From Planctomycetota bacterium (lineage in GTDB: Bacteria; Planctomycetota; Phycisphaerae; SM23-33): a DNA stretch of 64,000 nucleotides. The position numbers and the translations under genes were made by a program. The notes beneath the pieces are model-generated. The model searched no databases, was not told the origin of the DNA, and saw only the letters and a program-made list of their open reading frames with translations. This document shows positions 1 to 64,000 of the stretch, piece after piece. The stretch lies in contig JAAAOJ010000018.1 in the NCBI GenBank assembly GCA_009908915.1, positions 6,282-70,281 of the forward strand. Reading direction: 5' to 3'. Within the stretch, counting starts at the first letter, position 1, and every line of letters begins with the position of its first letter.

Positions 1-110
1 CAAGGCCGAGGAATATGCCGAAACGTATTGTGGCCCAACAGGGAAGACAACCGGCTGCTAAAGCAAACGTCAGGTGGTGAGAGAATTTCTGAACACCCCT
101 GGAGACCCGC

Positions 111-1091
<981 letters not shown>

Positions 1092-1248
1092 CGTCGCAGA
1101 GTCGAACGTCTGCCGGACGCCATGCCGGCTCCGCGCTTCGCCTTATCTGGCTCCGCAGGACAAGCCGCTGTGATGCTCTTGTCGACGCTTCACGATTCCT
1201 GCAACAGAACCTACCGCCGCCCGCGACCGGTCTGCTATGCTCTAGGCA

Positions 1249-2028
1249 ATGGCGCACGACGACGACATGCCGCGAATGACGCTGGGTGAGCACCTCGATG
1301 AGTTTCGCTGGCGGCTGATCTACGCTCTCGTCGGCCTGGCCGTCGCCATGGGCGTCTGTCTGGCATTCGGGCAGTGGATTCTCGCCCAACTGCGATGGCC
1401 ATACACGAAGGTGATGGCCGACCTCGGCCGCGACGCGCCACTGCAGGTGCTCGGAGCGACGCAGGGCTTCATCATCTACCTGAAGGTATCGCTGATCGGC
1501 GGGCTGATACTCTCGGCCCCGTGGGGCTTCTACCAGATGTGGATGTTCGTCGGCGCCGGACTCTACCCGCACGAGCGCCGGTGGATCCTGCTGGCCGTGC
1601 CGTTTTCCGCGCTGCTGTTTGTCGGCGGGGCGCTGTTCTACCTGTATCTGGTCTCCGTGCCGCTGCTGCGATTCTTCCTGACGTTCAATGACTACCTCGG
1701 CATCGATACACACGTGACGCTGCAGAATCATATCACGTTGATGGTGAATATGATGCTGGCCTTCGCAACGGGGTTCCAGTTGCCAATCGTGCTGGGAATT
1801 CTCGGGGCGACCGGACTGGTCAGCGCCCGCACGGTCGGGAGGTATCGGCGGCATGCGATTGTGGGAATGGTAATCTTCGCGGCCCTGGTGACCTCGCCGA
1901 GCCCGGTCGATCAGATCATGCTGGCCGTGCCGATGTACGTGCTGTTCGAACTGGGCGCGCTGCTGGTGTGGATACAGGACCGCAAGCGCGCGGGCGCACA
2001 ACAGACGGACGAAGCGTCGGATGGCTGA
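1249..2028 (+). CDS. tatC: twin-arginine translocase subunit TatC
   Basis: 259 aa. N-terminal TatC signature MTLGEHLDEFRWRLIYALV followed by multiple hydrophobic segments. tatA is adjacent. Confidence 0.9.
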   Translation: MAHDDDMPRMTLGEHLDEFRWRLIYALVGLAVAMGVCLAFGQWILAQLRWPYTKVMADLGRDAPLQVLGATQGFIIYLKVSLIGGLILSAPWGFYQMWMFVGAGLYPHERRWILLAVPFSALLFVGGALFYLYLVSVPLLRFFLTFNDYLGIDTHVTLQNHITLMVNMMLAFATGFQLPIVLGILGATGLVSARTVGRYRRHAIVGMVIFAALVTSPSPVDQIMLAVPMYVLFELGALLVWIQDRKRAGAQQTDEASDG

Positions 2029-2107
2029 GAAACGAAGAAAGGCGCGTCGTCGAAGACTCGACACAGCCTGCCGCGACAATCGCGCCGCAGCCTCGTCGCA
2101 CCAGTCC

Positions 2108-2174
2108 TCTCGCCGTCCGTTTTTGACATGGATCGCGTCGCGAGGTCGAAGCACCTCTTATAGACAGGCTGCTA
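2108..2174 (+). repeat. short (internally deleted) copy of the MITE-like intergenic element family (copy A)
   Basis: cgccgtccgtttttgac + atggatcgcgtcgcgaggtcgaagcac + tatagacaggctgcta matches the two ends and the start of the core of the long copies at 13.7, 29.8, 49.2 and 63.4 kb. Confidence 0.6.
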
Positions 2175-2471
2175 ACCGTTGTTCTCGTCAGACACTTTTG
2201 TTTCGGACGTGTCCGTTGAGGCGGAAGCGGCTTCGTCGTCCTTCGGAGCGGGCTCGTCGGTGATGGCCTTCTTGACGTCGTCGGCTTCGGCCTCGATGCC
2301 ACGCATCTCTTCCTTGAACCCCCGCAGTCCCTTGGCCAGACCGCGTGCCAGTTCGGGCAACTTTCGGCCGCCGAACAGCAGCAGAACCACCAGGGCGATG
2401 ATGACCCATTCCCACGTGCCGGGCATGGTGAATGCCGGCGTCGACAGACCTGTCAGATCGCTCACGAGCAT
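2172..2471 (-). CDS. tatA: twin-arginine translocase subunit TatA/E
   Basis: 99 aa. TM plus amphipathic helix WEWVIIALVVLLLFGGRKLPELARGLAKGLRGFKEEM, then an acidic tail. GGAG lies 8 nt before the start at 2471. An internal start at 2426 is possible. Confidence 0.85.
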   Translation of the reverse strand: MLVSDLTGLSTPAFTMPGTWEWVIIALVVLLLFGGRKLPELARGLAKGLRGFKEEMRGIEAEADDVKKAITDEPAPKDDEAASASTDTSETKVSDENNG

Positions 2472-2580
2472 CGTTGGTCTCCGTTAAGGACCGTGCCGAT
2501 CGCATCGACACAACCTCTATCATACGAAGCCGTCGACCGTATGCACAGGAAAAGTTACGGCCTACGGTATCGGCAGACTG

Positions 2581-2618
2581 TCAAACAAGAATCCCATGGC
2601 CTCGCCCGCCGCCATGGG
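2581..2618 (-). terminator. candidate intrinsic terminator downstream of the Zn-ADH gene
   Basis: Perfect 8-bp stem CCCATGGC/GCCATGGG (2593-2618). On the minus strand it is followed by ATTCTTGTTT. Confidence 0.4.
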
Positions 2619-2657
2619 CTGCTTGCGTCTTGCCCGCACTAGGTTATCCTCTTTGCC

Positions 2658-3698
2658 TCAGGCCCGAATCTCGATCATGGCCTTGACGGCATTATCGTTG
2701 TAGTCGGCGACAATGTCGAAGATCTCTGCCGTTTCGTCCAGGTCGACGCGATGCGTGACCATGGGATCCAGGTTCACCTCGCCGGCGGCGACGAGTTTGA
2801 CGGCCGGCTCGACGCACTGGTTCTGTCGACGGACGTTCTGGATGGTCAGTTCGTGGCGGCGCATCGAGGCGACTTCGAAGCTCACGCGGTCGACCTCCGG
2901 AATGCCCACTACCGCAAGCGTGCAGCCGGGCTTGAGGAGCTTGACGCCCTCGTTGAGCGTGGATTGCTCGCCGGCGGCTTCCACGCAGGCATCCACGCCG
3001 TTGGGCTCGGCCTGGAGGATCTCGGCGACGATGTCCTGCCTGTTCGGGTTGCCGGTCCAGGTGGCGCCCATCTGCCCGGCGAGTTCCGCGCGGTTGTCCC
3101 GGATATCGGTCATGTACACAGCCCGGGCGCCGGCGGCCCTGGCGGCCAGCAGCACACACAGGCCGATCGGCCCCGATCCGAGGATGGCGAGACTCTTGCC
3201 GGCCACGTCGCCGGCGAGCTTCTGCGCGTAGAGGCCGATGCTGAAGGGCTCGATCAGAGCGGCCTGCTCGCACGTCACGCCGCCCGGAACGGGTGTGCAA
3301 CTGGCGGCGGGCATGACAATGCGCTCGCACAGGCAGCCGTCCGCCTGGCCGGGACAGCCAAGGAACGCCTGGTTCCGGCACGTGTGCTCGCGGCCGGCGC
3401 GGCACTGGTCGCACTCGCCGCACGAGATCAGCGGATCGACGGCCACCACGTCGCCCTCGCTCAGGCCTTCCACGACCGTGCCGGTCTTCAACACGCATCC
3501 GGCACATTCGTGCCCGACGCGATAGGGGAACTGGACGACCTGTTCACCGATGCGGCCGGTGCGGTAGTAGTGCATGTCGCTGCCGCAGACGCCTACCGTC
3601 AGCACGTCCAGCAGGACGTCGGTGTCCTTTTCGAGTGTCGGCTCCGGCACGTCGCGAACCTCGACCTCGCGGATGCCGGTCAGTAATGCAGCTTTCAT
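2658..3698 (-). CDS. zinc-dependent alcohol/polyol dehydrogenase (MDR family, sorbitol/threonine dehydrogenase-like)
   Basis: Has the GHECAG catalytic Zn motif, the structural Zn cluster CGECDQCRAGREHTC and the nucleotide motif ILGSGPIGL. Start moved to MKAALL (3698) within ORF 2658..3746. Confidence 0.85.
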   Translation of the reverse strand: MKAALLTGIREVEVRDVPEPTLEKDTDVLLDVLTVGVCGSDMHYYRTGRIGEQVVQFPYRVGHECAGCVLKTGTVVEGLSEGDVVAVDPLISCGECDQCRAGREHTCRNQAFLGCPGQADGCLCERIVMPAASCTPVPGGVTCEQAALIEPFSIGLYAQKLAGDVAGKSLAILGSGPIGLCVLLAARAAGARAVYMTDIRDNRAELAGQMGATWTGNPNRQDIVAEILQAEPNGVDACVEAAGEQSTLNEGVKLLKPGCTLAVVGIPEVDRVSFEVASMRRHELTIQNVRRQNQCVEPAVKLVAAGEVNLDPMVTHRVDLDETAEIFDIVADYNDNAVKAMIEIRA

Positions 3699-3783
3699 GA
3701 TCACTCCTTCCGCCAACAGCATACGCCCGGCCGCCAGCGGATGCACCTTGATTCACCTAGATGGTTCGGTCATCATGACCGCC

Positions 3784-4584
3784 ATGCGAATTGTGGTTCC
3801 CATCAAGCAGGTGCCGGAAACCAACGCCGTCCGCATGGACGAGGAGACCGGCACAATGATCCGCGAGGGCGTCGAGGCCGTCGTCAACCCCCTGGACCTC
3901 TACGCCATCGAGGCCGCCCTGCAACGTCGCGAAGCCTGCGGCGAAGGAAAGATCATCGCCCTTTCGATGGGCCCACCCAAAGCCGCTATCGCCCTCCGCG
4001 AGGCCATCGCCATGGGGCTGGACTCCGGCGTGCTGCTAAGTGACACGCGCTTCGCCGGCGCCGACACCTGGGCCACCAGCTACGTGCTCGCTGCGGCGAT
4101 CCGCAAGCTCGGCGAGGTGGACCTGATCCTGTGCGGCGAGCGCGCTACCGACGGCGATACCGGCCAGGTCGGCCCGGGCATTGCAGCCTGGCTGGACCTG
4201 CCCGTAGCGACCTACGTCGGCGGCATCGCCGGCTTCGCCGACGGCGTGCTGACCTGCCGCCGCCTCGTCGAGGGCGGCCACGAACTGCTGGACGTGCAGT
4301 TGCCCGCCGTGGTGACGGTGGTCAAGGAAGTGGCCGCGCCGCGCCTGCCGACCCTCCGCGGCAAACAGCGATCCAGGCAAAGTGACATCCCAACCTGCAG
4401 CGCGGACGATCTTGATGTGGAGGAAAGCAACCTCGGCCTGGCCGGCTCGCCAACCCGCGTCGTGAAGATCTTCAGGCCGAGCGTCGCCCGCCAATGCGAA
4501 ACCCTTCGGCCCCGCGACGAGAGCGAACTGGCCGAGGCCTGCGACCGGATCGTCGAGTTCCTGCAACACAAGGAGCTTGTATAG
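3784..4584 (+). CDS. etfB: electron transfer flavoprotein beta subunit (EtfB/FixA)
   Basis: MRIVVPIKQVPETNAVRMDEETG... is a typical EtfB N-terminus, and LILCGERATDGDTGQVGP is present. An alternative start exists at 3775. The long N-terminal part of ORF 3574..4584 overlaps the divergent ADH gene. Confidence 0.85.
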   Translation: MRIVVPIKQVPETNAVRMDEETGTMIREGVEAVVNPLDLYAIEAALQRREACGEGKIIALSMGPPKAAIALREAIAMGLDSGVLLSDTRFAGADTWATSYVLAAAIRKLGEVDLILCGERATDGDTGQVGPGIAAWLDLPVATYVGGIAGFADGVLTCRRLVEGGHELLDVQLPAVVTVVKEVAAPRLPTLRGKQRSRQSDIPTCSADDLDVEESNLGLAGSPTRVVKIFRPSVARQCETLRPRDESELAEACDRIVEFLQHKELV

Positions 4585-4596
4585 GGCAAACTCCAA

Positions 4597-5122
4597 ATGC
4601 CAACTGACAACCAACAACAAGTGAATACGAATGAAGACAATGGGAGCGAAAAGCCGTTCGACATGGAACAACGGACGTTGCTCTTTGCCGCAACCGCTCG
4701 AAGCGTCGTCAGGACATCGCCGAGGACGATCGCGAACCAGGAGGACGGTCGCCAGTTGATCCGGTCGTCCGGATCTGTTGGGGCGAACTATGTCGAGGCT
4801 AACCAAGCTCCCGGCAAGACAAACGCAAAGTACCGGTTACGCATCGCCGGCAAGAAATGCAAGGAAGACGCCTCCCTCAAAAGTCGGGTGCGCGGAAAAC
4901 CAGAACGATTTTTCAACGCACGCAAACAACGAAGTTATGTCACGAAAACGGTGCTGATCGGCGCTTCCTCGGATTTCTGAGGGAGGTGTCAAGGAAAGTC
5001 GATCCTGGCTGCGGCTGGTTTCGACGGATGGAAACGCGACGATGGATGCCGAAGGAGATGGGCTTGTCCAGGAAGCGACGGAACTGCTGCGTATCCTCGG
5101 CTCGATGATCAACAAGGCATAG
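4597..5122 (+). pseudogene. four-helix-bundle protein (23S rRNA intervening-sequence protein family), interrupted by a 124-bp insertion
   Basis: The N-part in frame 1 (FDMEQRTLLF...GRQLIRSSGSVGANYVEANQ...RIAGKKCKE) and the C-part in frame 2 (SRSWLRLVSTDG...EATELLRILGSMINKA*) join seamlessly when 130 nt (4867..4996) are removed. Confidence 0.75.
4867..4990. mobile_element. 124-bp MITE with imperfect terminal inverted repeats and a 6-7 bp target-site duplication
   Basis: Left end is gacgcctccctcaaaagtcggg. The reverse complement of the right end is gacacctccctcagaaatccga (17/22 identical, 12/13 at the tip). Flanked by (c)aaggaa at 4860-4866 and 4990-4996. No coding capacity. Confidence 0.7.
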
Positions 5123-5190
5123 GCCTCTGTTCTGTTTTTGCGTTTTGAGTGTTGTTTGCAGGTTGTTTCTTGAAGTTCGCAATCTACTCC

Positions 5191-6192
5191 ATGCACGATC
5201 ACAATAACATCTGGATTCTTGCCGAGCAACGCGACGGCCGCGTGCTGCGCGTCAGCCACGAGCTGATTACGCGCGGTCGCGATCTCGCCGCAAAACGTGG
5301 CGGTGAACTGACGGCCGCCATCTTCGGCAACGCCATCGACGCTGCCGATCTGCAGGGCCTGATCGACCGCGGGTGCGACCGCGTGATCGCCATGGAGGCC
5401 GAGGCGCTGGAGCACTTTCTCGTCGAGCCCTTCGCCCGATGCCTGCAGCGGTTGATCGAGAGCCGAAAGCCTGAAATCCTCCTCGCCGCGGCGACCACCA
5501 CCGGCCGGACGCTTCTGCCGTACGTGGCCATCAAGGTCAATGCCGGCCTGACCGCCGACTGCACGGTGCTGGACATCGAGGACGAGACGGGCAACCTGCT
5601 TCAGACCCGCCCTGCCATCGGCGGAAACATTCTCGCGACGATCAAGACGCCCAACCACCGCCCGCAGATGGCCACTGTCCGACCGCGCAGCACCAAGCCC
5701 GCACCCGTCCTGGCGGAACGCCGCTCGGGCGTGATCGAACGCCTGCCCGCGCCGGCCGATCTGCTCGACAGCCGTATCACGCGTACCGGCTTCGAGCCGC
5801 TCGACGAGACGACCCGTCTGGAAGACGCCGACCGCGTGGTCTGCTGCGGTCGCGGCATCAAGAAAGGCGAGAACCTTTCGCTGATCGAGGACCTGGCCGA
5901 GCAGCTCGACGCGGCCGTGGGCGCCACGCGTGACGTCGTCGATCGCGGCTGGCTGAGTTATCCGCATCAGATCGGCCTGTCCGGCAAAACCGTCGCGCCG
6001 GCTGTCTACCTCGGCGCGGGCGTCTCGGGCAGTATCCAGCACCTCGCGGGGATGCAGACGGCCGAGACCATCATCGTCATCAACTCCGACCCGGAGGCCC
6101 AGCTCTTCCGCGTCGCCGACATCGGCATTGTCGCCAGCCTCTTCGACGTCCTGCCCGTTCTGACCAAGACGCTGCGGGCGGCCAAGGAGTGA
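5191..6192 (+). CDS. etfA: electron transfer flavoprotein alpha subunit (EtfA/FixB)
   Basis: 334 aa starting at MHDHNNIWILAEQRDG. C-terminal FAD-binding region GISGSIQHLAGM-type (GAGVSGSIQHLAGMQTAETIIVINSDPEA). Confidence 0.9.
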   Translation: MHDHNNIWILAEQRDGRVLRVSHELITRGRDLAAKRGGELTAAIFGNAIDAADLQGLIDRGCDRVIAMEAEALEHFLVEPFARCLQRLIESRKPEILLAAATTTGRTLLPYVAIKVNAGLTADCTVLDIEDETGNLLQTRPAIGGNILATIKTPNHRPQMATVRPRSTKPAPVLAERRSGVIERLPAPADLLDSRITRTGFEPLDETTRLEDADRVVCCGRGIKKGENLSLIEDLAEQLDAAVGATRDVVDRGWLSYPHQIGLSGKTVAPAVYLGAGVSGSIQHLAGMQTAETIIVINSDPEAQLFRVADIGIVASLFDVLPVLTKTLRAAKE

Positions 6193-6333
6193 TGGCACGG
6201 CCGCTCGACGGTTGTATAATGCCGCTTGCCTTGTCATGCGGATGAAACCGCTTGCCGTCGCTGCGCCGCCAACACGTGAGCACGTCATCCATGAGATTCG
6301 CCAGTTCCTTGACCGGACGGATCGCGAGCCAAT

Positions 6334-7761
6334 ATGAATGAGTCCAGCTTCAACCCCGTCACCGACACCATCGTCGACGAGCTGCGCGACATCGTCGGGC
6401 CGAGTTACGTCGTCTACGGTGATGCCGACAAGCTCCAACCCTACAGCCACGACGAGATTCCCGACCGCCACTATGCCCACATGCCGGACGTTCTGGCCAG
6501 GCCACGAACGGCGGAGGACATCGCGGCTGTCATGAAGCTGGCCAATCGGGACCGCATTGCCGTCACGCCGCGGGGGGCGGGCAGCGGCCTGTCCGGCGGG
6601 GCCGTGCCGATCCATGGCGGCATCGTCCTGCTGTGCGACCGCATGAACGAGATCCTGGAGGTCGACGAGGCCAATATGATGCTGGTGGCCGAACCGGGCG
6701 TGGTCACCGCCGAGATCAACGAACGCCTCGCCGGAACCGGCCTGTTCTACGCGGGCTACCCGATGAGTCTGGAGACGTGCTCCCTCGGCGGGAACGTGGC
6801 CGAGAACGCCGGCGGCGGCAAGGCCGTCAAATACGGCGTGACCAGCCGCTACGTCCTCGGTCTTGAAGTCGTCACGCCGACCGGCGAAATCGTCCAGCTC
6901 GGCGGCAAGCTCATCAAGGACGTGACCGGCTATAGCCTGGTGCCGTTGATGCTCGGCAGCGAGGGAACGCTGGGTATTTTCACGAAGATCACGCTGAAGC
7001 TCAGCCCCGCGCCGCGAAGCAGCGTGGATCTGCTGGCGCTGTTCAAGACGGCCGAGGACGCCATCGCCGCCGTGCCGACGATCATGACCGAAGGCGGCAT
7101 CGTGCCGACGGCCATTGAATTCATCGACCGCAACGCGGTCAAGCTGGCCTGCGATTACCTCAACGAGACGCTGCCTTACCAGGACGCAGGGGCCATGCTG
7201 CTGCTGACGTGCGACGGTCCGACGACCGAACAGGTCGAGCGCGAGTACGAGGCCATCGGCGAGCAATGCCTGGCCGCCGGGGGCATCGAAGTCTATGTCG
7301 CCGATAACGCCACGACGACGGAGCGCATCTGGTCAGTGCGCCGCAATATCGCCGAAGCCGCCGCGCTGCTGGGCGAACACCAGGCCAACGAGGACCTCGT
7401 GGTTCCGCCGGCGGCTATTGCGGAACTGGTTCTGGGCCTGGAGGCGATCAGCCGGAAGCATGACGTATTCATGCCGGCCTACGGACACGCGGGGGACGGC
7501 AATATCCACACACGCATCATCAAGCGCCCCGAGACGTCCATCGAGGACTGGCAGGCCGCCCTGCCCGGCGTACTCCGTGAGGTGTACACATTGACGGCCC
7601 GTCTGGGCGGGAGGATTTCCGGCGAGCACGGCATCGGGCACAAGCGAAAGGCCCACATGGGACAGTTCGTCTCGGAGGCCTACCTCGATCTCTGCCGATC
7701 ACTCAAGAAAGCCTGGGATCCCAACGGCGTGCTGAATCCCGGCAAGATCTTCGACCTGTAG
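6334..7761 (+). CDS. FAD-linked oxidase (GlcD / D-lactate dehydrogenase-like)
   Basis: 475 aa with a PCMH-type FAD-binding region (VTPRGAGSGLSGGAVP). C-terminal part reads ISGEHGIGHKRKAHM ... KKAWDPNGVLNPGKIF, typical of the GlcD/Dld family. Confidence 0.85.
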   Translation: MNESSFNPVTDTIVDELRDIVGPSYVVYGDADKLQPYSHDEIPDRHYAHMPDVLARPRTAEDIAAVMKLANRDRIAVTPRGAGSGLSGGAVPIHGGIVLLCDRMNEILEVDEANMMLVAEPGVVTAEINERLAGTGLFYAGYPMSLETCSLGGNVAENAGGGKAVKYGVTSRYVLGLEVVTPTGEIVQLGGKLIKDVTGYSLVPLMLGSEGTLGIFTKITLKLSPAPRSSVDLLALFKTAEDAIAAVPTIMTEGGIVPTAIEFIDRNAVKLACDYLNETLPYQDAGAMLLLTCDGPTTEQVEREYEAIGEQCLAAGGIEVYVADNATTTERIWSVRRNIAEAAALLGEHQANEDLVVPPAAIAELVLGLEAISRKHDVFMPAYGHAGDGNIHTRIIKRPETSIEDWQAALPGVLREVYTLTARLGGRISGEHGIGHKRKAHMGQFVSEAYLDLCRSLKKAWDPNGVLNPGKIFDL

Positions 7762-7829
7762 CGACGCTCCCGCGGCCTGCGCATCTGCCGTATCATACGC
7801 GTTCCAATAGACACTTGTGCGACATGATC

Positions 7830-7861
7830 GCGGTGCAGCACCTGCTGTACCGCGTTTTCTT
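7830..7861 (+). terminator. candidate intrinsic terminator after the FAD oxidase gene
   Basis: Stem GCGGTGCAGCA / TGCTGTACCGC (one G-U pair), loop CC, followed by GTTTTCTT. Confidence 0.5.
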
Positions 7862-7918
7862 AAGACAGCAGGCGGCAGAGCAGGCGCTGCGGCGCCCACG
7901 TGATAATCGAAACGCGTA

Positions 7919-9130
7919 TCAGACATCGAGAATCCGACGGTAGCCGTCCGGCAGCGGTGCGTCGGGCGCCGACGGCGCGATGAGCGTTGCCGAGAGTTCC
8001 GGCGGCAGCGGCAGCGGACCGGTGGCAAGTTCCTCGGCCACCGCGTTGTTCCGATTGGCCATCAGGTCGCCCATGATGCACTGCCGTCGCGGTCGCCGGA
8101 AGCGGTCGGCCATGCCCTGCCAGATCTCGCCGAGCGGCTGCCGCGTGACATTGCCGAAACTCATCGGCGTCAGGTCGCACGGGCACAACTCGCCGTGGGC
8201 GTCAACGAACAGATGGTGGAAGCCCGCCCCACAGCCGAAGCAGTGCTCGCCCTCCATGTAGGCGAAGCTCAGCACGGCCGGGTCGTCGCCGCGGCGGTTG
8301 TGGCGGGCCTGGAAGTCGCTCAGCCGCCGCCGTTCGGGCTCGTCGAGCATGAACGCCTCGCAGCCGGCCTTGCTGCCGGTAGCCACCGGCGCGAGCAGGC
8401 GCAGCTCGCCGACACCCCACTCGCGGGCCATCTCGTAGATCGCATCGAGCCCCTCGCCGTTGAGCTTGTCGTGCGTGGCAACGGTCGACAGGGCCGTGTA
8501 GATTCCCGCCTGACGGCAGGCCTCCACGGCGAAGCTCGCCGCGGCGAAGCTGTTCTCGCCCTCGCCGCAGGCGCGCAGGCGGTTGTGCTCGTCGGGGTCC
8601 GCCGACTCGATACCCACCGTCACGCAGTCGCAGCCAGCCTCGGCGAGGCGGTCGGCCTCCCGGCTGCCGAGTTGTACGCCGGAGGTGAAGACGATCGTCG
8701 CCATCTCCGGGCCGGCCGCCGCGACGAGCCGTGGCAGGTCGCTTCGCAGCACCGGCTCGCCCCCGGTAAAGCCGACGATGCACGTGCCGAGTCGCCTCAA
8801 TTCCTCGATCACGTCCAGCCACTGCTGCGTGGTGAGTTCCTCGGCGTCGGTCCGGCCGGCGTGGCTGCAATGGGGGCAGTCGAACGGGCACTCGGCGGTT
8901 ACGGCCAGGTAGGCGCTGGTGGGCACGCGTCGGCCCCGGCGGATCGCACGCGTGGCGGCAATGAACCGGTCGAAGGCGTTTGACGGATATGGCGGAAAGA
9001 ACGTGTTGACCCACACGCGGCCGTCGTGTTTCTGGAGTTGGAAGTCGCGGCGACGACTCCACAGCCAGGCCAGATGCGGGGCCGGCACGGCCCGGGCCAT
9101 CCGCATCAACATCCGCGGCCACTCAAGCAT
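7919..9130 (-). CDS. radical SAM protein with C-terminal SPASM/twitch-like Cys cluster
   Basis: CxxxCxxC motif CPFDCPHC, GGEP motif (FTGGEPVL) and a C-terminal CFGCGAGFHHLFVDAHGELCPC. Start set at MLEWPRML (9130) with AAGGAG upstream. The rest of ORF 7919..9532 overlaps the next gene. Confidence 0.8.
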   Translation of the reverse strand: MLEWPRMLMRMARAVPAPHLAWLWSRRRDFQLQKHDGRVWVNTFFPPYPSNAFDRFIAATRAIRRGRRVPTSAYLAVTAECPFDCPHCSHAGRTDAEELTTQQWLDVIEELRRLGTCIVGFTGGEPVLRSDLPRLVAAAGPEMATIVFTSGVQLGSREADRLAEAGCDCVTVGIESADPDEHNRLRACGEGENSFAAASFAVEACRQAGIYTALSTVATHDKLNGEGLDAIYEMAREWGVGELRLLAPVATGSKAGCEAFMLDEPERRRLSDFQARHNRRGDDPAVLSFAYMEGEHCFGCGAGFHHLFVDAHGELCPCDLTPMSFGNVTRQPLGEIWQGMADRFRRPRRQCIMGDLMANRNNAVAEELATGPLPLPPELSATLIAPSAPDAPLPDGYRRILDV

Positions 9131-9620
9131 ACTCCTTCTCTCCCTCACCGAGCAGTGCCTGCCAGATGCCCGCCAGTATCCCGCCGCACAGCAGCCCCAC
9201 CACAGCCGCACACGCCAGCGACAGCCCGCCAACGGCAACGATGTGTTCCCGGGCTCGCAGGATCGGCGTCGCGTCGCCCCCCATCGCACGGTCGACCAGC
9301 GGCCAGGTATGCGGCCACCACAACATGAACATCCCAAAGGCGGCCGCGACGATGCCCCAGACCACGCCGGCCCGCGTGAGTTCGCGTTCCGGATCGCGCC
9401 GCAGGGCCGCCCCCACGCGCCACCGCCACAACAGTCCGCCGATTGCCCCGCCGATGCCCGCCGAATGCGACGGCGCACTGCCAAGCCCCGCCAGCATCGA
9501 CCCGCTGACCACGCCGGCCGTCGCGCCCGCACCCACCGCGATCAGCCACATCGCCCGCGCGATGCCCGCCTCCCGTCGCTTGGCCTTGTCGGTTTCGGTC
9601 GTCTCCGGCAATTCACTCAT
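9123..9620 (-). CDS. hypothetical integral membrane protein
   Basis: 165 aa from MSELPETTE with about four Gly/Ala-rich hydrophobic segments. Its stop overlaps the radical SAM start by 8 nt, which suggests co-translation. Confidence 0.5.
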   Translation of the reverse strand: MSELPETTETDKAKRREAGIARAMWLIAVGAGATAGVVSGSMLAGLGSAPSHSAGIGGAIGGLLWRWRVGAALRRDPERELTRAGVVWGIVAAAFGMFMLWWPHTWPLVDRAMGGDATPILRAREHIVAVGGLSLACAAVVGLLCGGILAGIWQALLGEGEKEYA

Positions 9621-9746
9621 GGAATCATCGTACTTCTCCGCAGGCCGACCCGCAAGCAGCGATCGGAGCGTCAAAAACGGCTCGTGCCGAAGCCTGACGT
9701 ATACGCTGTATGTACAGGGTGTTACAGCAGCGTGGACACTAGACGC

Positions 9747-9779
9747 TTGCGGCGGGCGGCGATGTGGCATACAATTTGC
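9747..9779 (+). promoter_or_regulatory. overlapping sigma-70-like promoter (TTGCGG-N17-TACAAT) and sigma-54 -24/-12 element (TGGCAT-N5-TTGC) upstream of rpoN
   Basis: Sequence reads cgcTTGCGGcgggcggcgatgTGGCATACAATTTGCgg. GG and GC have the canonical spacing. The -10 hexamer lies inside the sigma-54 spacer. The site is 67 nt upstream of the rpoN ATG. Confidence 0.5.
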
Positions 9780-9845
9780 GGTAAACTCGTTCCGATGCAT
9801 GCGTGGACTCGCGTGTGCGGCCCTGTCTTCACTGTCGGTAATGTC

Positions 9846-11708
9846 ATGCGTTTAGACCAATCCCAACAACTTCGCCTCAGCCAGGAGATGAAACTCTCGC
9901 CACGGATGATCCAGGCGATGGAGATTCTCCAGCTTCCCATGATGGCCTTGCAGGAGCGCATCGAGGCCGAGATGGAGTCTAACCCGGTTCTGGAACTGGC
10001 CGAAACCACCGATGAACCGGCCGATCTGGACGTGGACCACGACGCCGATCGCGGGGAGCGGGAACTCGTGGTCGAAGGCGAAAACGGCGAGGCGGACTTC
10101 GATCGCATGGACCGCATGGCGGCCGAGTACGGCGAAGAGGTCTTCGACTCCGACGCGTCGAGCGGCCGCGGCAGCTACAACACGGCCGCCTCCGACGCCA
10201 AGCAGGGCGCGATGGAGAACTCGGCAGCCCGGGGGGAATCACTGAACGAGTATCTGCATGAGCAATGGACGTTTGTGGAGGCCGACGAGGCGATTCACAA
10301 GGCCGGCTCGCTGATCATCGAGCACATCGACGACGACGGGTACATCCGCACGCCGCTGGAGGAACTCGTCGAACTGGCCAACCGGGCCGTGGCAGCCTCT
10401 CGACAATGGGAAGCCTTGCAGGACACGGGCGATACGCCGGGCGCAACGGCCGGTAACGGCGAGCCCGATACGACAACAGACTTCGCGTCGGACGAGACGA
10501 TGAGCGATGAGCACGCCGCAGCTCCGAGTGCCAGCGGAGAACTCAACCTCGATCGTACCGTTGAACTTGACCGGCAGCGCGGCGAAGCACCTGCTCCGAC
10601 GCGTCCGCCTGCGGAGACGGACACCCGGCAACACGGTCGACGTGCTGCCGCACCGCGCACAACGCCTGGTTCGCCCCGGACGGACAATGCTGCACCGCGC
10701 GAAACGAGCATTGAGACGGGAACAACGCCAGAGGCGTGTACTGATGGGACAGCACCGCACAACGCATCCCCACCGTCCTACTCACGAGGAACGTTCGAGC
10801 AGGCGTTGCGGCTGGTCCAGACGCTCGATCCGACCGGCGTGGGCGCCCGCAACCTGCGCGAGTGCCTGCTGATTCAGCTCAACGTCAAGGAAGTCGCCGG
10901 CGAAGACGTCGCCCTGCCAAAGATGCTGGCCGGCGGCTATCTGCGTGAGATCGAGACAAACCAACTGCCGAAGATCGCCAAGCGAAGCGGCATGGACATC
11001 GACGAGATCAAACGCGGCATCGAGGCGCTGTCGCACCTGAATCCGCATCCGGGCCACCTCATCGGCGACCGCGAGGTGCCCACCATCGAACCGGACGTCT
11101 ACGTCGACCTCGACGAGAACGGCCAGGCCGTCGTCACGATGTCCGAAGCGAACGTGCCGGCTCTGGTGATCAACGAGTACTATCGTCAGGCCGCCCGCGA
11201 CCGCCGCACCGACCGCGACGCACGGCAGTTCCTGCGCAAGAACATCCGCTCGGCAAACTGGTTAATCTCCGCGATCGCGCAGAGGCGACACACGATTCGC
11301 CGCGTGGCCGAGGAGGTCTTCAAGGTTCAATGCGACTTCCTCGAAAACGGACGCGAAGCCCTCAAGCCCCTGCCGATGGCCGATATCGCCGAGACGGTCG
11401 GCGTACACGTGGCCACCGTCAGCCGGGCCGTCGCCGACAAGTACGCCCTCACGCCCCAAGGCATCGTGCCGCTGCGAATGTTCTTCTCCGGCGGGACGAA
11501 GACCGCCGACGGCGAGGATATGAGCTGGGACGCCGTGAAGGCCAAGCTCAAGGACCTCGTCGACAACGAGGACACATCCAAGCCCCTCAGCGACAAAGCC
11601 CTCGCCAAGGCCCTACAGGCCGGCGGCATCGACATCGCACGGCGCACCGTCGCGAAGTACCGAGACCAGCTCGACATCCCCACGGCCCGCAAACGGAAAC
11701 AGTATTGA
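9846..11708 (+). CDS. rpoN: RNA polymerase sigma-54 factor RpoN
   Basis: Region I MRLDQSQQLRLSQEMKLSPRMIQAMEILQLPMMALQERI, an acidic region II, a core-binding segment (LDPTGVGARNLRECLLIQL), an HTH and the RpoN box ARRTVAKYR. 620 aa. The upstream part of ORF 8919..11708 is not coding. Confidence 0.95.
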   Translation: MRLDQSQQLRLSQEMKLSPRMIQAMEILQLPMMALQERIEAEMESNPVLELAETTDEPADLDVDHDADRGERELVVEGENGEADFDRMDRMAAEYGEEVFDSDASSGRGSYNTAASDAKQGAMENSAARGESLNEYLHEQWTFVEADEAIHKAGSLIIEHIDDDGYIRTPLEELVELANRAVAASRQWEALQDTGDTPGATAGNGEPDTTTDFASDETMSDEHAAAPSASGELNLDRTVELDRQRGEAPAPTRPPAETDTRQHGRRAAAPRTTPGSPRTDNAAPRETSIETGTTPEACTDGTAPHNASPPSYSRGTFEQALRLVQTLDPTGVGARNLRECLLIQLNVKEVAGEDVALPKMLAGGYLREIETNQLPKIAKRSGMDIDEIKRGIEALSHLNPHPGHLIGDREVPTIEPDVYVDLDENGQAVVTMSEANVPALVINEYYRQAARDRRTDRDARQFLRKNIRSANWLISAIAQRRHTIRRVAEEVFKVQCDFLENGREALKPLPMADIAETVGVHVATVSRAVADKYALTPQGIVPLRMFFSGGTKTADGEDMSWDAVKAKLKDLVDNEDTSKPLSDKALAKALQAGGIDIARRTVAKYRDQLDIPTARKRKQY

Positions 11709-11874
11709 CCCGCGGCCGAACCGCCTGCATCACGTTCACTGCTGAGCCTGTCGACGACGCGGCTGTAGCACCGTGGCGGTCATGATGCTCGTGTGGCACA
11801 TGATCTACCGGTCTTCGGCCAATTGAGTAGCTTCGCCCCCCCGACTCCAACCGCTCCCGGGATTCTCGCTCCGC

Positions 11875-13146
11875 TCATTGCCAGCGGCGTATGACGATGG
11901 CGGTAATATCGTCGGCCTGCGACGTGCCGACGGTGTGGCGGTCGACGGCTAGGCGGAGTCCGTTAACAATCTCGGCGGCCGAGCGGTCGGACGTCGCCCG
12001 GAGCTGATCGATCATGCCGGGCACGCCGAACATCTCGTCGTCGGCATCCGGCGCCTCGAAAATCCCGTCCGTCGTCACCACCGCCAGGTCGCCGGGCTCG
12101 AACCGGAAGGTCTCGACGGCCTCGAAGGCCGTATCCGGCAGGATGCCAAGCGGCACGTCGGTGGCGCCGACTTCCTCAAAGCTCTCCTCGCCGCGGCGGT
12201 AGAAGATCATCGGGCCATGGCCGGCCGACGCCCAGGTAAGCGTCGCCGAGGCCGGATCGAGAATGCCGAAGAAACAGGTGACGAATCGGCTACCGTCGAG
12301 GTCCTCGACCAGCAGGCGATTGGCCGTGGCGAGTACGCGGCAGACACGGCACTCGGCGGATTCGGCCAGCATTGCCGAGGCGCGAAGCATGGCCCGCGTT
12401 TCGGCGATGACCAGCGCCGGACCGATGCCGTGGCCGGTCGCGTCGGCGACCACGAAGCCCCACTGTCCGTCCGGCAGCGGGATGAAATCGAACGTATCGC
12501 CTCCGGTCTCATCGGCGGGATCGCTGCGGCCGGCCGCGTCGAAGCCGTCGATCCACGGTGCCGACTTGGGCAGCAGGCCCTGCTGGATGTCCTGGGCGAT
12601 CTGCATGGCCCGCTCCATCTCCTGCTTGCGGGCGTAGTGCTCCATGAGCTGCGCCCGCTGGACGGCCACGCCGGCCTGGGCCGCCAGGGCCTCGGCGAGG
12701 GCGACGTCCTGGTCAGTAATGTCGCCGGTAAGGTTGAGCACCTGCAGCACGCCGTTGACGCGGCCTTCGAAATCGCTAAGGGGCACGGACATGAGGTTCC
12801 GCGTGCGGAAGCCGGTCTGGCGGTCGACCTCGGGGTTGAACCTCGCGTCGGCGTAGGCGTCCTGGCAGACGATGGTGTGGGTGGCCTGGACGGCCTCGCC
12901 GCAGAAACCCTTGTCGGCGGGCACGCGGAGTTCGTCAACGCCGGTCGCCACGCGCGTGACAAGCTCGTGCCGCTCGACATCGTGCAGCCATACCGTGCCG
13001 CGCTCCGCCTGCAGTAATGCGAGGCTGCGGTCGACGATCAGCGTCAGCAGTTCGTCGAGGTCGCCGGCGGCTCCCATGGCCCGGGTGATTTCCAGGACCT
13101 GGTCGAGCCCGCGCGGCGCGTTCTGTTCATCGTCTGTCATGGACAT
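11875..13146 (-). CDS. GAF domain-containing SpoIIE/PP2C-family protein phosphatase
   Basis: N-terminal GAF-like region, then PP2C/SpoIIE motifs: GGDTFDFIPLPDG, VADATGHGIGPAL, WASAGHGP, VVTTDGIFEA and DDITAIVIRR. Confidence 0.85.
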   Translation of the reverse strand: MSMTDDEQNAPRGLDQVLEITRAMGAAGDLDELLTLIVDRSLALLQAERGTVWLHDVERHELVTRVATGVDELRVPADKGFCGEAVQATHTIVCQDAYADARFNPEVDRQTGFRTRNLMSVPLSDFEGRVNGVLQVLNLTGDITDQDVALAEALAAQAGVAVQRAQLMEHYARKQEMERAMQIAQDIQQGLLPKSAPWIDGFDAAGRSDPADETGGDTFDFIPLPDGQWGFVVADATGHGIGPALVIAETRAMLRASAMLAESAECRVCRVLATANRLLVEDLDGSRFVTCFFGILDPASATLTWASAGHGPMIFYRRGEESFEEVGATDVPLGILPDTAFEAVETFRFEPGDLAVVTTDGIFEAPDADDEMFGVPGMIDQLRATSDRSAAEIVNGLRLAVDRHTVGTSQADDITAIVIRRWQ

Positions 13147-13177
13147 GCGTTTGTGCCTCTGGCGTCCGGCTACCTAT

Positions 13178-13261
13178 CTCAATACCCCGCACGCAAGGGA
13201 GAAGCGTTGACGCTCTCGGAGACGAGGGCTAGACCATACTCAATACCCCGCACGCAAGGGA
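13178..13261. repeat. 23-nt perfect direct repeat (ctcaataccccgcacgcaaggga) with 61-nt period, upstream of the GAF-PP2C gene
   Basis: Copies at 13178-13200 and 13239-13261, lying 32 and 93 nt from the divergent ATG at 13146. Confidence 0.8.
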
Positions 13262-13403
13262 AAAGCAAGCCCTCGCTGCTTGTGGCCTGAACGGACGCGT
13301 TGCTTGCCTGGAGCCCTCTGTGGCGACAAAAGAGGCGACGGGCCCGTCCTGCGCCTCTCGAAGGGGCTCCGAGCCGGTGACAGTCTTTGCCGGCGCCCGA
13401 AAA

Positions 13404-13448
13404 CCCTCTCTGACCTGCTGGGCAGGCCATCTCTACCCAAAGGGAGAG
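13404..13448 (+). repeat. REP-like hairpin element (CTCTCCC-N4-GGGAGAG family)
   Basis: ccctctctgacctgctgggcaggccatctctacccaaagggagag aligns with the copies at 20889, 45294 and 54828. Confidence 0.6.
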
Positions 13449-13664
13449 ACGTTTGAATGCGTTTGTCCTTGCCCGGCCTTCCTTCTGCCGCCTCCGCGGC
13501 CGGAAAAATGCATCCGCCCGCACGACCGCCTGCATACCAAGGGCTTGGGGCCTCGGTCGGGGCGACCGCAACCGCTTGTGCCCCCCGGGTCGTAACTACC
13601 GCTGCAAGCGAGACAACCTCGCCGGAGGCCTCAAGTTGTGCCGGCAGAGGCGACGATAATGACT

Positions 13665-13850
13665 CTAGCAGCCCGTTTAGAAGCAAATCACGTCGTGTCG
13701 AAGTAAATCGCATCGCGAGGTCAAGGCGCTTTGCCGAGCATCACGGAACGGAAACGCAGGCGAATTGGGAAATTCGTCGAGTGTTCGCGACGATGACGCA
13801 CAGGCAAACAGCCCGGCCGCGGCCGCGACAGCTTCCTAGACGGCTACCAG
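13665..13850 (+). repeat. MITE-like intergenic element, copy B
   Basis: Starts CTAGCAGCCCGTTTAGA and ends CCTAGACGGCTACCAG, a degenerate inverted repeat. The core atcgcgaggtcaaggcgctttgccgagcatca...gcaggcgaattgggaaattcgtcgag...ttcgcgacgatgacgcacaggc is shared with copies C, E and F. Confidence 0.8.
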
Positions 13851-13903
13851 GAGACCTTGCGTCTTGGAATCGGCATGGAAGCCCGGAAGGCAAAGGACGA
13901 CCA

Positions 13904-14479
13904 ATGACCAAGCGCGAACTCATTGATGCGATCGTGGATATCAACCCCACCGCGATGCCGGAGTTCCTCGCACGCTTCAGCGATCTGGCCCTGCATGAAT
14001 ACTACGAACACCTCTGCGCCGCCCGCCAGCCCCGGCCGGCCGGTCACGGAGAACGCTACGAACAGTACTTCGGCGACCCCGCTGCGACGCCCTCGCCGCA
14101 GAGCCAGAGCATCGCCGTCGCGCAGGTAGCCGACGACCTCGACGAAACCGACGAGGAACTGACCCGACTGCTGGCCGAACGGGCTCACCGTGCGCTGAAC
14201 CATCTTCTCGACGATGTCGATCCCGCCGCGGCTCTCGTCTATGCCGAGGACTTCGACGACCCGGCCCCCGTCACCCAACGGGCCGCGAACCCCGGCGATC
14301 CCTATCCGCTCGAACTCGACGACCTCTCGGACGACGATCCGATGGCCGACATCGGGCTCTCGCCGCACCGCACCGTCGACGCTCAGCCCGAACCTATCGG
14401 AGCCGCCGCCGGTTGCGAGCAGACGAAGCAAACCATCAGCCGGCTAAGCGAACTCAAGCAGGAACGAAGCCTCTTTTAG
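13904..14479 (+). CDS. hypothetical acidic protein
   Basis: 191 aa from MTKRELIDAIVDINPTAMPEFLARF, with AGGA 7 nt upstream. The upstream part of ORF 13457..14479 runs through repeat elements and is not credible. Confidence 0.55.
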   Translation: MTKRELIDAIVDINPTAMPEFLARFSDLALHEYYEHLCAARQPRPAGHGERYEQYFGDPAATPSPQSQSIAVAQVADDLDETDEELTRLLAERAHRALNHLLDDVDPAAALVYAEDFDDPAPVTQRAANPGDPYPLELDDLSDDDPMADIGLSPHRTVDAQPEPIGAAAGCEQTKQTISRLSELKQERSLF

Positions 14480-14571
14480 CAGTCCCCTGCCCTGCCGCAG
14501 ACCGGCCGACAGCGGCCCGCCCCGGGCATCCGGCACCACCGGAGATTTTCTCTCATTTGCCGTAAACCGCA

Positions 14572-14599
14572 TTGACACGCCAGCGATACAATATATACT
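14572..14599 (+). promoter_or_regulatory. sigma-70-type promoter for tRNA-Asp (TTGACA-N16-TATACT)
   Basis: Sequence reads aTTGACAcgccagcgatacaatatATACTg. The consensus -35 lies about 90 nt upstream of the tRNA 5' end. Confidence 0.55.
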
Positions 14600-14665
14600 G
14601 ACCTGTCCGATTCGGGGCGGCACGCCACCTGTTTTCCCGGCGGCTCGATGGACCGCCCCCGATCC

Positions 14666-14727
<62 letters not shown>

Positions 14728-14740
<13 letters not shown>

Positions 14741-15050
14741 TGCCCGGCTGCTTGCAGTCGGGCTTTTCTTTTGCGCTCACGGCTGCCGTCTCACCCGACA
14801 AGGGATTCGAACACGCCGCGGCTGCGAGTCCGCGAGCAGACGCACGGCGGGTACGCCGCCCAAGGCGCTCACGCAGTGACTTCCCGTCAGCCTCGTGCCC
14901 GGCTGCTTGCAGTCGGGCTTTTCTTTTGCGCTCACGGCTGCCGTCTCACCCGACAAGGGATTCGAACACGCCGCGGCTGCGAGTCCGCGAGCAGACGCAC
15001 GGCGGGTACGCCGCCCAAGGCGCTCACGCAGTGACTTCCCGTCAGCCTCG
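14728..15050 (+). repeat. 155-bp tandem direct repeat (2 full units plus a 13-nt third start) beginning in the last 13 nt of tRNA-Asp
   Basis: cccgtcagcctcg occurs at 14728, 14883 and 15038, and the two intervening 142-nt segments are identical as read. Each unit carries the terminator hairpin and an inverted tRNA-3'-end-like piece, tcacccgacaagggattcgaac. Confidence 0.9.
14742..14772 (+). terminator. intrinsic terminator after tRNA-Asp (duplicated at 14897-14927)
   Basis: Stem GCCCGGCTG / CAGTCGGGC (one G-U pair), loop CTTG, followed by TTTTCTTTT. Confidence 0.7.
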
Positions 15051-15118
15051 ACACCGCTGACAGCCACCCCGAATGACAGCCGTTGCGGCGACGCCCTTCC
15101 GGCTGCTACCATGCGCCC

Positions 15119-15481
15119 ATGCCCGCACGTTTCGTCATCCTCGCCCACAGCGGCCACGGCCCCCTGCACTACGACCTGATGCTGCAGCAGGGCGACGCCC
15201 TGGCGACGTGGCAGTTCGAGGCCGACCCCACGACGGTTGACAGCAGCGGTCTGCCCGGCCGGCGCATCGCCGGCCACCGCACGGCCTACCTGGACTATGA
15301 AGGCCCCGTCAGCGGCGGTCGCGGGGAGGTCCGTCGCACCGAGGCCGGCACGTGGGAACCAACCGAAACCGCCGAGGACTGCTGGCGATTCGCGTTGACC
15401 GGCCGTCGGATAGACGGCCGCTACGAGCTCCGGCGCGACCGCGAGCAGGCCAACACCTGGACGCTCCGGCGCCTTTCGTGA
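15119..15481 (+). CDS. LigD_N-type (DNA ligase D 3'-phosphoesterase-like) domain protein
   Basis: FVILAHSGHGPLHYDLMLQ...ATWQF...GHRTAYLDYEGPVSGGRGEV...GRYELRR matches the pattern of the standalone LigD N-terminal/PE domain family. Start taken at MPARFVIL. Confidence 0.6.
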   Translation: MPARFVILAHSGHGPLHYDLMLQQGDALATWQFEADPTTVDSSGLPGRRIAGHRTAYLDYEGPVSGGRGEVRRTEAGTWEPTETAEDCWRFALTGRRIDGRYELRRDREQANTWTLRRLS

Positions 15482-15710
15482 AGAGGCCTTCCGGAGGATC
15501 GCATCGGTTCGGGACAATCCGTATCTGAGGACCGAAGGCCCGGCAGCGGAAGCCCACGGAACCTGACGTCCAACATCACGAGTCCCAAGGGGCGACAGAA
15601 CCGATAGCTTGCGACAGTGTCGCCCTGCCAGCACCTGGGCATTTGAGGCATTCGCTCCCGCGCGGATGCATCCGTTTGCGCTGTGGCGTTCCTCGTGATA
15701 CCATGTACCC

Positions 15711-15992
15711 ATGCATCGAGTTACGCATGTCGATATCAGGGACGGCTACTGCCTTGACCTGACATTTGCCGATGGTACCCGCGGCCCGGTTGACCTGTCC
15801 GACCTCGTCGGGCGTGGCGTCTTTGCGGTGTGGAATGACCGTACGGCCTTCGCGAACGTCTGCATCGGTGAGGGCGGGGAACTCCTCTGGGGCGACGCAC
15901 TGGACCTCTGCCCCGATTCACTCTACCTCCGCGTCACAGGCAAACGGCCGAAAGGTATCTGTCGTCTGTTACCAATCGAACCGCTGAGTTGA
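15711..15992 (+). CDS. DUF2442 domain-containing protein
   Basis: 93 aa. The pattern VTHVDIRDGYCLDLTFADGTRGPVDLSDLVGRGVFAVWNDRTAFANVCIGEGGELLWGDALDLCPDSLY fits the DUF2442 pattern. No DUF4160 partner was seen upstream. Confidence 0.6.
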   Translation: MHRVTHVDIRDGYCLDLTFADGTRGPVDLSDLVGRGVFAVWNDRTAFANVCIGEGGELLWGDALDLCPDSLYLRVTGKRPKGICRLLPIEPLS

Positions 15993-16041
15993 CCAACAGC
16001 GAGTCCGGGCTGCAGGCACGTCTGCCACGCTGTCGGTCGCT

Positions 16042-16797
16042 CTAGTCGTTTTCCGGGGCCGGGACGAAATGGATCGTCAGCGTCTGCTCGTCGATCTCGA
16101 TATCGCGGATGCGTTTGGGGCGGCTCTCGACGATGGGCAGTCGTGTCGGCAGCGGCTTGCCGCCGATGCCGCTGATCAGCCGGCCGACGATCAGGTCCAG
16201 ATCCTGCAGCGACGGTTCATTGCGTTCTCCGCCAACCCCGCCGATCGCGCCCTGCACCTCCTCCAGCGATCCGCTGACAAACCCTCGCGGCAGCGGCAGC
16301 AGGCCCACGCGAACGCCGTCGAGTTTCACATACAGCCACGCGTCATCGGTGAACTCGAACACCAGGTCCAGGGAGACGATCTTGTTGCCCTTCTTCGTGC
16401 GCACCATCAGCGTCAGCGTATCCGGCTGCATGTCGACCACCGGATCGGCGATGCCCACCTTGTCCATAGCGGCCACCAGTTCGCTCGACTTGCGGGCAAC
16501 CTCGTCCTTGCTATAGGCGAGGAAGGCAATCTCATCCAGTGAGGCAAGATACTCGTTCATCTCCTCCTCGTGGATGGTGAAGCTGAAGGGCTTGATGTCG
16601 CCAAGGCCGTTGACGAGTTCCCTCATTATCCGCGTCCCGAAGCGGTTGGCCACGCCCCGCTGATCCTCGTTGCGGAGTTGATACGGCTCCCACTCATCCG
16701 GACGCGAACTGGCCAGCAGAAACGCCACTGCCGTCAGGAACATCAGGACGAACAGTATGATCAACCCGGCCCAGCCAAGGAGTGTCTTGCTCTTCAT
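16042..16797 (-). CDS. hypothetical membrane-anchored protein
   Basis: 251 aa with an N-terminal TM (LLGWAGLIILFVLMFLTAVAFLLA). Codon usage is consistent with its neighbours. No recognisable motif. Confidence 0.55.
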   Translation of the reverse strand: MKSKTLLGWAGLIILFVLMFLTAVAFLLASSRPDEWEPYQLRNEDQRGVANRFGTRIMRELVNGLGDIKPFSFTIHEEEMNEYLASLDEIAFLAYSKDEVARKSSELVAAMDKVGIADPVVDMQPDTLTLMVRTKKGNKIVSLDLVFEFTDDAWLYVKLDGVRVGLLPLPRGFVSGSLEEVQGAIGGVGGERNEPSLQDLDLIVGRLISGIGGKPLPTRLPIVESRPKRIRDIEIDEQTLTIHFVPAPEND

Positions 16798-16857
16798 CGT
16801 CTGCCTGTCTCTGCGTGGTCCCAGTGGTGCTTTCGCCAGAGGGACAATTCTCAGGCG

Positions 16858-17871
16858 TCACTCGCCGCTTGTCAATTGAAGACCGTAGAAGCGCCGCACG
16901 AGCCCGCGATACTCAGCCGGCACGCGTCCTCTGCCCAGTTGCTCGGCCGCCCGCGCCCGCGCCGCCGACCACGCGTCGTCAAAGCCCCGCGTCGGCGACA
17001 TGGCATCGCCGGTCCCGCTGGCCTCGCCGGCCGTGGCGGCGTAGGCCGGGTCGAACACCCGAACCTCCTGTCGTTCGCCCGGTTGCAGATCTCCCTCAGC
17101 GGGAGCCTCGCCGCCGTCACGTCTCGCCCCGCCGCCGTCCAGGCCGGCCGCGGTGGCGATATCCTCCGGCACGGCCCGACCGATCTGGACGCCCTCGCGC
17201 TCAAGCCGGGCCAGAACATCACGAAGCTCTTCGGCGTTCTCAAGCTCGACAAGCTCGGCCGCTCGCCTCAACCGCTCCGCCGCCTCGGGCCCGGCCGTCT
17301 CGGCCGCCGCTCGGAAGCTCTCGGCCACCGCATCACGCCTGGCCTGCGTTGCCCCGTCGAGCACGGCCAGCAGCCGTTCGACCGTCGAGTTGCCGCGTCG
17401 CGCGGCGGCGGCCACGCCCAGGATGGCCACGAGCAGACCGACGACAACCAGCGTTGCCGGCGTACGGGCGGTGTGCCGCCAGAGGGCCAGCCGCGGCGGC
17501 ACGGCATGGATCGCATCCGACGCCTGGCGGCATACGTGCTGGGCCGCCGGCGTCACATCGCCCCTGGCTTCCAGTTCAACGGCCGTCGTCAGTCGCTCGC
17601 GCAGAGCGCATCGCCGGTCCAGCAGCCTGGCGGTCGCCGCCGGAGACACCCCGCGAGCAAGTGCGTACAACGCACCGACCAGCGCCCCGCCCGGCAGGGC
17701 CAGCACGGCCCAGACGCCGATTGCCTCCCGGCCCGCCACCAGCCCCACGACCAACGCCGCAACGGCCGCCAACCCCCCGACGATGCCGCCGACCGCCGCC
17801 GCCTCGGCCGCGCGCACCCAGAGCAGTCGTCTCGTCCACCCCCGCAGGTTGTTCGTCACGCGTGCTGTCAT
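16858..17871 (-). CDS. hypothetical membrane protein
   Basis: 337 aa with several Ala/Gly/Val-rich TM segments near the N-terminus and a soluble Ala/Arg/Glu-rich C-terminal part ending VPAEYRGLVRRFYG. Confidence 0.5.
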   Translation of the reverse strand: MTARVTNNLRGWTRRLLWVRAAEAAAVGGIVGGLAAVAALVVGLVAGREAIGVWAVLALPGGALVGALYALARGVSPAATARLLDRRCALRERLTTAVELEARGDVTPAAQHVCRQASDAIHAVPPRLALWRHTARTPATLVVVGLLVAILGVAAAARRGNSTVERLLAVLDGATQARRDAVAESFRAAAETAGPEAAERLRRAAELVELENAEELRDVLARLEREGVQIGRAVPEDIATAAGLDGGGARRDGGEAPAEGDLQPGERQEVRVFDPAYAATAGEASGTGDAMSPTRGFDDAWSAARARAAEQLGRGRVPAEYRGLVRRFYGLQLTSGE

Positions 17872-17961
17872 CTTGTGATGAAACCCGTTGCCGCCGGCCA
17901 GGTTCTTCCCGGCCTGTGATCCACAGACAGTCTATCGCGAATCGCCCGCCGTTAGAATACA

Positions 17962-18747
17962 ATGCGTTGCAACATCCCAGACGCGGAGTCGCCCGTGACC
18001 GAACAACGACAACCTCTCGCCGGCCGAACCGCCCTGATTACCGGCGCGGCCAAACGACTCGGCCGAGCGACCGCCCTGGCCCTGGCCGAGAACGGCGCGG
18101 CCGTCATCGTCCACTACAACCACTCCGGGCCGCAAGCGACCGAACTCGCCGAGCGTATCCGCCGCGACGGCCGCAGCGCGTGGACCATCCAGGGTGACCT
18201 TGCCGACACCGGCCGATGCCTCGATATCGTCGCCGAGGCCATCGACCTCGCCGGCGGCATCGACATCCTCATCAACAATGCCTCCATCTTCCCCGCCGAT
18301 CGCATCACCGAGACCCGTCCCGCCGACATCGAACGTTGCGTGGCTGTCCACGCTACCGCTCCGCTGCTGCTGTCCCGCACCTTCGCCCGCCACGCCGCAC
18401 GTGGCCACATCGTCAATTTCCTCGACGCCAAGATGCACGAGTACGACGACGCCCACGCAAGCTACCACCTCTCCAAACGCATGCTGCTGACGCTGACGCG
18501 CATGCTCGCCGTCGAGCTGGCGCCCGACATTGCCGTTAACGCCGTCGCGCCCGGTCTGGTCCTGCCGCCGGAAGGCAAGGACGAAAGCTACCTCGACACC
18601 CTGGCCGATACCAACCCGCTGCACACGCACGGCTCGGCCGACGATATCGCCCACGCCGTCCATTACCTGCTGACCAGTCGCTTCGTGACCGGGCAGGTCA
18701 TGTACGTCGACGGCGGCCGACACATGAAGGGACACACGTATGGCTGA
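17962..18747 (+). CDS. SDR-family pteridine/dihydromonapterin reductase-like oxidoreductase (FolM-like)
   Basis: Has TGAAKRLG (the TGxxxRxG variant characteristic of FolM/PTR1-type SDRs), NNAS and YxxxK (YHLSK). Its stop overlaps the folB start. A GTG start at 17995 is also possible. Confidence 0.7.
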   Translation: MRCNIPDAESPVTEQRQPLAGRTALITGAAKRLGRATALALAENGAAVIVHYNHSGPQATELAERIRRDGRSAWTIQGDLADTGRCLDIVAEAIDLAGGIDILINNASIFPADRITETRPADIERCVAVHATAPLLLSRTFARHAARGHIVNFLDAKMHEYDDAHASYHLSKRMLLTLTRMLAVELAPDIAVNAVAPGLVLPPEGKDESYLDTLADTNPLHTHGSADDIAHAVHYLLTSRFVTGQVMYVDGGRHMKGHTYG

Positions 18748-19120
18748 GACGACAGGCCCCCGCGACCGCATCCACATAGAGGAACTGCGCGTGCGCTGCA
18801 TCGTCGGCATCCGCGACGAAGAACGCGTCAAGAAACAGGACGTGATCATCCACATCACGCTGCAGGCCGACCTCCGCAAACCCGGCCGCAGCGACGACAT
18901 CGCCGAGACGGTCGACTACGCCACGCTGAAGCAGCAGGTTGTCGAGATGGTCGAGGCCTCGCAGTTCTACCTTATCGAGAAGCTCGCGCAGGAAGTCGCC
19001 GACCTCTGCCTGGCCGCGTCGCGCGTCCATGCGGCAACGGTCACCGTCGAGAAGCCCGGGGCACTGCGCTTCGCCAAGAGCGTCGCCGTGGAAATCACAC
19101 GCACCCGCGAGGACGCATGA
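18740..19120 (+). CDS. folB: dihydroneopterin aldolase
   Basis: 126 aa. DRIHIEELRVRCIVGIRDEERVKKQDVIIHITL...DYATL...IEKLAQEVA is typical of FolB. ATG..TGA overlaps on both sides. Confidence 0.85.
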   Translation: MAETTGPRDRIHIEELRVRCIVGIRDEERVKKQDVIIHITLQADLRKPGRSDDIAETVDYATLKQQVVEMVEASQFYLIEKLAQEVADLCLAASRVHAATVTVEKPGALRFAKSVAVEITRTREDA

Positions 19121-19638
19121 CCCGCCAGGCCGTCACATGCTACGTTTCGGTCGGATCGAACATCGACCCCGCCGCCAACATCCTGGCCGCACTGGATGCG
19201 CTCCGCCGCGAGCATCGCCTCACCGTGACCGGCAGCAGCACCGTCTGGCAGACGTCCGCCATCGGTCGGCCCGAGCAGGACGACTACCGCAACGGCGTCT
19301 GGCAACTGACGACCGCCCTGCCCGCCCGCCAGTTGCAGTTCGACGTACTGCGGGGCATCGAAGACCATCTCGGCCGCCGGCGACCCGACGACCGCTACGC
19401 CGCACGGACGATTGACCTCGACTTGGTCCTCTGCGGCCACCAGACCAGCGACGCCGCCGACCTGCGCCTGCCGCATCCGGACATCGAGCGGCCATGGGTC
19501 GCCGCCGGCGTGCTTGAGTTCGAACCCTTTCTCTCCTTGCCCGACACGCAGCGGCTGCTGGCCTCCCTCGCCCCGTCCGAGCCGCCCGGCGTCGTCGACA
19601 CCGAGCTGACCGCCGCCGTCCAACGTCGCATCGGCTGA
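19117..19638 (+). CDS. folK: 2-amino-4-hydroxy-6-hydroxymethyldihydropteridine diphosphokinase
   Basis: YVSVGSNIDP..., RTIDLDLVL and LRLPHPDIERPWV are HPPK hallmarks. ATGA overlap with folB. Confidence 0.85.
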   Translation: MTRQAVTCYVSVGSNIDPAANILAALDALRREHRLTVTGSSTVWQTSAIGRPEQDDYRNGVWQLTTALPARQLQFDVLRGIEDHLGRRRPDDRYAARTIDLDLVLCGHQTSDAADLRLPHPDIERPWVAAGVLEFEPFLSLPDTQRLLASLAPSEPPGVVDTELTAAVQRRIG

Positions 19639-19956
19639 CGCGCCCAAGATCCGCACCGACGGGCCGCGCGCGTCCAGCCCACGCTTGACGAAGCACCTTG
19701 CCTTCGTTTTGTCGCCAACGATGCCCGGGCGCGATCAAGATGGCCGCGAGACGCGCAGACAAGATGCCTGCGAGGCGAACGACACAACCGCCTCGACGCG
19801 ACATGCAGACCATTGCCCACTGACGGCCAATGGCGTAACGTATACAATGAAAGTCATGTGCGAGCGCTTCGCACGCTGCCCCACTTCGATGTTGACGCCG
19901 GGGTACGAAACTGCCGCGAATGGTGCGGCATGTCCCAAACCGAAAGGAAAGAGAGC

Positions 19957-20625
19957 ATGAACGAGCGAATGAAATGGCTCCCCCTGTTGCTGGTTGGCGT
20001 ACTGGCCCTGGCTGGCTGCGGCGACGAGGAGTCCGACGACGGCGGCGGTAATGGTGGTCATCGTGATGGCGGCAACGGTGAGGCGGCGGCCCCGGCCAAT
20101 GCACCCAAGGCCGTCTGCATGAACTTCATCAAGGCCGTTCACACCGGTAACCAGGAACTCTTCCTCGACAGCCTGGCCTACGAAGACCGGGATGAGGAGA
20201 TGCTCGTCGCCATGTTCGGCTTCCTCAGCGCCACACAGAAGCTGCAGACCAAGGCCCTCGACGCCTATGGCCCGCAAGGCGCGGCGTTGCTTGTCAAGGA
20301 CACCAACTTCCCAAGCATGGCCGATGTCGAAGAGACGATCACCATCGAGGAATCCGGGGACACGGCTACGGCAACCATGCCGGACCAGGACGAGCCGATG
20401 GAACTCATCAAGGTCGACGGCGTCTGGAAAGCAAAGCTGCCCGGAAAGGACCTCCCGCCCGCCGAGAACCGTCCCCAGGCCATCGCCATGATGAACGCCA
20501 TGGCGGCCGTCATGAACGAGGCAATCGGCAACATCGGCAAAGAAGGCTACACGGCCGAAAAGGTTGAGCAGGAAATGAAGGCGGCCATGATGGAGAATAT
20601 GCAGAACCAGCAGCCGTCGGAATAG
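19957..20625 (+). CDS. hypothetical lipoprotein
   Basis: Signal peptide plus lipobox MNERMKWLPLLLVGVLALAGCG, then a Gly/Asp-rich linker. The start is internal to ORF 19813..20625. Confidence 0.6.
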   Translation: MNERMKWLPLLLVGVLALAGCGDEESDDGGGNGGHRDGGNGEAAAPANAPKAVCMNFIKAVHTGNQELFLDSLAYEDRDEEMLVAMFGFLSATQKLQTKALDAYGPQGAALLVKDTNFPSMADVEETITIEESGDTATATMPDQDEPMELIKVDGVWKAKLPGKDLPPAENRPQAIAMMNAMAAVMNEAIGNIGKEGYTAEKVEQEMKAAMMENMQNQQPSE

Positions 20626-20674
20626 CAGCCGCGACCGCTCTGAACAGTCCCTCGTACGCGGTTTTCAGTTCGTG

Positions 20675-20700
20675 CATGGCGGAGCACCTGCTCCGCCATG
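20675..20700. terminator. perfect 12-bp hairpin between convergent genes (possible bidirectional terminator)
   Basis: CATGGCGGAGCA-CC-TGCTCCGCCATG, with T-rich sequence on both sides. Confidence 0.4.
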
Positions 20701-20888
20701 CCAACCTATTTTATGTCGACAGGTTACACCCGGTTGGCATCGAACTCATCGCCGCGATCCGACGCCTCATCGACTGATTCGCATCACGATGTTTTCGCGG
20801 GGGCGGTAGCACTCGCCGGCACGGCTGCACCATCTCGTTCACGCGGTCCAGCAGGTGCTCAACCGCGCTGAGACGAACCACACCAAAG

Positions 20889-20933
20889 CCCCTCACCGGC
20901 TCGCAGACTCGCCACCTCTCCCAACGGGAGAGG
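20889..20933 (+). repeat. REP-like hairpin element
   Basis: ccctcaccggctcgcagactcgccacctctcccaacgggagagg is nearly identical to 54828-54872. Confidence 0.75.
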
Positions 20934-21124
20934 GCTCAAGGCAGAGAATGCGATCACCCTGCATCGCCCGAAGACGGGCTTGAGCAACCTACACGTCCCC
21001 GCACCACAAGAACAAAACGACACCGGCCGCGACGTTCCCAGTTCGCCACGACCGGTGCTTGCTCCACACAGGCCGACGCAGCGCCCCGTCAGGCCCGTCC
21101 ATCAACGGATATCGGTGCTACGTT

Positions 21125-21922
21125 TCAGGCGCGGGTGGATTCGAGCTCCTTCTCCCGAGACTCCAGCTGCGCTCGCAGTCGTTCCATGATGGCCGAGTGC
21201 ATCTGGCTGACGCGACTCTCCGAGAGATCGAGCGTCTCGCCGATTTCCTTCATCGTCATCTCCTCAAAGTAGTAGAGGATGACGATCAGCCGCTCGGCCC
21301 GGCTCAGGCCGCGAGTGATGAGTTCCTTCAGGTCCTTCCGCTGGGCCGAGCGGATCGGGTCCTGGCTACGCCGATCCTCGAGGACGTCAATCTCGCGAAC
21401 GTCCTTGTTACTGTCGGTCTCGAACCACTTGCGTGACAATGAGACGAAGCTCGTGGCGTTCGCGTCGCGCTGCAGCTTGCGGAATTCCTTCATCGAGAGG
21501 CCCATCTGCTTGGCCAGCTCCCTATTTGTTGGCTTGCGGCCGAGCTGGGCTTCGAGATTCTGCGTGGCAGCGTTGAGTTTGCTGGCCCGGCTTCGCACGA
21601 GCCGCGGCACCCAGTCGAGGCTGCGCAGTTCGTCGAGGATCGCGCCGCGGATACGCTGGGCGCAGTATGTCTCGAACTTGACGCCGCGCGACAGGTCGAA
21701 CGCCTTGACCGCGTCCATCAGGCCGAAGATGCCCGAGGAAATCAAGTCGTCCACATCCACCTCGTCAGGCAGCTTCTGGTGCAGACGCTCGGCCGTGTAT
21801 TTCACAATCGGCAGGTAATGCTCCAACAGCCGGTTGCGTGAGTACTCGTCGCCTTTCGACTTGAACGAGTCCCACCACTGCCTGACCTCGTTGGCCGAGA
21901 CTTCGTCTTTCTGCGTTCTCAT
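21125..21922 (-). CDS. fliA: flagellar RNA polymerase sigma-28 factor FliA/WhiG
   Basis: Region 2 (YLPIVKYTAERL...DLISSGIFGLMDAVKAFD...FETYCAQRIRGAILDELR), region 3 and region 4 (LSRAERLIVILYYFEEMTMKEIGETLDLSESRVSQMHS). Start at MRTQKDE with GGAAGGAG upstream. Confidence 0.85.
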   Translation of the reverse strand: MRTQKDEVSANEVRQWWDSFKSKGDEYSRNRLLEHYLPIVKYTAERLHQKLPDEVDVDDLISSGIFGLMDAVKAFDLSRGVKFETYCAQRIRGAILDELRSLDWVPRLVRSRASKLNAATQNLEAQLGRKPTNRELAKQMGLSMKEFRKLQRDANATSFVSLSRKWFETDSNKDVREIDVLEDRRSQDPIRSAQRKDLKELITRGLSRAERLIVILYYFEEMTMKEIGETLDLSESRVSQMHSAIMERLRAQLESREKELESTRA

Positions 21923-22186
21923 CCTTGCACTCCTTCCAATCCGTTGATTGCCAACAGCCAGCGGCATCCTTGCCGCGGCCTTTGACACACTTAAGCCTGT
22001 GTGGCTACACTGATTACAGCCGCCGTGCGGTCTCGCGTGAGCAGACGTTGGTCCATCTGCTTCCGCGGGCGCAGCGTCTCTGCCGTTCTGGTTGTCGCTA
22101 CCTTATTCTCTGCCCATCGACGTATTTCTTTAGCGTTTCGTGCCCATGGGTTGCGATTTCCCTGTCGCATCACATGCGCTCCCGGT

Positions 22187-24295
22187 TCATGCCTGCTTGG
22201 CCGGAGCCGCCGCAACCGAATCCTCGGTCGCACGCTCCGCCGTGACCTCCGCTACACTCTGCAGCAGCAGGCCGGTTGTTTCGTTGTGTCCCAGAACCAC
22301 CGCGACGATGTCGCGGCGTCGCAGCAGTCGCAGCACGGCCTGGCGTGCGGCAGCGCCGCAGACCACCACCGCCGTGCGCCCGTCGCGGGTGAGGGATTCA
22401 ATCGCCGCACGCAGCGACTCGATGGCGGCTTCCATATCCCGCAGCCGCACCGCCGCCGGCTCGGCCGCCATGCGTCGGGCCAGGGCGTCGAACTGCGGAC
22501 TCGTCGTCACGCACCACAGGCGGCCCTCGCCGTCCAGCCACGGCTGGCAGAGACAACGGCCGAGACGTTCACGGATGATCCGCACCTGGTCGTCGAAGTC
22601 GTCGCTGGCCTCGGCGGCTTCGCAGATGGCCTCGAGGACGGCCTCGCGGTCGCGAAGCGATACGCGTTCCGACAGCAGCCGATGCAGCAGCCGCTGGATA
22701 CGTCCCAACGAAAGCTTGCGTCGCGCCTCGGCGACCACGTCGCCCGCCGTCGGCTCAAGGGCGCTGAGCATATCGGCCACGCGCTGGCGGCTGAGGAGTT
22801 CCGCGGCGTGGCCGGTCACGACAATCTCCACGTGGTCCACGAGAGCGTCGGCCGGCTCGCGAACCCGCAGGCCCGCCATCTCCGCCACCGGCCGCTGACC
22901 GCGGGCAATCCACGTGCCGGTTCGGCCGTCGTCGATGCGTCCGCTCGGCGTTCCGCCCAGACGGCGGACCGTCTCCACGTCGCCGCTGGCAAGCAAACGG
23001 CTCGGGCGCAGGCGACCCGTTGCGACCACGGCGCCGCGGAGGCAGATGCGGTACTCGTGGGCACGGATGTTCATGTTGTCGCGAATCCATACCGGCGGGA
23101 TGACCAGCCCCAGCCGTTCGCCAAGCCGTTCGCGAAGGTGACCCAGACGGTCGACGAGGTCGCCGCCGGTCTCGCGGTCGACCAGCGGAATCAGGGCATA
23201 GCCGAGATCGATCTGCATCGGCCGAACCGGCGCGGGCTCGATGCCCTCGGTCCCGTCGGCGTCTCGTGTCGCGTCCGTCGGCTCGACCGTCTCGCCCCCC
23301 CGCCCGGCCTTGAGTCGCCAGGCCGTCAGCAGGCAACCCGCCGCCAGCAGCGCCAGCGGCAAGGTCGGAAGCGACGTGAGCATCAGCACGCCAAGGAAGG
23401 CGGCCGTCACCACGAGCACCGCCGGACGACGCGTCAACTGGCCGAACACTTCCTCGCCGAGATTTGCCCGGGCCGTCGCGCGCGTGACCATCAACGCCGC
23501 CGAGACGCTCACCAGCAGGGCCGGGATCTGCGCAACCAGGCCGTCGCCGATCGTCAGTCGCGAGAAGAGCCCGACGGTCTCGCCCCAGCTCCAGCCGTAC
23601 TGCACCATGCCGACGTACAGACCGCCGCCGATGTTCACGAGCGTGATCACGACCGCGGCGATGGCGTCCCCGCGTAGGAATTTTGATGCGCCGTCCATCG
23701 CCCCGTAGAAGTCGGCCCGGGCGGCCACGTCCTCGCGGCGGCTGCGGGCTTCGGATTCGTCGATAAGACCGGCGTTGAGGTCGGCGTCAATCGCCATCTG
23801 TCGGCCGGGCATCGCATCGAGGACGAACCGGGCCGCCACTTCGGAGATACGGGCGGCGCCTTTGGTGATGACGACGAACTGGATGATGGCGATGATCGCA
23901 AAGAGGATAACGCCGACGGCCAGCGACCCGCTGGCGACAAACTCGCTAAAGGTCCAGATCACCCGCCCGGCGGCGAGGTGTGCCTGCCCGGCGCCCCCCC
24001 CTCCCTCACCGGCTGTCAGGATCAGGCGTGTCGTGGCGATATTCAGCACCAGCCTCAGCAGCGTTGCGCCGAGCAGCACCGACGGGAAGACGCTAAACTC
24101 CATCGGGCTGCTGACGAAGATCGTCGTCAGGAAGACCACCGCCGCCAGCGTGATGCTGCCTGCCAGAAGAACGTCCATAACCACCGGCGGCAGCGGCACG
24201 AGAACGACGAAGATCAGCGCCGCCGCGGCGGACGGCACGATGTAGCCGCGAAGCCGGCCAGCCCGATCGGTCTGTTGGAGGCCCGCCGGCATCAT
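22187..24295 (-). CDS. flhA: flagellar type III export gate protein FlhA
   Basis: 702 aa. N-terminal TM domain with the conserved FHIPEP-region pattern (FPSVLLGATLLRLVLNIATTRLIL, RISEVAARFVLDAMPGRQMAIDADL), followed by a large cytoplasmic domain. Confidence 0.9.
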   Translation of the reverse strand: MMPAGLQQTDRAGRLRGYIVPSAAAALIFVVLVPLPPVVMDVLLAGSITLAAVVFLTTIFVSSPMEFSVFPSVLLGATLLRLVLNIATTRLILTAGEGGGGAGQAHLAAGRVIWTFSEFVASGSLAVGVILFAIIAIIQFVVITKGAARISEVAARFVLDAMPGRQMAIDADLNAGLIDESEARSRREDVAARADFYGAMDGASKFLRGDAIAAVVITLVNIGGGLYVGMVQYGWSWGETVGLFSRLTIGDGLVAQIPALLVSVSAALMVTRATARANLGEEVFGQLTRRPAVLVVTAAFLGVLMLTSLPTLPLALLAAGCLLTAWRLKAGRGGETVEPTDATRDADGTEGIEPAPVRPMQIDLGYALIPLVDRETGGDLVDRLGHLRERLGERLGLVIPPVWIRDNMNIRAHEYRICLRGAVVATGRLRPSRLLASGDVETVRRLGGTPSGRIDDGRTGTWIARGQRPVAEMAGLRVREPADALVDHVEIVVTGHAAELLSRQRVADMLSALEPTAGDVVAEARRKLSLGRIQRLLHRLLSERVSLRDREAVLEAICEAAEASDDFDDQVRIIRERLGRCLCQPWLDGEGRLWCVTTSPQFDALARRMAAEPAAVRLRDMEAAIESLRAAIESLTRDGRTAVVVCGAAARQAVLRLLRRRDIVAVVLGHNETTGLLLQSVAEVTAERATEDSVAAAPAKQA

Positions 24296-25356
24296 GCCGT
24301 CACTCCTTCCGTCGCCTCAAGGACGTCCAACACGTCCTGCTGCCATCGCCGCGGGACGGCCTGTCCGCTGCGGGCGACCGCGGCCAGTCGAGCAGCAAGA
24401 TCGGCCACGAGCACAACGGGAATCTCGTTCTCTTCAGCCCGTCGCCGAATCTGCTCGGCGTCGCGGCCGTGGCCGGTGGCGAGGATGTGTGGACACCGCA
24501 TGCCGTCGGCGTAGCGGATCGCCAAGGCCGGTCCGCCGGGCGCGGACAGAACGGCCGTCGCGTGCCAAACAGCCACGCCGGGTCGCTGCCGTCGCTGTTC
24601 GCCGCGTCGCCGCATGTGATGGCGAACGGCCGGGTCGCCTTCCTGGCGGCGGCGGTCCTCTCGCCACTGGGCGTGTGTCATCTTCAGATCCCAACGGTGC
24701 TGCCACCGCTGGTACAGCCGGTCCAGTACCGCCAGGGCCGTCAGCCCCAGCGCCAGTGGCCACGCGGCCCGGCCGAGGGCCGAGCCGGCAGCCTCGCCGA
24801 TGCTGTGGGTATCGCCCGCGCCGACCTGCAGCAGTCGCTGCCAGTAGGCCTGCAACGTCGTGACGACCACCACGCCGGCAAGGCTCAGTTTGCCGAGCGT
24901 GAAACCCACACGAACCGCCGTCCGTCGCGATGCAATGCGTTGAAGCCCGGCCAGGGGAGACACTCGATTCCATTGCGGCTTGATCGGCTCGGCCGACCGC
25001 ACCGCTCCCACCTGCACAATACCCGCGGCGAGGGCCGCCATGAACAGCCCCGCCATGATACCCACCAGTGGCACCAGCACGCCCTGCAGCGCTTGGCCGG
25101 CCGACTCGGCCAGGGCCGCCGGGGAGGCCAGCGGATTGCTTCGACCGTCAAGCAGCATGGCCGTCATGTCGCGCAGCCCGGCGACGATGTAGCCGCCCAG
25201 CCAGGCGACCAGCACGACGGCCGTCAGAATGACCGCGGCGGCCGTCAGGTCGGCGCTGCGGGCGACCCGGCCCTGCCGGCGGGCGTCCTGCAGTCGCTGC
25301 GGCGTGGCCTCGTGCGTTGCCGTCGACGCGTCGTGTTGTTCGGCAAGTTGCGTCAT
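24292..25356 (-). CDS. flhB: flagellar type III export switch protein FlhB (non-canonical autocleavage site)
   Basis: N-terminus HEATPQRLQDARRQGRVARSADL, four hydrophobic segments, and cytoplasmic KMTHAQWREDRRRQEGDPAV...AVLSAPGGPALAIRY, where NPTH is expected. ATGA overlap with flhA. Confidence 0.85.
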   Translation of the reverse strand: MTQLAEQHDASTATHEATPQRLQDARRQGRVARSADLTAAAVILTAVVLVAWLGGYIVAGLRDMTAMLLDGRSNPLASPAALAESAGQALQGVLVPLVGIMAGLFMAALAAGIVQVGAVRSAEPIKPQWNRVSPLAGLQRIASRRTAVRVGFTLGKLSLAGVVVVTTLQAYWQRLLQVGAGDTHSIGEAAGSALGRAAWPLALGLTALAVLDRLYQRWQHRWDLKMTHAQWREDRRRQEGDPAVRHHMRRRGEQRRQRPGVAVWHATAVLSAPGGPALAIRYADGMRCPHILATGHGRDAEQIRRRAEENEIPVVLVADLAARLAAVARSGQAVPRRWQQDVLDVLEATEGVTA

Positions 25357-25359
25357 GGT

Positions 25360-26139
25360 TTATCCCTTGGCTCCGGTGCTGACGGCCTCGCTGAGAGCCC
25401 GCTGCGTGATCTGCCATGCCTGGTCCGTCAGTGGCACGAGGGCTGCCACGGCCCCGCCGAGGACGATCAGGCCCAGCAAGGCCCGGGCGGGCAGGCCCAT
25501 GTTGAACACGTGAAGTTGCGGCATGCTTCGCTGCACGACGCCGAGCACGACCGTCACCACGATCAGCGCCAGCAGCACCGGGGCCGCCACCTTCAGTGCC
25601 AGCAGAAAACTGCTGCCCAGCAGCCCGACGACGAATTTCAACAGCCCCAGCGGCTGCCAGGCCGCGCCGAGCGGCAAGGTTTCGTAGGTACCCATCAGGG
25701 CCGCGGCGAGTTGCATGTGGCCGTCGAGCAGCACGAAGACCGCAATCGCGCCGACGACAAGCAGCCGCTGCAGCGGCCCGCCATTCTGTCCGGCTGACGG
25801 GTCGGCCAGTTCCCCGATCGTCAGGCCCATCTGCGTTGCCACGTGCCAGGCCCCGATAGCCATGCCCGTGAAGATCAGTCGCACGCCCAGGCCGATCACC
25901 AGCCCCATGCCGAGTTCCATGACCACCGCCGCCAGCAGCGACGCCGGCGCCGGCGCGACCATGGCGGGCTCGAACAGCCGGCCGAGAACCGCCACGCCCA
26001 ACACCAGGGCCATCGCCACGCGAAGACGCAGCGGCACGGTCATCGCCGCGAAGGGCGGCGCGACCAGCAGCACGCCGGCGGCCCGGCAGGTGGCCAGCAG
26101 CAGCGTCAGCGTCCAGGCGATGTTGGTTGCGTCGTTCAT
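25360..26139 (-). CDS. fliR: flagellar export gate protein FliR
   Basis: 259 aa from MNDATNIAW, polytopic and hydrophobic. Position between fliQ and flhB is canonical. Confidence 0.8.
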   Translation of the reverse strand: MNDATNIAWTLTLLLATCRAAGVLLVAPPFAAMTVPLRLRVAMALVLGVAVLGRLFEPAMVAPAPASLLAAVVMELGMGLVIGLGVRLIFTGMAIGAWHVATQMGLTIGELADPSAGQNGGPLQRLLVVGAIAVFVLLDGHMQLAAALMGTYETLPLGAAWQPLGLLKFVVGLLGSSFLLALKVAAPVLLALIVVTVVLGVVQRSMPQLHVFNMGLPARALLGLIVLGGAVAALVPLTDQAWQITQRALSEAVSTGAKG

Positions 26140-26147
26140 AGGGTTTC

Positions 26148-26402
26148 TCAGGGTAGCGAGTACATGCGCCGGGCGAAGTCGAGGAGCATCGTCAGCATCC
26201 ACGGCAGGGCCACGATGGCCACCAGCATCACGCCGATGACCTTCGGCACGAGGCTGAGCGTCGGGTCGGTCACCTGTGTCAGAGCCTGGGCCAGTGCGGT
26301 CGCCAGGCCGATGACCAGCGCCGTCGCCAGAAGCGGTACGGAAACGGCCAGCAGCACTCCCAGTGCCTCTCGCATCCAGTCAATGGCCTCGTACGGGAAC
26401 AT
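26148..26402 (-). CDS. fliQ: flagellar export gate protein FliQ
   Basis: 84 aa with two TM segments. The pattern LLAVSVPLLATALVIGLATALAQALTQVTDPTLSLVPK is typical of FliQ/SctS. Confidence 0.85.
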   Translation of the reverse strand: MFPYEAIDWMREALGVLLAVSVPLLATALVIGLATALAQALTQVTDPTLSLVPKVIGVMLVAIVALPWMLTMLLDFARRMYSLP

Positions 26403-26411
26403 AGGGTCGTC

Positions 26412-27251
26412 TTACGTTGCGAAGCTGCTCATGAGCGTCCCGGCAACGAGCGTCCAGCCGTCGGCCATGATGAACATGAGGAGCTTCAAGGGTGTTGCTA
26501 TCAGGACCGGCGGCAGCATCAGCACGCCCATGGACACGAGCACCGTGCCGACAAGCATGTCGATGATGACGAACGGCAGGAGAACTCTCAGGCCGATGAT
26601 GAAGGCGACCTTCAACTCGCCGAGCACGAAGCCCGGGACCATCGACCAGGTCGGCACGTCCGACCAGGCGAGGTCGTCGCGATGGGCGACGACGGGGTCG
26701 AGGAACGGGTAGACGGCATCGGCGGTCCCGGCGGATTCCATCTGGCCGATCATGAACCGCCGCACGGACGACTCGGCCCGGCCGATCGCCTCGCCCTGGG
26801 CGAGCGTGCCGTTCATCATCGGCGCGACGGCCTGCTTGTGAATCGTCTCGATCGTCGGTGCCATGACGACCACGGTCATCAGCAGGGCCAGGCCGAAAAG
26901 GATCTGGTTGGGCGGCAGCTGCGGCATGGCCAGTCCTTGCCGCAGCAGGCCGAGAACGACGATGATCCGGGTGAAGCTCGTAACCATCACGGCAAGGGCC
27001 GGCGCCAGTGAAATCACCGTCACCAGGGCAACCCACTTGACCAGCGAGGCCGTGTCCGCGGACGTGTCGATACCGGGGGCCGTGTCCCCGAGTTCCTCGG
27101 CGGCGGCCTGGCTGGCCTCGGCGACGGCAGTCGGCGCGCCCGCGCCGGCAGGTGCGCCGTTGGGGACGACCTCGTCGGTGCCTTCGGCGGCGGTAACGAC
27201 CGCGGTCGCGGCCAGCAGCCACAGCAGCAGAAGGATGATCTGGCGCGTCAC
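26412..27251 (-). CDS. fliP: flagellar export gate protein FliP
   Basis: Signal-like N-terminus, then TSFTRIIVVLGLLRQGLAMPQLPPNQILFGLALLMT and ELKVAFIIGLRVLLPFVIIDMLVGTVLVSMGVLMLPP, which are FliP/SctR hallmarks. Confidence 0.9.
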   Translation of the reverse strand: MTRQIILLLLWLLAATAVVTAAEGTDEVVPNGAPAGAGAPTAVAEASQAAAEELGDTAPGIDTSADTASLVKWVALVTVISLAPALAVMVTSFTRIIVVLGLLRQGLAMPQLPPNQILFGLALLMTVVVMAPTIETIHKQAVAPMMNGTLAQGEAIGRAESSVRRFMIGQMESAGTADAVYPFLDPVVAHRDDLAWSDVPTWSMVPGFVLGELKVAFIIGLRVLLPFVIIDMLVGTVLVSMGVLMLPPVLIATPLKLLMFIMADGWTLVAGTLMSSFAT

Positions 27252-27733
27252 GCCTCGCCCCCTTCCGCCTGCTCGCGCGCAGCCTTGCCGGCAACGATGC
27301 GTTCGACCTCGGCCGGGTCGTCAACCTCGCCCAGTCGGGCCATTCCGGCCGGGCTGCGCCCGACGAGCACCAGTCGCCCGCCCATGCGGACGAGCACAAG
27401 CTCCTGCTTGGTGGTCACAGCCGTTCGCGAAACGACCCGCAGTACGTCTGATTCTGTCGATGCCGTTTGGCCACCCAGACGGCCAATGGCCCATCGCAGG
27501 GCAATGATCAGCCCCACGACGATCGCCAGGGCCAGCAGCATCTGCAGCCAGGCTTTCCACCCGCCGGGACCGTCGCCGCCGTTGTCGCGTGACGGCAGCC
27601 GGCGGTTTTCCGGATCGTCCATGGACGGCGGGTCCGAAGCGGCAGGTGCGGTCCCGGCCGCCGCCACAGCAGCCGGGACCCCCACGATCGTTATCGCGGA
27701 AAGGAGCACCAGGATGGTTGTTCGTCTCTTCAC
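27248..27733 (-). CDS. fliO: flagellar biosynthesis protein FliO-like
   Basis: 161 aa with a single central TM (WLQMLLALAIVVGLIIALRWAI), followed by LRVVSRTAVTTKQELVLVRMGGRLVLVG. Canonical position before fliP with a 4-nt overlap. Confidence 0.65.
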   Translation of the reverse strand: MKRRTTILVLLSAITIVGVPAAVAAAGTAPAASDPPSMDDPENRRLPSRDNGGDGPGGWKAWLQMLLALAIVVGLIIALRWAIGRLGGQTASTESDVLRVVSRTAVTTKQELVLVRMGGRLVLVGRSPAGMARLGEVDDPAEVERIVAGKAAREQAEGGEA

Positions 27734-27755
27734 GTCGGTCCTTATGATCGGGGCT

Positions 27756-28118
27756 CTACACGGCGTGCCTTGCCTCGTCGAGGCTCAGTTGCGAGCGACG
27801 TTTCATGGCTGCCAGCAGCGACTCGCGCGACTGGCCGAACTGGACCTTGGCCGCGGCAAGTTCCGCGACACGCTTCCTCCGCTCGACCGTGTACTGTTGC
27901 CGGCGGCGACGATAGGTAGCGGCCGCCTCGGTCTGACCCTCGGCCTGAGAGACGATGGCCGCGTAGTAGTAGGCATCGGCCTGCTCCTGCAGGTCGTGAA
28001 TCTGTCGCCGTGCCTCGTCGAGGCGATGCTGAGCGGCAGCCATGTCGTCGCGGCAGGTGCGTTCCTCCTGCAAGCGAAGCTGCAGGACCGTGGTTCCGAG
28101 TGTGTCGCTTGTCGCCAT
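27756..28118 (-). CDS. coiled-coil protein, possibly FliJ-like export chaperone/stalk
   Basis: 120 aa, predicted all-helical and rich in Arg/Gln/Glu/Ala. The call rests on size, composition and position in the flagellar operon. No diagnostic motif. Confidence 0.35.
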   Translation of the reverse strand: MATSDTLGTTVLQLRLQEERTCRDDMAAAQHRLDEARRQIHDLQEQADAYYYAAIVSQAEGQTEAAATYRRRRQQYTVERRKRVAELAAAKVQFGQSRESLLAAMKRRSQLSLDEARHAV

Positions 28119-28161
28119 CGTCGTGACTCCTATATGGGACGTATGGTCGCGCGTATGGTCA

Positions 28162-29703
28162 TCATGCCATCACCTGACCTTCGCGGACGGCCGTGGCCCT
28201 GTCGGCGGCGTCGCAGTCGCCGATGGCCTCGACGATCCGCCGCTGGGCGTCCTCGATGTCGCCGAGGCGGACCGGACCGATGTCTTGCATGCGGGCTTCG
28301 ACGGTCTCCGCGACCTGCGGTTCGATCGCGGCCAGCAGGCGTTCCTTCAGGTCATCACTGGCGGTACGAAGTGCGATGGCCAGGTCGTCCGGCGATGCGT
28401 CGGCCAAGGTCGTCGCCAGGCGGTCGGCGGGCAGGTCCACGATGTCGCCAAAGGTGAACAGTTGCCGGCTGATCGACTCGGCCAGACGGGGATCCTGGCG
28501 AGCCAGGGCTTCGAGGACATTCCGACGACCGGCGTGGCCGCTGTGTTTCAGTACGCGTGCGACGGCCGAGATGCCGCCCTGCCGGCGCCGATGGCCCTGT
28601 CCGTCTTCGGTTAGCCGTTCGGCAAGTCGCCTTTCCGCCTGTGCCAGTGTATCCGGGTCGATGCGGTCCATCACGGCCATGCACCGGGCCACCTGGACCT
28701 GCCGAGTCCCACCAAATCGGGCAAGGAGACGTGCTGCCCGGGAGGGGCTCATGTGGATCAGTGCCAGGGCGACTGTTTCGGCGGACTGGTCCGCCAGCAG
28801 TGTAGCCATGTCGTCGAAGGAAGCCTGCTTGAGGACCTCGAAGTGTCTCTTGGGGGGGACGACGGCAGCGGGGATATCGCAGCGGTGCTGACGCCGCCGG
28901 GCCAGTGCGCGGAGTCGAACCCACGCCAGCCGGCGACGCCGGCGCCGGATGCGCCGCATGATGATTGCTGCCACGATGGCGATCTCGGCCATAACGATTC
29001 CGGCCAGGACCACCCACACCCAGGGGACGCCAATGGATGCATGGATCGTGTCTTCAGCGGGTGAGGCGGGAACGGCCGTTGCCGCTTCGCTGGCCGGGCG
29101 ACTGTCCGTTGGCACGGGCGCCGCCTGGGCCTCGCGTGTCGCCAGAGCGCCGAGATCGTCGGCGAGGCAATAGCTGCCACCATGCGTGTCGATGACCCGG
29201 ACGGCTTGGCGGTTCAGGCCGGTCACCGCGCCGGCGACCTGGTCGGCGATGGCCGTCAACAGCGAGGCCGTGAAATCCGCATCCGCCGCAAGGTGGACGG
29301 TGACGACGGCTCGCGGTGGCTGAGCCTGGCGACCGAGGCCGCCGGGCGTACCGGGTTCGAGAAACACGGTCGCACGATCGACAGCGGCGAAATCACTGAG
29401 CAATCGCCCGAGCATGGCCATGCGGGCGAGCTGCCACCGCCGGTCGCGGTCGGCCTGGCTCTGCCAGATGTTGCTCTCGTTGGTGGCGGTTCGGAGTTCG
29501 GCCAGCGGATCGGACGATGCGGCCGGCTGGGCGGAATGCGTTGGTTCGTCGGACGGCGCAGGCCAGACGAGGCACGCCAGGAGAGCCACGCCCACGGCGA
29601 CGGCCATGGCCGACAGGAGCAGCTTCGAACGCCCCGCCTCCTGGACGAGGGCTTTGCTCCGCTGCGTGAGCGAGTCGAGCAGGTTGTTCCATCGTACTGG
29701 CAC
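28162..29703 (-). CDS. fusion protein: minimal FliF/SctJ-like membrane ring module plus FliG-like middle and C-terminal domains
   Basis: 513 aa. TM1 (res ~28-46), a YscJ/FliF-like segment (res ~88-175), TM2 (res ~226-249), a poly-Arg linker, then FliG-like ARM, GG linker, LFTFGDI (MFxF) and a C-terminal domain with IGPVRLGDIEDAQRRIVEAI. Confidence 0.7.
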   Translation of the reverse strand: MPVRWNNLLDSLTQRSKALVQEAGRSKLLLSAMAVAVGVALLACLVWPAPSDEPTHSAQPAASSDPLAELRTATNESNIWQSQADRDRRWQLARMAMLGRLLSDFAAVDRATVFLEPGTPGGLGRQAQPPRAVVTVHLAADADFTASLLTAIADQVAGAVTGLNRQAVRVIDTHGGSYCLADDLGALATREAQAAPVPTDSRPASEAATAVPASPAEDTIHASIGVPWVWVVLAGIVMAEIAIVAAIIMRRIRRRRRRLAWVRLRALARRRQHRCDIPAAVVPPKRHFEVLKQASFDDMATLLADQSAETVALALIHMSPSRAARLLARFGGTRQVQVARCMAVMDRIDPDTLAQAERRLAERLTEDGQGHRRRQGGISAVARVLKHSGHAGRRNVLEALARQDPRLAESISRQLFTFGDIVDLPADRLATTLADASPDDLAIALRTASDDLKERLLAAIEPQVAETVEARMQDIGPVRLGDIEDAQRRIVEAIGDCDAADRATAVREGQVMA

Positions 29704-29751
29704 TTACGGTCCTCCATGACCGTCGCACCTGCGTCCGGAGACGCTTGTGGC

Positions 29752-29957
29752 CCAGCAGTCGGTTAGACATGGATCGCGTCGCGAGGTCGAGGCACTTTGC
29801 CGAGCATCAAGGGGCGGAAACGCAGGCGACTGGTGAATTCGCTGAGTTTTCGCGACGATGACGCACAGGCACAAGGCCCGACCGCAGCAGCGATAGCTTT
29901 CAAAAAGGCCCGGCCGCAGCAGCGATAGCTTTCGAAACGGTCTAAACGGGCTGCTAG
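29752..29957 (+). repeat. MITE-like intergenic element, copy C (contains an internal 33-nt tandem duplication)
   Basis: Left end ccagcagtcggttagac, right end tctaaacgggctgctag. The core is shared with copies B, E and F. aaggcccg(a/g)ccgcagcagcgatagctttc occurs twice in tandem. Confidence 0.8.
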
Positions 29958-30304
29958 ATTTCCATGCGGGTGAAATGCTCCCGTATGCGTTCAAGGGGCA
30001 CCCTCTGTGCCCGCAGTTTCTGTATCAGGTCGATGCGTTCGAAAACACTCTGGTCGTACTGGCGGTGGCCGCCACGCGTCCAACCCGCCTCGTCGATGAG
30101 GCCCATGATCGTGTAGTTGTGAATTGTCTGCCGACTGCAGCCATAGTGCTCGGCGACCTCACCGATGCGATACAACTTCGGCGGTATCCCTGACTCGTCG
30201 TCGGATTCGGCGATGAGCACCGTCAGGTCAACTGCCCCGTCGTCGATTTCGAGCTCGTCATCTCGCCGCTGATGTTTGTCGTTGCGGAAATCCGGCATCA
30301 TCAT
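29954..30304 (-). CDS. MerR-family transcriptional regulator
   Basis: HTH YRIGEVAEHYGCSRQTIHNYTIMGLI...GGHRQYDQSVFERIDLIQKLR with an acidic N-terminal tail. Triple ATG at 30298-30304 follows AGGAAG. The long upstream part of ORF 29954..30973 is not credible. Confidence 0.75.
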   Translation of the reverse strand: MMMPDFRNDKHQRRDDELEIDDGAVDLTVLIAESDDESGIPPKLYRIGEVAEHYGCSRQTIHNYTIMGLIDEAGWTRGGHRQYDQSVFERIDLIQKLRAQRVPLERIREHFTRMEI

Positions 30305-30542
30305 CTTCCTGGTCTGCGATTCCGGCAGCTGTATATTGTATGCTTTACAAATCATAAAATGAACTACTGTGATGTCCGCGTCAATGCAAAAATGCAGAAA
30401 TATCTGTTGACCCCACGACACCGCCCGAGCACGCGCACACAAAAGGTTACGGCAGCATCCCCAGGTCCTCCCCATCGCCCACCATGGCCCGCATGCATCA
30501 TCTGTTGCCATCTCGGACTCGCATGCCCTAAGATGCGGTGCC

Positions 30543-31724
30543 GTGCGTAGACTGCGACCCATCCTGACGGCTCTCGGCGGTGCAGCCATCGGCCTGGCTG
30601 TGCTTGTCCTTCTTCGGATAACCGTTCTGGGCCCGCACTCGAGGCCACCCTCGCAGGACCGCCCTGACCTCGCTGCCCCCGGTCCCCGGCCGCCATCGCC
30701 TGTAGGTTCGCCATCCACGCCGGCTGGCAATGCCCCTGACCGTTGGCCCGAGGATACCCCCGACCCAGGCAGCAAGGTCAAACCTGCCGACGCAACCGAA
30801 CCCGGCGCCGCCCGGACACCAACGCTCCCAAACCCCGCCGGCAGCGCAGCGATGGCACAGGAGATGCTCGCCGCGCTTGAACCGTTGGGCAGATCGGCCG
30901 GCACCGACCCCGCTGGCCCCGGCCGTGCCCGCGACCTGATCGGCCAGGGCGATGCCACTCTCGCTGACGGCAAGGCTGCCGCGGCAGCCGACCTCTTCCG
31001 TCAGGCGCTGGATGTTGATCCCCACGATGCCGACGCGGTTGCCGGCCTGGCGATGGCACTGCTGATAGCCGAGGAATTTGAAGACGCCATTCCGGTCTAT
31101 CGCAAGCTCATCGCCCTGAGACCCGAGGATCATACGGCGTGGCACAACCTCGCCCTGGCCCTGGTGCGCACGGGCGACATGTTCGAAGCCGAGCACGTCT
31201 ACCTCCGCCTGATCGATCGCGAGCCGGAATTCGTCGAGGCACGGGCAAACCTCGCGACGATCCACCAGGCCAGGGGGAAACTCGCCGATGCCGCCCGGCA
31301 GTGGCGAAGAGTCGTTGATCTCGATGCGAAACGGGCCGACGCGTGGGCCAACCTGGGCGAAGTGCTCATCGATCTCGGACAGGCCGAGGAGGCCATGCAC
31401 GCCTATGCCGAGGCGGCTAAGCTGCGGCCGAAGGTGGCCTCGGGTTGGCTGAACTACGCCGTAGCCGCACAGGAAGCCGGCAGCGGCGGGCGGGCGCTGG
31501 CAGCCCTGGAGCGGGTAATCGAACTGGCTCCGCACGATCCCGAGCCCTGGCGTATGATGGGCGACGTGAAGATCGAGTTGTACCGGGTCACGAAGGAACC
31601 CGCCCTGCTCAAGGGCGCCGTGGAGGCCTGGCGGAAAAGCCTGCAACGCGACAGCAATCAGCCTCAACTCGACAAGCGCCTCCATCTGTACGGCCCGCTC
31701 GCCGAAGAGGCCGAAAGCGAATAG
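30543..31724 (+). CDS. TPR repeat protein with N-terminal membrane anchor
   Basis: GTG start, TM segment ILTALGGAAIGLAVLVLL, a Pro-rich linker, then at least six TPR-like 34-aa units (e.g. AWHNLALALVRTGDMFEAEHVYLRLIDREPEF). Confidence 0.75.
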   Translation: MRRLRPILTALGGAAIGLAVLVLLRITVLGPHSRPPSQDRPDLAAPGPRPPSPVGSPSTPAGNAPDRWPEDTPDPGSKVKPADATEPGAARTPTLPNPAGSAAMAQEMLAALEPLGRSAGTDPAGPGRARDLIGQGDATLADGKAAAAADLFRQALDVDPHDADAVAGLAMALLIAEEFEDAIPVYRKLIALRPEDHTAWHNLALALVRTGDMFEAEHVYLRLIDREPEFVEARANLATIHQARGKLADAARQWRRVVDLDAKRADAWANLGEVLIDLGQAEEAMHAYAEAAKLRPKVASGWLNYAVAAQEAGSGGRALAALERVIELAPHDPEPWRMMGDVKIELYRVTKEPALLKGAVEAWRKSLQRDSNQPQLDKRLHLYGPLAEEAESE

Positions 31725-31936
31725 GTCAGGCGGCAAGCCTGCTGCATTTCGCGGGGCCATCTTTATGTCGTTGCGGGCCATCCCAGACCCCCATCGCCCC
31801 GCCCGTCTCTTCGGTCGCGCGTAGAAACGCGGCCCGAACCGCTAAGATTCCAGTGAGAACACCGATCCCTCGCCCGCGCGGTTCAAGGCGGCCAACCGCC
31901 GGGGGGCCTCGGGCGAGGTCTGGAGACGCGTAGACG

Positions 31937-32242
31937 ATGTCTGACTCCTATTTGATTGAGCTTGATGCTGTCAAGCCAGCCGAGAAACAGCGGCGTCGAG
32001 TGCTGGTGACCGGTGCGGCCGGACGTATCGGCTCGTGTTTCGCGATCGTGCATGGCCTGTCGAACAACCGCTTCAACAGGATGAGCATCGTCGAGTCGCG
32101 GGAGTTGCTGGGCTACGCGCCGCAGGACGATTTCACCGAGGAGAACCCCGACCTGTCGGAGCTGGACCTGCACGAGCAGGGCCGGCCGCACAGCGATCGC
32201 GACCAGAACAAGGACACCGGGCTGCACGACGAGTTGGAGTAG
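31937..32242 (+). pseudogene. internally deleted remnant of an NAD-dependent epimerase/dehydratase-type oxidoreductase
   Basis: 101 aa. The Rossmann start RVLVTGAAGRIGS is joined directly to a C-terminal tail typical of the family (IVHGLSNNRFNRMSIVESRELLGYAPQDDF). About 230 central codons are missing. Confidence 0.6.
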
Positions 32243-32269
32243 ATAAGCCCGACGGTCGGGCACGCAGAT

Positions 32270-33496
32270 ATGATCAAGGGACCCGAACACACAACGCACC
32301 TGGTGCTGCTGTTCGGCGGCGTGACGCTCTCGGCGATGCTGCTGAAGCCGGCCTTGCGACGGCTGCGGGTTCCTCCGCTCGTGGCGTACCTGGGCATCGG
32401 CATTGCGTTGCGGGTGCTGGACCAGCAGACCGGGGCCGTCGGCAGGGCCGGCAACGAGATGCTCGGATTCCTGGCGGCGCTGGGTGTGATCGCATTGCTG
32501 TTCCGCGTCGGGCTGCGAAGCGACCTGCCGGGACTGGTTGGCCAGCTCGGCTGCGCCTCGATGATCTGGCTGGGCAACCTGGCCGTCAGCGGCGTGGGAG
32601 GTTACGCGGCGGCGCGGCTGCTGGGCTTCCCGATTATCCCCAGCCTCGTGGTCGCCACGGCCATGACCGCCACGAGTATCGGCATTCCGGCCCGGGTCTG
32701 GCAGGATGCCGACGCGCTGGACACCGAGGCGGGCCAGCGGTTCGTCGACGTCGCTGAACTGGATGACATCTCGGGTGTGGTGCTGATGGCCGTGCTGTTT
32801 GCCGTCCTGCCAGCGCTGCGGGGGGCGGGACAGGATGGGCTCTGGCTGGTGCTCGGCCGGAAGACAGGCCTGTTCCTGCTAAAACTCGTGCTCTTCGCGG
32901 CGGCATGTGTGGTCTTCTCGCGGTTTCTCGAGGCGCGGTTTTCGGCCGTCGTTCGTCGCATCGAATCCGGACCGGACCCGATGCTGGTGGTGGTGGCCGT
33001 CGGCGTACTCGTAGCGGCAGCGGCCGGACTGCTGGGCTTTTCCATTGCCATCGGGGCGTTCTTCGCCGGCCTGGTTTTCAGCCGCGACGAACGCAGCAGC
33101 GAGGTCGACGAAAGCTTCTCGCCACTCTATGACCTGCTAACGCCGTTCTTCTTCGTCGCAGCCGGCCTGGCGATGGCGCCGGACGATATGCTGTCCGCCC
33201 TGGGCATCGGCGCGGCGTTGTTCGCAGCGGCCGTGGTGGGCAAGGTCATCGGCACGGCGGGGCCGGCTCGATGTTATGTGGATTGGCCCGAGGCCGGCAC
33301 ACTTGGCGTGAGCATGATTCCCCGGGCGGAGATCACGCTGCTGATCATGCATCGTGCCGCGGCGATGGGCAAGGGCGTTGCCCCGCCAGCGATATACAGC
33401 GGCATGATCCTTGTCTGTGCGGCCACATGCATGACCACGCCGCCGCTGCTGCGCTGGCTGCTCACACCGAAACCGTCGGCTGATGAGACGTCGTGA
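32270..33496 (+). CDS. cation:proton antiporter (CPA1/CPA2, Na+/H+ exchanger family)
   Basis: 408 aa, about 11-12 hydrophobic segments, overall pattern of Kef/NhaP-type exchangers. Confidence 0.7.
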   Translation: MIKGPEHTTHLVLLFGGVTLSAMLLKPALRRLRVPPLVAYLGIGIALRVLDQQTGAVGRAGNEMLGFLAALGVIALLFRVGLRSDLPGLVGQLGCASMIWLGNLAVSGVGGYAAARLLGFPIIPSLVVATAMTATSIGIPARVWQDADALDTEAGQRFVDVAELDDISGVVLMAVLFAVLPALRGAGQDGLWLVLGRKTGLFLLKLVLFAAACVVFSRFLEARFSAVVRRIESGPDPMLVVVAVGVLVAAAAGLLGFSIAIGAFFAGLVFSRDERSSEVDESFSPLYDLLTPFFFVAAGLAMAPDDMLSALGIGAALFAAAVVGKVIGTAGPARCYVDWPEAGTLGVSMIPRAEITLLIMHRAAAMGKGVAPPAIYSGMILVCAATCMTTPPLLRWLLTPKPSADETS

Positions 33497-33631
33497 GACC
33501 GCGGACGGCGCTGGGCTGCGCCGCTCCAATGAAGAAATGCCTTGCTCTTGTACGACCAAAAGCCAAGAATGCAGAGTTCCTGACGTCGCGACGATACACC
33601 ACCAGGTATCACTAGAGAGCGTATCGCGAAA

Positions 33632-35119
33632 TTGTACTACATGACGCATGGAAGGAATACGATGAACTCACCACTCCACAGTAAGCCGGGCCTCCGGTCG
33701 AGCCTGTACTGCCCCCTCGACGCGACCGCCATCAAGGATATCGCCGACGCGGCCTTCGACGTGCTGGCCAACTCCGGCGTCGCCGTCCACAGTGCAACCG
33801 CGCGCGAGGCCTTCCGCAACGCCGGGGCCGAGGTCGATGAAGAGAGCCGCACCGCCAAGCTGCCGCGCAGCTTCGTCGAAGATGCCGTCGCCTCGAACCC
33901 CTCGTCGATTACCCTGCACTCGCGCGACGACGACTTCGACGCCGTCCTCGAGAAGAACCGCGTACACTACGGCACAGGCGGCACGGCAATCTACGTGCTG
34001 GACCCCGACAGCGGTGAACGGCGCGACGCGACCGTCCAGGACGTGAGGCTCAACGCCCGCATGGTGCAAGCCCTGGAAAACATTCACGTCTTCACGATCA
34101 ATGTCTTCCCGCATGACGTGGAAGACCGCAACGCCATCGACGTCAACCGCTTTTTCCACGCGATGGACAACACGACCAAGCACGTGATGGGCGGCATCTA
34201 TACGCTCGACGGATGCAAGAAGGTCGTCAAGCTGGCCGAGACCCTCGCCGGCGGTGCCGACGCCCTCCGCGAAAAGCCGTTCGTCTCGTTCATCACGCTC
34301 ATCATCAGCCCCTTCAAGATCGACGACCACTACGGCGAGATGACCTGCTACCTGGCCGAAAAGGGCCTGCCCGTCGTCGTGCCCACCGAGCCGATCTGCG
34401 GCACGACCGCGCCGATCACGCTGGCGGGCAACGTCCTGGTGCATACGGCCGAGACGTTGGCCGGCATTGCCCTGGTCCAGAGCGTCAACAAGGGCGCGCC
34501 GGGTATCTGCGGCAGCGTCGGGTCGATTCCGAACCTCAAAACGATGAACCACCTTGCCGGGCCGATCGAGCGGGCCATGATCAACGCCGCCGTCTCGCAG
34601 ATGGCCCAGCACTTCGAGATTCCGCTGTATTCCACGGGTGGCACCTCGGACGCCAAGAGCGTCGATATCCAGGCCGCCTACGAATCGGCGATGTCTTCGC
34701 TGCTGGTGGCCATGAGCGGCGCGAACTATATACACGATATCGCCGGCCTGATGGAGTCCGACCTCACCGTCAGCTACGAGAAGCTCGTCATGGATAACGA
34801 GATTCTCGGCATGTGTCAGCGAGTCCTTCGCGGCATCGAGGTCAACGGCGAGACGCTGGCCGTTGACATGCTGAAACGCAAGGGCCCCGGCCAGGACTTC
34901 CTTGCCGAGGAGCATACCTTGGACTACATGCGGAGCGAGTTCTTCGTACCCCGGATCGCCAACCGCGACAAGCGCGACCAAATGCAGCCGCACGACGAGG
35001 CCTTCGACCGGGCACGGAGGTTCGTGGCCGACATGCGGAACGCACCGGCCAACTCGGAGATACCCGCTGACGTTCGCCAGTCGATCCTCGCCGAGTTTGG
35101 CGCGATCCTCGAAGGCTGA
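33632..35119 (+). CDS. MttB-superfamily methyltransferase (non-pyrrolysine member)
   Basis: 495 aa, continuous with no in-frame TAG. Family-wide resemblance, e.g. HYGTGGTAIYVLD, VVPTEPICGTTAPITLAGN, STGGTSDAK and DFLAEEHTLDYMRSEFF. A start at 33662 (MNSPLH) is possible. Confidence 0.75.
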   Translation: MYYMTHGRNTMNSPLHSKPGLRSSLYCPLDATAIKDIADAAFDVLANSGVAVHSATAREAFRNAGAEVDEESRTAKLPRSFVEDAVASNPSSITLHSRDDDFDAVLEKNRVHYGTGGTAIYVLDPDSGERRDATVQDVRLNARMVQALENIHVFTINVFPHDVEDRNAIDVNRFFHAMDNTTKHVMGGIYTLDGCKKVVKLAETLAGGADALREKPFVSFITLIISPFKIDDHYGEMTCYLAEKGLPVVVPTEPICGTTAPITLAGNVLVHTAETLAGIALVQSVNKGAPGICGSVGSIPNLKTMNHLAGPIERAMINAAVSQMAQHFEIPLYSTGGTSDAKSVDIQAAYESAMSSLLVAMSGANYIHDIAGLMESDLTVSYEKLVMDNEILGMCQRVLRGIEVNGETLAVDMLKRKGPGQDFLAEEHTLDYMRSEFFVPRIANRDKRDQMQPHDEAFDRARRFVADMRNAPANSEIPADVRQSILAEFGAILEG

Positions 35120-35202
35120 TCAGGCAACGCCAAGTCGGCATACGTAATACGATAAGGTTTTGCGCGACGTAGCACCCGCCCCGCCGCGCGTCACGAACGC
35201 AT

Positions 35203-35313
35203 ATGCCCTGAAGTAGCATGGTCAAGCCGTGCCGGTGGCATCGCTTCAATCGTTCCGTCCTCGTATGCGACCCCTGAAGTGGCATGGTAGAGCCGTGCCG
35301 GTGGCATCGCTTC
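35203..35313. repeat. two ~45-nt direct repeats in the convergent gap between the mttB-like gene and mreB
   Basis: cctgaagt(a/g)gcatggt(ca/ag)agccgtgccggtggcatcgcttc occurs at 35207 and 35273. Confidence 0.75.
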
Positions 35314-35536
35314 GGGAGTGCTCCACCATGCACGAGCTTCGTTTGCATGGCATAGGAAAGCATCCATGCGGGGCGGAGCACTCCCGCAGGGGACGCCTTC
35401 GGTGCTGCTCCGCCGCGTTTGTCATTGTGGCCGCTGTCCGTTGACGTGGCCGCCCGCCCGAACGCTACGACGGCCGGTCGATGCTGCCCCAACCGCGTCC
35501 CGCCGGACTCGCGGCCTTGTCTCCTATACAGCGCTG

Positions 35537-36589
35537 CTAGAACTCGTCTTCGTCGGACTCCATCGTGTCCTTCCAGAGTTCCAGATTCTCCAGGTAAACA
35601 GCCGTGCCGCGTGCCACGCACGTCAGCGGGTCGTCACCAACGGTCACGTCCAGGCCGGTCGCGTTGGACAGCACGGTATCCGTGCCTCGCAGCAGCGCGC
35701 CGCCGCCGGCCAGCACGATACCGTTGTCCACCAGGTCCGCGGCCAACTCGGGCTCGGCCTTTTCCAGCGTGCGGGTGACGCAGTCAATGATCGCGCCGAC
35801 GGGCTCCTTGAGGGCCTCGCGGACCTCCTCGCTGGAGATGTTCGTCTTTCGCGGCAGGCCGGAGATCATGTCGCGGCCGCGGACCTCCATGGTCATTTCC
35901 TGTTCCATCGGGCTGGCAGAGCCGATGTCGATCTTGATGCGTTCGGCGGTCTGCTCGCCGATCATGAGGTTGTACGTTCGCTTCATGTGGGCGGCAATGG
36001 CCTCGTCCATGTCGTCGCCGGCAACGCGGATCGACTCACAGACGCTGATATCGGCCAGGGAGATGATGGCCACCTCCGTCGTGCCGCCGCCGATGTCGAC
36101 GATCATCGAACCGGTCGCCTCCGTGACGGGCAACTCGGCCCCAATCGCCGCGGCCATCGGCTCTTCGACCAGATAGACGCGGCGGGATCCGGCCCGTTCG
36201 GCCGAGTTGAGCACGGCGCGTTTCTCGACGGCGGTAATGCCGCTGGGAATGGCGATGACGACGCGTGGCTTGATAAGGCTGCGGCGGCGATGCACCTTAC
36301 GGATGAAGTAGCTGAGCATCGCTTCGGTGATGTCAAAGTCGGCGATGACGCCGTCCTTCATGGGACGGATGGCGGAAATCGAGCCCGGCGTCTTGCCGAG
36401 CATTTCCTTGGCGACGATGCCCACGGCATTGCCGTTCTGCAGCACGCGGTTCGTGCCGCGCTTGACGGCGACCACGGACGGCTCATTGAGAACGATCCCC
36501 TGGCCGCGAACGCAGACCAGCGTGTTACAGGTACCGAGGTCGATACCCATATCGGTCGAGAACATCCCGAATATCGGATCGAAGATCAT
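35537..36589 (-). CDS. mreB: rod shape-determining actin homolog MreB
   Basis: 350 aa. MGIDLGTCNTLV, AIRPMKDGVIADFD, DIGGGTTEVAIISL and GGGALLRG are actin-fold phosphate/adenosine motifs in MreB order. Confidence 0.95.
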   Translation of the reverse strand: MIFDPIFGMFSTDMGIDLGTCNTLVCVRGQGIVLNEPSVVAVKRGTNRVLQNGNAVGIVAKEMLGKTPGSISAIRPMKDGVIADFDITEAMLSYFIRKVHRRRSLIKPRVVIAIPSGITAVEKRAVLNSAERAGSRRVYLVEEPMAAAIGAELPVTEATGSMIVDIGGGTTEVAIISLADISVCESIRVAGDDMDEAIAAHMKRTYNLMIGEQTAERIKIDIGSASPMEQEMTMEVRGRDMISGLPRKTNISSEEVREALKEPVGAIIDCVTRTLEKAEPELAADLVDNGIVLAGGGALLRGTDTVLSNATGLDVTVGDDPLTCVARGTAVYLENLELWKDTMESDEDEF

Positions 36590-36715
36590 GGGTTCATTCC
36601 GATGCCGTCCGATGGGACGGCGTCCTGCGCGCAGCGGATATCACCTTGCAGTGTATGTCGACCCGTCGAGCGCGAAGGCTTGAGGAAAACCGCCCTGCCT
36701 GGGCGGCGCGACCGT

Positions 36716-36955
36716 CTACGGCTGGTCAAGATCGGTGGTCTTGGGTACACCGCTGTCGATGACCGGCTTCTGCTCGGCGGGAGCTTTGAACATGTCGCCC
36801 GTTTCCATACCGAGCCCTCCGTCTTCGACGGAGGCGGTCAGCCGATAGTATGAGAACCCGACCGACACCAGCAACGCCAGCGCAGCGATCATGATCAGGA
36901 CGGTATAGACGTTGGGTCCGGCCTTCACGTGTACAACATTTCCGCCGTTGGCCAT
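36716..36955 (-). CDS. small hypothetical membrane protein
   Basis: 79 aa with one TM (VYTVLIMIAALALLVSVGFSYY). Lies 9 nt downstream of the preceding coiled-coil gene. Confidence 0.45.
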   Translation of the reverse strand: MANGGNVVHVKAGPNVYTVLIMIAALALLVSVGFSYYRLTASVEDGGLGMETGDMFKAPAEQKPVIDSGVPKTTDLDQP

Positions 36956-36964
36956 CTGACGCTC

Positions 36965-37834
36965 CTAGTTGACGGTATTGAGGCTGGTCGAACTGGTGAT
37001 GCGGTCGCCCTGGATCGGGTCCAGCCGCTTGTTGACGACCATGCCGGCCGATTCATTGACCTCGACCTCCTCAACCTTGAGGTGGCCGACGAACTGATCG
37101 CCACGGTAGACAATCAGCATCATGCCGTCCTTGACGCCGTGGGCCGATCCGACGTTGGCGCTGGCGAGGTTGCCCTCGACGGCCGTAATCGTACCGGCGA
37201 TGCCCGGGGGGGCGATCGGCTCGGTTTCGGCGGCCGCGACGGCGCCAGGCACGCGGCGCTCCAGATCGCGTATCTTCGTGTTGAGATGCTCCAGTTCGGC
37301 CTTCTGGTCTTCGCGTTGACGCTGGGCAAGACGGAGATTCTTCTGAAGCAAGTCGATGCGTTTCTCGGCCTCTTTGAGGTTGTCGGCGAGGAGGGCCTTG
37401 TCCTCACGGGCCTTATTGAGACGCTCGTAGGCGCCCTGCAGTTCCTCGCTGAGCGACTCGTTCGTCGCGCGCTGAGCGTCGAGTGTCTTCTCGACATCGG
37501 TCAGTTTCGTCGTGATGATGCCGATATTGTTCTGGGCCTGGCCGAGCTTGACGGCCAGTTCGCTGGCCTTGTTGCTCGCGGCATCGCGTTCGGCCCGCAC
37601 ATCAGCCAGTTGCGACTGCAATGTCTCTCGCTCGGCGGTCAGGGCCTGGTTCTTCCTGCCCAGGGCAGCAGCCAGTTCATTGCATCTGGCTTCGAGGTTC
37701 TTGTAGGCCTGTCGTTCCTGCTCGTACCACTGGCGGTAGTTCTCGGGCATCGTGGCCATATTGAAAAAGACCACCGACGCCACGAGCGAGGCGACGACCA
37801 TGATAACGACGCTTATCTTGGTCAGGATACTCAA
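36965..37834 (-). CDS. membrane-anchored coiled-coil protein with small C-terminal beta domain (MreC-like architecture, unproven)
   Basis: 289 aa. N-terminal TM, about 170 aa of heptad-like Glu/Lys/Leu/Gln-rich sequence, then GTITAVEGNLASANVGSAHGVKDGMMLIVYRGDQFVGHLKVEEVEVNESAGMVV...GDRITS. Confidence 0.55.
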   Translation of the reverse strand: MSILTKISVVIMVVASLVASVVFFNMATMPENYRQWYEQERQAYKNLEARCNELAAALGRKNQALTAERETLQSQLADVRAERDAASNKASELAVKLGQAQNNIGIITTKLTDVEKTLDAQRATNESLSEELQGAYERLNKAREDKALLADNLKEAEKRIDLLQKNLRLAQRQREDQKAELEHLNTKIRDLERRVPGAVAAAETEPIAPPGIAGTITAVEGNLASANVGSAHGVKDGMMLIVYRGDQFVGHLKVEEVEVNESAGMVVNKRLDPIQGDRITSSTSLNTVN

Positions 37835-38028
37835 CGTACTGCTCCTTTTTGATCAACCGAGGCCGGCCAGCTGGTCACCATCCCAGATATGGTGGATGTA
37901 TCGGCCGAATGGCGTGCGTTTGTTTACAGTTGTTGGCAAAGATTCACACAAAGATCCGTAGTTTTGCTGAAATCGGCAATCAAGTCAAGCGAAATTCACG
38001 TTGCATTCGCATGCGTATCTGCTTGTGT

Positions 38029-39210
38029 CTAATCGGGTTCGATGGCTCCGGACGACTGCAGTCCACCGGAGGGTAACGGAGCCGGCGGCAGCGGCTGGCC
38101 CTGGGGTTCGTCCTGCCCCGATTGCGGAGCGGGCGCGTTCTCGTGGCCGAGCACCTGCAGGATGGCCATCGCGGCGGCGACGCGCACCTCGCCGGATGTG
38201 CTCTCCAGCAGCGCCGATAGCACGTCGATCGCCTGCTGCCGCTTCATTTTGCCCAGCGACAGGGCCGCCAGGTGCTGCAGTTTGGCAGGTTCCGACGCAT
38301 CGCGGATGCCGACGTCGCCGTAGTACTCATTCAGCATCTCACGCGGATGGTGGGCCGCTTCGACGCACATGTCGTAGTCATCGTCGGTGATCACACCGCG
38401 CGAGGCCAATGCCCCGGCGGCCGAAACACGCACGCGCGGGTGCGATGACTCGTCGATCAGCTTCCGCAGGACACTGTCGACCCGGGTGTCGGGCATCTCG
38501 GCAAAGACCGGGATGGCCGCCAGCTTCACGTCCAGTTCCGGGCGGCGCACGAAGGCCTCCAGCGACCGCTGACTGGCCTCGTCGCCCAGCAGGGCCAGTG
38601 CCTCCGTCATCGCCAGGCGGGCGGCGGGGTCGACCTCGTCGGCCTTGGCGGCTCGCAACGGGCCCATCGCCGAGGGTTCGTCCATTTTGCCCATGCACAT
38701 GGCGGCGGAGGCTCGCGCCCACTTCTCGGGCGAGAAGAGAATCCGCGCCAGCATGCTCGCGTGCGTATCGTTGCCGATTTCGTGCAGTGCGTAGATGGCT
38801 GCGGCGGCCACGCGGTCGTCCACCTTCGGGTCCATGACCATCTGCTCAAGCCTGTCCTCGGCCGGTGCATAGGCGATATCGCCCAGGGCCATCGCCCCTG
38901 CGTACTGAACAATAATGAATCGATCGTCGAGGGCGTCCATCAACACGCCGGACTCGCGTCGGCCGATCGTATTGGCGACGGCCTCGATGGCGTGGGACCG
39001 GGTCGCGGGATCGGTGGCGTTGGCGGCCTGCAGCAGCCTCGCCCGGGCCTCGCGGTACGCGTCCTGCGGACTGACGTTCGTGCCCAGGCCTCCACGCCCG
39101 CCGTTGAGATTCAACTTGCAGCCGCCCAACCACACCGCCACAAGCAGCAGGCTCGCGACGGCTATACGCGTCCATGACCAGGTTCTCTTGTTATTCTGTC
39201 GATGCATCAC
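38029..39210 (-). CDS. HEAT-repeat lipoprotein
   Basis: Lipobox LLLVAVWLGGC, then repeated HEAT-like units (e.g. DPATRSHAIEAVANT, DDRVAAAAIYALHEIG, HPRVRVSAAGALAS, SGEVRVAAAMAIL). Its start overlaps the lnt stop by 20 nt. Confidence 0.7.
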   Translation of the reverse strand: MMHRQNNKRTWSWTRIAVASLLLVAVWLGGCKLNLNGGRGGLGTNVSPQDAYREARARLLQAANATDPATRSHAIEAVANTIGRRESGVLMDALDDRFIIVQYAGAMALGDIAYAPAEDRLEQMVMDPKVDDRVAAAAIYALHEIGNDTHASMLARILFSPEKWARASAAMCMGKMDEPSAMGPLRAAKADEVDPAARLAMTEALALLGDEASQRSLEAFVRRPELDVKLAAIPVFAEMPDTRVDSVLRKLIDESSHPRVRVSAAGALASRGVITDDDYDMCVEAAHHPREMLNEYYGDVGIRDASEPAKLQHLAALSLGKMKRQQAIDVLSALLESTSGEVRVAAAMAILQVLGHENAPAPQSGQDEPQGQPLPPAPLPSGGLQSSGAIEPD

Positions 39211-41425
39211 GTCGGTTTCTCCAGATCATCCATGCCACGAGAAATCCCGCCGCTACGGTGACGGTGATGGCGAACAGGTCGCCAATAAGACTATACACCG
39301 TCAACCGGCTGTCCACAAGCGGCCGTGTTGCCAGCGTGCCGGCGATCATTGTTGTTTGTCGGTCATCACCCGCCATTCGCTGAACCACACTTTGCAGGCG
39401 ACCGTTGCTGGTGATGTGCGCACTGATGCCGGTGTTGACCGCCCGGACGACCGGCACGCGAAGTTCCACCGCGCGATACGCGTAGTGTGACAGGTGCTGT
39501 GACTGCTCGGTCGTGCCCTGCCACGGCCCGGCCTCGGGGTCGTTGCGGAAACCCGCCAGCAGCCAATCCCAGTATGCCCCACGGTGGGTGAACCAGCCGT
39601 CGTTGGAGAGGTTCGCCAGTACGAGGGTATCCTTCGGTTCAGATCTGACGAGCCACCGGCAAATCGTCGCAAACGTACCTTCATAGCAGATCGGCGTGGC
39701 GAGGTCGAATACGCCCGTCGGCGTGTCGAGCTTGAAATGCGTCGGCGAGCGACCGGGCTCGAGTTGCGGCATGGACGGAGGCACGAACCGGCGCAGCAGG
39801 TTGTGAAACGCCGGCCACCTGTACTTGAAGGGCACATACTCGCTGAACGGCACGAGATGCATCTTGGCGTATTCCCGCTCGGCGATACCGCCGGCGTCGA
39901 AGCGGACAGCCGCATTCCGGTAGACCCAGATGTCCTGTTCGCCCGTTGGGTGCGGGTTCGGCCCGACGCTTGATGCGCCGGCGATGATCGGCGCGTCGAC
40001 CAGGATCGCCATCGCACGAACCAGGCCGGCGTGGCCGCGCAGGCAGGCGATGCGGTCCGCCGAGGAACGCTGCAGGCCGTAGCGGTGCCGCTCGCGCCAC
40101 GTGGCCAGGTCGTCCACGTCAAGCAGCGCCGCAGCTGCAGCGTCTGTCTCGGCCGGAAGGTCCGGCTCATAGCCCATGACGAACGCCCCGACGGCCGCCC
40201 GCAAGGTCGACAGGTCGACGGCCGCCGACGCGTCGCCAAACAGAATGCGACCGACGCGGCGGATCACGTCGTCGTGCAGCTGGTCCAGCTCCGCAGGCTC
40301 GACGAACTCGCCCAGGGCCACAATCATCGCAGGCCGACGATAGGCCTCCGGCGACAGTGGCCCGATGTACTCGCGAAGTCGGCGGCGCAGTTTCCCCGGC
40401 GGCAAGGCGTCCGCCACGCCGCAACCCAGAAGCTTCTCGGCCAGCGACGCCGCCGACGCGTCGTGCAATGCATCGACCTCGACGTGGACCGCCGCACGGT
40501 TCAGGCCGGTCGGCAGCATGGTCTCCGGCAGCAGCAGGGCATCGCAGCCGGCCCCGATAAACGTCGACATCCGCTGGAGATGGTCCTCGAGCACCTCGCC
40601 CTGCGTTCTGGTCCGGCCCTGCAGCGAAATCGGCACAGCCTCCTGGACGATGCCCAGCAACGGCCCCGGCCTCTGGGACGGCTGCGACAGTCGCCACGTG
40701 CCGTAGCCCAGCATCGCCGCCACCGCCAACACGCAGGCCAGAAGCCCAGCCGGAATGCGTCGCGTCATGGTCACTCGCCCGCGACTGCGCACCAGTAGCG
40801 GGGCCGTCAGCATGTCCACCAGCAGGCCGTTGACCATGGCAACAAGGAACGACACGCCGTACTGGCCGGTGATGTCAGCAACCTGGATAAGCCGCGTCCG
40901 CGTCCATTGGCTCTGGGCGAGGAAGAACCACGGAAAGCCGCTGATGATGCGCGACTGAAGAAACTCGATGCCCACCCAGACCACCGGCATGACCCCCCAC
41001 GCCGGCCAGCCTCGCCGCAGCGCCCGCCGAAGCACCACCGCCGCCAACAGCCAGTACAGCGACAGGTAGATCATCGTCGCCAGCGCGCCGACGACGGTCG
41101 GCAGCATCAACCAGTACAACGCGCAGGCCCAATAGACCAGGGCCGTCGCCCAGGCGATGAGCACAGTCAGTCGGCCCCGGCGGCCGCCGACAACGGCCAG
41201 CGTCCACGGCACGAGCGCGACGTAGCCGACCCACCAGAGATCGAACGGCGGAAAACTGACGATCAACAGTACGGCGGTGAACAGGCCGAGGATCAACACG
41301 CTCGCCAGGCGACGCAGCTCGAAGTGCCGCTCGAAGACGATCTGCGGCGGCGCGTGGTCGAGTAGATCGCCGTTGTTTTCGGCGCGGGGCGGATCGCCAT
41401 CTTTGCTCGCGGGGGATTGGCCCAT
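39191..41425 (-). CDS. lnt: apolipoprotein N-acyltransferase Lnt (unusually long, 744 aa)
   Basis: N-terminal polytopic domain (FPPFDLWW, GFPWFFLAQSQ) and a CN-hydrolase domain with E (LLLPETM), K (KMHLVPFSEYVPF) and C (TPICYEGTF), plus a C-terminal TM. About 150 extra residues lie between E and K. Confidence 0.85.
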   Translation of the reverse strand: MGQSPASKDGDPPRAENNGDLLDHAPPQIVFERHFELRRLASVLILGLFTAVLLIVSFPPFDLWWVGYVALVPWTLAVVGGRRGRLTVLIAWATALVYWACALYWLMLPTVVGALATMIYLSLYWLLAAVVLRRALRRGWPAWGVMPVVWVGIEFLQSRIISGFPWFFLAQSQWTRTRLIQVADITGQYGVSFLVAMVNGLLVDMLTAPLLVRSRGRVTMTRRIPAGLLACVLAVAAMLGYGTWRLSQPSQRPGPLLGIVQEAVPISLQGRTRTQGEVLEDHLQRMSTFIGAGCDALLLPETMLPTGLNRAAVHVEVDALHDASAASLAEKLLGCGVADALPPGKLRRRLREYIGPLSPEAYRRPAMIVALGEFVEPAELDQLHDDVIRRVGRILFGDASAAVDLSTLRAAVGAFVMGYEPDLPAETDAAAAALLDVDDLATWRERHRYGLQRSSADRIACLRGHAGLVRAMAILVDAPIIAGASSVGPNPHPTGEQDIWVYRNAAVRFDAGGIAEREYAKMHLVPFSEYVPFKYRWPAFHNLLRRFVPPSMPQLEPGRSPTHFKLDTPTGVFDLATPICYEGTFATICRWLVRSEPKDTLVLANLSNDGWFTHRGAYWDWLLAGFRNDPEAGPWQGTTEQSQHLSHYAYRAVELRVPVVRAVNTGISAHITSNGRLQSVVQRMAGDDRQTTMIAGTLATRPLVDSRLTVYSLIGDLFAITVTVAAGFLVAWMIWRNRRDASTE

Positions 41426-41549
41426 CAGGTCTCCGTGTCATGCGGCCCGACAGCAGGCAGCCGGCGGCATTGTGACCGCCCGGCCGGGTGCGCGTCAAGC
41501 GCAGCACAGCGGCTTTGCATTCGGCAGGTTCGGGCGATACCATGCGTCG

Positions 41550-42467
41550 ATGAGCCAACCCACCCGAGGATCCCGGACCACACCGAGTCGAATGCTGCCG
41601 CTGGTGATGCTGCTGGTGCTGCTGGCGGCCGTCACCGTCGCCTGGCTGCTGGCCCGCGAGCCGGGCGAAGGCGTCGCCACCGCGGCCGCGATCATTGCGG
41701 ACATCCGCAGCGAAGGCCTGGGGGCCTACTGGTCGGGCGAGCCGGTGCTGCACTGGTATCTTATCCGCATCCGCGGCAAGCCGGTGGGCTGGCGGGTGAC
41801 CTACCGCCAAGGCGACGACGACGGTTTTGGAGGCGGGCAGGTGCTAATCCGCCGTTCGCCGAAGGGCGGTGCCACCGAAGCCATCAGTTCGTGGTGGCTA
41901 AACAGGGACGCAACGCGCGGCGTCTACAAGGGGCATTCGCTCGGCAGCAGCGTCGTCGCGCAGGACAGCGGCCGGTTGGTCAAGATGCGAAGCGAGACTG
42001 AAGCACGCATCGAACTGCGCGACGGCCAACTCAATATTCTGCAGGTCTTCGACGGCCGCCCGGTGGAATCCCAAGCCCCTGCTCCGCCGGGATACATCCC
42101 GGAAGGGGCCGACGACCTTGCCATGGCGCTGGCTGCCCAACGCCGCACACATGCCCTGTTCCGCATGATCATCGACCAGTATCCGCCCGAGGGGTCGTAC
42201 CCGATATTCCTACGGCTGAGCATGCAGTATCTCGGCCCGCCGGAAGGCGAGCCGAACCACACGGTCATGGAGGTCACCCGCAGCCGTCGGGGCCAAACAC
42301 TGAACAAGGCCACGTACATCCTCGACCGCGACGGCGAGGTCCTGGAGTCAAGCTACGAAATCGGTGGCCGAAGCTTCACCGAGACGCGCAGCAGCGAAGA
42401 GAACGTGCTCAAGGTCTTCCCGAACGCCAGGTCCATCTTCACCTCGCTGACACATTACGATGACTGA
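41550..42467 (+). CDS. hypothetical secreted/membrane-anchored protein
   Basis: 305 aa from MSQPTRGSRTTPSRMLPLVMLLVLLAAVTVAWLLA. No recognisable motif. The upstream part of ORF 41277..42467 overlaps the lnt start. Confidence 0.5.
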   Translation: MSQPTRGSRTTPSRMLPLVMLLVLLAAVTVAWLLAREPGEGVATAAAIIADIRSEGLGAYWSGEPVLHWYLIRIRGKPVGWRVTYRQGDDDGFGGGQVLIRRSPKGGATEAISSWWLNRDATRGVYKGHSLGSSVVAQDSGRLVKMRSETEARIELRDGQLNILQVFDGRPVESQAPAPPGYIPEGADDLAMALAAQRRTHALFRMIIDQYPPEGSYPIFLRLSMQYLGPPEGEPNHTVMEVTRSRRGQTLNKATYILDRDGEVLESSYEIGGRSFTETRSSEENVLKVFPNARSIFTSLTHYDD

Positions 42468-42854
42468 ACCGACTGACTGCCAGAGATGACACGCAACTGA
42501 TCGGGTTTGTTCAATCGGAATGCGTATGACCCCCACCACCATTCACCGCAATCGCCTGCAACCCATCCCGCCCTGCAGATTGCGACGACGCCTGCGGTGC
42601 GGGCTCCTCCAGCGGTGCGTCGCTGACAGGCATTGCGGGCATGCGCGGGCTTTGCAGGCCGCTGACGATGTCGTCGATCCGCACCGGGTGGCCGGCGAGG
42701 ATCGACCGGCTGGCCGCGACGCCCGTCAGGATCGAACAGGCCCCTGCCCGATGATCGCTGGCCCGCATGTACGTGCCATCGGCAAGATCCCCGTCGGGCT
42801 GCCAGACGGACTGTCAAGGCGTCTTTGGCCTTCAGCCTCGGCCCTGTCGGTCTT

Positions 42855-44303
42855 CTAGTCGAGTTTCATGGTCATGAGGAACTCGGCGTTGGACTTGGTC
42901 TTCTGCAGTCGGCTGACGAGCAGGTCCATGGCCTCAATGGGTTGCATGTCGCTGAGGACGGCCCGCAGACGAGACATCAGCTTGTACTCGTTGGGGTCGA
43001 GCAGCAGTTCTTCCTTCCGCGTACCGGAGCGGCCGACGTCGATGGCCGGCCAGATGCGGCGGTCGCTGAGGCGGCGGTCAAGGTGCAGCTCGCTGTTGCC
43101 CGTGCCCTTGAACTCCTCGAAGATCACCTCATCCATCCGGCTGCCGGTCTCGACCAGGGCCGTGCCGATCACTGTCAGGCTGCCGCCTTCCTCGACCGCG
43201 CGGGCCGCGCCGAAGAATCGCTTCGGCGCCTGCAGGGCCGAGGCATCCACGCCGCCGGTCATGATCCGCCCGGTGTGCGGCGCGACAGTATTGTGGCCGC
43301 GGGCCAGGCGGGTGATGCTATCCAGCAGGATCACGACGTCATGGCCGTACTCGACCATGTGGCGGGCCTTGGCCTGGACCATCTCGGCGATCTGGATGTG
43401 ACGGTTGGCCGACTCGTCGAACGTCGAGGAGACGACCTCGGCCTGTGTGTTGCGGCGCATGTCCGTCACTTCCTCCGGCCGCTCGTCCAGCAGCAGGATG
43501 AGTACGTAGGCGTCGGGGTGATTGGCATTGATGGCGTTGGCGATCTTCTGCAGCAGCACGGTCTTGCCCGTCCGCGGCGGCGCGACGATCAGCATCCGCT
43601 GACCGAAGCCGACCGGCGTGACCAGGTCAACCACGCGCATGTTGATCTCGTCGGCCGTTGTCTCCAGAACAATGCGCTTCTGCGGAAAGCATGGCGTGAG
43701 GTCCTCGAAGGTGACCTTCTCGGCGAGTCGGTCGGGCACTTCGTGGTTGACGGCTTCGACGCGGAGCAGCGCGAAGTACTTCTCCTTTTCCTTCGGCGGG
43801 CGGATCTGACCGGAGACGATGCATCCCTGCTGCAGGCGGAAGCGGCGAATCTGCGATGGCGAGACGTAGATATCGTCCGGGCTGGGCAGATAGTCGTACT
43901 CGGGACTGCGCAGGAAGCCGAATCCGTCAGGCAAAATTTCCAGCACGCCCTCGCCGTACATCATGCCGTCCTTCTGCACGCGGCGGCGGATGATGCGAAA
44001 GATCAGCTCCTGCTTGCTCAGGCCCGCGTAGTCATCGAGGCCTTCCTCGCGGGCCATCTCGTGCAGGTCGGCCGCTTCCATCTTCTGGAGGTCGGCAATG
44101 TACAGCGAGCCCTTCTTGACCTTCTCGTACTTCTCGTCCATCCGCTGTTCAAACTTCGATTCCAGGTCGTCCGGGCCATTATCGGCGGCCGCCTCGGGAC
44201 GGTCGTCGGCGGGGTCCTGCTGGTTCGTTCCGGGGTCGGTCTTGCGGGTCGACGTCTTGCCGAACGTCTTCTTGTCATATGTGTCAGCCGCTTTGGCCAT
44301 CAT
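42855..44303 (-). CDS. rho: transcription termination factor Rho (N-terminal extension)
   Basis: Walker A APPRTGKT, the RNA-binding domain ([14 protein letters not shown]...[12 protein letters not shown]) and the C-terminal RecA-like domain. Start at MMAKAAD with GGAG upstream. About 60 extra charged residues at the N-terminus. Confidence 0.95.
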
Positions 44304-44465
44304 TACGTAACTCCGTTTGGTGTGTTCAGTAAGGCGGGTTGCTGTATGCGGAATAAACAGTCGCGAGACACGTCGGTTGCAGGCAGTACACCATGCAGAA
44401 GGGCATCCTGCGTGGCGGTGAACCACACCCCGCGAGGTGACCGGCCAAGCCGGAACGACAAGACC

Positions 44466-45068
44466 TCATTCGAGAATGTCGTCTAGCAGTCGGGTTACCT
44501 GCCCTGGCAGATGTGAAACGTCGTCGACGTTCTTCAATCCATAACAGCAGAGTTCCTGCTTTCTGTCAAGCGGAAACTGGACCTTCTCCCGACGAAGCAA
44601 CTCGGCGCGCGACCAGCCCCGCGCCGCCGTCACACGAGCCACACGATCCGCGAGCGGCGCCTCGACGTACACCGTGTGCGTACACAGCACATCCCAGCCG
44701 GCCTCGAAAAGCACGGCCGCGTCGATGACCACGGCCCGGGTGCGGCCGGCCTGTCGCGCCGCGGCGATGCGACGCTGCATCTCCGACCGCATTGGCGGGT
44801 GCAGGATGTCCTCCAGCCGCCGACGCACCTGCGGATCGGCAAACACCAGCCGCCCCAGTTTGCCGCGATCAACAGCGCCCGACGCGTTGACGACCTCCCC
44901 GCCCCACTGCCGGCGAATGGCCTCGCGTATGCCCGGCTCGTCCAGCAGCGCATGGCCGAGCGCGTCGGCGTCGATAACCTCGCAGCCGACCTCGCCGAAC
45001 GCCCGCGCCACCGTACTCTTGCCCGAACCGATGCCGCCGGTAATCCCGATGACTGGAATCTCCCTCAT
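44466..45068 (-). CDS. coaE: dephospho-CoA kinase
   Basis: 200 aa from MREIPVIGITGGIGSGKST (P-loop), with DADAL and IDAAVLFEAG patterns. The upstream part of ORF 44466..45344 runs through REP-like repeats. Confidence 0.85.
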   Translation of the reverse strand: MREIPVIGITGGIGSGKSTVARAFGEVGCEVIDADALGHALLDEPGIREAIRRQWGGEVVNASGAVDRGKLGRLVFADPQVRRRLEDILHPPMRSEMQRRIAAARQAGRTRAVVIDAAVLFEAGWDVLCTHTVYVEAPLADRVARVTAARGWSRAELLRREKVQFPLDRKQELCCYGLKNVDDVSHLPGQVTRLLDDILE

Positions 45069-45162
45069 CCCGGCGATTTTGCTCTCCCCCGCCGGCGAAG
45101 TCAACAGAGGGTGCGGTCGGAATTTGCTGGCGGTGAGACACGATTGCCCGCCAAGCCTGTTG

Positions 45163-45337
45163 CTCCGACCCTCTCCCTTGGCACTCCCTTGGCAGACGTA
45201 CCGAGTCCGCGAGGCGGTGAGGGGTCTTTTTTCTTTCTTTTGCTGTAGCCGAACCGTTCGCCGCGCGCTGCTGAAACCTGGCTGTCGTAAGAGCCCTCTC
45301 TGGCTCGAAGACTCACCATCTCTCCCAGAGGGAGAGG
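45163..45337. repeat. two REP-like hairpin elements in inverted orientation
   Basis: 45294-45337 reads ccctctctggctcgaagactcaccatctctcccagagggagagg. 45163-45225 is a degenerate reverse-complement copy (…gagtccgcgaggcggtgagggg). Confidence 0.6.
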
Positions 45338-45475
45338 CGTTCATGTCTCAGCCCGCCAGACGGCCTGCCAACATCAGCCGACTGCTCCCGTCAACAGACC
45401 GCCGACCTCTTCGTTGGAGCTTTGCCGCCCGCGGCTGTATAATCCCCCGCTGCCCGGGACGCGAAAGGACAGCCC

Positions 45476-45901
45476 ATGCACGACGTGATCGACTATGTCG
45501 CCAAGGTCTTCACCACCCCCTACCTCTGGAAGATCCTCTCCACCCCCTTTAAGGAGTTCATGAGGAACCCGGCCTGGGAGGCCATCGGCTTCCTCGGCCA
45601 GGCCGTCTTCTTCGGCCGGTTCATCATCCAGTGGGTCGCCTCCGAGCGGAAGAAACGCACCGTCGTGCCGGTGGCGTTCTGGTACATGTCGCTGCTCGGC
45701 GGGTTCATCACGCTGCTGTACGCGATTCACGTCGGACGGCTGGTCTTCATCCTCGCCTTCAGCCTCAGTTCGATCATCTACGTCCGCAACCTCGTGATCT
45801 ACTACAAGCGTCGCACGCGACGGAAGGGGCTGGTTTTCGCCAGCGGACCGGAACTCGGCGACGTGCCGGACGTATCGGACGAGGACGAATCGACCGACTG
45901 A
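45476..45901 (+). CDS. lipid-A-disaccharide synthase N-terminal (LAB_N) domain membrane protein
   Basis: 141 aa. GFLGQAVFFGRFIIQWVASERKKRTVVPVAFWYMSLLGGFITLLYAI is the characteristic LAB_N repeat pattern. Confidence 0.7.
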   Translation: MHDVIDYVAKVFTTPYLWKILSTPFKEFMRNPAWEAIGFLGQAVFFGRFIIQWVASERKKRTVVPVAFWYMSLLGGFITLLYAIHVGRLVFILAFSLSSIIYVRNLVIYYKRRTRRKGLVFASGPELGDVPDVSDEDESTD

Positions 45902-46036
45902 CGCGGTCGCCTCGATGATGTGCGCGGTGTAGCACTCCCGACGGGATGCCGTTGGCACGGCTGCACCGTGTGTGACCGAACCACCCGTACGAATCGCCAT
46001 CGAAGAACCTGGTGCGTGACGTATGACGCAACGCGG

Positions 46037-48040
46037 TCAGTCGGCTTCGTTGGAGATGTAGCCCGTCGTGACGCACGGAGCGGGCACGCGGATGGGGCGT
46101 CGCAGTTCAATAAGGTACATCCTCCCCCAGTCTTCCATTTCCACCGGCTCGCAGCTCTGGAACACCACGCGGCCGAGCGATTCGGGCGCGGTGTCGTACG
46201 GCTTCCGGGTCCCGCCGATCTTCGGCCGATAGCTCGTCTTCGCGCCACCGGGCTGCCAGGCCCCGATTTCCAGCAGCATGCGATCGCAGGTGACCAGCCA
46301 GTTCACGTCCGAGGCATTGAGTTTCGCCACGGCCTGCTCGCGTGGCTGGCGCGGGTCCCAGCCGAAGCGACCCATGTAGGCGTCGACGCCCATCTTCAGC
46401 GTCGCGGCGTTGGCGAACGGCTCATCGCCGATGATTGGCTTGGCACGTTCGGCGAAGGCGATGATCACCTCACCGTCACCGGTGCGGGCCTGGCGACTCC
46501 ACAGGTGGCTGTAGCAGAACACCACCGCCAGCATGCCCGCCACGCAGCCGGCCACGCTCCACGCCAAATGCTTGCGGACGATGCCCGCCACGCCCATCGC
46601 AGCGGCAGACATGCCGACCATCGGTACGGCCGCCAGCATGGTCCAGCTCCCCGGTGGCATGGCGTCCGGCAGCGGCAGCCAGTCGACCTCGCCCCCGACC
46701 GCCAGGTACAGCCCTGCCGTAGTCGCCATGCCCAGGCCGATGACCAGCGGCGAGGCCTGGCAGATGCGCCGCAGGTGCAGGCCGACGCCCCGGCCGTAGC
46801 GGTCCGGACGCATCAGCTCGCGCATCGACCAGCCGGCCAGGAGGGCCATTGCCGGGTAGCACGGCAGGAGGTAGTCCGGCCGAAAGCCGGCCGGCACGGA
46901 AAACGCGATGACGACCGTGACGATCCACCACATCGGCAGTGCCACCGGTGACCGCCGCCCCAGCCAGCCCCGCAGCACAGCCTTGAGCTTCGCGCGGCGG
47001 TCGGCCGAGGCTCCCCAGCGACGCAACGGCGCCAGGAACAGCGCGCCACCGGCGAAGATGGCGGCCGGCAACGTGTTGTAGTACAGGTGTGCAAGAGCCG
47101 GCCCGCGGACGGCGTCGGGCGCGTGTTCGCCCTCGCCCGTCAGCCGCTGGACGACCTCGAAGTAAACGGTCTGACGAAACTGCTCGCCACCGACGGCCAG
47201 CATCGCCCACCACAGCGGCACGGACACCGCGACCATCGCCAGCACCCCCCAGCCCAGCCGCACGCGACGCATCAGCGCCCACGCGCGTCGCCACAGCAGC
47301 CGCACCGTCACGCCCGCTGTCGACGACAGGCCCTCGACCCGCGCCGTGGCCGCGAAGCCCGATCCGAGGCAGCCGCCGAACGCCACCCACCCGCCGACCA
47401 CGGCCAGGTTCACAATGCCCCAACCCTTGGTGATCGCCGCCATAATCATGCCCGCCCACAAGGCCGCGGCCCACGGCCAGCGCCGAGTCTTGACCGGATG
47501 GAAGGTCAACCGGTCGGCCGCCCAGATGCACCAGGTGATCCAGAACGCCAGCAGCATATCGGTCGTCGCCAGGAAGACCAGCTTGTTCATCTGCAGCATC
47601 GTCGCCAGCAGCACGCCCGCGGCCAGGCCGACGCCCCGACCGTACCACCGCCGCGCCAGGCCGTAGGTCAGCAGCAGCAGGCCGGCTGCCGACAGCAGTG
47701 TCGGTGTGCGGAAGATCAGTTCCATCACCGCCGGCGAGGCGTCTTCCGCGCCGGTCGCCAGCATGGTCACCGACAGGATCCACGCGTAGAGCTGCGGCTT
47801 GTGGGCCGGTTCGTTCCGGGCCGGCTCGATGGTCGGCAGCACCCAGCTCCCGCCGTTGATTTCGTCGATGCTGGCGTTGATCTGCAGGAACTGCGCGTAG
47901 TCCTGTGTGTAGACCGGCGCGTGCCAGCGGATGGCGACCATGGCGGCCAGGACGCCCAGCAGCAGCAGGACGTCCAGGGCCGTCCGCCGGGATCGCGGCC
48001 CGGTTTCGGACAGGTCGGTGACAAATCGTGGAAGTCGCAT
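46037..48040 (-). CDS. ArnT/PMT-like GT-C family glycosyltransferase (GT39/GT83-type)
   Basis: Polytopic, at least 12 hydrophobic segments. First-loop motif EPAHKPQLYAWIL, then a soluble C-terminal domain. Start uncertain: 48040 (MRLPRF) or 48151. Confidence 0.7.
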   Translation of the reverse strand: MRLPRFVTDLSETGPRSRRTALDVLLLLGVLAAMVAIRWHAPVYTQDYAQFLQINASIDEINGGSWVLPTIEPARNEPAHKPQLYAWILSVTMLATGAEDASPAVMELIFRTPTLLSAAGLLLLTYGLARRWYGRGVGLAAGVLLATMLQMNKLVFLATTDMLLAFWITWCIWAADRLTFHPVKTRRWPWAAALWAGMIMAAITKGWGIVNLAVVGGWVAFGGCLGSGFAATARVEGLSSTAGVTVRLLWRRAWALMRRVRLGWGVLAMVAVSVPLWWAMLAVGGEQFRQTVYFEVVQRLTGEGEHAPDAVRGPALAHLYYNTLPAAIFAGGALFLAPLRRWGASADRRAKLKAVLRGWLGRRSPVALPMWWIVTVVIAFSVPAGFRPDYLLPCYPAMALLAGWSMRELMRPDRYGRGVGLHLRRICQASPLVIGLGMATTAGLYLAVGGEVDWLPLPDAMPPGSWTMLAAVPMVGMSAAAMGVAGIVRKHLAWSVAGCVAGMLAVVFCYSHLWSRQARTGDGEVIIAFAERAKPIIGDEPFANAATLKMGVDAYMGRFGWDPRQPREQAVAKLNASDVNWLVTCDRMLLEIGAWQPGGAKTSYRPKIGGTRKPYDTAPESLGRVVFQSCEPVEMEDWGRMYLIELRRPIRVPAPCVTTGYISNEAD

Positions 48041-48159
48041 AGGCGGAGCATTATCGCAGGTCGCCGCGGTCCGTGCGAGCGCCTTTCCGTCAGGCGATAT
48101 TCGAAAAGGCCCCACCTGACAGCCCGTCAGCGTCCCATTTATGTAGTTCATGTAAGAAA

Positions 48160-48203
48160 CGTCTCGACCTCCAGACGCGATCGATTTCTAGACGGGCTGC
48201 TGA
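48160..48203 (-). repeat. truncated copy (left end only, inverted) of the MITE-like element family (copy D)
   Basis: The reverse complement ctcagcagcccgtctagaaatcgatcgcgtctggaggtcga matches the left TIR plus the start of the core. Confidence 0.6.
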
Positions 48204-48205
48204 GC

Positions 48206-49177
48206 GTGTATGATGGCGGCGTGTCATCGCGGCGAACAACACGACTGGCGCCCTCGCCGACCGGGGCTCTGCACCTGGGCAACGCCCGGACGTTCCTGCT
48301 GAACTGGCTGCTCGCCCGACAGCGCGGCTGGCGGGTGCTGTTCCGCATGGAGGACCTGGACGGGCCGCGCGTCAAGGCCGGCGCCGACCAGCAGGCTGTC
48401 GACAATCTGTGTTGGCTGGGTCTGGACTGGGACGGGCCGGTTACGCGGCAGTCTGACCGCGGTGAGGCCTACCAGCAGGCGCTGCGAGAGCTCATCGACG
48501 CCGGCTGGGCCTACCCCTGCACCTGCAGCCGCCAGGATATCGAGCAGTCCAGCTCCGCCCCGCACGTCGAAGACGGCGTGGCCGTTTACCCGGGCACCTG
48601 TCGAAGCCGCTGGGACTCGCCGCAGCAGGCTCGAGAGGCGACCGGCCGACCCGTCGCCTGGCGCGCCCGCGTGACCGACAGACCGATCAGCTTCGACGAC
48701 GCCTTCGCCGGCCGGCAGACCTACAACCTGTCGCGCACCTGCGGCGATTTCGTCGTCCTCAAGAACGACGGCCTGGCCGCCTACCAGTTGGCGGTGGTGG
48801 TCGACGACGCCGCAACCGGCGTGGACGCCATTGTCCGCGGGGCCGACCTGCTGGAGTCGACCGCCCGGCAACTGCACCTGCGCCGACGGCTCGGCCTGGA
48901 CGGCGAGGTGACGTACTGGCACCTGCCGCTCGTGATCGGCGAGGACGGCCGACGCCTGGCCAAGCGCCACGGCGACACGCGGCTGGCGACCTACATCGAG
49001 GCCGGCGTCCCGCGGCAACGTGTTCTGGGGCTGCTGGCGTGGTGGTCCGGCCAGATCGATCAGCCTCGGGAGATATCACTCGACGATCTGCTGTCGCGCT
49101 TCGACGCCGCCGCCATCCCGCACGAGCCGGTCGTCTTCACGACCGCCGACAACCGCTGGCTGCGGGGTGTCGACTGA
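48206..49177 (+). CDS. gluQ: glutamyl-Q tRNA(Asp) synthetase (GluQRS/YadB)
   Basis: RLAPSPTGALHLGNARTFL (HIGH-type), RMEDLD, Cys cluster CTCSRQDI...YPGTC, and LAKRHG (KMSKS-like). A truncated GluRS catalytic core with no anticodon-binding domain. GTG start at 48206 or 48221. The upstream part of ORF 47087..49177 is antisense to the GT-C gene. Confidence 0.8.
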   Translation: MYDGGVSSRRTTRLAPSPTGALHLGNARTFLLNWLLARQRGWRVLFRMEDLDGPRVKAGADQQAVDNLCWLGLDWDGPVTRQSDRGEAYQQALRELIDAGWAYPCTCSRQDIEQSSSAPHVEDGVAVYPGTCRSRWDSPQQAREATGRPVAWRARVTDRPISFDDAFAGRQTYNLSRTCGDFVVLKNDGLAAYQLAVVVDDAATGVDAIVRGADLLESTARQLHLRRRLGLDGEVTYWHLPLVIGEDGRRLAKRHGDTRLATYIEAGVPRQRVLGLLAWWSGQIDQPREISLDDLLSRFDAAAIPHEPVVFTTADNRWLRGVD

Positions 49178-49185
49178 GTACCTGC

Positions 49186-49332
49186 TGGTAGTCCGCTTGG
49201 AAATGGATCGCGCCGCGAGCATCAGGGAGCGGCAACGCAGGCGAATTGGTGAGTTCGTCGAGTTTGCGGAACAATGACCCGCACCCAAGCGGCCCGACTG
49301 CGGCAGCGATCGCTTTGCAGACGGGCTGCTAG
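49186..49332 (+). repeat. MITE-like intergenic element, copy E (18-nt internal deletion)
   Basis: aaatggatcgcgccgcgag/catcagggagcggcaacgcaggcgaattggtgagttcgtcgag...gcagacgggctgctag aligns with copies B, C and F. Confidence 0.75.
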
Positions 49333-50090
49333 AGGCTCAGCATATCCGACGGGGCATAGCGGGTGGCCAAGTGGACCGGTCGGTCTGCGCCGACGATTTG
49401 GCGGTGCGTACCGAGGGCACGTTGCGGCGTGTTGTTGTCCCTGGACAGGTGGGCCAGACAGACCCACTGCAGGCGACTGCCGAATCTCGCAACCAGCTCG
49501 GCCGCCTCGGTATTGGAGATGTGCCCGCCCTCGCCGCGGATACGTCGCTTGAGGTCTTCGGGGTACGGGCCCGCTGCCAGCATGTCCGCATCGTAGTTGC
49601 TCTCCAGGATCACGGCGTCCAGCGTGGGGATGAGTTTCCGCAGATCCGAAAAAACGAACCCCAGGTCGGTCAACACGCCGAGGCGCTTGCCCTCGGCCTC
49701 GACCACGAAACAGCTGCCGTCCGCCCCGTCATGCGGCGTGGGATGCGTCTCGACGACGACGTCGCCAACCGTCACGCGGTCGCCGCGTTGGAAGTGCTGC
49801 ACGGGCCCGAGCTTGCCAAGCCGATGTCGCTCGCCGGCCGCCAGTGTCCGCTCGGTGACGTGCAGCGGCACGGCGAACTTCCGCTGAAAGATGCCCGCCG
49901 ACTTCATGTGGTCGACGTGGTCGTGACTGATGAACAACCCCCCGCAGCCGTGGATGTCCACCCCCGTCCCGGCCAGTCGCAGTTGTGCCTGCTTGCCGGA
50001 GATTCCCGCATCGAACAGCAGTCTCGTCCGCCCGGCCTGGACGTAGATACAGTTGCCGTTCGAGCCGCTTTGAAGGGCCATGGCACGCAT
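49329..50090 (-). CDS. MBL-fold metallo-hydrolase
   Basis: Has the HxHxDH motif (ISHDHVDH) plus downstream His/Asp ligands. 253 aa from MRAMALQSG. Resembles the YycJ/PhnP-like group. Confidence 0.8.
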   Translation of the reverse strand: MRAMALQSGSNGNCIYVQAGRTRLLFDAGISGKQAQLRLAGTGVDIHGCGGLFISHDHVDHMKSAGIFQRKFAVPLHVTERTLAAGERHRLGKLGPVQHFQRGDRVTVGDVVVETHPTPHDGADGSCFVVEAEGKRLGVLTDLGFVFSDLRKLIPTLDAVILESNYDADMLAAGPYPEDLKRRIRGEGGHISNTEAAELVARFGSRLQWVCLAHLSRDNNTPQRALGTHRQIVGADRPVHLATRYAPSDMLSL

Positions 50091-50213
50091 CCGGGCATCA
50101 TAGCACGCACACCGGGGCCGTGACAAATCCCGCTAAAAAAGATGAAGCGGCATCCACCTGTTATTTATCCTAGCTTCCTATTGGGTCGATAGGTCCAAAG
50201 CGGAGCACAAGAT

Positions 50214-50714
50214 ATGGCCCAGGCACAACAACTCGATCGACTGGTTTCCCGCGGCGCGGCGCTACTGAGTATTGGCCCGGATGAGACGGTCCGTCTGGCG
50301 GCGGCAGAGATGAGCAAGCATAACGTCGGCTCGCTGCTGGTGCTCGATGGGAACGGCACGCTGATCGGCATTGTCTCAGAGCGGGACGTTCTGGCCAAGG
50401 TCGTTGCCAAGGGCCTCAACCCCATCGCCGTTCGCGTCGCGGAAATCATGAGCCGCAACGTGGTCACCTGCCAGGCCAAAAGCTCCACCGGCAACGCCAA
50501 CCGCCTGATGGCCGTCAACAAGATCCGCCACCTGCCCATCGTCGCCGATGGCAATCCGGTCGGCATGGTCTCGGCACGAGACTTGATGGCCCACAAACTC
50601 GACCTCGCCCTTCATCGCGAACGCGAACACCGGCGCCGAGTCGGCGATCTGGAGAGGACACACCCGGGCATCACCAGGCTCATCTTCGACGACGTCGGCC
50701 ACGCGCAGATCTGA
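50214..50714 (+). CDS. CBS domain pair protein
   Basis: Two CBS units (VGSLLVLDGNGTLIGIVSERDVL and HLPIVADGNPVGMVSARDLM). Confidence 0.8.
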   Translation: MAQAQQLDRLVSRGAALLSIGPDETVRLAAAEMSKHNVGSLLVLDGNGTLIGIVSERDVLAKVVAKGLNPIAVRVAEIMSRNVVTCQAKSSTGNANRLMAVNKIRHLPIVADGNPVGMVSARDLMAHKLDLALHREREHRRRVGDLERTHPGITRLIFDDVGHAQI

Positions 50715-50727
50715 CCGGCAAGCGGGC

Positions 50728-51057
50728 CTACTCGTCCCGGGCGGCCCGCCCCTGAATACCGGTCACCAGCAGTTCCCAGCCGATGGCGGTCTGGGCGTCG
50801 CCGCGAAGCGGGGGCTTGAACTGCTCGCCGGGCTCGACAATGCGGATCCGCATCACGGCCGTGCCGAGTTGCGACGGCCTCTCGGCGAGGTCTGCCTCGG
50901 CGAAGAGCCGCTCAAAAGCCGCTTCGAGATCGGCGGCTTGGATATTCCAGAGCGAGCCGACCGTCATCTCGACGCTGGTGATCTCATCGTACTGCGTGCG
51001 GGCGGCGATCTGCGTGAGCTGGACCATCAACTGTCCAGCCAGGCTCGTGGCGTTCAT
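50728..51057 (-). CDS. hypothetical protein (weak HypA-like N-terminal pattern without metal ligands)
   Basis: 109 aa. The spacing of hydrophobic and small residues in MNATSLAGQLMVQLTQIAARTQYDEITSVEMTVGSLWNIQAADLEAAFERL resembles HypA, but MHE and the CxxC pairs are absent. Confidence 0.4.
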   Translation of the reverse strand: MNATSLAGQLMVQLTQIAARTQYDEITSVEMTVGSLWNIQAADLEAAFERLFAEADLAERPSQLGTAVMRIRIVEPGEQFKPPLRGDAQTAIGWELLVTGIQGRAARDE

Positions 51058-51092
51058 TGGTGGTCCTCAGGTTTCGTCGCACTCGTTCTTCT

Positions 51093-51284
51093 TCATCCGA
51101 CGGCCATGTGAGACTTTCCCGAGTCGATCCGGCCCTTCTCTCGACACGGTGTCCGGGCGGCCAAGCCGCATTTGCAGAGCCCGCCGATGATGGCATACCA
51201 GGCGATCGCAACGGCCAGCACCAGCGCGCCTCCGAGTGCAACGGCTCGGCCGAAGACGGCAGCGATGCAGATCGCGCGCGACAT
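51093..51284 (-). CDS. possible small membrane protein
   Basis: 63 aa (MSRAICIAAVFGRAVALGGALVLAVAIAWYAIIGGLCKCG...). Its ATG lies 1 nt after the hisB stop (TGACATG). No homology argument. Confidence 0.3.
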   Translation of the reverse strand: MSRAICIAAVFGRAVALGGALVLAVAIAWYAIIGGLCKCGLAARTPCREKGRIDSGKSHMAVG

Positions 51285-51285
51285 G

Positions 51286-51876
51286 TCACAGACAGCCTTT
51301 CGTGCTGGGCACCGAGCTTGTGCGGTCGGGGTCAATGCTCTTGGCCTGCCGCAGTGCCCGGGCGAACGCCTTGAAAATCGCCTCGGCGATGTGGTGGTCG
51401 TTACTGCCGTACGCAACCGAGACGTGCAGGTTCATCCTGGCCACGCTGGCCAGCCGACGCATGAACTCTTCGATCAGTTGCGTATCGAACGTGCCGATCG
51501 TCGGCCCGCCGAAATGTACGTGCCACACCACAGCCGCCCGGCCGCAGAGATCGAGCGTCACGTCGGCCAATGCTTCGTCCATCGGCACCTTGGCCGAGCC
51601 GAAGCGGCGGATGCCGGCCTTCTCGCCCAGTGCCTGATCGAGGGCCTCGCCGATACAGATGGCCACGTCCTCGACGGTGTGGTGGTCGTCCACGTGCAGA
51701 TCGCCCTCGGCCTGGACGGTCAGGTCCGACAGGCTGTGCTTGCCGAGATGGTCCAGCATGTGGTCCAGAAAACCCACGCCGGTGGCGCAGGACGTTTCGC
51801 CCGTTCCGTCGAGGTCCAGCAACAGCGTGATGGACGTTTCGGTCGTCGTGCGTTTGATGGTCGCTTTGCGTTCCAT
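51286..51876 (-). CDS. hisB: imidazoleglycerol-phosphate dehydratase
   Basis: 196 aa. RTTTETSI, GVGFLDHMLDHL, DDHHTVEDVAI and NDHHIAEAIFKAFARAL are the IGPD metal-binding motifs. Confidence 0.95.
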   Translation of the reverse strand: MERKATIKRTTTETSITLLLDLDGTGETSCATGVGFLDHMLDHLGKHSLSDLTVQAEGDLHVDDHHTVEDVAICIGEALDQALGEKAGIRRFGSAKVPMDEALADVTLDLCGRAAVVWHVHFGGPTIGTFDTQLIEEFMRRLASVARMNLHVSVAYGSNDHHIAEAIFKAFARALRQAKSIDPDRTSSVPSTKGCL

Positions 51877-51977
51877 AGGTCTATCTCATCGGCAAAACAC
51901 ACGTGCATGGGTCAGCGAAGAAAGAGGCGTCCTCGAAGACTCGGCGCATCCGCTGCCTCTTGATTCCAAATTCCACA

Positions 51978-53042
51978 TCAAAATTCCGAATGACTGCCGG
52001 CCTCGTCCCACGCAGCCAGGAGGACCTGGTTCTGCTCCGGCGTGCCGATGGTAATGCGGAGTTTGTCGGCCATGCTTGCCGGCTGGTGGAAGTAGCGGAC
52101 GAGCACGTTGCGGCGCTTGAGCGCCTCACCGCAGGCCGCGGCCCCGCCGCGCGGCACGGCGACCATCAGGAAGTTGGCCTCGCTGGGCCAGACCCGGCAA
52201 CCGCGTCGGGTGAGCTGCTCGGCCAGTTCCGCGCGGGAAGCCTTGATCATCTCGGTGTTGGCCTTCATGTGGTCCTGGTCGCGAATGGCGGCCAGGCCGA
52301 TTTCCTGGCTGAGCGTGGCGACATTATAGATTTCCTTGGTCTTCCACAGCTGTTGCAGCAGTGGCGGCTGGGCGACGGCATAGCCGAGCCGCAGCCCCGC
52401 CAGGGAATAGCCCTTGCTCAGCGTCCGCAGGACGATCACGTTGGCGTCGTCGCGCGGAAGCTCGACGGCCGTCGCCTCGGCGAAGTCTGCGTAGGCCTCG
52501 TCGACCACCAGCAGTCCGTCGAGCCCCCCGGCCAGCCGGCGGAGTTCCCCGACGCTCGCCGTGACGCCGGTCGGGCTGTTTGGATTGGCCACAAACGTCA
52601 CGTCCGCATTGGCCTCCAGCAGGCCGTCGACGTCGATCGCGAAGCTCTCCGGATCGCACGGCATGTTGATCAGTTCGGCTGCCTCGACCAGTGCCTGCGT
52701 CTTGTAGTACGGGAACGTCGGCGTCGGCTGGGCGAGGGTTCGGCCCGGTCCGAGGGCGGCCCGGGCGATCATGACGATGAGATTGTCGCTGCCGTTGGCG
52801 GCCAGCACCCAGTCCCGCTCAAAGCCGAGCAGGTTGCCCACCGCCTCGCAGAACCGCCCGGCTTTGGCGTCGGGGTAGACCCGCAGCCGGTCGAGCATCT
52901 CGTGCCGCATGACGTCGATGGCCGTCGGCGAGGGCGGATACGGGTTCTCGTTGGTGTTGAGTTTGACGACCTCGCTGCCGGGCATCTGCTCGCCGGGCAC
53001 GTAGGCATTCATCGCTTCAATGTTGTCTCGGACGTAAGTCAT
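51978..53042 (-). CDS. hisC: histidinol-phosphate aminotransferase
   Basis: 354 aa. LNTNENPYPPSP and TLSKGYSLAGLRLGY (PLP lysine). Class II aminotransferase pattern. Confidence 0.9.
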   Translation of the reverse strand: MTYVRDNIEAMNAYVPGEQMPGSEVVKLNTNENPYPPSPTAIDVMRHEMLDRLRVYPDAKAGRFCEAVGNLLGFERDWVLAANGSDNLIVMIARAALGPGRTLAQPTPTFPYYKTQALVEAAELINMPCDPESFAIDVDGLLEANADVTFVANPNSPTGVTASVGELRRLAGGLDGLLVVDEAYADFAEATAVELPRDDANVIVLRTLSKGYSLAGLRLGYAVAQPPLLQQLWKTKEIYNVATLSQEIGLAAIRDQDHMKANTEMIKASRAELAEQLTRRGCRVWPSEANFLMVAVPRGGAAACGEALKRRNVLVRYFHQPASMADKLRITIGTPEQNQVLLAAWDEAGSHSEF

Positions 53043-53079
53043 CTCTCTGCCGCAAATGTCGCGAAGGATCGCGAAGGAA

Positions 53080-53300
53080 TCAATGTTTCGTGAACACGAC
53101 GCGCTGGAGTCCCAGCCGCATCTTGCCGACGTTGACCAGCAGGCCAGGCTTCAACCCGGAACTCTTGCGATAGTGAATCGACTGAGCCCTATGCATTGCG
53201 TGCTCCTGCTCAATGGCTTTGAGTTCCACAATGATCTTTCCATCAACCACCATGTCGGCCGCACGTCGTCGATCACGTGTCCGTCGTACTGTGCTCTCAT
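53080..53300 (-). pseudogene. N-terminally truncated, frameshifted remnant of a GxxExxY-family (PD-(D/E)xK-like) protein
   Basis: Frame A reads DMVVDGKIIVELKAIEQEHAMHRAQSIHYRKSSGLKPGLLVNVGKMRLGLQRVVFTKH*. Frame B upstream reads MRAQYDGHVIDDVRP. Restoring one G in cggcc gives ...YDGHVIDDVRADMVVDGKIIVELKA, the family core. GC is locally lower. Confidence 0.6.
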
Positions 53301-53355
53301 CGTCTTCTCCCTCAAACCACGTCTGTTCTGTTTTCCTATTCGCGATCTCTTCGCG

Positions 53356-54681
53356 TCACTGGCGGCCAGCCTTCCTTCGTCTCGCTGCTTCGGCGTGGGC
53401 GGTGAGGCCTTCGCGGGTGGCGAAGTCGATCACGTCGTCGGCATCGGCGTTGGCGGCATCGGCGGAGTAACGGATGGTGCTGCTGGCCTTGAGGAAGTCG
53501 TTGACGCTCAGCGGCCCGAAGAACGCGGCTGTCCCGCCGGTGGGCAGGACGTGGCTGGGCCCGGCGATGTAATCGCCGAGTGGCACGGGCGTATTGGGCC
53601 CGATGAAAATTGCGCCGGCGTTGCGGATTTGTTTGAGGGCGGCCTCATCGTCGGCGGTGATGATCTGCAGGTGCTCGGTAGCGAAGTCGTTGGCGATATT
53701 GCAGGCGGTATCCAGCGTGTCGACCACCACGATCCCGGAATACTGCTGCAGGCAGCGGCGGGCGGCATCGCCGCGCGACAGCCGGGCGAGCTGGCCGTCC
53801 AATTCAGCCGTCACGTCGCCGGCGAGTTGCTCGCTGGTGGTTACGAGGACGGCCGAGCCAGGGTCGTGCTCGGTTTGGGCCAGCAGGTCGGCGGCCAGCC
53901 AGTCGGCGCGGGCGGTATCGTCGGCAACGATGAGGACCTCGCTGGGCCCGGCGATGGAATCGATGCCGACGGTCCCGAGGACCTGCCGCTTGGCCTCGGC
54001 AACGAAGGCGTTGCCCGGCCCGACGATCTTCTGGGCGGCCGGGACGGCGTCCGTTCCGTAGGCCAGGGCGCCGACGGCGACGGCCCCACCGAGGCGGTAG
54101 ACCTCCGTGACGCCGAGTTCGCCGGCCAGGGCCAGCACCATCGGGGCGATATCGCCACCCGTCGGGGGCGAGACCATGACGACCTCGCGCACGCCGGCCA
54201 CCTGCGCGGGGATGACGGTCATCAGCACCGTGCTGGGGTACAGCGCCCGCCCGCCGGGCACGTAGACGGCCACCCTGTCCATCGGCGTATAGCGCACACC
54301 GAGTTGGCGGCCGTCGCGGACGAGGTCGTCCGGGGCGGCGATGCAAATGTGCTCCTGGTAACGGCGGATGTTCTCGGCCACACGTCGGACGAGGGCGATG
54401 AACTCGCACTCGGCCTCGGCGCGGGCGCGGTCGATCTCGTCGACGGGCACGCGCAGAGTCTTCGGCGAGAGTGTGGCCTGGTCAAGTGTCTCTTCCCACT
54501 CGATGACGGCCTCGTCGCCGCGCGTGCGGATGTCGTTGAGGATGTCGCGGACGACGGCGGGCACGTCGAGTGATCGCTCGCCGCCGCCGGTCAGGCCGCC
54601 GCCGCGCAGGATGTCCCGCAGTTCGGCCAGACGGGCGTCGAAGTCGCCGTCAGTCTGTCGGATGATTCGGATGGATGTCAT
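53356..54681 (-). CDS. hisD: histidinol dehydrogenase
   Basis: 441 aa from MTSIRII. Family patterns VYVPGGRALYPSTVLM, QTEHDP and PSHVLPTGGTA. Confidence 0.95.
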   Translation of the reverse strand: MTSIRIIRQTDGDFDARLAELRDILRGGGLTGGGERSLDVPAVVRDILNDIRTRGDEAVIEWEETLDQATLSPKTLRVPVDEIDRARAEAECEFIALVRRVAENIRRYQEHICIAAPDDLVRDGRQLGVRYTPMDRVAVYVPGGRALYPSTVLMTVIPAQVAGVREVVMVSPPTGGDIAPMVLALAGELGVTEVYRLGGAVAVGALAYGTDAVPAAQKIVGPGNAFVAEAKRQVLGTVGIDSIAGPSEVLIVADDTARADWLAADLLAQTEHDPGSAVLVTTSEQLAGDVTAELDGQLARLSRGDAARRCLQQYSGIVVVDTLDTACNIANDFATEHLQIITADDEAALKQIRNAGAIFIGPNTPVPLGDYIAGPSHVLPTGGTAAFFGPLSVNDFLKASSTIRYSADAANADADDVIDFATREGLTAHAEAARRRKAGRQ

Positions 54682-54744
54682 GGCAGTGTTTACTCTACGC
54701 TGGAGTCGAGGGGTTTGCAATCGGACGGAGACGGTTGCCGGGGG

Positions 54745-54872
54745 CAGACTCCCCGGAACTTCTCTCCCGCTGGGAGAGATGGCCTGCGCAGCAGGTCAAA
54801 GAGGGCGCTTCGGGTGCCTGCAGAAGACCCTCACCGGCTCGAAGACTCGCCACCTCTCCCAACGGGAGAGGA
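54745..54872 (+). repeat. two REP-like hairpin elements in tandem
   Basis: gcagactccccggaacttctctcccgctgggagag (54745-54779) and ccctcaccggctcgaagactcgccacctctcccaacgggagagg (54828-54872). Confidence 0.75.
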
Positions 54873-54926
54873 GTTGGGAAATAAGGTACGCGGGCCTCAA
54901 GTCCTGCCCTCCCCGTGCTGCGATGC

Positions 54927-55760
54927 TCAGCGACCGTTGGGTCGCTGGCCGTTGAGGATGAGGTCGTTGATGGCCTTGCCCACACCATCGGCGTCGTTGT
55001 GATCGCTGACGTGGTCGGCTACCCGGATCGTGACGTGGTGACCGTTGGCCATCGCCACGCCGCAGCCGGCCCAGTGGACCATGCCCGCGTCATTGGCGTT
55101 GTCGCCGATGGCCATGATGTTCTCGCGCTTGATGCCCATCGACTCGGCCGATATGCGAATGGATTCAGTCTTGGACGCCGAGGCGTGCATGACCTGCAGC
55201 AGGAAGCTCTCGGTCTTGACCGTCGTGACCTCGTTGGGGATGTCGGTTTCAATCGCCCAGACCACCTGGTCCAGCCACTCCGGCTGGCCGAGCAGCAGCA
55301 GCTTGGTAACCGGCATGCGAAGCCACTCCAGCACCGGCCCCACGTGGTCCGGCTGATGGACCTTCTTGCTGGTCTTGTACGAACCGTCGCGGTACTTCGA
55401 GTCGTAGAAATCGGTGTACCACTTGTCGCCGACCTCCGCCGATACGCGGACCTGCGGATACCGCTGGCGAGCCCACTTGACAATGCCGCGGGCGATGTTG
55501 GCCGGAATCGGGCGATGAACCAGCACCTTGCCCGAGACCGTATCCCATGCCAGCGCGCCGTTGTAGTTGATCATCGGCGTCGTCAGCCCCAGTTGCAGGT
55601 GATAGCCTATGGCCGTACGGGGGGGGCGTGCGGTGACGACCATAAAGCGCACACCACGTTGCTTAGCCAGCTGTATGATGCCGGCCGTCGTCGGCGTAAT
55701 CTGCTTCTCGGAATTGAGCAGCGTGCCGTCAAGGTCCATTGCCACCAGGTTGATTTTCAT
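54927..55760 (-). CDS. Cof-type HAD-IIB family hydrolase
   Basis: 277 aa from MKINLVAMDLDGTLL (DxDGT motif), with VVTARP and IGDNANDAGM (motif IV). Confidence 0.85.
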   Translation of the reverse strand: MKINLVAMDLDGTLLNSEKQITPTTAGIIQLAKQRGVRFMVVTARPPRTAIGYHLQLGLTTPMINYNGALAWDTVSGKVLVHRPIPANIARGIVKWARQRYPQVRVSAEVGDKWYTDFYDSKYRDGSYKTSKKVHQPDHVGPVLEWLRMPVTKLLLLGQPEWLDQVVWAIETDIPNEVTTVKTESFLLQVMHASASKTESIRISAESMGIKRENIMAIGDNANDAGMVHWAGCGVAMANGHHVTIRVADHVSDHNDADGVGKAINDLILNGQRPNGR

Positions 55761-55941
55761 AGCATTTCTAAGTCGGCGGCCCCATAATAGTCTTTTTCCC
55801 CCGGTAAAGCTATCGGCGATGTGGGCCCCATTGGCCTGAGAGCAATTTTTTTCCGTTATGGGGAACCGCCGACCGCCAGAAACGTCCGACCGAGCAAAGA
55901 AGGCACACAAACGTCGAGCCAAGCTAAGAAGGATGCACGCC

Positions 55942-57930
55942 ATGAGCCGCCATATTCGCCCTTCCGTATGTTGCTGCCTGCTTGTTGTCGCCGTGGCCGC
56001 ACCGGCCCCCGCCGGGGAGAAGACAACCGGCCTGCATATCTCCGGCAGCAACGTCAGCGGCACCACACACATGAACGCCAAGGGCTTCACGTGGGATATC
56101 CGCACGGATCACGGCTCGGTGAACCACGGCACGAACTACCTTTACAGCAACGGCAAGTACCTCTACGTCCAGGGCAACAACTTCCACCACGGCGGCCGCG
56201 CACGCCGCGGCCGCACCGGCGACGAAATCGAATCCGGCCCTTGGAACCGTAACGGTCTGAGGATCTACCGCCGCGTGAAGGTCTTCAAGGACGACGGCGT
56301 GGCCCGGTGGCTGGACATCTACGAGAACCCCGGAAGCAACGACGTGACCGTCGACGTGCGGCTGCAGTCGCACATCAACTACGGCATCCAGAACCTGCAC
56401 ACCAGCAGCGGCGACGGCGTGTGGGACGAGGAGGATTTCGCCGCCGTCATCGATGTCCAGCGCAGCAACAACACGCCGTCGGTGCTGCACGTCATGTGCG
56501 GGCCGAAGTCCAAACTGCGCCCGGCCGTCCAGCAGCATCGCAATAATGTCATTCGGACGAACTACCGCCTGACCGTCCCCGCCGGCGAGACCGCCATTAT
56601 TGCCCACTTTGCCGTCCAGAACCACTCGACCAGCGACCTGAGAAAGATGATGAAGGACTTCAAGCCGACGGCCTATCTCGGCGACCTCAAATCCGCCGTG
56701 CGCAAGATGATCGTCAATGTACGTTTCGGCGGACTCGACTTCATCGACCTGAACCGTTCCGGCAAGGCCGACCTCGTCATGCTTCGCAGCGGCGACCCCG
56801 TCTTCGGCAAGGTCACGAATGCCGAATTCGTTATCGATTCGGCCTTCGGGCCCCTGACGCTGCCCGCCGACCGGCTCGTCGGGATGGCCACCAGACCCAA
56901 TGTTCGAGGCGTCTTCCAGGCCGTCCTCGCCGACGGCCAGCTCGTCTGCGGCACCCTCGCCGAGCAGACCGTGGAACTGACCGTCCCCGCCGCCGGCAAG
57001 CAGAGCATCCCCTTCGGCGACATCCAGCAGTGGTCCTTCCAGATCACCAGCAAACGCCCGGAGGAGATCCCCTTCAACGGCCCGCAACTGGTCATGCGCA
57101 CCGGCGACCGGCTGGCCTTCGACCCCGACAGCCTCGACCTCCAACTGCGCACACGCAGTGGGGCGATCCCGCTCGACGCCGAGGCCCTGCTGAGTATCGA
57201 CCTTGACAACCCCGCCCAGGCCATCCACCGCGTGAAATTCCTTAACGGCTCGATCCTGGCCGGCATCGTCGAGCCGCCCTCCTTCGACGTCGAACTGACA
57301 CTCAACACCGAACGCACACTGCAACGCAACAACGTCGCCCGGATCCTCTACGCCACCGAGGAATCGCGCCCCAGGCCGCTGACCCGAATCGATCTCAACA
57401 ACGGCGACCAACTCTACGGGCGGCTCGCCGAGGAATCGCTGCAGATTAAGGGCAAATACGGCCCGGTCACCGTCAAGCCCGCTAACATGCTGTCGCTACA
57501 GACCGTGCCCACCCAGAGCGGCTGGATCCGCCTGACGATGTGGAACGGCTCGGTCCTGCTGGGCGGACTCGACCAGGAAACGTTGGAATTCGTCATCGAG
57601 CCCGGCCCGACGATCAGCATCGATGCCGCACAACTCATCGCCGTCGCCCGCCCCGACGCCATGCCCCCCGAAGACATCCGCAAGAAAGTGGACGGACTCA
57701 TCGGGCGGCTGGCGGCCGAGAGCTTTGAAGACCGCCAGAAGGCGCAGAAGGAACTGGTCGACATGGGCCCGTCCATCCTGCCGCTGCTGAAGGACAACCT
57801 CGGCAGCAACGACCCGGAAGTCCGCCGGCGCCTGGAAGAGATCGTCGAGTCGCTCAGCCCGGCCGGCGGGGCGGTCGACAACAGCAATCCCGGCGCCCCA
57901 CCTCCACAGATCCTTAACTTACGAGGATAG
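55942..57930 (+). CDS. secreted repeat protein, paralog 1 (unknown function; C-terminal HEAT-like tail)
   Basis: Signal peptide MSRHIRPSVCCCLLVVAVAAPAPA, an N-terminal ~250-aa domain shared with the next ORF, six ~45-55-aa modules of type LxxGDxxxGxL...LxIP, and the tail ESFEDRQKAQKELVDMGPSILPLLKDNLGSNDPEVRRRLEEIV. Confidence 0.65.
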   Translation: MSRHIRPSVCCCLLVVAVAAPAPAGEKTTGLHISGSNVSGTTHMNAKGFTWDIRTDHGSVNHGTNYLYSNGKYLYVQGNNFHHGGRARRGRTGDEIESGPWNRNGLRIYRRVKVFKDDGVARWLDIYENPGSNDVTVDVRLQSHINYGIQNLHTSSGDGVWDEEDFAAVIDVQRSNNTPSVLHVMCGPKSKLRPAVQQHRNNVIRTNYRLTVPAGETAIIAHFAVQNHSTSDLRKMMKDFKPTAYLGDLKSAVRKMIVNVRFGGLDFIDLNRSGKADLVMLRSGDPVFGKVTNAEFVIDSAFGPLTLPADRLVGMATRPNVRGVFQAVLADGQLVCGTLAEQTVELTVPAAGKQSIPFGDIQQWSFQITSKRPEEIPFNGPQLVMRTGDRLAFDPDSLDLQLRTRSGAIPLDAEALLSIDLDNPAQAIHRVKFLNGSILAGIVEPPSFDVELTLNTERTLQRNNVARILYATEESRPRPLTRIDLNNGDQLYGRLAEESLQIKGKYGPVTVKPANMLSLQTVPTQSGWIRLTMWNGSVLLGGLDQETLEFVIEPGPTISIDAAQLIAVARPDAMPPEDIRKKVDGLIGRLAAESFEDRQKAQKELVDMGPSILPLLKDNLGSNDPEVRRRLEEIVESLSPAGGAVDNSNPGAPPPQILNLRG

Positions 57931-57949
57931 GCCACAAGGAGAAACGACC

Positions 57950-59851
57950 GTGCATCATCGAACTGTAATGATTGCCTTCTATGTCCTGGCCTACTGCGTC
58001 GTCGCCGAGGCGGCCGAGAAGAGTCCGCTGCTGGATGCGGGGGGCAATACCTCCCTGCCGTGGACGGTGCAGGACAAGAAGGACTACCGTTGGGATATCC
58101 AGGCCAATGGTACGGTGGGCGACGGCAATAACGACTGCTACGACGGCGGGCTGCAACTGTCGGTCCAGGGCAGCGGCTTCGGCGGCCACAGCCAGGCCGT
58201 CCTCTCCAAAGACGGCAAAGAGATCCAGCTTGGCCCGTGGAACTGGAGCAACAAGGTTCAGGTCTGCCGCCGGATTTACGTCGACAAGCAGGGCAGCTAC
58301 GCCCGCTGGGTCGACGTCTTCCATAACACCAGCGGCCAGGAGCAGAACCTGAAGATCCGCTACTACAGCAACCTCGGCAGCAGCATTCGCAAGTTTCGCA
58401 CGGCCGGCGGCAAGGACAGTCCCGAGCCGGACTGGGCGTTCGTGACGGCCGACCGAGGCAACACCAAGACGCCCGCGATCGTGCATGTGGTCGGCACGCC
58501 GTCGGCGAAGCTCCGGGCGACGATCAAGGCCGACGGCGGCCAGGACAACGTCTACGTGACATTCCGGCTGAAGATCCCTGCCGGCGAGTATGCCGCGCTG
58601 CTGAATATCCAGATGCAGCGGCCGGGTTTCGACGAAGCCGTCAAGGCCATGGAAGCTTTTGATGTTCACCGCGCGCTCCGCAAACTGCCTCGCGCGGCGA
58701 GGAAGGCCCTGGCCAACGCGGCCACGCCGACGCTCGCCATCGGCGGCCTGGAACTGCCGCGCGACGGCGAACAGGACGTGGTCCTGCTGAAGGACGACAC
58801 CGAACTGCTAGGGACGATCAACAACAAAGTCTGGACGATCGAGACGCCGCATGGCACGTTGGAACTGCCCGCCGCGCGGGTCGTCGGCCTGGAAACCGTC
58901 GGCATGGGCGACCGGCACGTGCGGTTGGCGCTAATCGACGGGCAAATCCTCGCGGGAACGCTGACGTCCGAGCCGCTGAAAATCACACTGGCCAACGGCA
59001 ACACGCTGTCGACGCCTCTCTGGCAGGTCCTCCGGGCCGGCTACCGCATCAGCGACGCCCGGCCCAAGCAGATCGAGCCCGACCAGCCCGTGGTCATGTT
59101 GCGAACCGGCGAGCAGTTGTTCTTCGACCCGGCCGATTTCGACGGCCAGTTACTCACCGAGTACGGCACGGTCACGCTTCGGCCGGCCGATCTGCGGGGT
59201 ATCATGCTCCAGACGTCCGAAGGCGGGCTGCACCGTGCGGTGTTCGCCAACGGCTCGAGCCTCTCGGGCCTGCTGCTGGCCGATACGCTGGAGACGCAAC
59301 TGCCGCTCGGCCCGACGCTTTCGGCCCGGCGGGCGACAATCCGCAAGTTTGCCTTTCCCGCCGAAAAGCCCGGCGGCGAGAAGGTCGCCGTCATGACGCT
59401 GCGAAACGAGAACGTCCTCCGCGGCGCCGTCGTCAGCGAGACGATCCGCCTGCTGAGCAACCGCGATGAGATCAGCATCGAGCCCGGCGACATCAAGGAA
59501 CTCACCCGGGCCGAGGGCGCCCTGCGAACGGTCATTGTCAAGCTCCACAGCGGCGCGACCGTCTCCGGCGACGTCGTCGACGACACCATCCGATTCGCGA
59601 TCCAGCCCGGCCCCCAGCTCGACGTCTTCATCGGCCACGTCAACAAGCTCACCTGCCCTAAGCGGGAGAAGCCGGCAGTCGAAGCTACACCCGAAGAAGA
59701 ACCGGAAAGCAACGACAGCAACTCCGAGAAGTCCGATGATGCTTCTGAACGTGACCGTCGGAAGGAAGCGGCCAAAAAGCTTGACATGATCGGCGTGGAA
59801 CTCAAGATGTTCGCGGAAGAAGAGCCCGCTGCGTTGCCCGTACCCGGGTAG
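57950..59851 (+). CDS. secreted repeat protein, paralog 2 (unknown function; acidic C-terminal tail)
   Basis: GTG start with AGGAG 8 nt upstream and a signal-like N-terminus. The N-domain aligns with paralog 1 (WDI..G.V..G...Y..G..L.VQG..F....DG.EI..GPWN....V.RR..V.K....ARW.D). It carries the same module type. Confidence 0.65.
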   Translation: MHHRTVMIAFYVLAYCVVAEAAEKSPLLDAGGNTSLPWTVQDKKDYRWDIQANGTVGDGNNDCYDGGLQLSVQGSGFGGHSQAVLSKDGKEIQLGPWNWSNKVQVCRRIYVDKQGSYARWVDVFHNTSGQEQNLKIRYYSNLGSSIRKFRTAGGKDSPEPDWAFVTADRGNTKTPAIVHVVGTPSAKLRATIKADGGQDNVYVTFRLKIPAGEYAALLNIQMQRPGFDEAVKAMEAFDVHRALRKLPRAARKALANAATPTLAIGGLELPRDGEQDVVLLKDDTELLGTINNKVWTIETPHGTLELPAARVVGLETVGMGDRHVRLALIDGQILAGTLTSEPLKITLANGNTLSTPLWQVLRAGYRISDARPKQIEPDQPVVMLRTGEQLFFDPADFDGQLLTEYGTVTLRPADLRGIMLQTSEGGLHRAVFANGSSLSGLLLADTLETQLPLGPTLSARRATIRKFAFPAEKPGGEKVAVMTLRNENVLRGAVVSETIRLLSNRDEISIEPGDIKELTRAEGALRTVIVKLHSGATVSGDVVDDTIRFAIQPGPQLDVFIGHVNKLTCPKREKPAVEATPEEEPESNDSNSEKSDDASERDRRKEAAKKLDMIGVELKMFAEEEPAALPVPG

Positions 59852-59929
59852 TCAATCCATGGCTCGCATTCCAAATGAACCGAATGAATCAAGTTGATGG
59901 GTGAGATTCCTTCAGCAGGCCTGTACCCC

Positions 59930-61822
59930 TCACGCCCGCCGCTGAACGGCCAGGACGGTGATATCATCCCCGTGACGGTGGTCCTCGAAGGTGTCGACCT
60001 CGCGGACGATCCGCTCAGACAGTCGCCGCGCGTCGCTGCCCGCCAGCTCGCCCAGCAGCTTGACGAGCCGCTCCTCTCCGAACTGAACGCCCTCCGGCGC
60101 CATCGCTTCGGTCACGCCGTCGGTGTACATCACCAGCGCCTCGCCCGCCTGCAGCGTTTCCTCGCCCTGGGCGTACACCCGGTCTTCGAGTGCGCCGAGC
60201 AACGGCCCGCTCTGCCCGTCGACCTTCCGCATCCGGCCGTCCAGTGACAGTACGAACGGTCGATTGTGGCCGGCGTTGGCATACGTAACCGTGCCGGTCT
60301 TGGTGTCGTAGTAGAAGAAGAACAGCGTCACGAACATGAGCGACTGGTCGTCGTTGTTCTCCAGCAGCAACTGGTTGGCCCGCGTGAGGACCTCGCCGGG
60401 TGGCAGATCCCCGCCGCGCGCCAGATTGCGGATCACGGTCTTCGCCACGGCCATGAACAGCGCCGCCGGCACACCCTTGCCGCTGACGTCGGCGATGAGC
60501 ACACCCAGCACACCGGGCCGTTCGGTTTCGAAGTAGTCGTAGAAGTCGCCCGCGACCTCCTTGGCCGGATGGTTCACCGCGTGCAGCGAGACGGAACCCA
60601 TGTTCGGCAGGTTCTCGCCGTTGACCGGCAGCATCGACTCCTGGATCGTTCGCGCCACCCGCAGTTCGCTGAGCGTGGCTTCGCGGGCCGCCGTCTGACG
60701 CGACAACTCCTGGACGTGGTCGTTAAGGTGATCGACCATCTTGTTGAACGCCCGCGCGACCTCGCCGATTTCATCACTGCTCTCGGCCCCGGCAACCTTT
60801 GCGTCCAGGTCACCCACGCCAAGATCTCCCACGGCCCGGGCCAGATTCTGGATCGGTCGCGTCATCGTCACGCTGACGACCAGCACGATCAGCTCCACCA
60901 AGCCCAGCGCGATCAGCAGGATGCCGATTTCCACCTCCAGGTACTCGTAGACCGGCGCGAGCACCCGGCTCTCCGGCACGACGGCCGCGTACGACCAGCC
61001 TGTCGCGTCAATCGGCGAGTAGACCGCCCACTTGCGTTCGCCCGGGGTATCGAGCGTCTGCACGCCCTCGCTTCCGGCGACCATCGCTTCGCCCAGGTGC
61101 CGCCAGTCCGGCATGTTGTGCGTCTCGGCCATCGAGGTGGTGCTCTCGGTCATCACGCACGTTTCGTCGGGATGGCAGAGGAACATGCCCTGGCGGCTGA
61201 CGACGATAACCTCTTCGTCCTCGACGCGATGCTCCTGCCATATCCTCCGCAGCCAGTCGATATCCACGTCGACCGCCACGGCTCCGATCGGCTGGCCGTC
61301 GCGGATAACCGGCACGGAATAGATGCTCACGAACCGCCCGTTGTCGCTGATGAACGGCTCGCCCCAACCGCCGCCACCCTCGACAGCTCGACGGTACCAG
61401 TCCCGGGATGTCGGCTCGGGCAGTTCACCTTCGACCAGCCCGCCGTCCACCCCGGCTGACGGGCGGCGGACATAGGGAGCCAAGCCCGCCCCGCTGCCGT
61501 TGCCATCCAACACGATGCCGGCCCATAGAATCGGCGGCGTCCGCTCCAACGCGCGCTCGAGCAGTTTCCACGTGGCCTCACGCGACATCTCGTCCCCGGC
61601 GGTCAGCACGTCGGCGGCGTGGTCCGCCACGCGTGAAATGCCCACCAGCGCCGCCTCCACGCGGGCCGATTGTGCCCGCGCCTGGCTGCGAAGGTTTGCC
61701 TGTGTCTGGGCGATCGAGACGTCTTTGGTCCGCACATAGTCCAGCCAGATCACGCCGAGGTAGACCGCCAGAAGCGGCAAGCCAATGGCCAGTATCAACT
61801 TGGAGCGTATCGACAGCTTCAT
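59930..61822 (-). CDS. sensor protein phosphatase: periplasmic Cache-like domain, HAMP, SpoIIE/PP2C domain
   Basis: TM, a ~270-aa extracytoplasmic region, a second TM, HAMP (TRPIQNLARAVGDLGVGDLDAKV...IGEVARAFNKM), then PP2C motifs AGDFYDYF, IADVSGKGVPAALFM, YANAGHN, MYTDGVTEA and DDITVLAV. Start at MKLSIRS. Confidence 0.85.
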   Translation of the reverse strand: MKLSIRSKLILAIGLPLLAVYLGVIWLDYVRTKDVSIAQTQANLRSQARAQSARVEAALVGISRVADHAADVLTAGDEMSREATWKLLERALERTPPILWAGIVLDGNGSGAGLAPYVRRPSAGVDGGLVEGELPEPTSRDWYRRAVEGGGGWGEPFISDNGRFVSIYSVPVIRDGQPIGAVAVDVDIDWLRRIWQEHRVEDEEVIVVSRQGMFLCHPDETCVMTESTTSMAETHNMPDWRHLGEAMVAGSEGVQTLDTPGERKWAVYSPIDATGWSYAAVVPESRVLAPVYEYLEVEIGILLIALGLVELIVLVVSVTMTRPIQNLARAVGDLGVGDLDAKVAGAESSDEIGEVARAFNKMVDHLNDHVQELSRQTAAREATLSELRVARTIQESMLPVNGENLPNMGSVSLHAVNHPAKEVAGDFYDYFETERPGVLGVLIADVSGKGVPAALFMAVAKTVIRNLARGGDLPPGEVLTRANQLLLENNDDQSLMFVTLFFFYYDTKTGTVTYANAGHNRPFVLSLDGRMRKVDGQSGPLLGALEDRVYAQGEETLQAGEALVMYTDGVTEAMAPEGVQFGEERLVKLLGELAGSDARRLSERIVREVDTFEDHRHGDDITVLAVQRRA

Positions 61823-61868
61823 CTGTCGCCTTCCTGCATCCGCGCGGATGGTTATTGTCCGCCCATGT

Positions 61869-63002
61869 TCAGCCTGCACAACGTCCTACCCGCCCGGCCA
61901 GTTCCGTCAGCGCCGCATCCATCGCCGTCGCCCGCAACGACCAGTCATACGGCTGGGCGGCCTGGCGGGCCAATCGTCGCTCGGCCTGGAGGTCGTCACC
62001 ATCGGCGGCGCGACGGGCCAACTGACGCAGACGGGCCGTCAGCGACGCCGCCTCACCGTCATAGAAGAGGATCGACCGCTCGCCATCCGCCGGGCCGAAC
62101 ACCTCCGGGTACGCGAGGCGCTGCGGCAACAGGACAGCCGCCCCCGACGCGCCGGCCTCGAGCATGCCAAGGCCGAAAAACTCGTGCTCGGCGGTCGAGA
62201 CCGCAACATCCATCTCGGCCAGGGCTTGCCGGTAGCTCGCCCGGTCCGGCTGGTATCCCCAGCGCACGACGCGGCTGCCCAGACGCTGTCGGGCCGCGGT
62301 GAACACAGGCGGAACGTCGCTGAACTGCTCGCCGATGACGCTCACGCGGCATTCCACGCCATCGCGTAGCAGGCCGTCCATTGCGGCGAAAAACATCTCC
62401 GGCCGCTTGTCGTGTTCCCATCGAGCGGCCCAGCCGATGTGCAGTGGCCCGGCGGCCCCATGCCGCGGCGGCGACCCGACGTCAATTCCCGGCGGCTCGA
62501 TGGCCGACCGCTCGCGGATGACGTCCAACTGCTCCAGCATTTGCGGTGGCCTCATCGTGCGGAGAAACGCGTGAAGGTGACGGAGGAACTCCTCGCGGTG
62601 AAAGGTCGAGTTGAACCACACCGCATCGGCAGCCATCGCGGTGCTCATGTTGATCATACCGAAATGCACGTCGCGCGGCTCGTCGTGGCGAACCGGGTAG
62701 CTCAACTGGTTCTCGTGGAAGTACGCCACCCGCGGCAGCCGGCCGACCGCCGGCGGGCACAGGCCGACAAACTCAGCGAGATTCAGCATGTCGCTGCAGA
62801 GCAGGACGTCCCACCACTCGCCGGCGTCGAGAAGGGTGCGGGCCTCCTCGGCGAAGGTGATGGCCGCGTGTCGCATCCGCCACTTCCAGCCGTGCGGCGG
62901 GGCCGTCAAGACGGTCCAGGCGTGTTCGCTGCGGGACCGCCAGCCTTCGATGAACGCCTGATGGCTGCCCCCGTAGTATGGCTCGACTGCAAGAATCCGC
63001 AT
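61869..63002 (-). CDS. DUF3524 plus GT1 glycosyltransferase (tRNA-queuosine alpha-mannosyltransferase/GTDC1-like)
   Basis: 377 aa from MRILAVEPYYGGSHQAFIEGW. WKWRMRHAAITF and AYFHENQLSYP are typical of the DUF3524 N-domain, followed by a GT-B C-terminal half (EHEFFGLGMLEAGASG). Confidence 0.7.
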   Translation of the reverse strand: MRILAVEPYYGGSHQAFIEGWRSRSEHAWTVLTAPPHGWKWRMRHAAITFAEEARTLLDAGEWWDVLLCSDMLNLAEFVGLCPPAVGRLPRVAYFHENQLSYPVRHDEPRDVHFGMINMSTAMAADAVWFNSTFHREEFLRHLHAFLRTMRPPQMLEQLDVIRERSAIEPPGIDVGSPPRHGAAGPLHIGWAARWEHDKRPEMFFAAMDGLLRDGVECRVSVIGEQFSDVPPVFTAARQRLGSRVVRWGYQPDRASYRQALAEMDVAVSTAEHEFFGLGMLEAGASGAAVLLPQRLAYPEVFGPADGERSILFYDGEAASLTARLRQLARRAADGDDLQAERRLARQAAQPYDWSLRATAMDAALTELAGRVGRCAG

Positions 63003-63103
63003 GTGCGCAAGTATAGGCCCATCGCGCACAAGAAGAAACAGCCCCGCAATGGACCCGAGGCTGCTCAATCAGACAAAGCAAGAGAATCTGTTGCCGTGAC
63101 ACT

Positions 63104-63300
63104 CCGTCGGCTCTTGCAAGGCGGCCGCGGGAAGGGCTGGCCTGCTGCCGGCCTTGGAGCCTGACGAGAGAGAAAACTGGTTCCCGTCGGCTCTTGCAAG
63201 GCGGCCGCGGGAAGGGCTGCCTGCTGCCGGCCTTGGAGCCTGACGAGAGAGAAAACTGGTTCCCGTCGGCTCTTGCAAGGCGGCCAGGGGCAGGACCGGC
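63104..63300. repeat. tandem 79-80-nt repeat (2 full units plus a diverged third), each unit foldable into a long hairpin
   Basis: cgtcggctcttgcaaggcggcc... recurs at 63105, 63185 and 63264. The arms gccggCCTTGGAGCC / GGCTCttgCAAGGcggc pair. The unit tail reappears at 63481-63510, after the nested element. Confidence 0.85.
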
Positions 63301-63317
63301 CTGGTGCCAGCCCCGCC

Positions 63318-63483
63318 CGGGCAGGTCGTTACGAAATGGGTTCCGTCGCGAGGCCGAAGCATTTTGCCGAGCATCAAGGAGCAACGACGCTGGCGAATCA
63401 GCGATTCGTCGAGTCTTTGCGACGCAGACGCGAAGGCAAAAGGATCGGCCGTAGCAGGAACAGCTTTCGAGACGAGCTGCCGG
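63318..63483 (+). repeat. MITE-like intergenic element, copy F (nested in the third 80-nt repeat unit)
   Basis: gcaggtcgttacgaaatgggttccgtcgcgaggccgaagcattttgccgagcatcaagg...cgaatcagcgattcgtcgag...cagctttcgagacgagctgc aligns with copies B, C and E. Confidence 0.75.
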
Positions 63484-63627
63484 CCTTGGAGCCTGACGAG
63501 AGAGAAAGTTGTTGTGCCTGTTGCCCCCAGGCACTCGGGGTCTCTCATTGGTTTCCGATATTCGGTTTTCATGTTGCTGCCTGCATCTGGTTCGGGCCTA
63601 TCGCCCGCGGCAGCTCGTCCCTGCGGA

Positions 63628-63975
63628 CTACTTGCGGTTGCGGCGGCGGAGCAGACCCAGGCCGCCCAGGCTCAACAGGGCCATCGTTGCCGGCTCGGGC
63701 ACCTCGTTGCGAGTCGCGTCGAGGTCGATCTCGCCGGTAACCATATCGAGTTCGGCAAACTCCATCTCGTCCGTGCCAAGCTGCTCGTCAGTGAGTTGCA
63801 GCGACCAGTCGTCATTGACGGCGTAGCTGGGCGTGTCGCTGACGCGGTGGGTTTCGATCCGGATCGGGCGGTCGCCGCCACTGACGTACAGGGCTGCGGA
63901 CGTCGCGACCAGGCCGATGGTTGCAATGATGCTGATTAGTCCGATCACCGTGATTCGCTTCTTGTTTCGTTTCAT
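63628..63975 (-). CDS. PEP-CTERM sorting domain-containing protein
   Basis: 115 aa. N-terminal signal/TM, C-terminal VPEPATMALLSLGGLGLLRRRNRK (PEP motif, TM and basic tail). Confidence 0.85.
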   Translation of the reverse strand: MKRNKKRITVIGLISIIATIGLVATSAALYVSGGDRPIRIETHRVSDTPSYAVNDDWSLQLTDEQLGTDEMEFAELDMVTGEIDLDATRNEVPEPATMALLSLGGLGLLRRRNRK

Positions 63976-64000
63976 CGTCAGGCTCCTCGGTGACAGGTTT

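Follow-up and report, generated by a model that had tools for sequence, protein, structure and literature searches.

A natural FliF-FliG fusion with a single ring-building motif heads a reduced flagellar-type export operon in Phycisphaerae

Introduction

In a 64-kb stretch of Planctomycetota DNA (the window), a cluster of flagellar-type export-gate genes begins with one open reading frame that joins a FliF-like ring module directly to FliG. What could such a protein be for? Is it the combined MS ring and rotor of an unusual flagellum, or has it been kept for another role of the ring and FliG? One precedent exists in nature: the non-flagellated Chlamydiaceae have a FliF-FliG fusion whose periplasmic part is shortened (Bergeron 2016, PMC4768692), which an earlier, preliminary description of the locus did not mention. 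That paper was the only one we found in the literature; we found no description of a natural fusion of this kind in Planctomycetes or Phycisphaerae. Here we analyse the fusion, its operon and its relatives, and ask which function they are most compatible with.

Results

A continuous frame combining RBM2 with two FliG domains

The preliminary description saw in this gene a continuous fusion of a shortened FliF-type module with FliG, and that reading is borne out. The 513-aa frame, read on the minus strand from 29703 to 28162 (an orientation that the preliminary description leaves unstated), has no internal stop (Table 1), and its N-terminus (VPVRWNN...) agrees with the starts of its orthologues (M/VRNRWNN). 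Three Pfam families match it, each above the curated cut-off: PF01514 (YscJ_FliF; residues 74-175, 51.1 bits, E 2e-13, profile positions 73-174 of 179), PF14841 (FliG_M; residues 300-367, 48.8 bits) and PF01706 (FliG_C; residues 398-499, 89.8 bits). Every sequence string cited in the earlier description was found in the protein. The Pfam match to FliG_N (PF14842; 21.5 bits) stays under its cut-off and overlaps FliG_M, so we regard the fusion as having no FliG_N; Pfam PF08345 gave no match. Of the whole-protein profiles, TIGR00207 (fliG) aligns its positions 109-317 of 338 with residues 285-494 and scores 140.3 bits against a cut-off of 226.7, compared with 365-380 bits for canonical Planctomycetota FliGs, and the whole FliF profile TIGR00206 scores 14.7 bits against a cut-off of 129.75. 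Among PDB sequences, 1LKV, 4FHR and 3USW matched with E-values of 1e-23 to 1e-28.

The resulting domain order is TM1, RBM2, TM2, Arg-rich helix, FliG_M, GG linker and FliG_C. The basic N-terminal flank of TM1, as read from the sequence, fits a cytoplasmic N-terminus. Only about 35 residues separate TM1 from RBM2, and neither an HMM built from the RBM1 of three-RBM relatives nor an RBM3 HMM matched the window fusion. An Ala/Pro-rich linker of low model confidence (residues 194-225) precedes TM2. The Arg-rich helix stands where the FliF C-terminal peptide and FliG_N would be, and the cytoplasmic part comprises 264 residues, in which FliG_C retains its fold, the GG linker, LFTFGD and GPVR.

The AlphaFold2 (AF2) model (mean pLDDT 79; 93-96 over residues 90-180) agrees with this layout. 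In it, the two TM segments fall in helices 25-46 (TM1) and 227-275 (TM2 together with the Arg-rich helix), residues 83-179 fold as an α-β-β-α-β ring-building motif, and both FliG_M and FliG_C are entirely helical. In Foldseek searches, the FliG part matched the FliG MC crystal structures 3USY and 1LKV (E ~1e-11), and RBM2 matched FliF inner-ring chains (8WKQ_W*, 7CGO_D*, 6SD2) with target TM-scores of 0.85-0.92 and rmsd of 1-2 Å. The matched FliF RBM2 chains are those that encircle the export gate.

As the preliminary description anticipated, the periplasmic part is cut down: a single RBM2 is left, without RBM1 or RBM3. The replacement of FliG_N by a direct covalent link, also proposed there, means that ring and FliG module are necessarily present 1:1. 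Since RBM3, S ring and β-collar are absent, a textbook MS ring is impossible for this protein, which supports the expectation of an unusual basal architecture.

Table 1. Features of the fusion locus (positions in the window)
Feature	Residues	Positions	Strand	Evidence and remarks
FliA-type (σ28-like) sigma factor, last gene of the cluster		21125..21988	-	Sigma70 regions r2, r3, r4
FlhA, 702 aa, full length		22187..24295	-	PF00771, 664 bits, profile positions 2-652 of 657
FlhB, 354 aa, NPTH -> APGG		24292..25356	-	PF01312, 242 bits
FliR		25360..26202	-	PF01311, 158 bits
FliQ		26148..26402	-	PF01313
FliP		26412..27251	-	PF00813, 205 bits, full length
FliO		27248..27733	-	PF04347, E 8e-10
FliJ homologue, 120 aa, coiled coil		27756..28118	-	TIGR02473 weak (E 8e-5), Pfam FliJ, gene order
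FliF(RBM2)-FliG(MC) fusion gene		28162..29703	-	513 aa, GTG start, continuous ORF, Pfam, AF2, Foldseek, orthologues
FliG C-terminal domain	~398-500	28204..28512	-	PF01706, alignment to 1LKV and 4FHR
FliG middle domain, degenerate EHPQR (QSAE...C)	~295-372	28588..28821	-	PF14841, alignment to 1LKV
Arg-rich juxtamembrane helix RRIRRRRRRLAWVRLRALARRRQHR	250-275	28879..28956	-	conservation, alignment
TM2	~227-249	28957..29025	-	hydropathy peak at 231, start of model helix 227-275
Single periplasmic RBM2	~83-180	29164..29457	-	PF01514, model fold, Foldseek
TM1	~28-47	29563..29622	-	hydropathy peak at 28, model helix 25-46
32-bp tandem duplication, 2 copies, 93% match		29873..29937	.	Tandem Repeats Finder, MerR-fusion spacer (250 bp)
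MerR-family HTH regulator		29954..30304	-	PF13411, PF00376; co-directional, directly upstream of fusion
TPR-repeat protein, divergent from MerR		30543..31724	+	TPR Pfam matches

A reduced export-gate operon

The fusion had also been placed at the head of the export-gate operon. This holds for the gate genes, but a co-directional MerR-family gene lies 250 bp upstream, and its position is conserved across all related loci. The start codon of merR is uncertain, and we adopted the ATG at 30304. The orthologous spacer in locus L002 is only ~52 bp long, which makes the tandem duplication a peculiarity of this genome. A scan for σ70-type promoters returned only a weak match, in an AT-rich stretch upstream of merR, and inspection of the same region by eye for the GG-N10-GC spacing of σ54 promoters gave no convincing match. 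The divergent TPR gene adjoins merR in loci L002, L003 and L007, and the two also lie side by side where the canonical Sedimentisphaerales flagellar locus L087 begins; its product is a conserved neighbour whose membership of the system is uncertain.

The identity of FliJ is further supported by profile-profile comparison with the FliJ of fuller operons (probability 95%, E 3e-8, 105 columns). The GTG listed for FliR overlaps fliQ, and the real start probably lies further downstream. FlhA is 70-71% identical to its orthologues. FliH, FliI, FliN, FlhF and FlhG are missing from the operon, and no other flagellar genes, motA, motB and fliM included, were found within the window. All nine genes are intact here and in orthologues only 50-70% identical, and their GC3 (0.76-0.89) is that of typical coding sequence in this genome.

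A large family at several stages of reduction

A word search initially yielded 20 fusion clusters, and a further homologue search with the whole alignment gave the same 19 proteins; with HMMER, run on 1.84 billion representatives, the number of full-length clusters rose to about 130 at 50% identity. Wherever a source is named, it is a Phycisphaerae MAG, and the proteins are presently annotated as 'hypothetical' or 'FliG'. The same fusion is carried by at least 130 clusters (50% identity), with a conserved junction. An assembly or frameshift artefact, which we also considered, is ruled out by the number of clusters, the independent assemblies and that junction. By periplasmic content the clusters fall into four grades, RBM1-2-3 (79 clusters), RBM2-3 (41), RBM2 only (8) and RBM1-2 (4), and the window protein belongs to the most reduced. 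In the three-RBM grade RBM3 is present without a β-collar. Orthologues with the same architecture as the window fusion are 50-53% identical to it. The most conserved segment is the Arg-rich helix, with 81-85% identity to RBM2-only orthologues and 65-73% to the RBM2+RBM3 grade; among RBM2-only orthologues, RBM2 itself is 59-63% identical and the linkers 21-47%.

All of the roughly 25 loci examined share the gene order MerR, fusion, (FliH FliI), FliJ, (FliN), FliOPQR, FlhB, FlhA, (FlhF FlhG), FliA, in which parentheses mark genes absent from some members. The family order MerR, fusion, FliJ, FliOPQR, FlhB, FlhA is kept by the window and by loci L001-L007, L011-L015, L031, L058, L070, L083 and L091, the last being a full fusion operon. 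The FliA homologue directly follows FlhA in reduced operons and FlhF-FlhG in the full one. A canonical operon, L092, served as a control. The canonical Phycisphaerae order begins with MerR and TPR and continues with a histidine kinase, a σ54 response regulator, FlgB, FlgC, FliE, FliF, FliG, FliH, FliI and FliJ; then come FliK, FlgD, FlgE, FlbD, MotA and MotB, and finally FliN, FliO, FliP, FliQ, FliR, FlhB, FlhA, FlhF, FlhG and FliA. Comparison of the two orders indicates that the fusion operon is the canonical Phycisphaerae operon minus its axial and stator genes (rod, hook, FliK and MotAB). Further losses differ between family members and concern RBM1, RBM3, FliH/I/N, FlhF/G, the FlhB C-terminal domain and the FlhA C-terminus. 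Locus L007 has a split fliI and carries a foreign insertion, one gene long, between fliQ and fliR.

Degenerate interaction sites in FliG and FlhB

The sites that would touch the missing components are degenerate. Residue-level motif calls were made on the alignment to T. maritima FliG (1LKV). The FliM-binding motif EHPQ...R, invariant in 71/71 canonical Planctomycetota FliGs, reads QSAE...C in the window fusion. At the torque-helix positions K264, R281, D288, D289 and R297 (E. coli numbering) the window fusion has R, Q, A, R and R, so that three of the five charges are lost (R281→Q, D288→A, D289→R); all five positions are kept in the same 71 canonical proteins. Across the family, the stator-contact residue R281 survives in only 15/122 fusions (lost in 107/122, ~88%), compared with 71/71 canonical FliGs, and the acidic pair 288/289 is degenerate. 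EHPQ persists in 56/78 three-RBM fusions, 16/34 of the RBM2-3 grade and 1/6 of the RBM2-only grade; it disappears in parallel with the operon's FliH, FliI and FliN.

FlhB is altered as well. In the window FlhB, SAPGGPALAIRY aligns opposite TNPEHFSVALRY and TNPTHYSVALQY of Vibrio and Salmonella FlhB. The NPxH signature of the autocleavage site is absent in all 16 fusion operons (16/16), most of whose FlhBs are truncated to ~260 aa, whereas one canonical Phycisphaerae FlhB retains NPTH (VTNPTHVAVALKY).

The preliminary description had called the FliG part a rotor, and it is here that we depart from it: the FliM-binding motif and three of five torque-helix charges are lost, NPTH of FlhB has become APGG, and the operon has neither FliH, FliI and FliN nor the rod, hook, FliK and MotAB genes of its canonical counterpart. 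To our knowledge, however, none of these charged FliG residues is essential singly in E. coli, and losing them does not prove that torque generation is lost.

A single origin and a faster-evolving FliG module

In a neighbour-joining tree without support values, the FliG_MC sequences of the fusions are monophyletic (28/28). Their root-to-tip distance is 0.667 compared with 0.393 for canonical proteins, and their median identity is 41% compared with 71%. FliI of the fusion operons is likewise monophyletic (neighbour-joining, no support values), and its rate is canonical (0.263 versus 0.262). That FliI evolves at the canonical rate while FliG_MC evolves faster points to a change of constraint specific to the FliG module. 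FliI of the fusion operons is sister to that of Sedimentisphaerales-type canonical loci, which share the upstream MerR. Fusion-type and canonical FlhA could not be separated by identity, their ranges overlapping. The fusion family has one origin in Phycisphaerae, and its FliG part is evolving faster. The ancestor would have been a long flagellar operon from which the genes for rod, hook, hook length and stator disappeared and in which fliF became joined to fliG.

Discussion

A probable static scaffold for a type III export gate

The loss of stator-contact and FliM-binding residues from FliG, combined with the loss of the specificity-switch site from FlhB, makes it most likely that the ring is a static scaffold. 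Our preferred reading, which we consider probable, is that the fusion does not act as a rotor but supports a reduced export gate of the type III kind, driven by the proton-motive force and working with FliJ. The fusion would be an inner-membrane ring protein with two TM helices, whose single RBM2 would oligomerise into a small inner ring directly around the FliPQR-FlhB core. The FliF RBM2 ring is a 21-23-mer and the SctJ ring a 24-mer; solely by analogy with these, the ring might contain ~21-24 subunits. From each subunit, one FliG middle plus C-terminal module would hang via TM2 and the Arg-rich helix, and these modules might form a cytoplasmic ring of equal copy number beneath the membrane, around FlhA. 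Besides the fusion at its head, the operon holds only FliJ, FliO, FliPQR, FlhB, FlhA and a sigma factor of the FliA type; a regulator of the MerR type lies upstream. Such a gate might export non-flagellar substrates or serve as a FliA-linked assembly or secretion checkpoint. A comparable role, in an export machine remaining from a flagellum, is attributed to Chlamydia's orphan flagellar genes. According to PMC3760246, the MS ring and FliG of Campylobacter have a non-torque signalling role with the flagellar T3SS. Genes for rod, hook, flagellin, FliM and MotAB may be encoded outside the window, and some axial structure might still be built.

Could the fusion nevertheless be the working MS ring and rotor of an unusual but functional flagellum, with the remaining genes elsewhere and the covalent link fixing a 1:1 ring-to-rotor ratio? 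The flagellar descent of the operon is clear, its last gene encodes a FliA-type sigma factor, and the fuller relatives have FlhF, FlhG, FliN, FliH and FliI and keep EHPQR, so that together with FliA they show features resembling a real polar flagellum. Engineered FliF-FliG fusions exist (PDB 8Z4D), a Vibrio fusion forms rings (PMC10941966), and some Phycisphaerae are motile with one flagellum (PMC13514998). However, the motile Phycisphaerae lineages sampled have a canonical FliF plus FliG locus. What the fusion operon lacks in comparison with the canonical one is precisely the set of axial and stator genes, and the 64 kb analysed hold no further flagellar genes. RBM3 and the β-collar, which would house a rod, are absent, every fusion operon inspected (16/16) has an FlhB without the NPTH switch site, and R281 is missing from 107/122 fusions, the window protein also being without D288, D289 and EHPQR. 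Taken together, these points make a working rotor rather unlikely.

We consider it unlikely, too, that the fusion is an accessory paralogue belonging to a second, specialised type III export apparatus beside a complete canonical flagellar locus. Many bacteria have two flagellar systems, and a fast-evolving FliG module is what duplicated genes often show; moreover, many three-RBM fusions keep EHPQR although their operon lacks fliM, which suggests that FliM is supplied from elsewhere. Against this, the best 80 of at least 513 loci (9 fusion, 71 canonical) came from 80 assemblies, none with both types, although this is weak evidence. In fusion operons, FliI has diverged no further than canonical FliIs have among themselves, and it is sister to one canonical lineage that shares the MerR and TPR locus head; both observations fit replacement in place better than duplication. 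The stepwise reduction, with different parts lost in different members, and the split fliI and foreign insertion of L007 could also be taken to mean that the locus is a functionless relic, caught part-way through the loss of a flagellar locus. This is very unlikely: the nine genes are intact in the window and in 50-70% identical orthologues, GC3 is that of coding sequence, and the domains are far more conserved than the linkers, with the Arg-rich helix at 81-85% identity. A family of about 130 clusters at 50% identity is also too divergent for unselected frames to have stayed open.

Relation to known systems

The closest counterpart is the Chlamydiaceae FliF-FliG fusion (CT719; NCBIfam NF004606/PRK05934), whose hosts belong to the same PVC superphylum. 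Both proteins have two TM helices, a shortened RBM2-based periplasmic part without RBM1 or β-collar, and a FliG-like cytoplasmic part right after TM2. The chlamydial protein, however, has only ~330 aa, a second RBM-like domain and just the FliG_M region (PMC4768692), whereas the window protein has 513 aa, one RBM and both FliG_M and FliG_C. Chlamydiae also lack flagellar-type fliPQR and flhB, while the window encodes the whole gate beside the fusion. The window fusion cannot be assigned to NF004606/PRK05934 (17.8 bits over residues 95-179 against a cut-off of 297); its architecture is similar, not identical. With the PRK05934 model, several Phycisphaerae fusions score 28-44 bits over RBM2, and two canonical Planctomycetota FliFs give no match. 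In the chlamydial genome, fliI (CT717) lies two genes from the fusion and flhA beside fliA (CT060/CT061; PMC10597470). These neighbour pairs are those of the Phycisphaerae operon.

With canonical FliF and FliG the fusion shares a superposable RBM2 fold, the FliG_M and FliG_C folds, the GG linker, an MFxF-like motif, GPVR and the position heading fliH-I-J..fliOPQR-flhBA; it differs in having no RBM1, RBM3, β-collar, FliF C-terminal peptide or FliG_N. Engineered FliF-FliG fusions (Salmonella deletion-fusion mutants; Vibrio, PDB 8Z4D/8Z4G, PMC10941966) are likewise covalent and 1:1, but they keep full FliF with three RBMs and the collar, near-full FliG and functional rotor residues. At 945 aa, the 8Z4D chain is about twice the length of the natural fusion of the window, which has lost the rotor residues. 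SctJ (EscJ/PrgK) resembles the fusion in its small RBM-based ring directly round the export gate, which for the fusion is predicted, and in having one C-terminal TM helix; three-RBM relatives match EscJ and PrgK by fold. However, SctJ is a lipoprotein that combines RBM1 with RBM2 and lacks a cytoplasmic domain, whereas the window fusion has an N-terminal TM helix in place of the lipobox, RBM2 only and a FliG module. The window fusion is not an SctJ: TIGR02544 gave no match at E ≤ 1, and the architecture differs. Reduced flagellar systems that serve for export, such as the basal bodies without filaments in Buchnera, have also kept the type III core after loss of motility parts, but in them FliF and FliG are separate and rod and hook genes are kept; we know of no report of a fusion or of FlhB switch loss among them.

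Implications

The shared neighbour pairs, the shared architecture (PMC4768692) and the PRK05934 matches to Phycisphaerae fusions raise a further, rather unlikely idea: next to flagella and injectisomes, the fusion-headed operon may be a third, undescribed type III lineage that arose once in PVC bacteria, with the chlamydial orphan genes as its remnants. If so, this lineage would be a stator-less exporter, ATPase-less in its reduced forms and housed in a 1:1 FliF(RBM)-FliG ring, and CT719, CT717, CT060 and CT061 would be leftovers of an operon still whole in free-living Phycisphaerae. The origin of the chlamydial flagellar genes thereby becomes directly testable.

Natural FliF-FliG fusions, previously a Chlamydiaceae curiosity, now form a large family in free-living bacteria, with an intact syntenic operon and several stages of reduction. 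The family shows how a flagellum may be dismantled through paired losses: the torque-helix charges go when the stator goes, the FlhB switch accompanies the hook and FliK, the β-collar is lost along with the rod, and EHPQR along with the ATPase and FliN. In annotation, the presence of these fusion proteins should not count as evidence of motility. What is left in the window is a candidate minimal type III system of one RBM ring, a FliG scaffold, FliJ, FliOPQR, FlhB and FlhA, and it may offer a way to examine the part that the MS ring and FliG play, independently of rotation, in assembling the gate.

Domain architecture of the FliF-FliG fusion

The preliminary description proposed that a single ORF joins a reduced FliF-type ring module to the middle and C-terminal domains of FliG (FliG_MC). 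All the features it described are indeed present in Pfam matches, an AlphaFold2 model and Foldseek comparisons, and the ORF lies on the minus strand. The N-terminus of the fusion aligns with those of its orthologues. The YscJ_FliF match (residues 74-175) is above the curated Pfam cut-off but covers profile positions 73-174 only; FliG_M (residues 300-367) and FliG_C (residues 398-499) also match above their curated cut-offs. FliG_N is absent, because its Pfam match falls below the cut-off and overlaps FliG_M, and because the TIGR00207 alignment begins at profile position 109. The window protein does not qualify as a FliF, a FliG, an SctJ or a member of the chlamydial fusion family.

In the AlphaFold2 model, obtained with 20 homologues as input (mean pLDDT 79), TM1 (residues 25-46) is followed by a single α-β-β-α-β ring-building motif (RBM; residues 83-179, pLDDT 93-96), a disordered Ala/Pro-rich tether (residues 194-225), one long helix comprising TM2 plus the Arg-rich stretch (residues 227-275), and the helical FliG_M and FliG_C domains. 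Foldseek matched the fusion to crystal structures of FliG MC and, separately, to the FliF RBM2 inner-ring chains of the Salmonella and Vibrio motors (target TM-score 0.85-0.92, rmsd 1-2 Å). In those motor structures the RBM2 inner ring wraps the export gate.

Features of the fusion operon and its surroundings in the window
Feature	Position	Strand	Remarks
σ54 (RpoN) ORF	8919-11708	plus	929 aa as listed; activator-interacting domain from residue 315
SpoIIE/PP2C-type phosphatases (one GAF-SpoIIE, one dCache-HAMP-SpoIIE)	11875-13146; 59930-61879	minus	
FlhB	24292-25356	minus	Full length, 354 aa; APGG opposite NPTH/NPEH of Salmonella and Vibrio FlhB
FliF-FliG fusion ORF	28162-29703	minus	GTG start, 513 codons, 0 internal stops
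Arg-rich helix RRIRRRRRRLAWVRLRALARRRQHR	28879-28956	minus	Fusion residues 250-275, after TM2; most conserved segment of the protein
Tandem duplication, 32-bp unit AAGGCCCGACCGCAGCAGCGATAGCTTTCAAA	29873-29937		Spacer between MerR gene and fusion
AT-rich stretch	30330-30400	minus	Just upstream of MerR gene; repeated TGCATT; weak σ70-like match

A family of fusions with different grades of reduction

A word-indexed search retrieved 20 clusters that share these three Pfam domains; those with a named source come from Phycisphaerae MAGs. Searching 1.84 billion representative proteins by HMMER with a profile of these 20 clusters revealed many more. Sorting of the top 150 matches (clusters at 50% identity) by segment HMMs revealed grades of RBM content preceding FliG_MC: RBM1-RBM2-RBM3 in 79 clusters (about 610-680 aa), RBM2-RBM3 in 41 (about 585-605 aa) and RBM2 only in 8. 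The window protein belongs to this last, rarest and most reduced grade, in which it and its 50-53% identical orthologues are 504-513 aa long and the other four members 577-787 aa. Four further clusters have RBM1-RBM2. A modelled three-RBM member (pLDDT 83) has all three RBMs visible, the third with a short helix where canonical FliF has a β-collar of ~110 residues; its fold matches include a full-length FliF model, EscJ and PrgK.

Conservation in the window protein lies in its folded parts and not in the linkers. Identity to RBM2-only orthologues reaches 81-85% in the Arg-rich helix, 59-63% in RBM2, 55-62% in FliG_C and 51-53% in FliG_M, and is 21-47% in the linkers. The Arg-rich helix is also 65-73% identical to that of the RBM2-RBM3 grade; a variable linker takes its place in the three-RBM grade.

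Fusions of other builds also exist. P0022 (locus L010, 4010-5494) is a 494-aa protein combining FliF_C (PF08345) with FliG_MC; its locus also carries FlaF and DUF1153 genes and, judging from the neighbouring gene families, we would guess that it is alphaproteobacterial. Eight other proteins (P0259, P0265-P0267, P0272, P0273, P0275 and P0278) are natural fusions of 715-996 aa with FliG at the C-terminus. FliF-FliG fusions may have more than one origin.

Operon organization

The window cluster, all on one strand, reads MerR, fusion, FliJ, FliO, FliP, FliQ, FliR, FlhB, FlhA and a FliA-type sigma factor. The 120-aa FliJ homologue was assigned by a profile-profile match to FliJ of related operons (probability 95%). 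A comparison of essentially all plausible ORFs with Pfam found no other flagellar genes in the 64-kb window; around the cluster lie housekeeping genes (rho, mreB, his genes, tatAC, a σ54 gene and others). The MerR gene and the fusion are separated by 250 bp. In L002 the corresponding spacer measures only about 52 bp, so the 32-bp repeat is a local insertion or duplication. The AT-rich stretch, in a genome of 65% GC, is likely to hold the cluster's promoter or operator. The RpoN ORF has either a long N-terminal extension or an over-called start. Phosphatases of the SpoIIE/PP2C type are typical of sigma-factor control by partner switching.

In all loci that could be read, the fusion lies downstream of a MerR gene and upstream of the export genes. 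Three-RBM operons (L001, L005, L007, L012, L014, L015, L031, L058, L070, L083 and L091) have the order MerR, fusion, FliH, FliI, FliJ, FliN (~85-100 aa), FliO, P, Q, R, FlhB, FlhA, FlhF, FlhG, FliA; operons of the two shorter grades (the window, L002-L004, L011 and L013) have MerR, fusion, FliJ, FliO, P, Q, R, FlhB, FlhA, FliA. FlhA of the RBM2-RBM3 grade is shortened to about 576-640 aa (L004, L011, L013; P0029-P0033, P0039, P0040), covering about 80% of window FlhA and missing the C-terminal end of the cytoplasmic domain. In the three-RBM locus L007, fliI (5407-6898) is split or N-terminally truncated and an inserted 23S_rRNA_IVP-domain gene (9201-9635) separates fliQ from fliR, which points to ongoing erosion in part of the family.

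In a scan of species-representative genomes, the best 80 of at least 513 loci, all from Planctomycetota, comprised 9 fusion and 71 canonical loci, the latter with FlgC, FliE, FliF (543-614 aa), FliG (337-370 aa), FliH and FliI. The full canonical order (L087, L092) is MerR, TPR, histidine kinase, σ54 response regulator, FlgB, FlgC, FliE, FliF, FliG, FliH, FliI, FliJ, FliK, FlgD, FlgE, FlbD, MotA, MotB, FliN, FliO, P, Q, R, FlhB, FlhA, FlhF, FlhG, FliA. Thus, relative to the canonical order, the fusion operon lacks the genes for rod, FliE, hook, hook length and stator, and its fliF and fliG are fused. The window, L002, L007 and canonical L087 all have a TPR gene adjoining MerR. Sedimentisphaerales-type canonical loci starting with a MerR-family gene are L028, L029, L032, L039, L071, L084, L087 and L090; L087, the only annotated one, has the TPR gene after MerR. 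MerR may be a lineage-specific flagellar regulator in Phycisphaerae.

Degenerate interaction sites

FliG_MC parts were aligned to T. maritima FliG as the reference. All canonical Planctomycetota FliGs (71/71) keep EHPQ with its partner Arg, GG and MF[VI]FED, as well as K/R264, R281, the acidic pair 288/289 and R297. The window protein has QSAE and Cys where canonical FliG has EHPQ...R, Q at R281, and A and R at D288 and D289; it retains GG, LFTFGD, the basic residue at position 264 and GPVR. Among 122 full-length fusion representatives R281 is retained in 15. EHPQ is retained in 56/78 three-RBM, 16/34 RBM2-RBM3 and 1/6 RBM2-only proteins, and the FliM-binding motif is therefore lost along with the operon genes for FliH, FliI and FliN.

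FlhB is degenerate too. NPxH is missing from all 16 fusion-operon FlhBs, most of which end at about 260 aa, without the C-terminal subdomain; where the site of the relatives is not lost to this truncation, it is mutated to NPHG, DPHG or AGDG. One canonical Phycisphaerae FlhB has VTNPTHVAVALKY at the autocleavage site. EHPQR binds FliM, R281, D288 and D289 of FliG face MotA, the change from hook-type to filament-type export is set by NPTH autocleavage acting with FliK, and the β-collar surrounds the proximal rod. Therefore, every lost site pairs with a lost gene.

Origin of the fusion

In neighbour-joining trees, computed without support values, all FliG_MC sequences taken from fusions (28/28) fall into one clade with long branches, the root-to-tip distance being 0.667 versus 0.393 for canonical FliG; median pairwise identity is 41% versus 71%. 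FliI proteins of fusion operons also form one clade (10/10), evolving at the canonical rate (0.263 versus 0.262) and sister to eleven Sedimentisphaerales-type canonical loci, most with MerR upstream. This pattern is consistent with a single fusion in a Phycisphaerae lineage, with a changed constraint confined to the FliG module, and with in-place replacement of a canonical locus; it fits an old paralogue less well.

Our literature searches found no paper describing the Phycisphaerae family. The closest described system is the Chlamydiaceae FliF-FliG fusion, found in a host without flagella; this protein of about 330 aa has another RBM-like domain besides RBM2, and its FliG part is FliG_M only (PMC4768692). 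By C. trachomatis locus tags, flhA (CT060) adjoins fliA (CT061), and fliI (CT717) is two genes from fliF (CT719) (PMC10597470); the Phycisphaerae operon has the same neighbour pairs, flhA-fliA and fliI-fliF. Moreover, the NCBIfam model of the chlamydial fusion matches the RBM2 part of several Phycisphaerae fusions (28-44 bits), with no such match in two canonical Planctomycetota FliFs. These parallels hint at a possible common descent of the two fusions within the PVC superphylum.

Discussion

Considering the observed architecture, conservation, operon content, motif losses and phylogenetic pattern, we find it fairly probable that the fusion forms a static FliF-FliG housing in a reduced export apparatus of flagellar descent. 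A small RBM2 ring, with about 21-24 subunits if it resembles the FliF RBM2 ring and SctJ, would surround FliPQR-FlhB, and the fused FliG_MC would form a cytoplasmic ring of equal number around FlhA, with the Arg-rich helix standing in structurally for the FliF tail and FliG_N. Such an assembly would house a gate driven by the proton-motive force and assisted by FliJ, and the co-encoded FliA and MerR might couple export to transcription. In Salmonella, export is known to proceed without FliH and FliI.

A static housing replaces the rotor of fixed 1:1 stoichiometry put forward in the preliminary description, as FliG R281/D288/D289 and EHPQR, FlhB NPTH, and the axial and stator genes are lost. 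Next to these losses, a working but unusual flagellum seems rather unlikely. An accessory system beside a canonical flagellum is also an unlikely reading: among the best 80 of at least 513 loci no assembly has both locus types, and the trees fit in-place replacement better than an old paralogue. That a locus with this conservation is a functionless relic appears very improbable. The fusion itself is real, and the annotated finding, with a static export housing as its favoured interpretation, is richer than what was visible from sequence alone.
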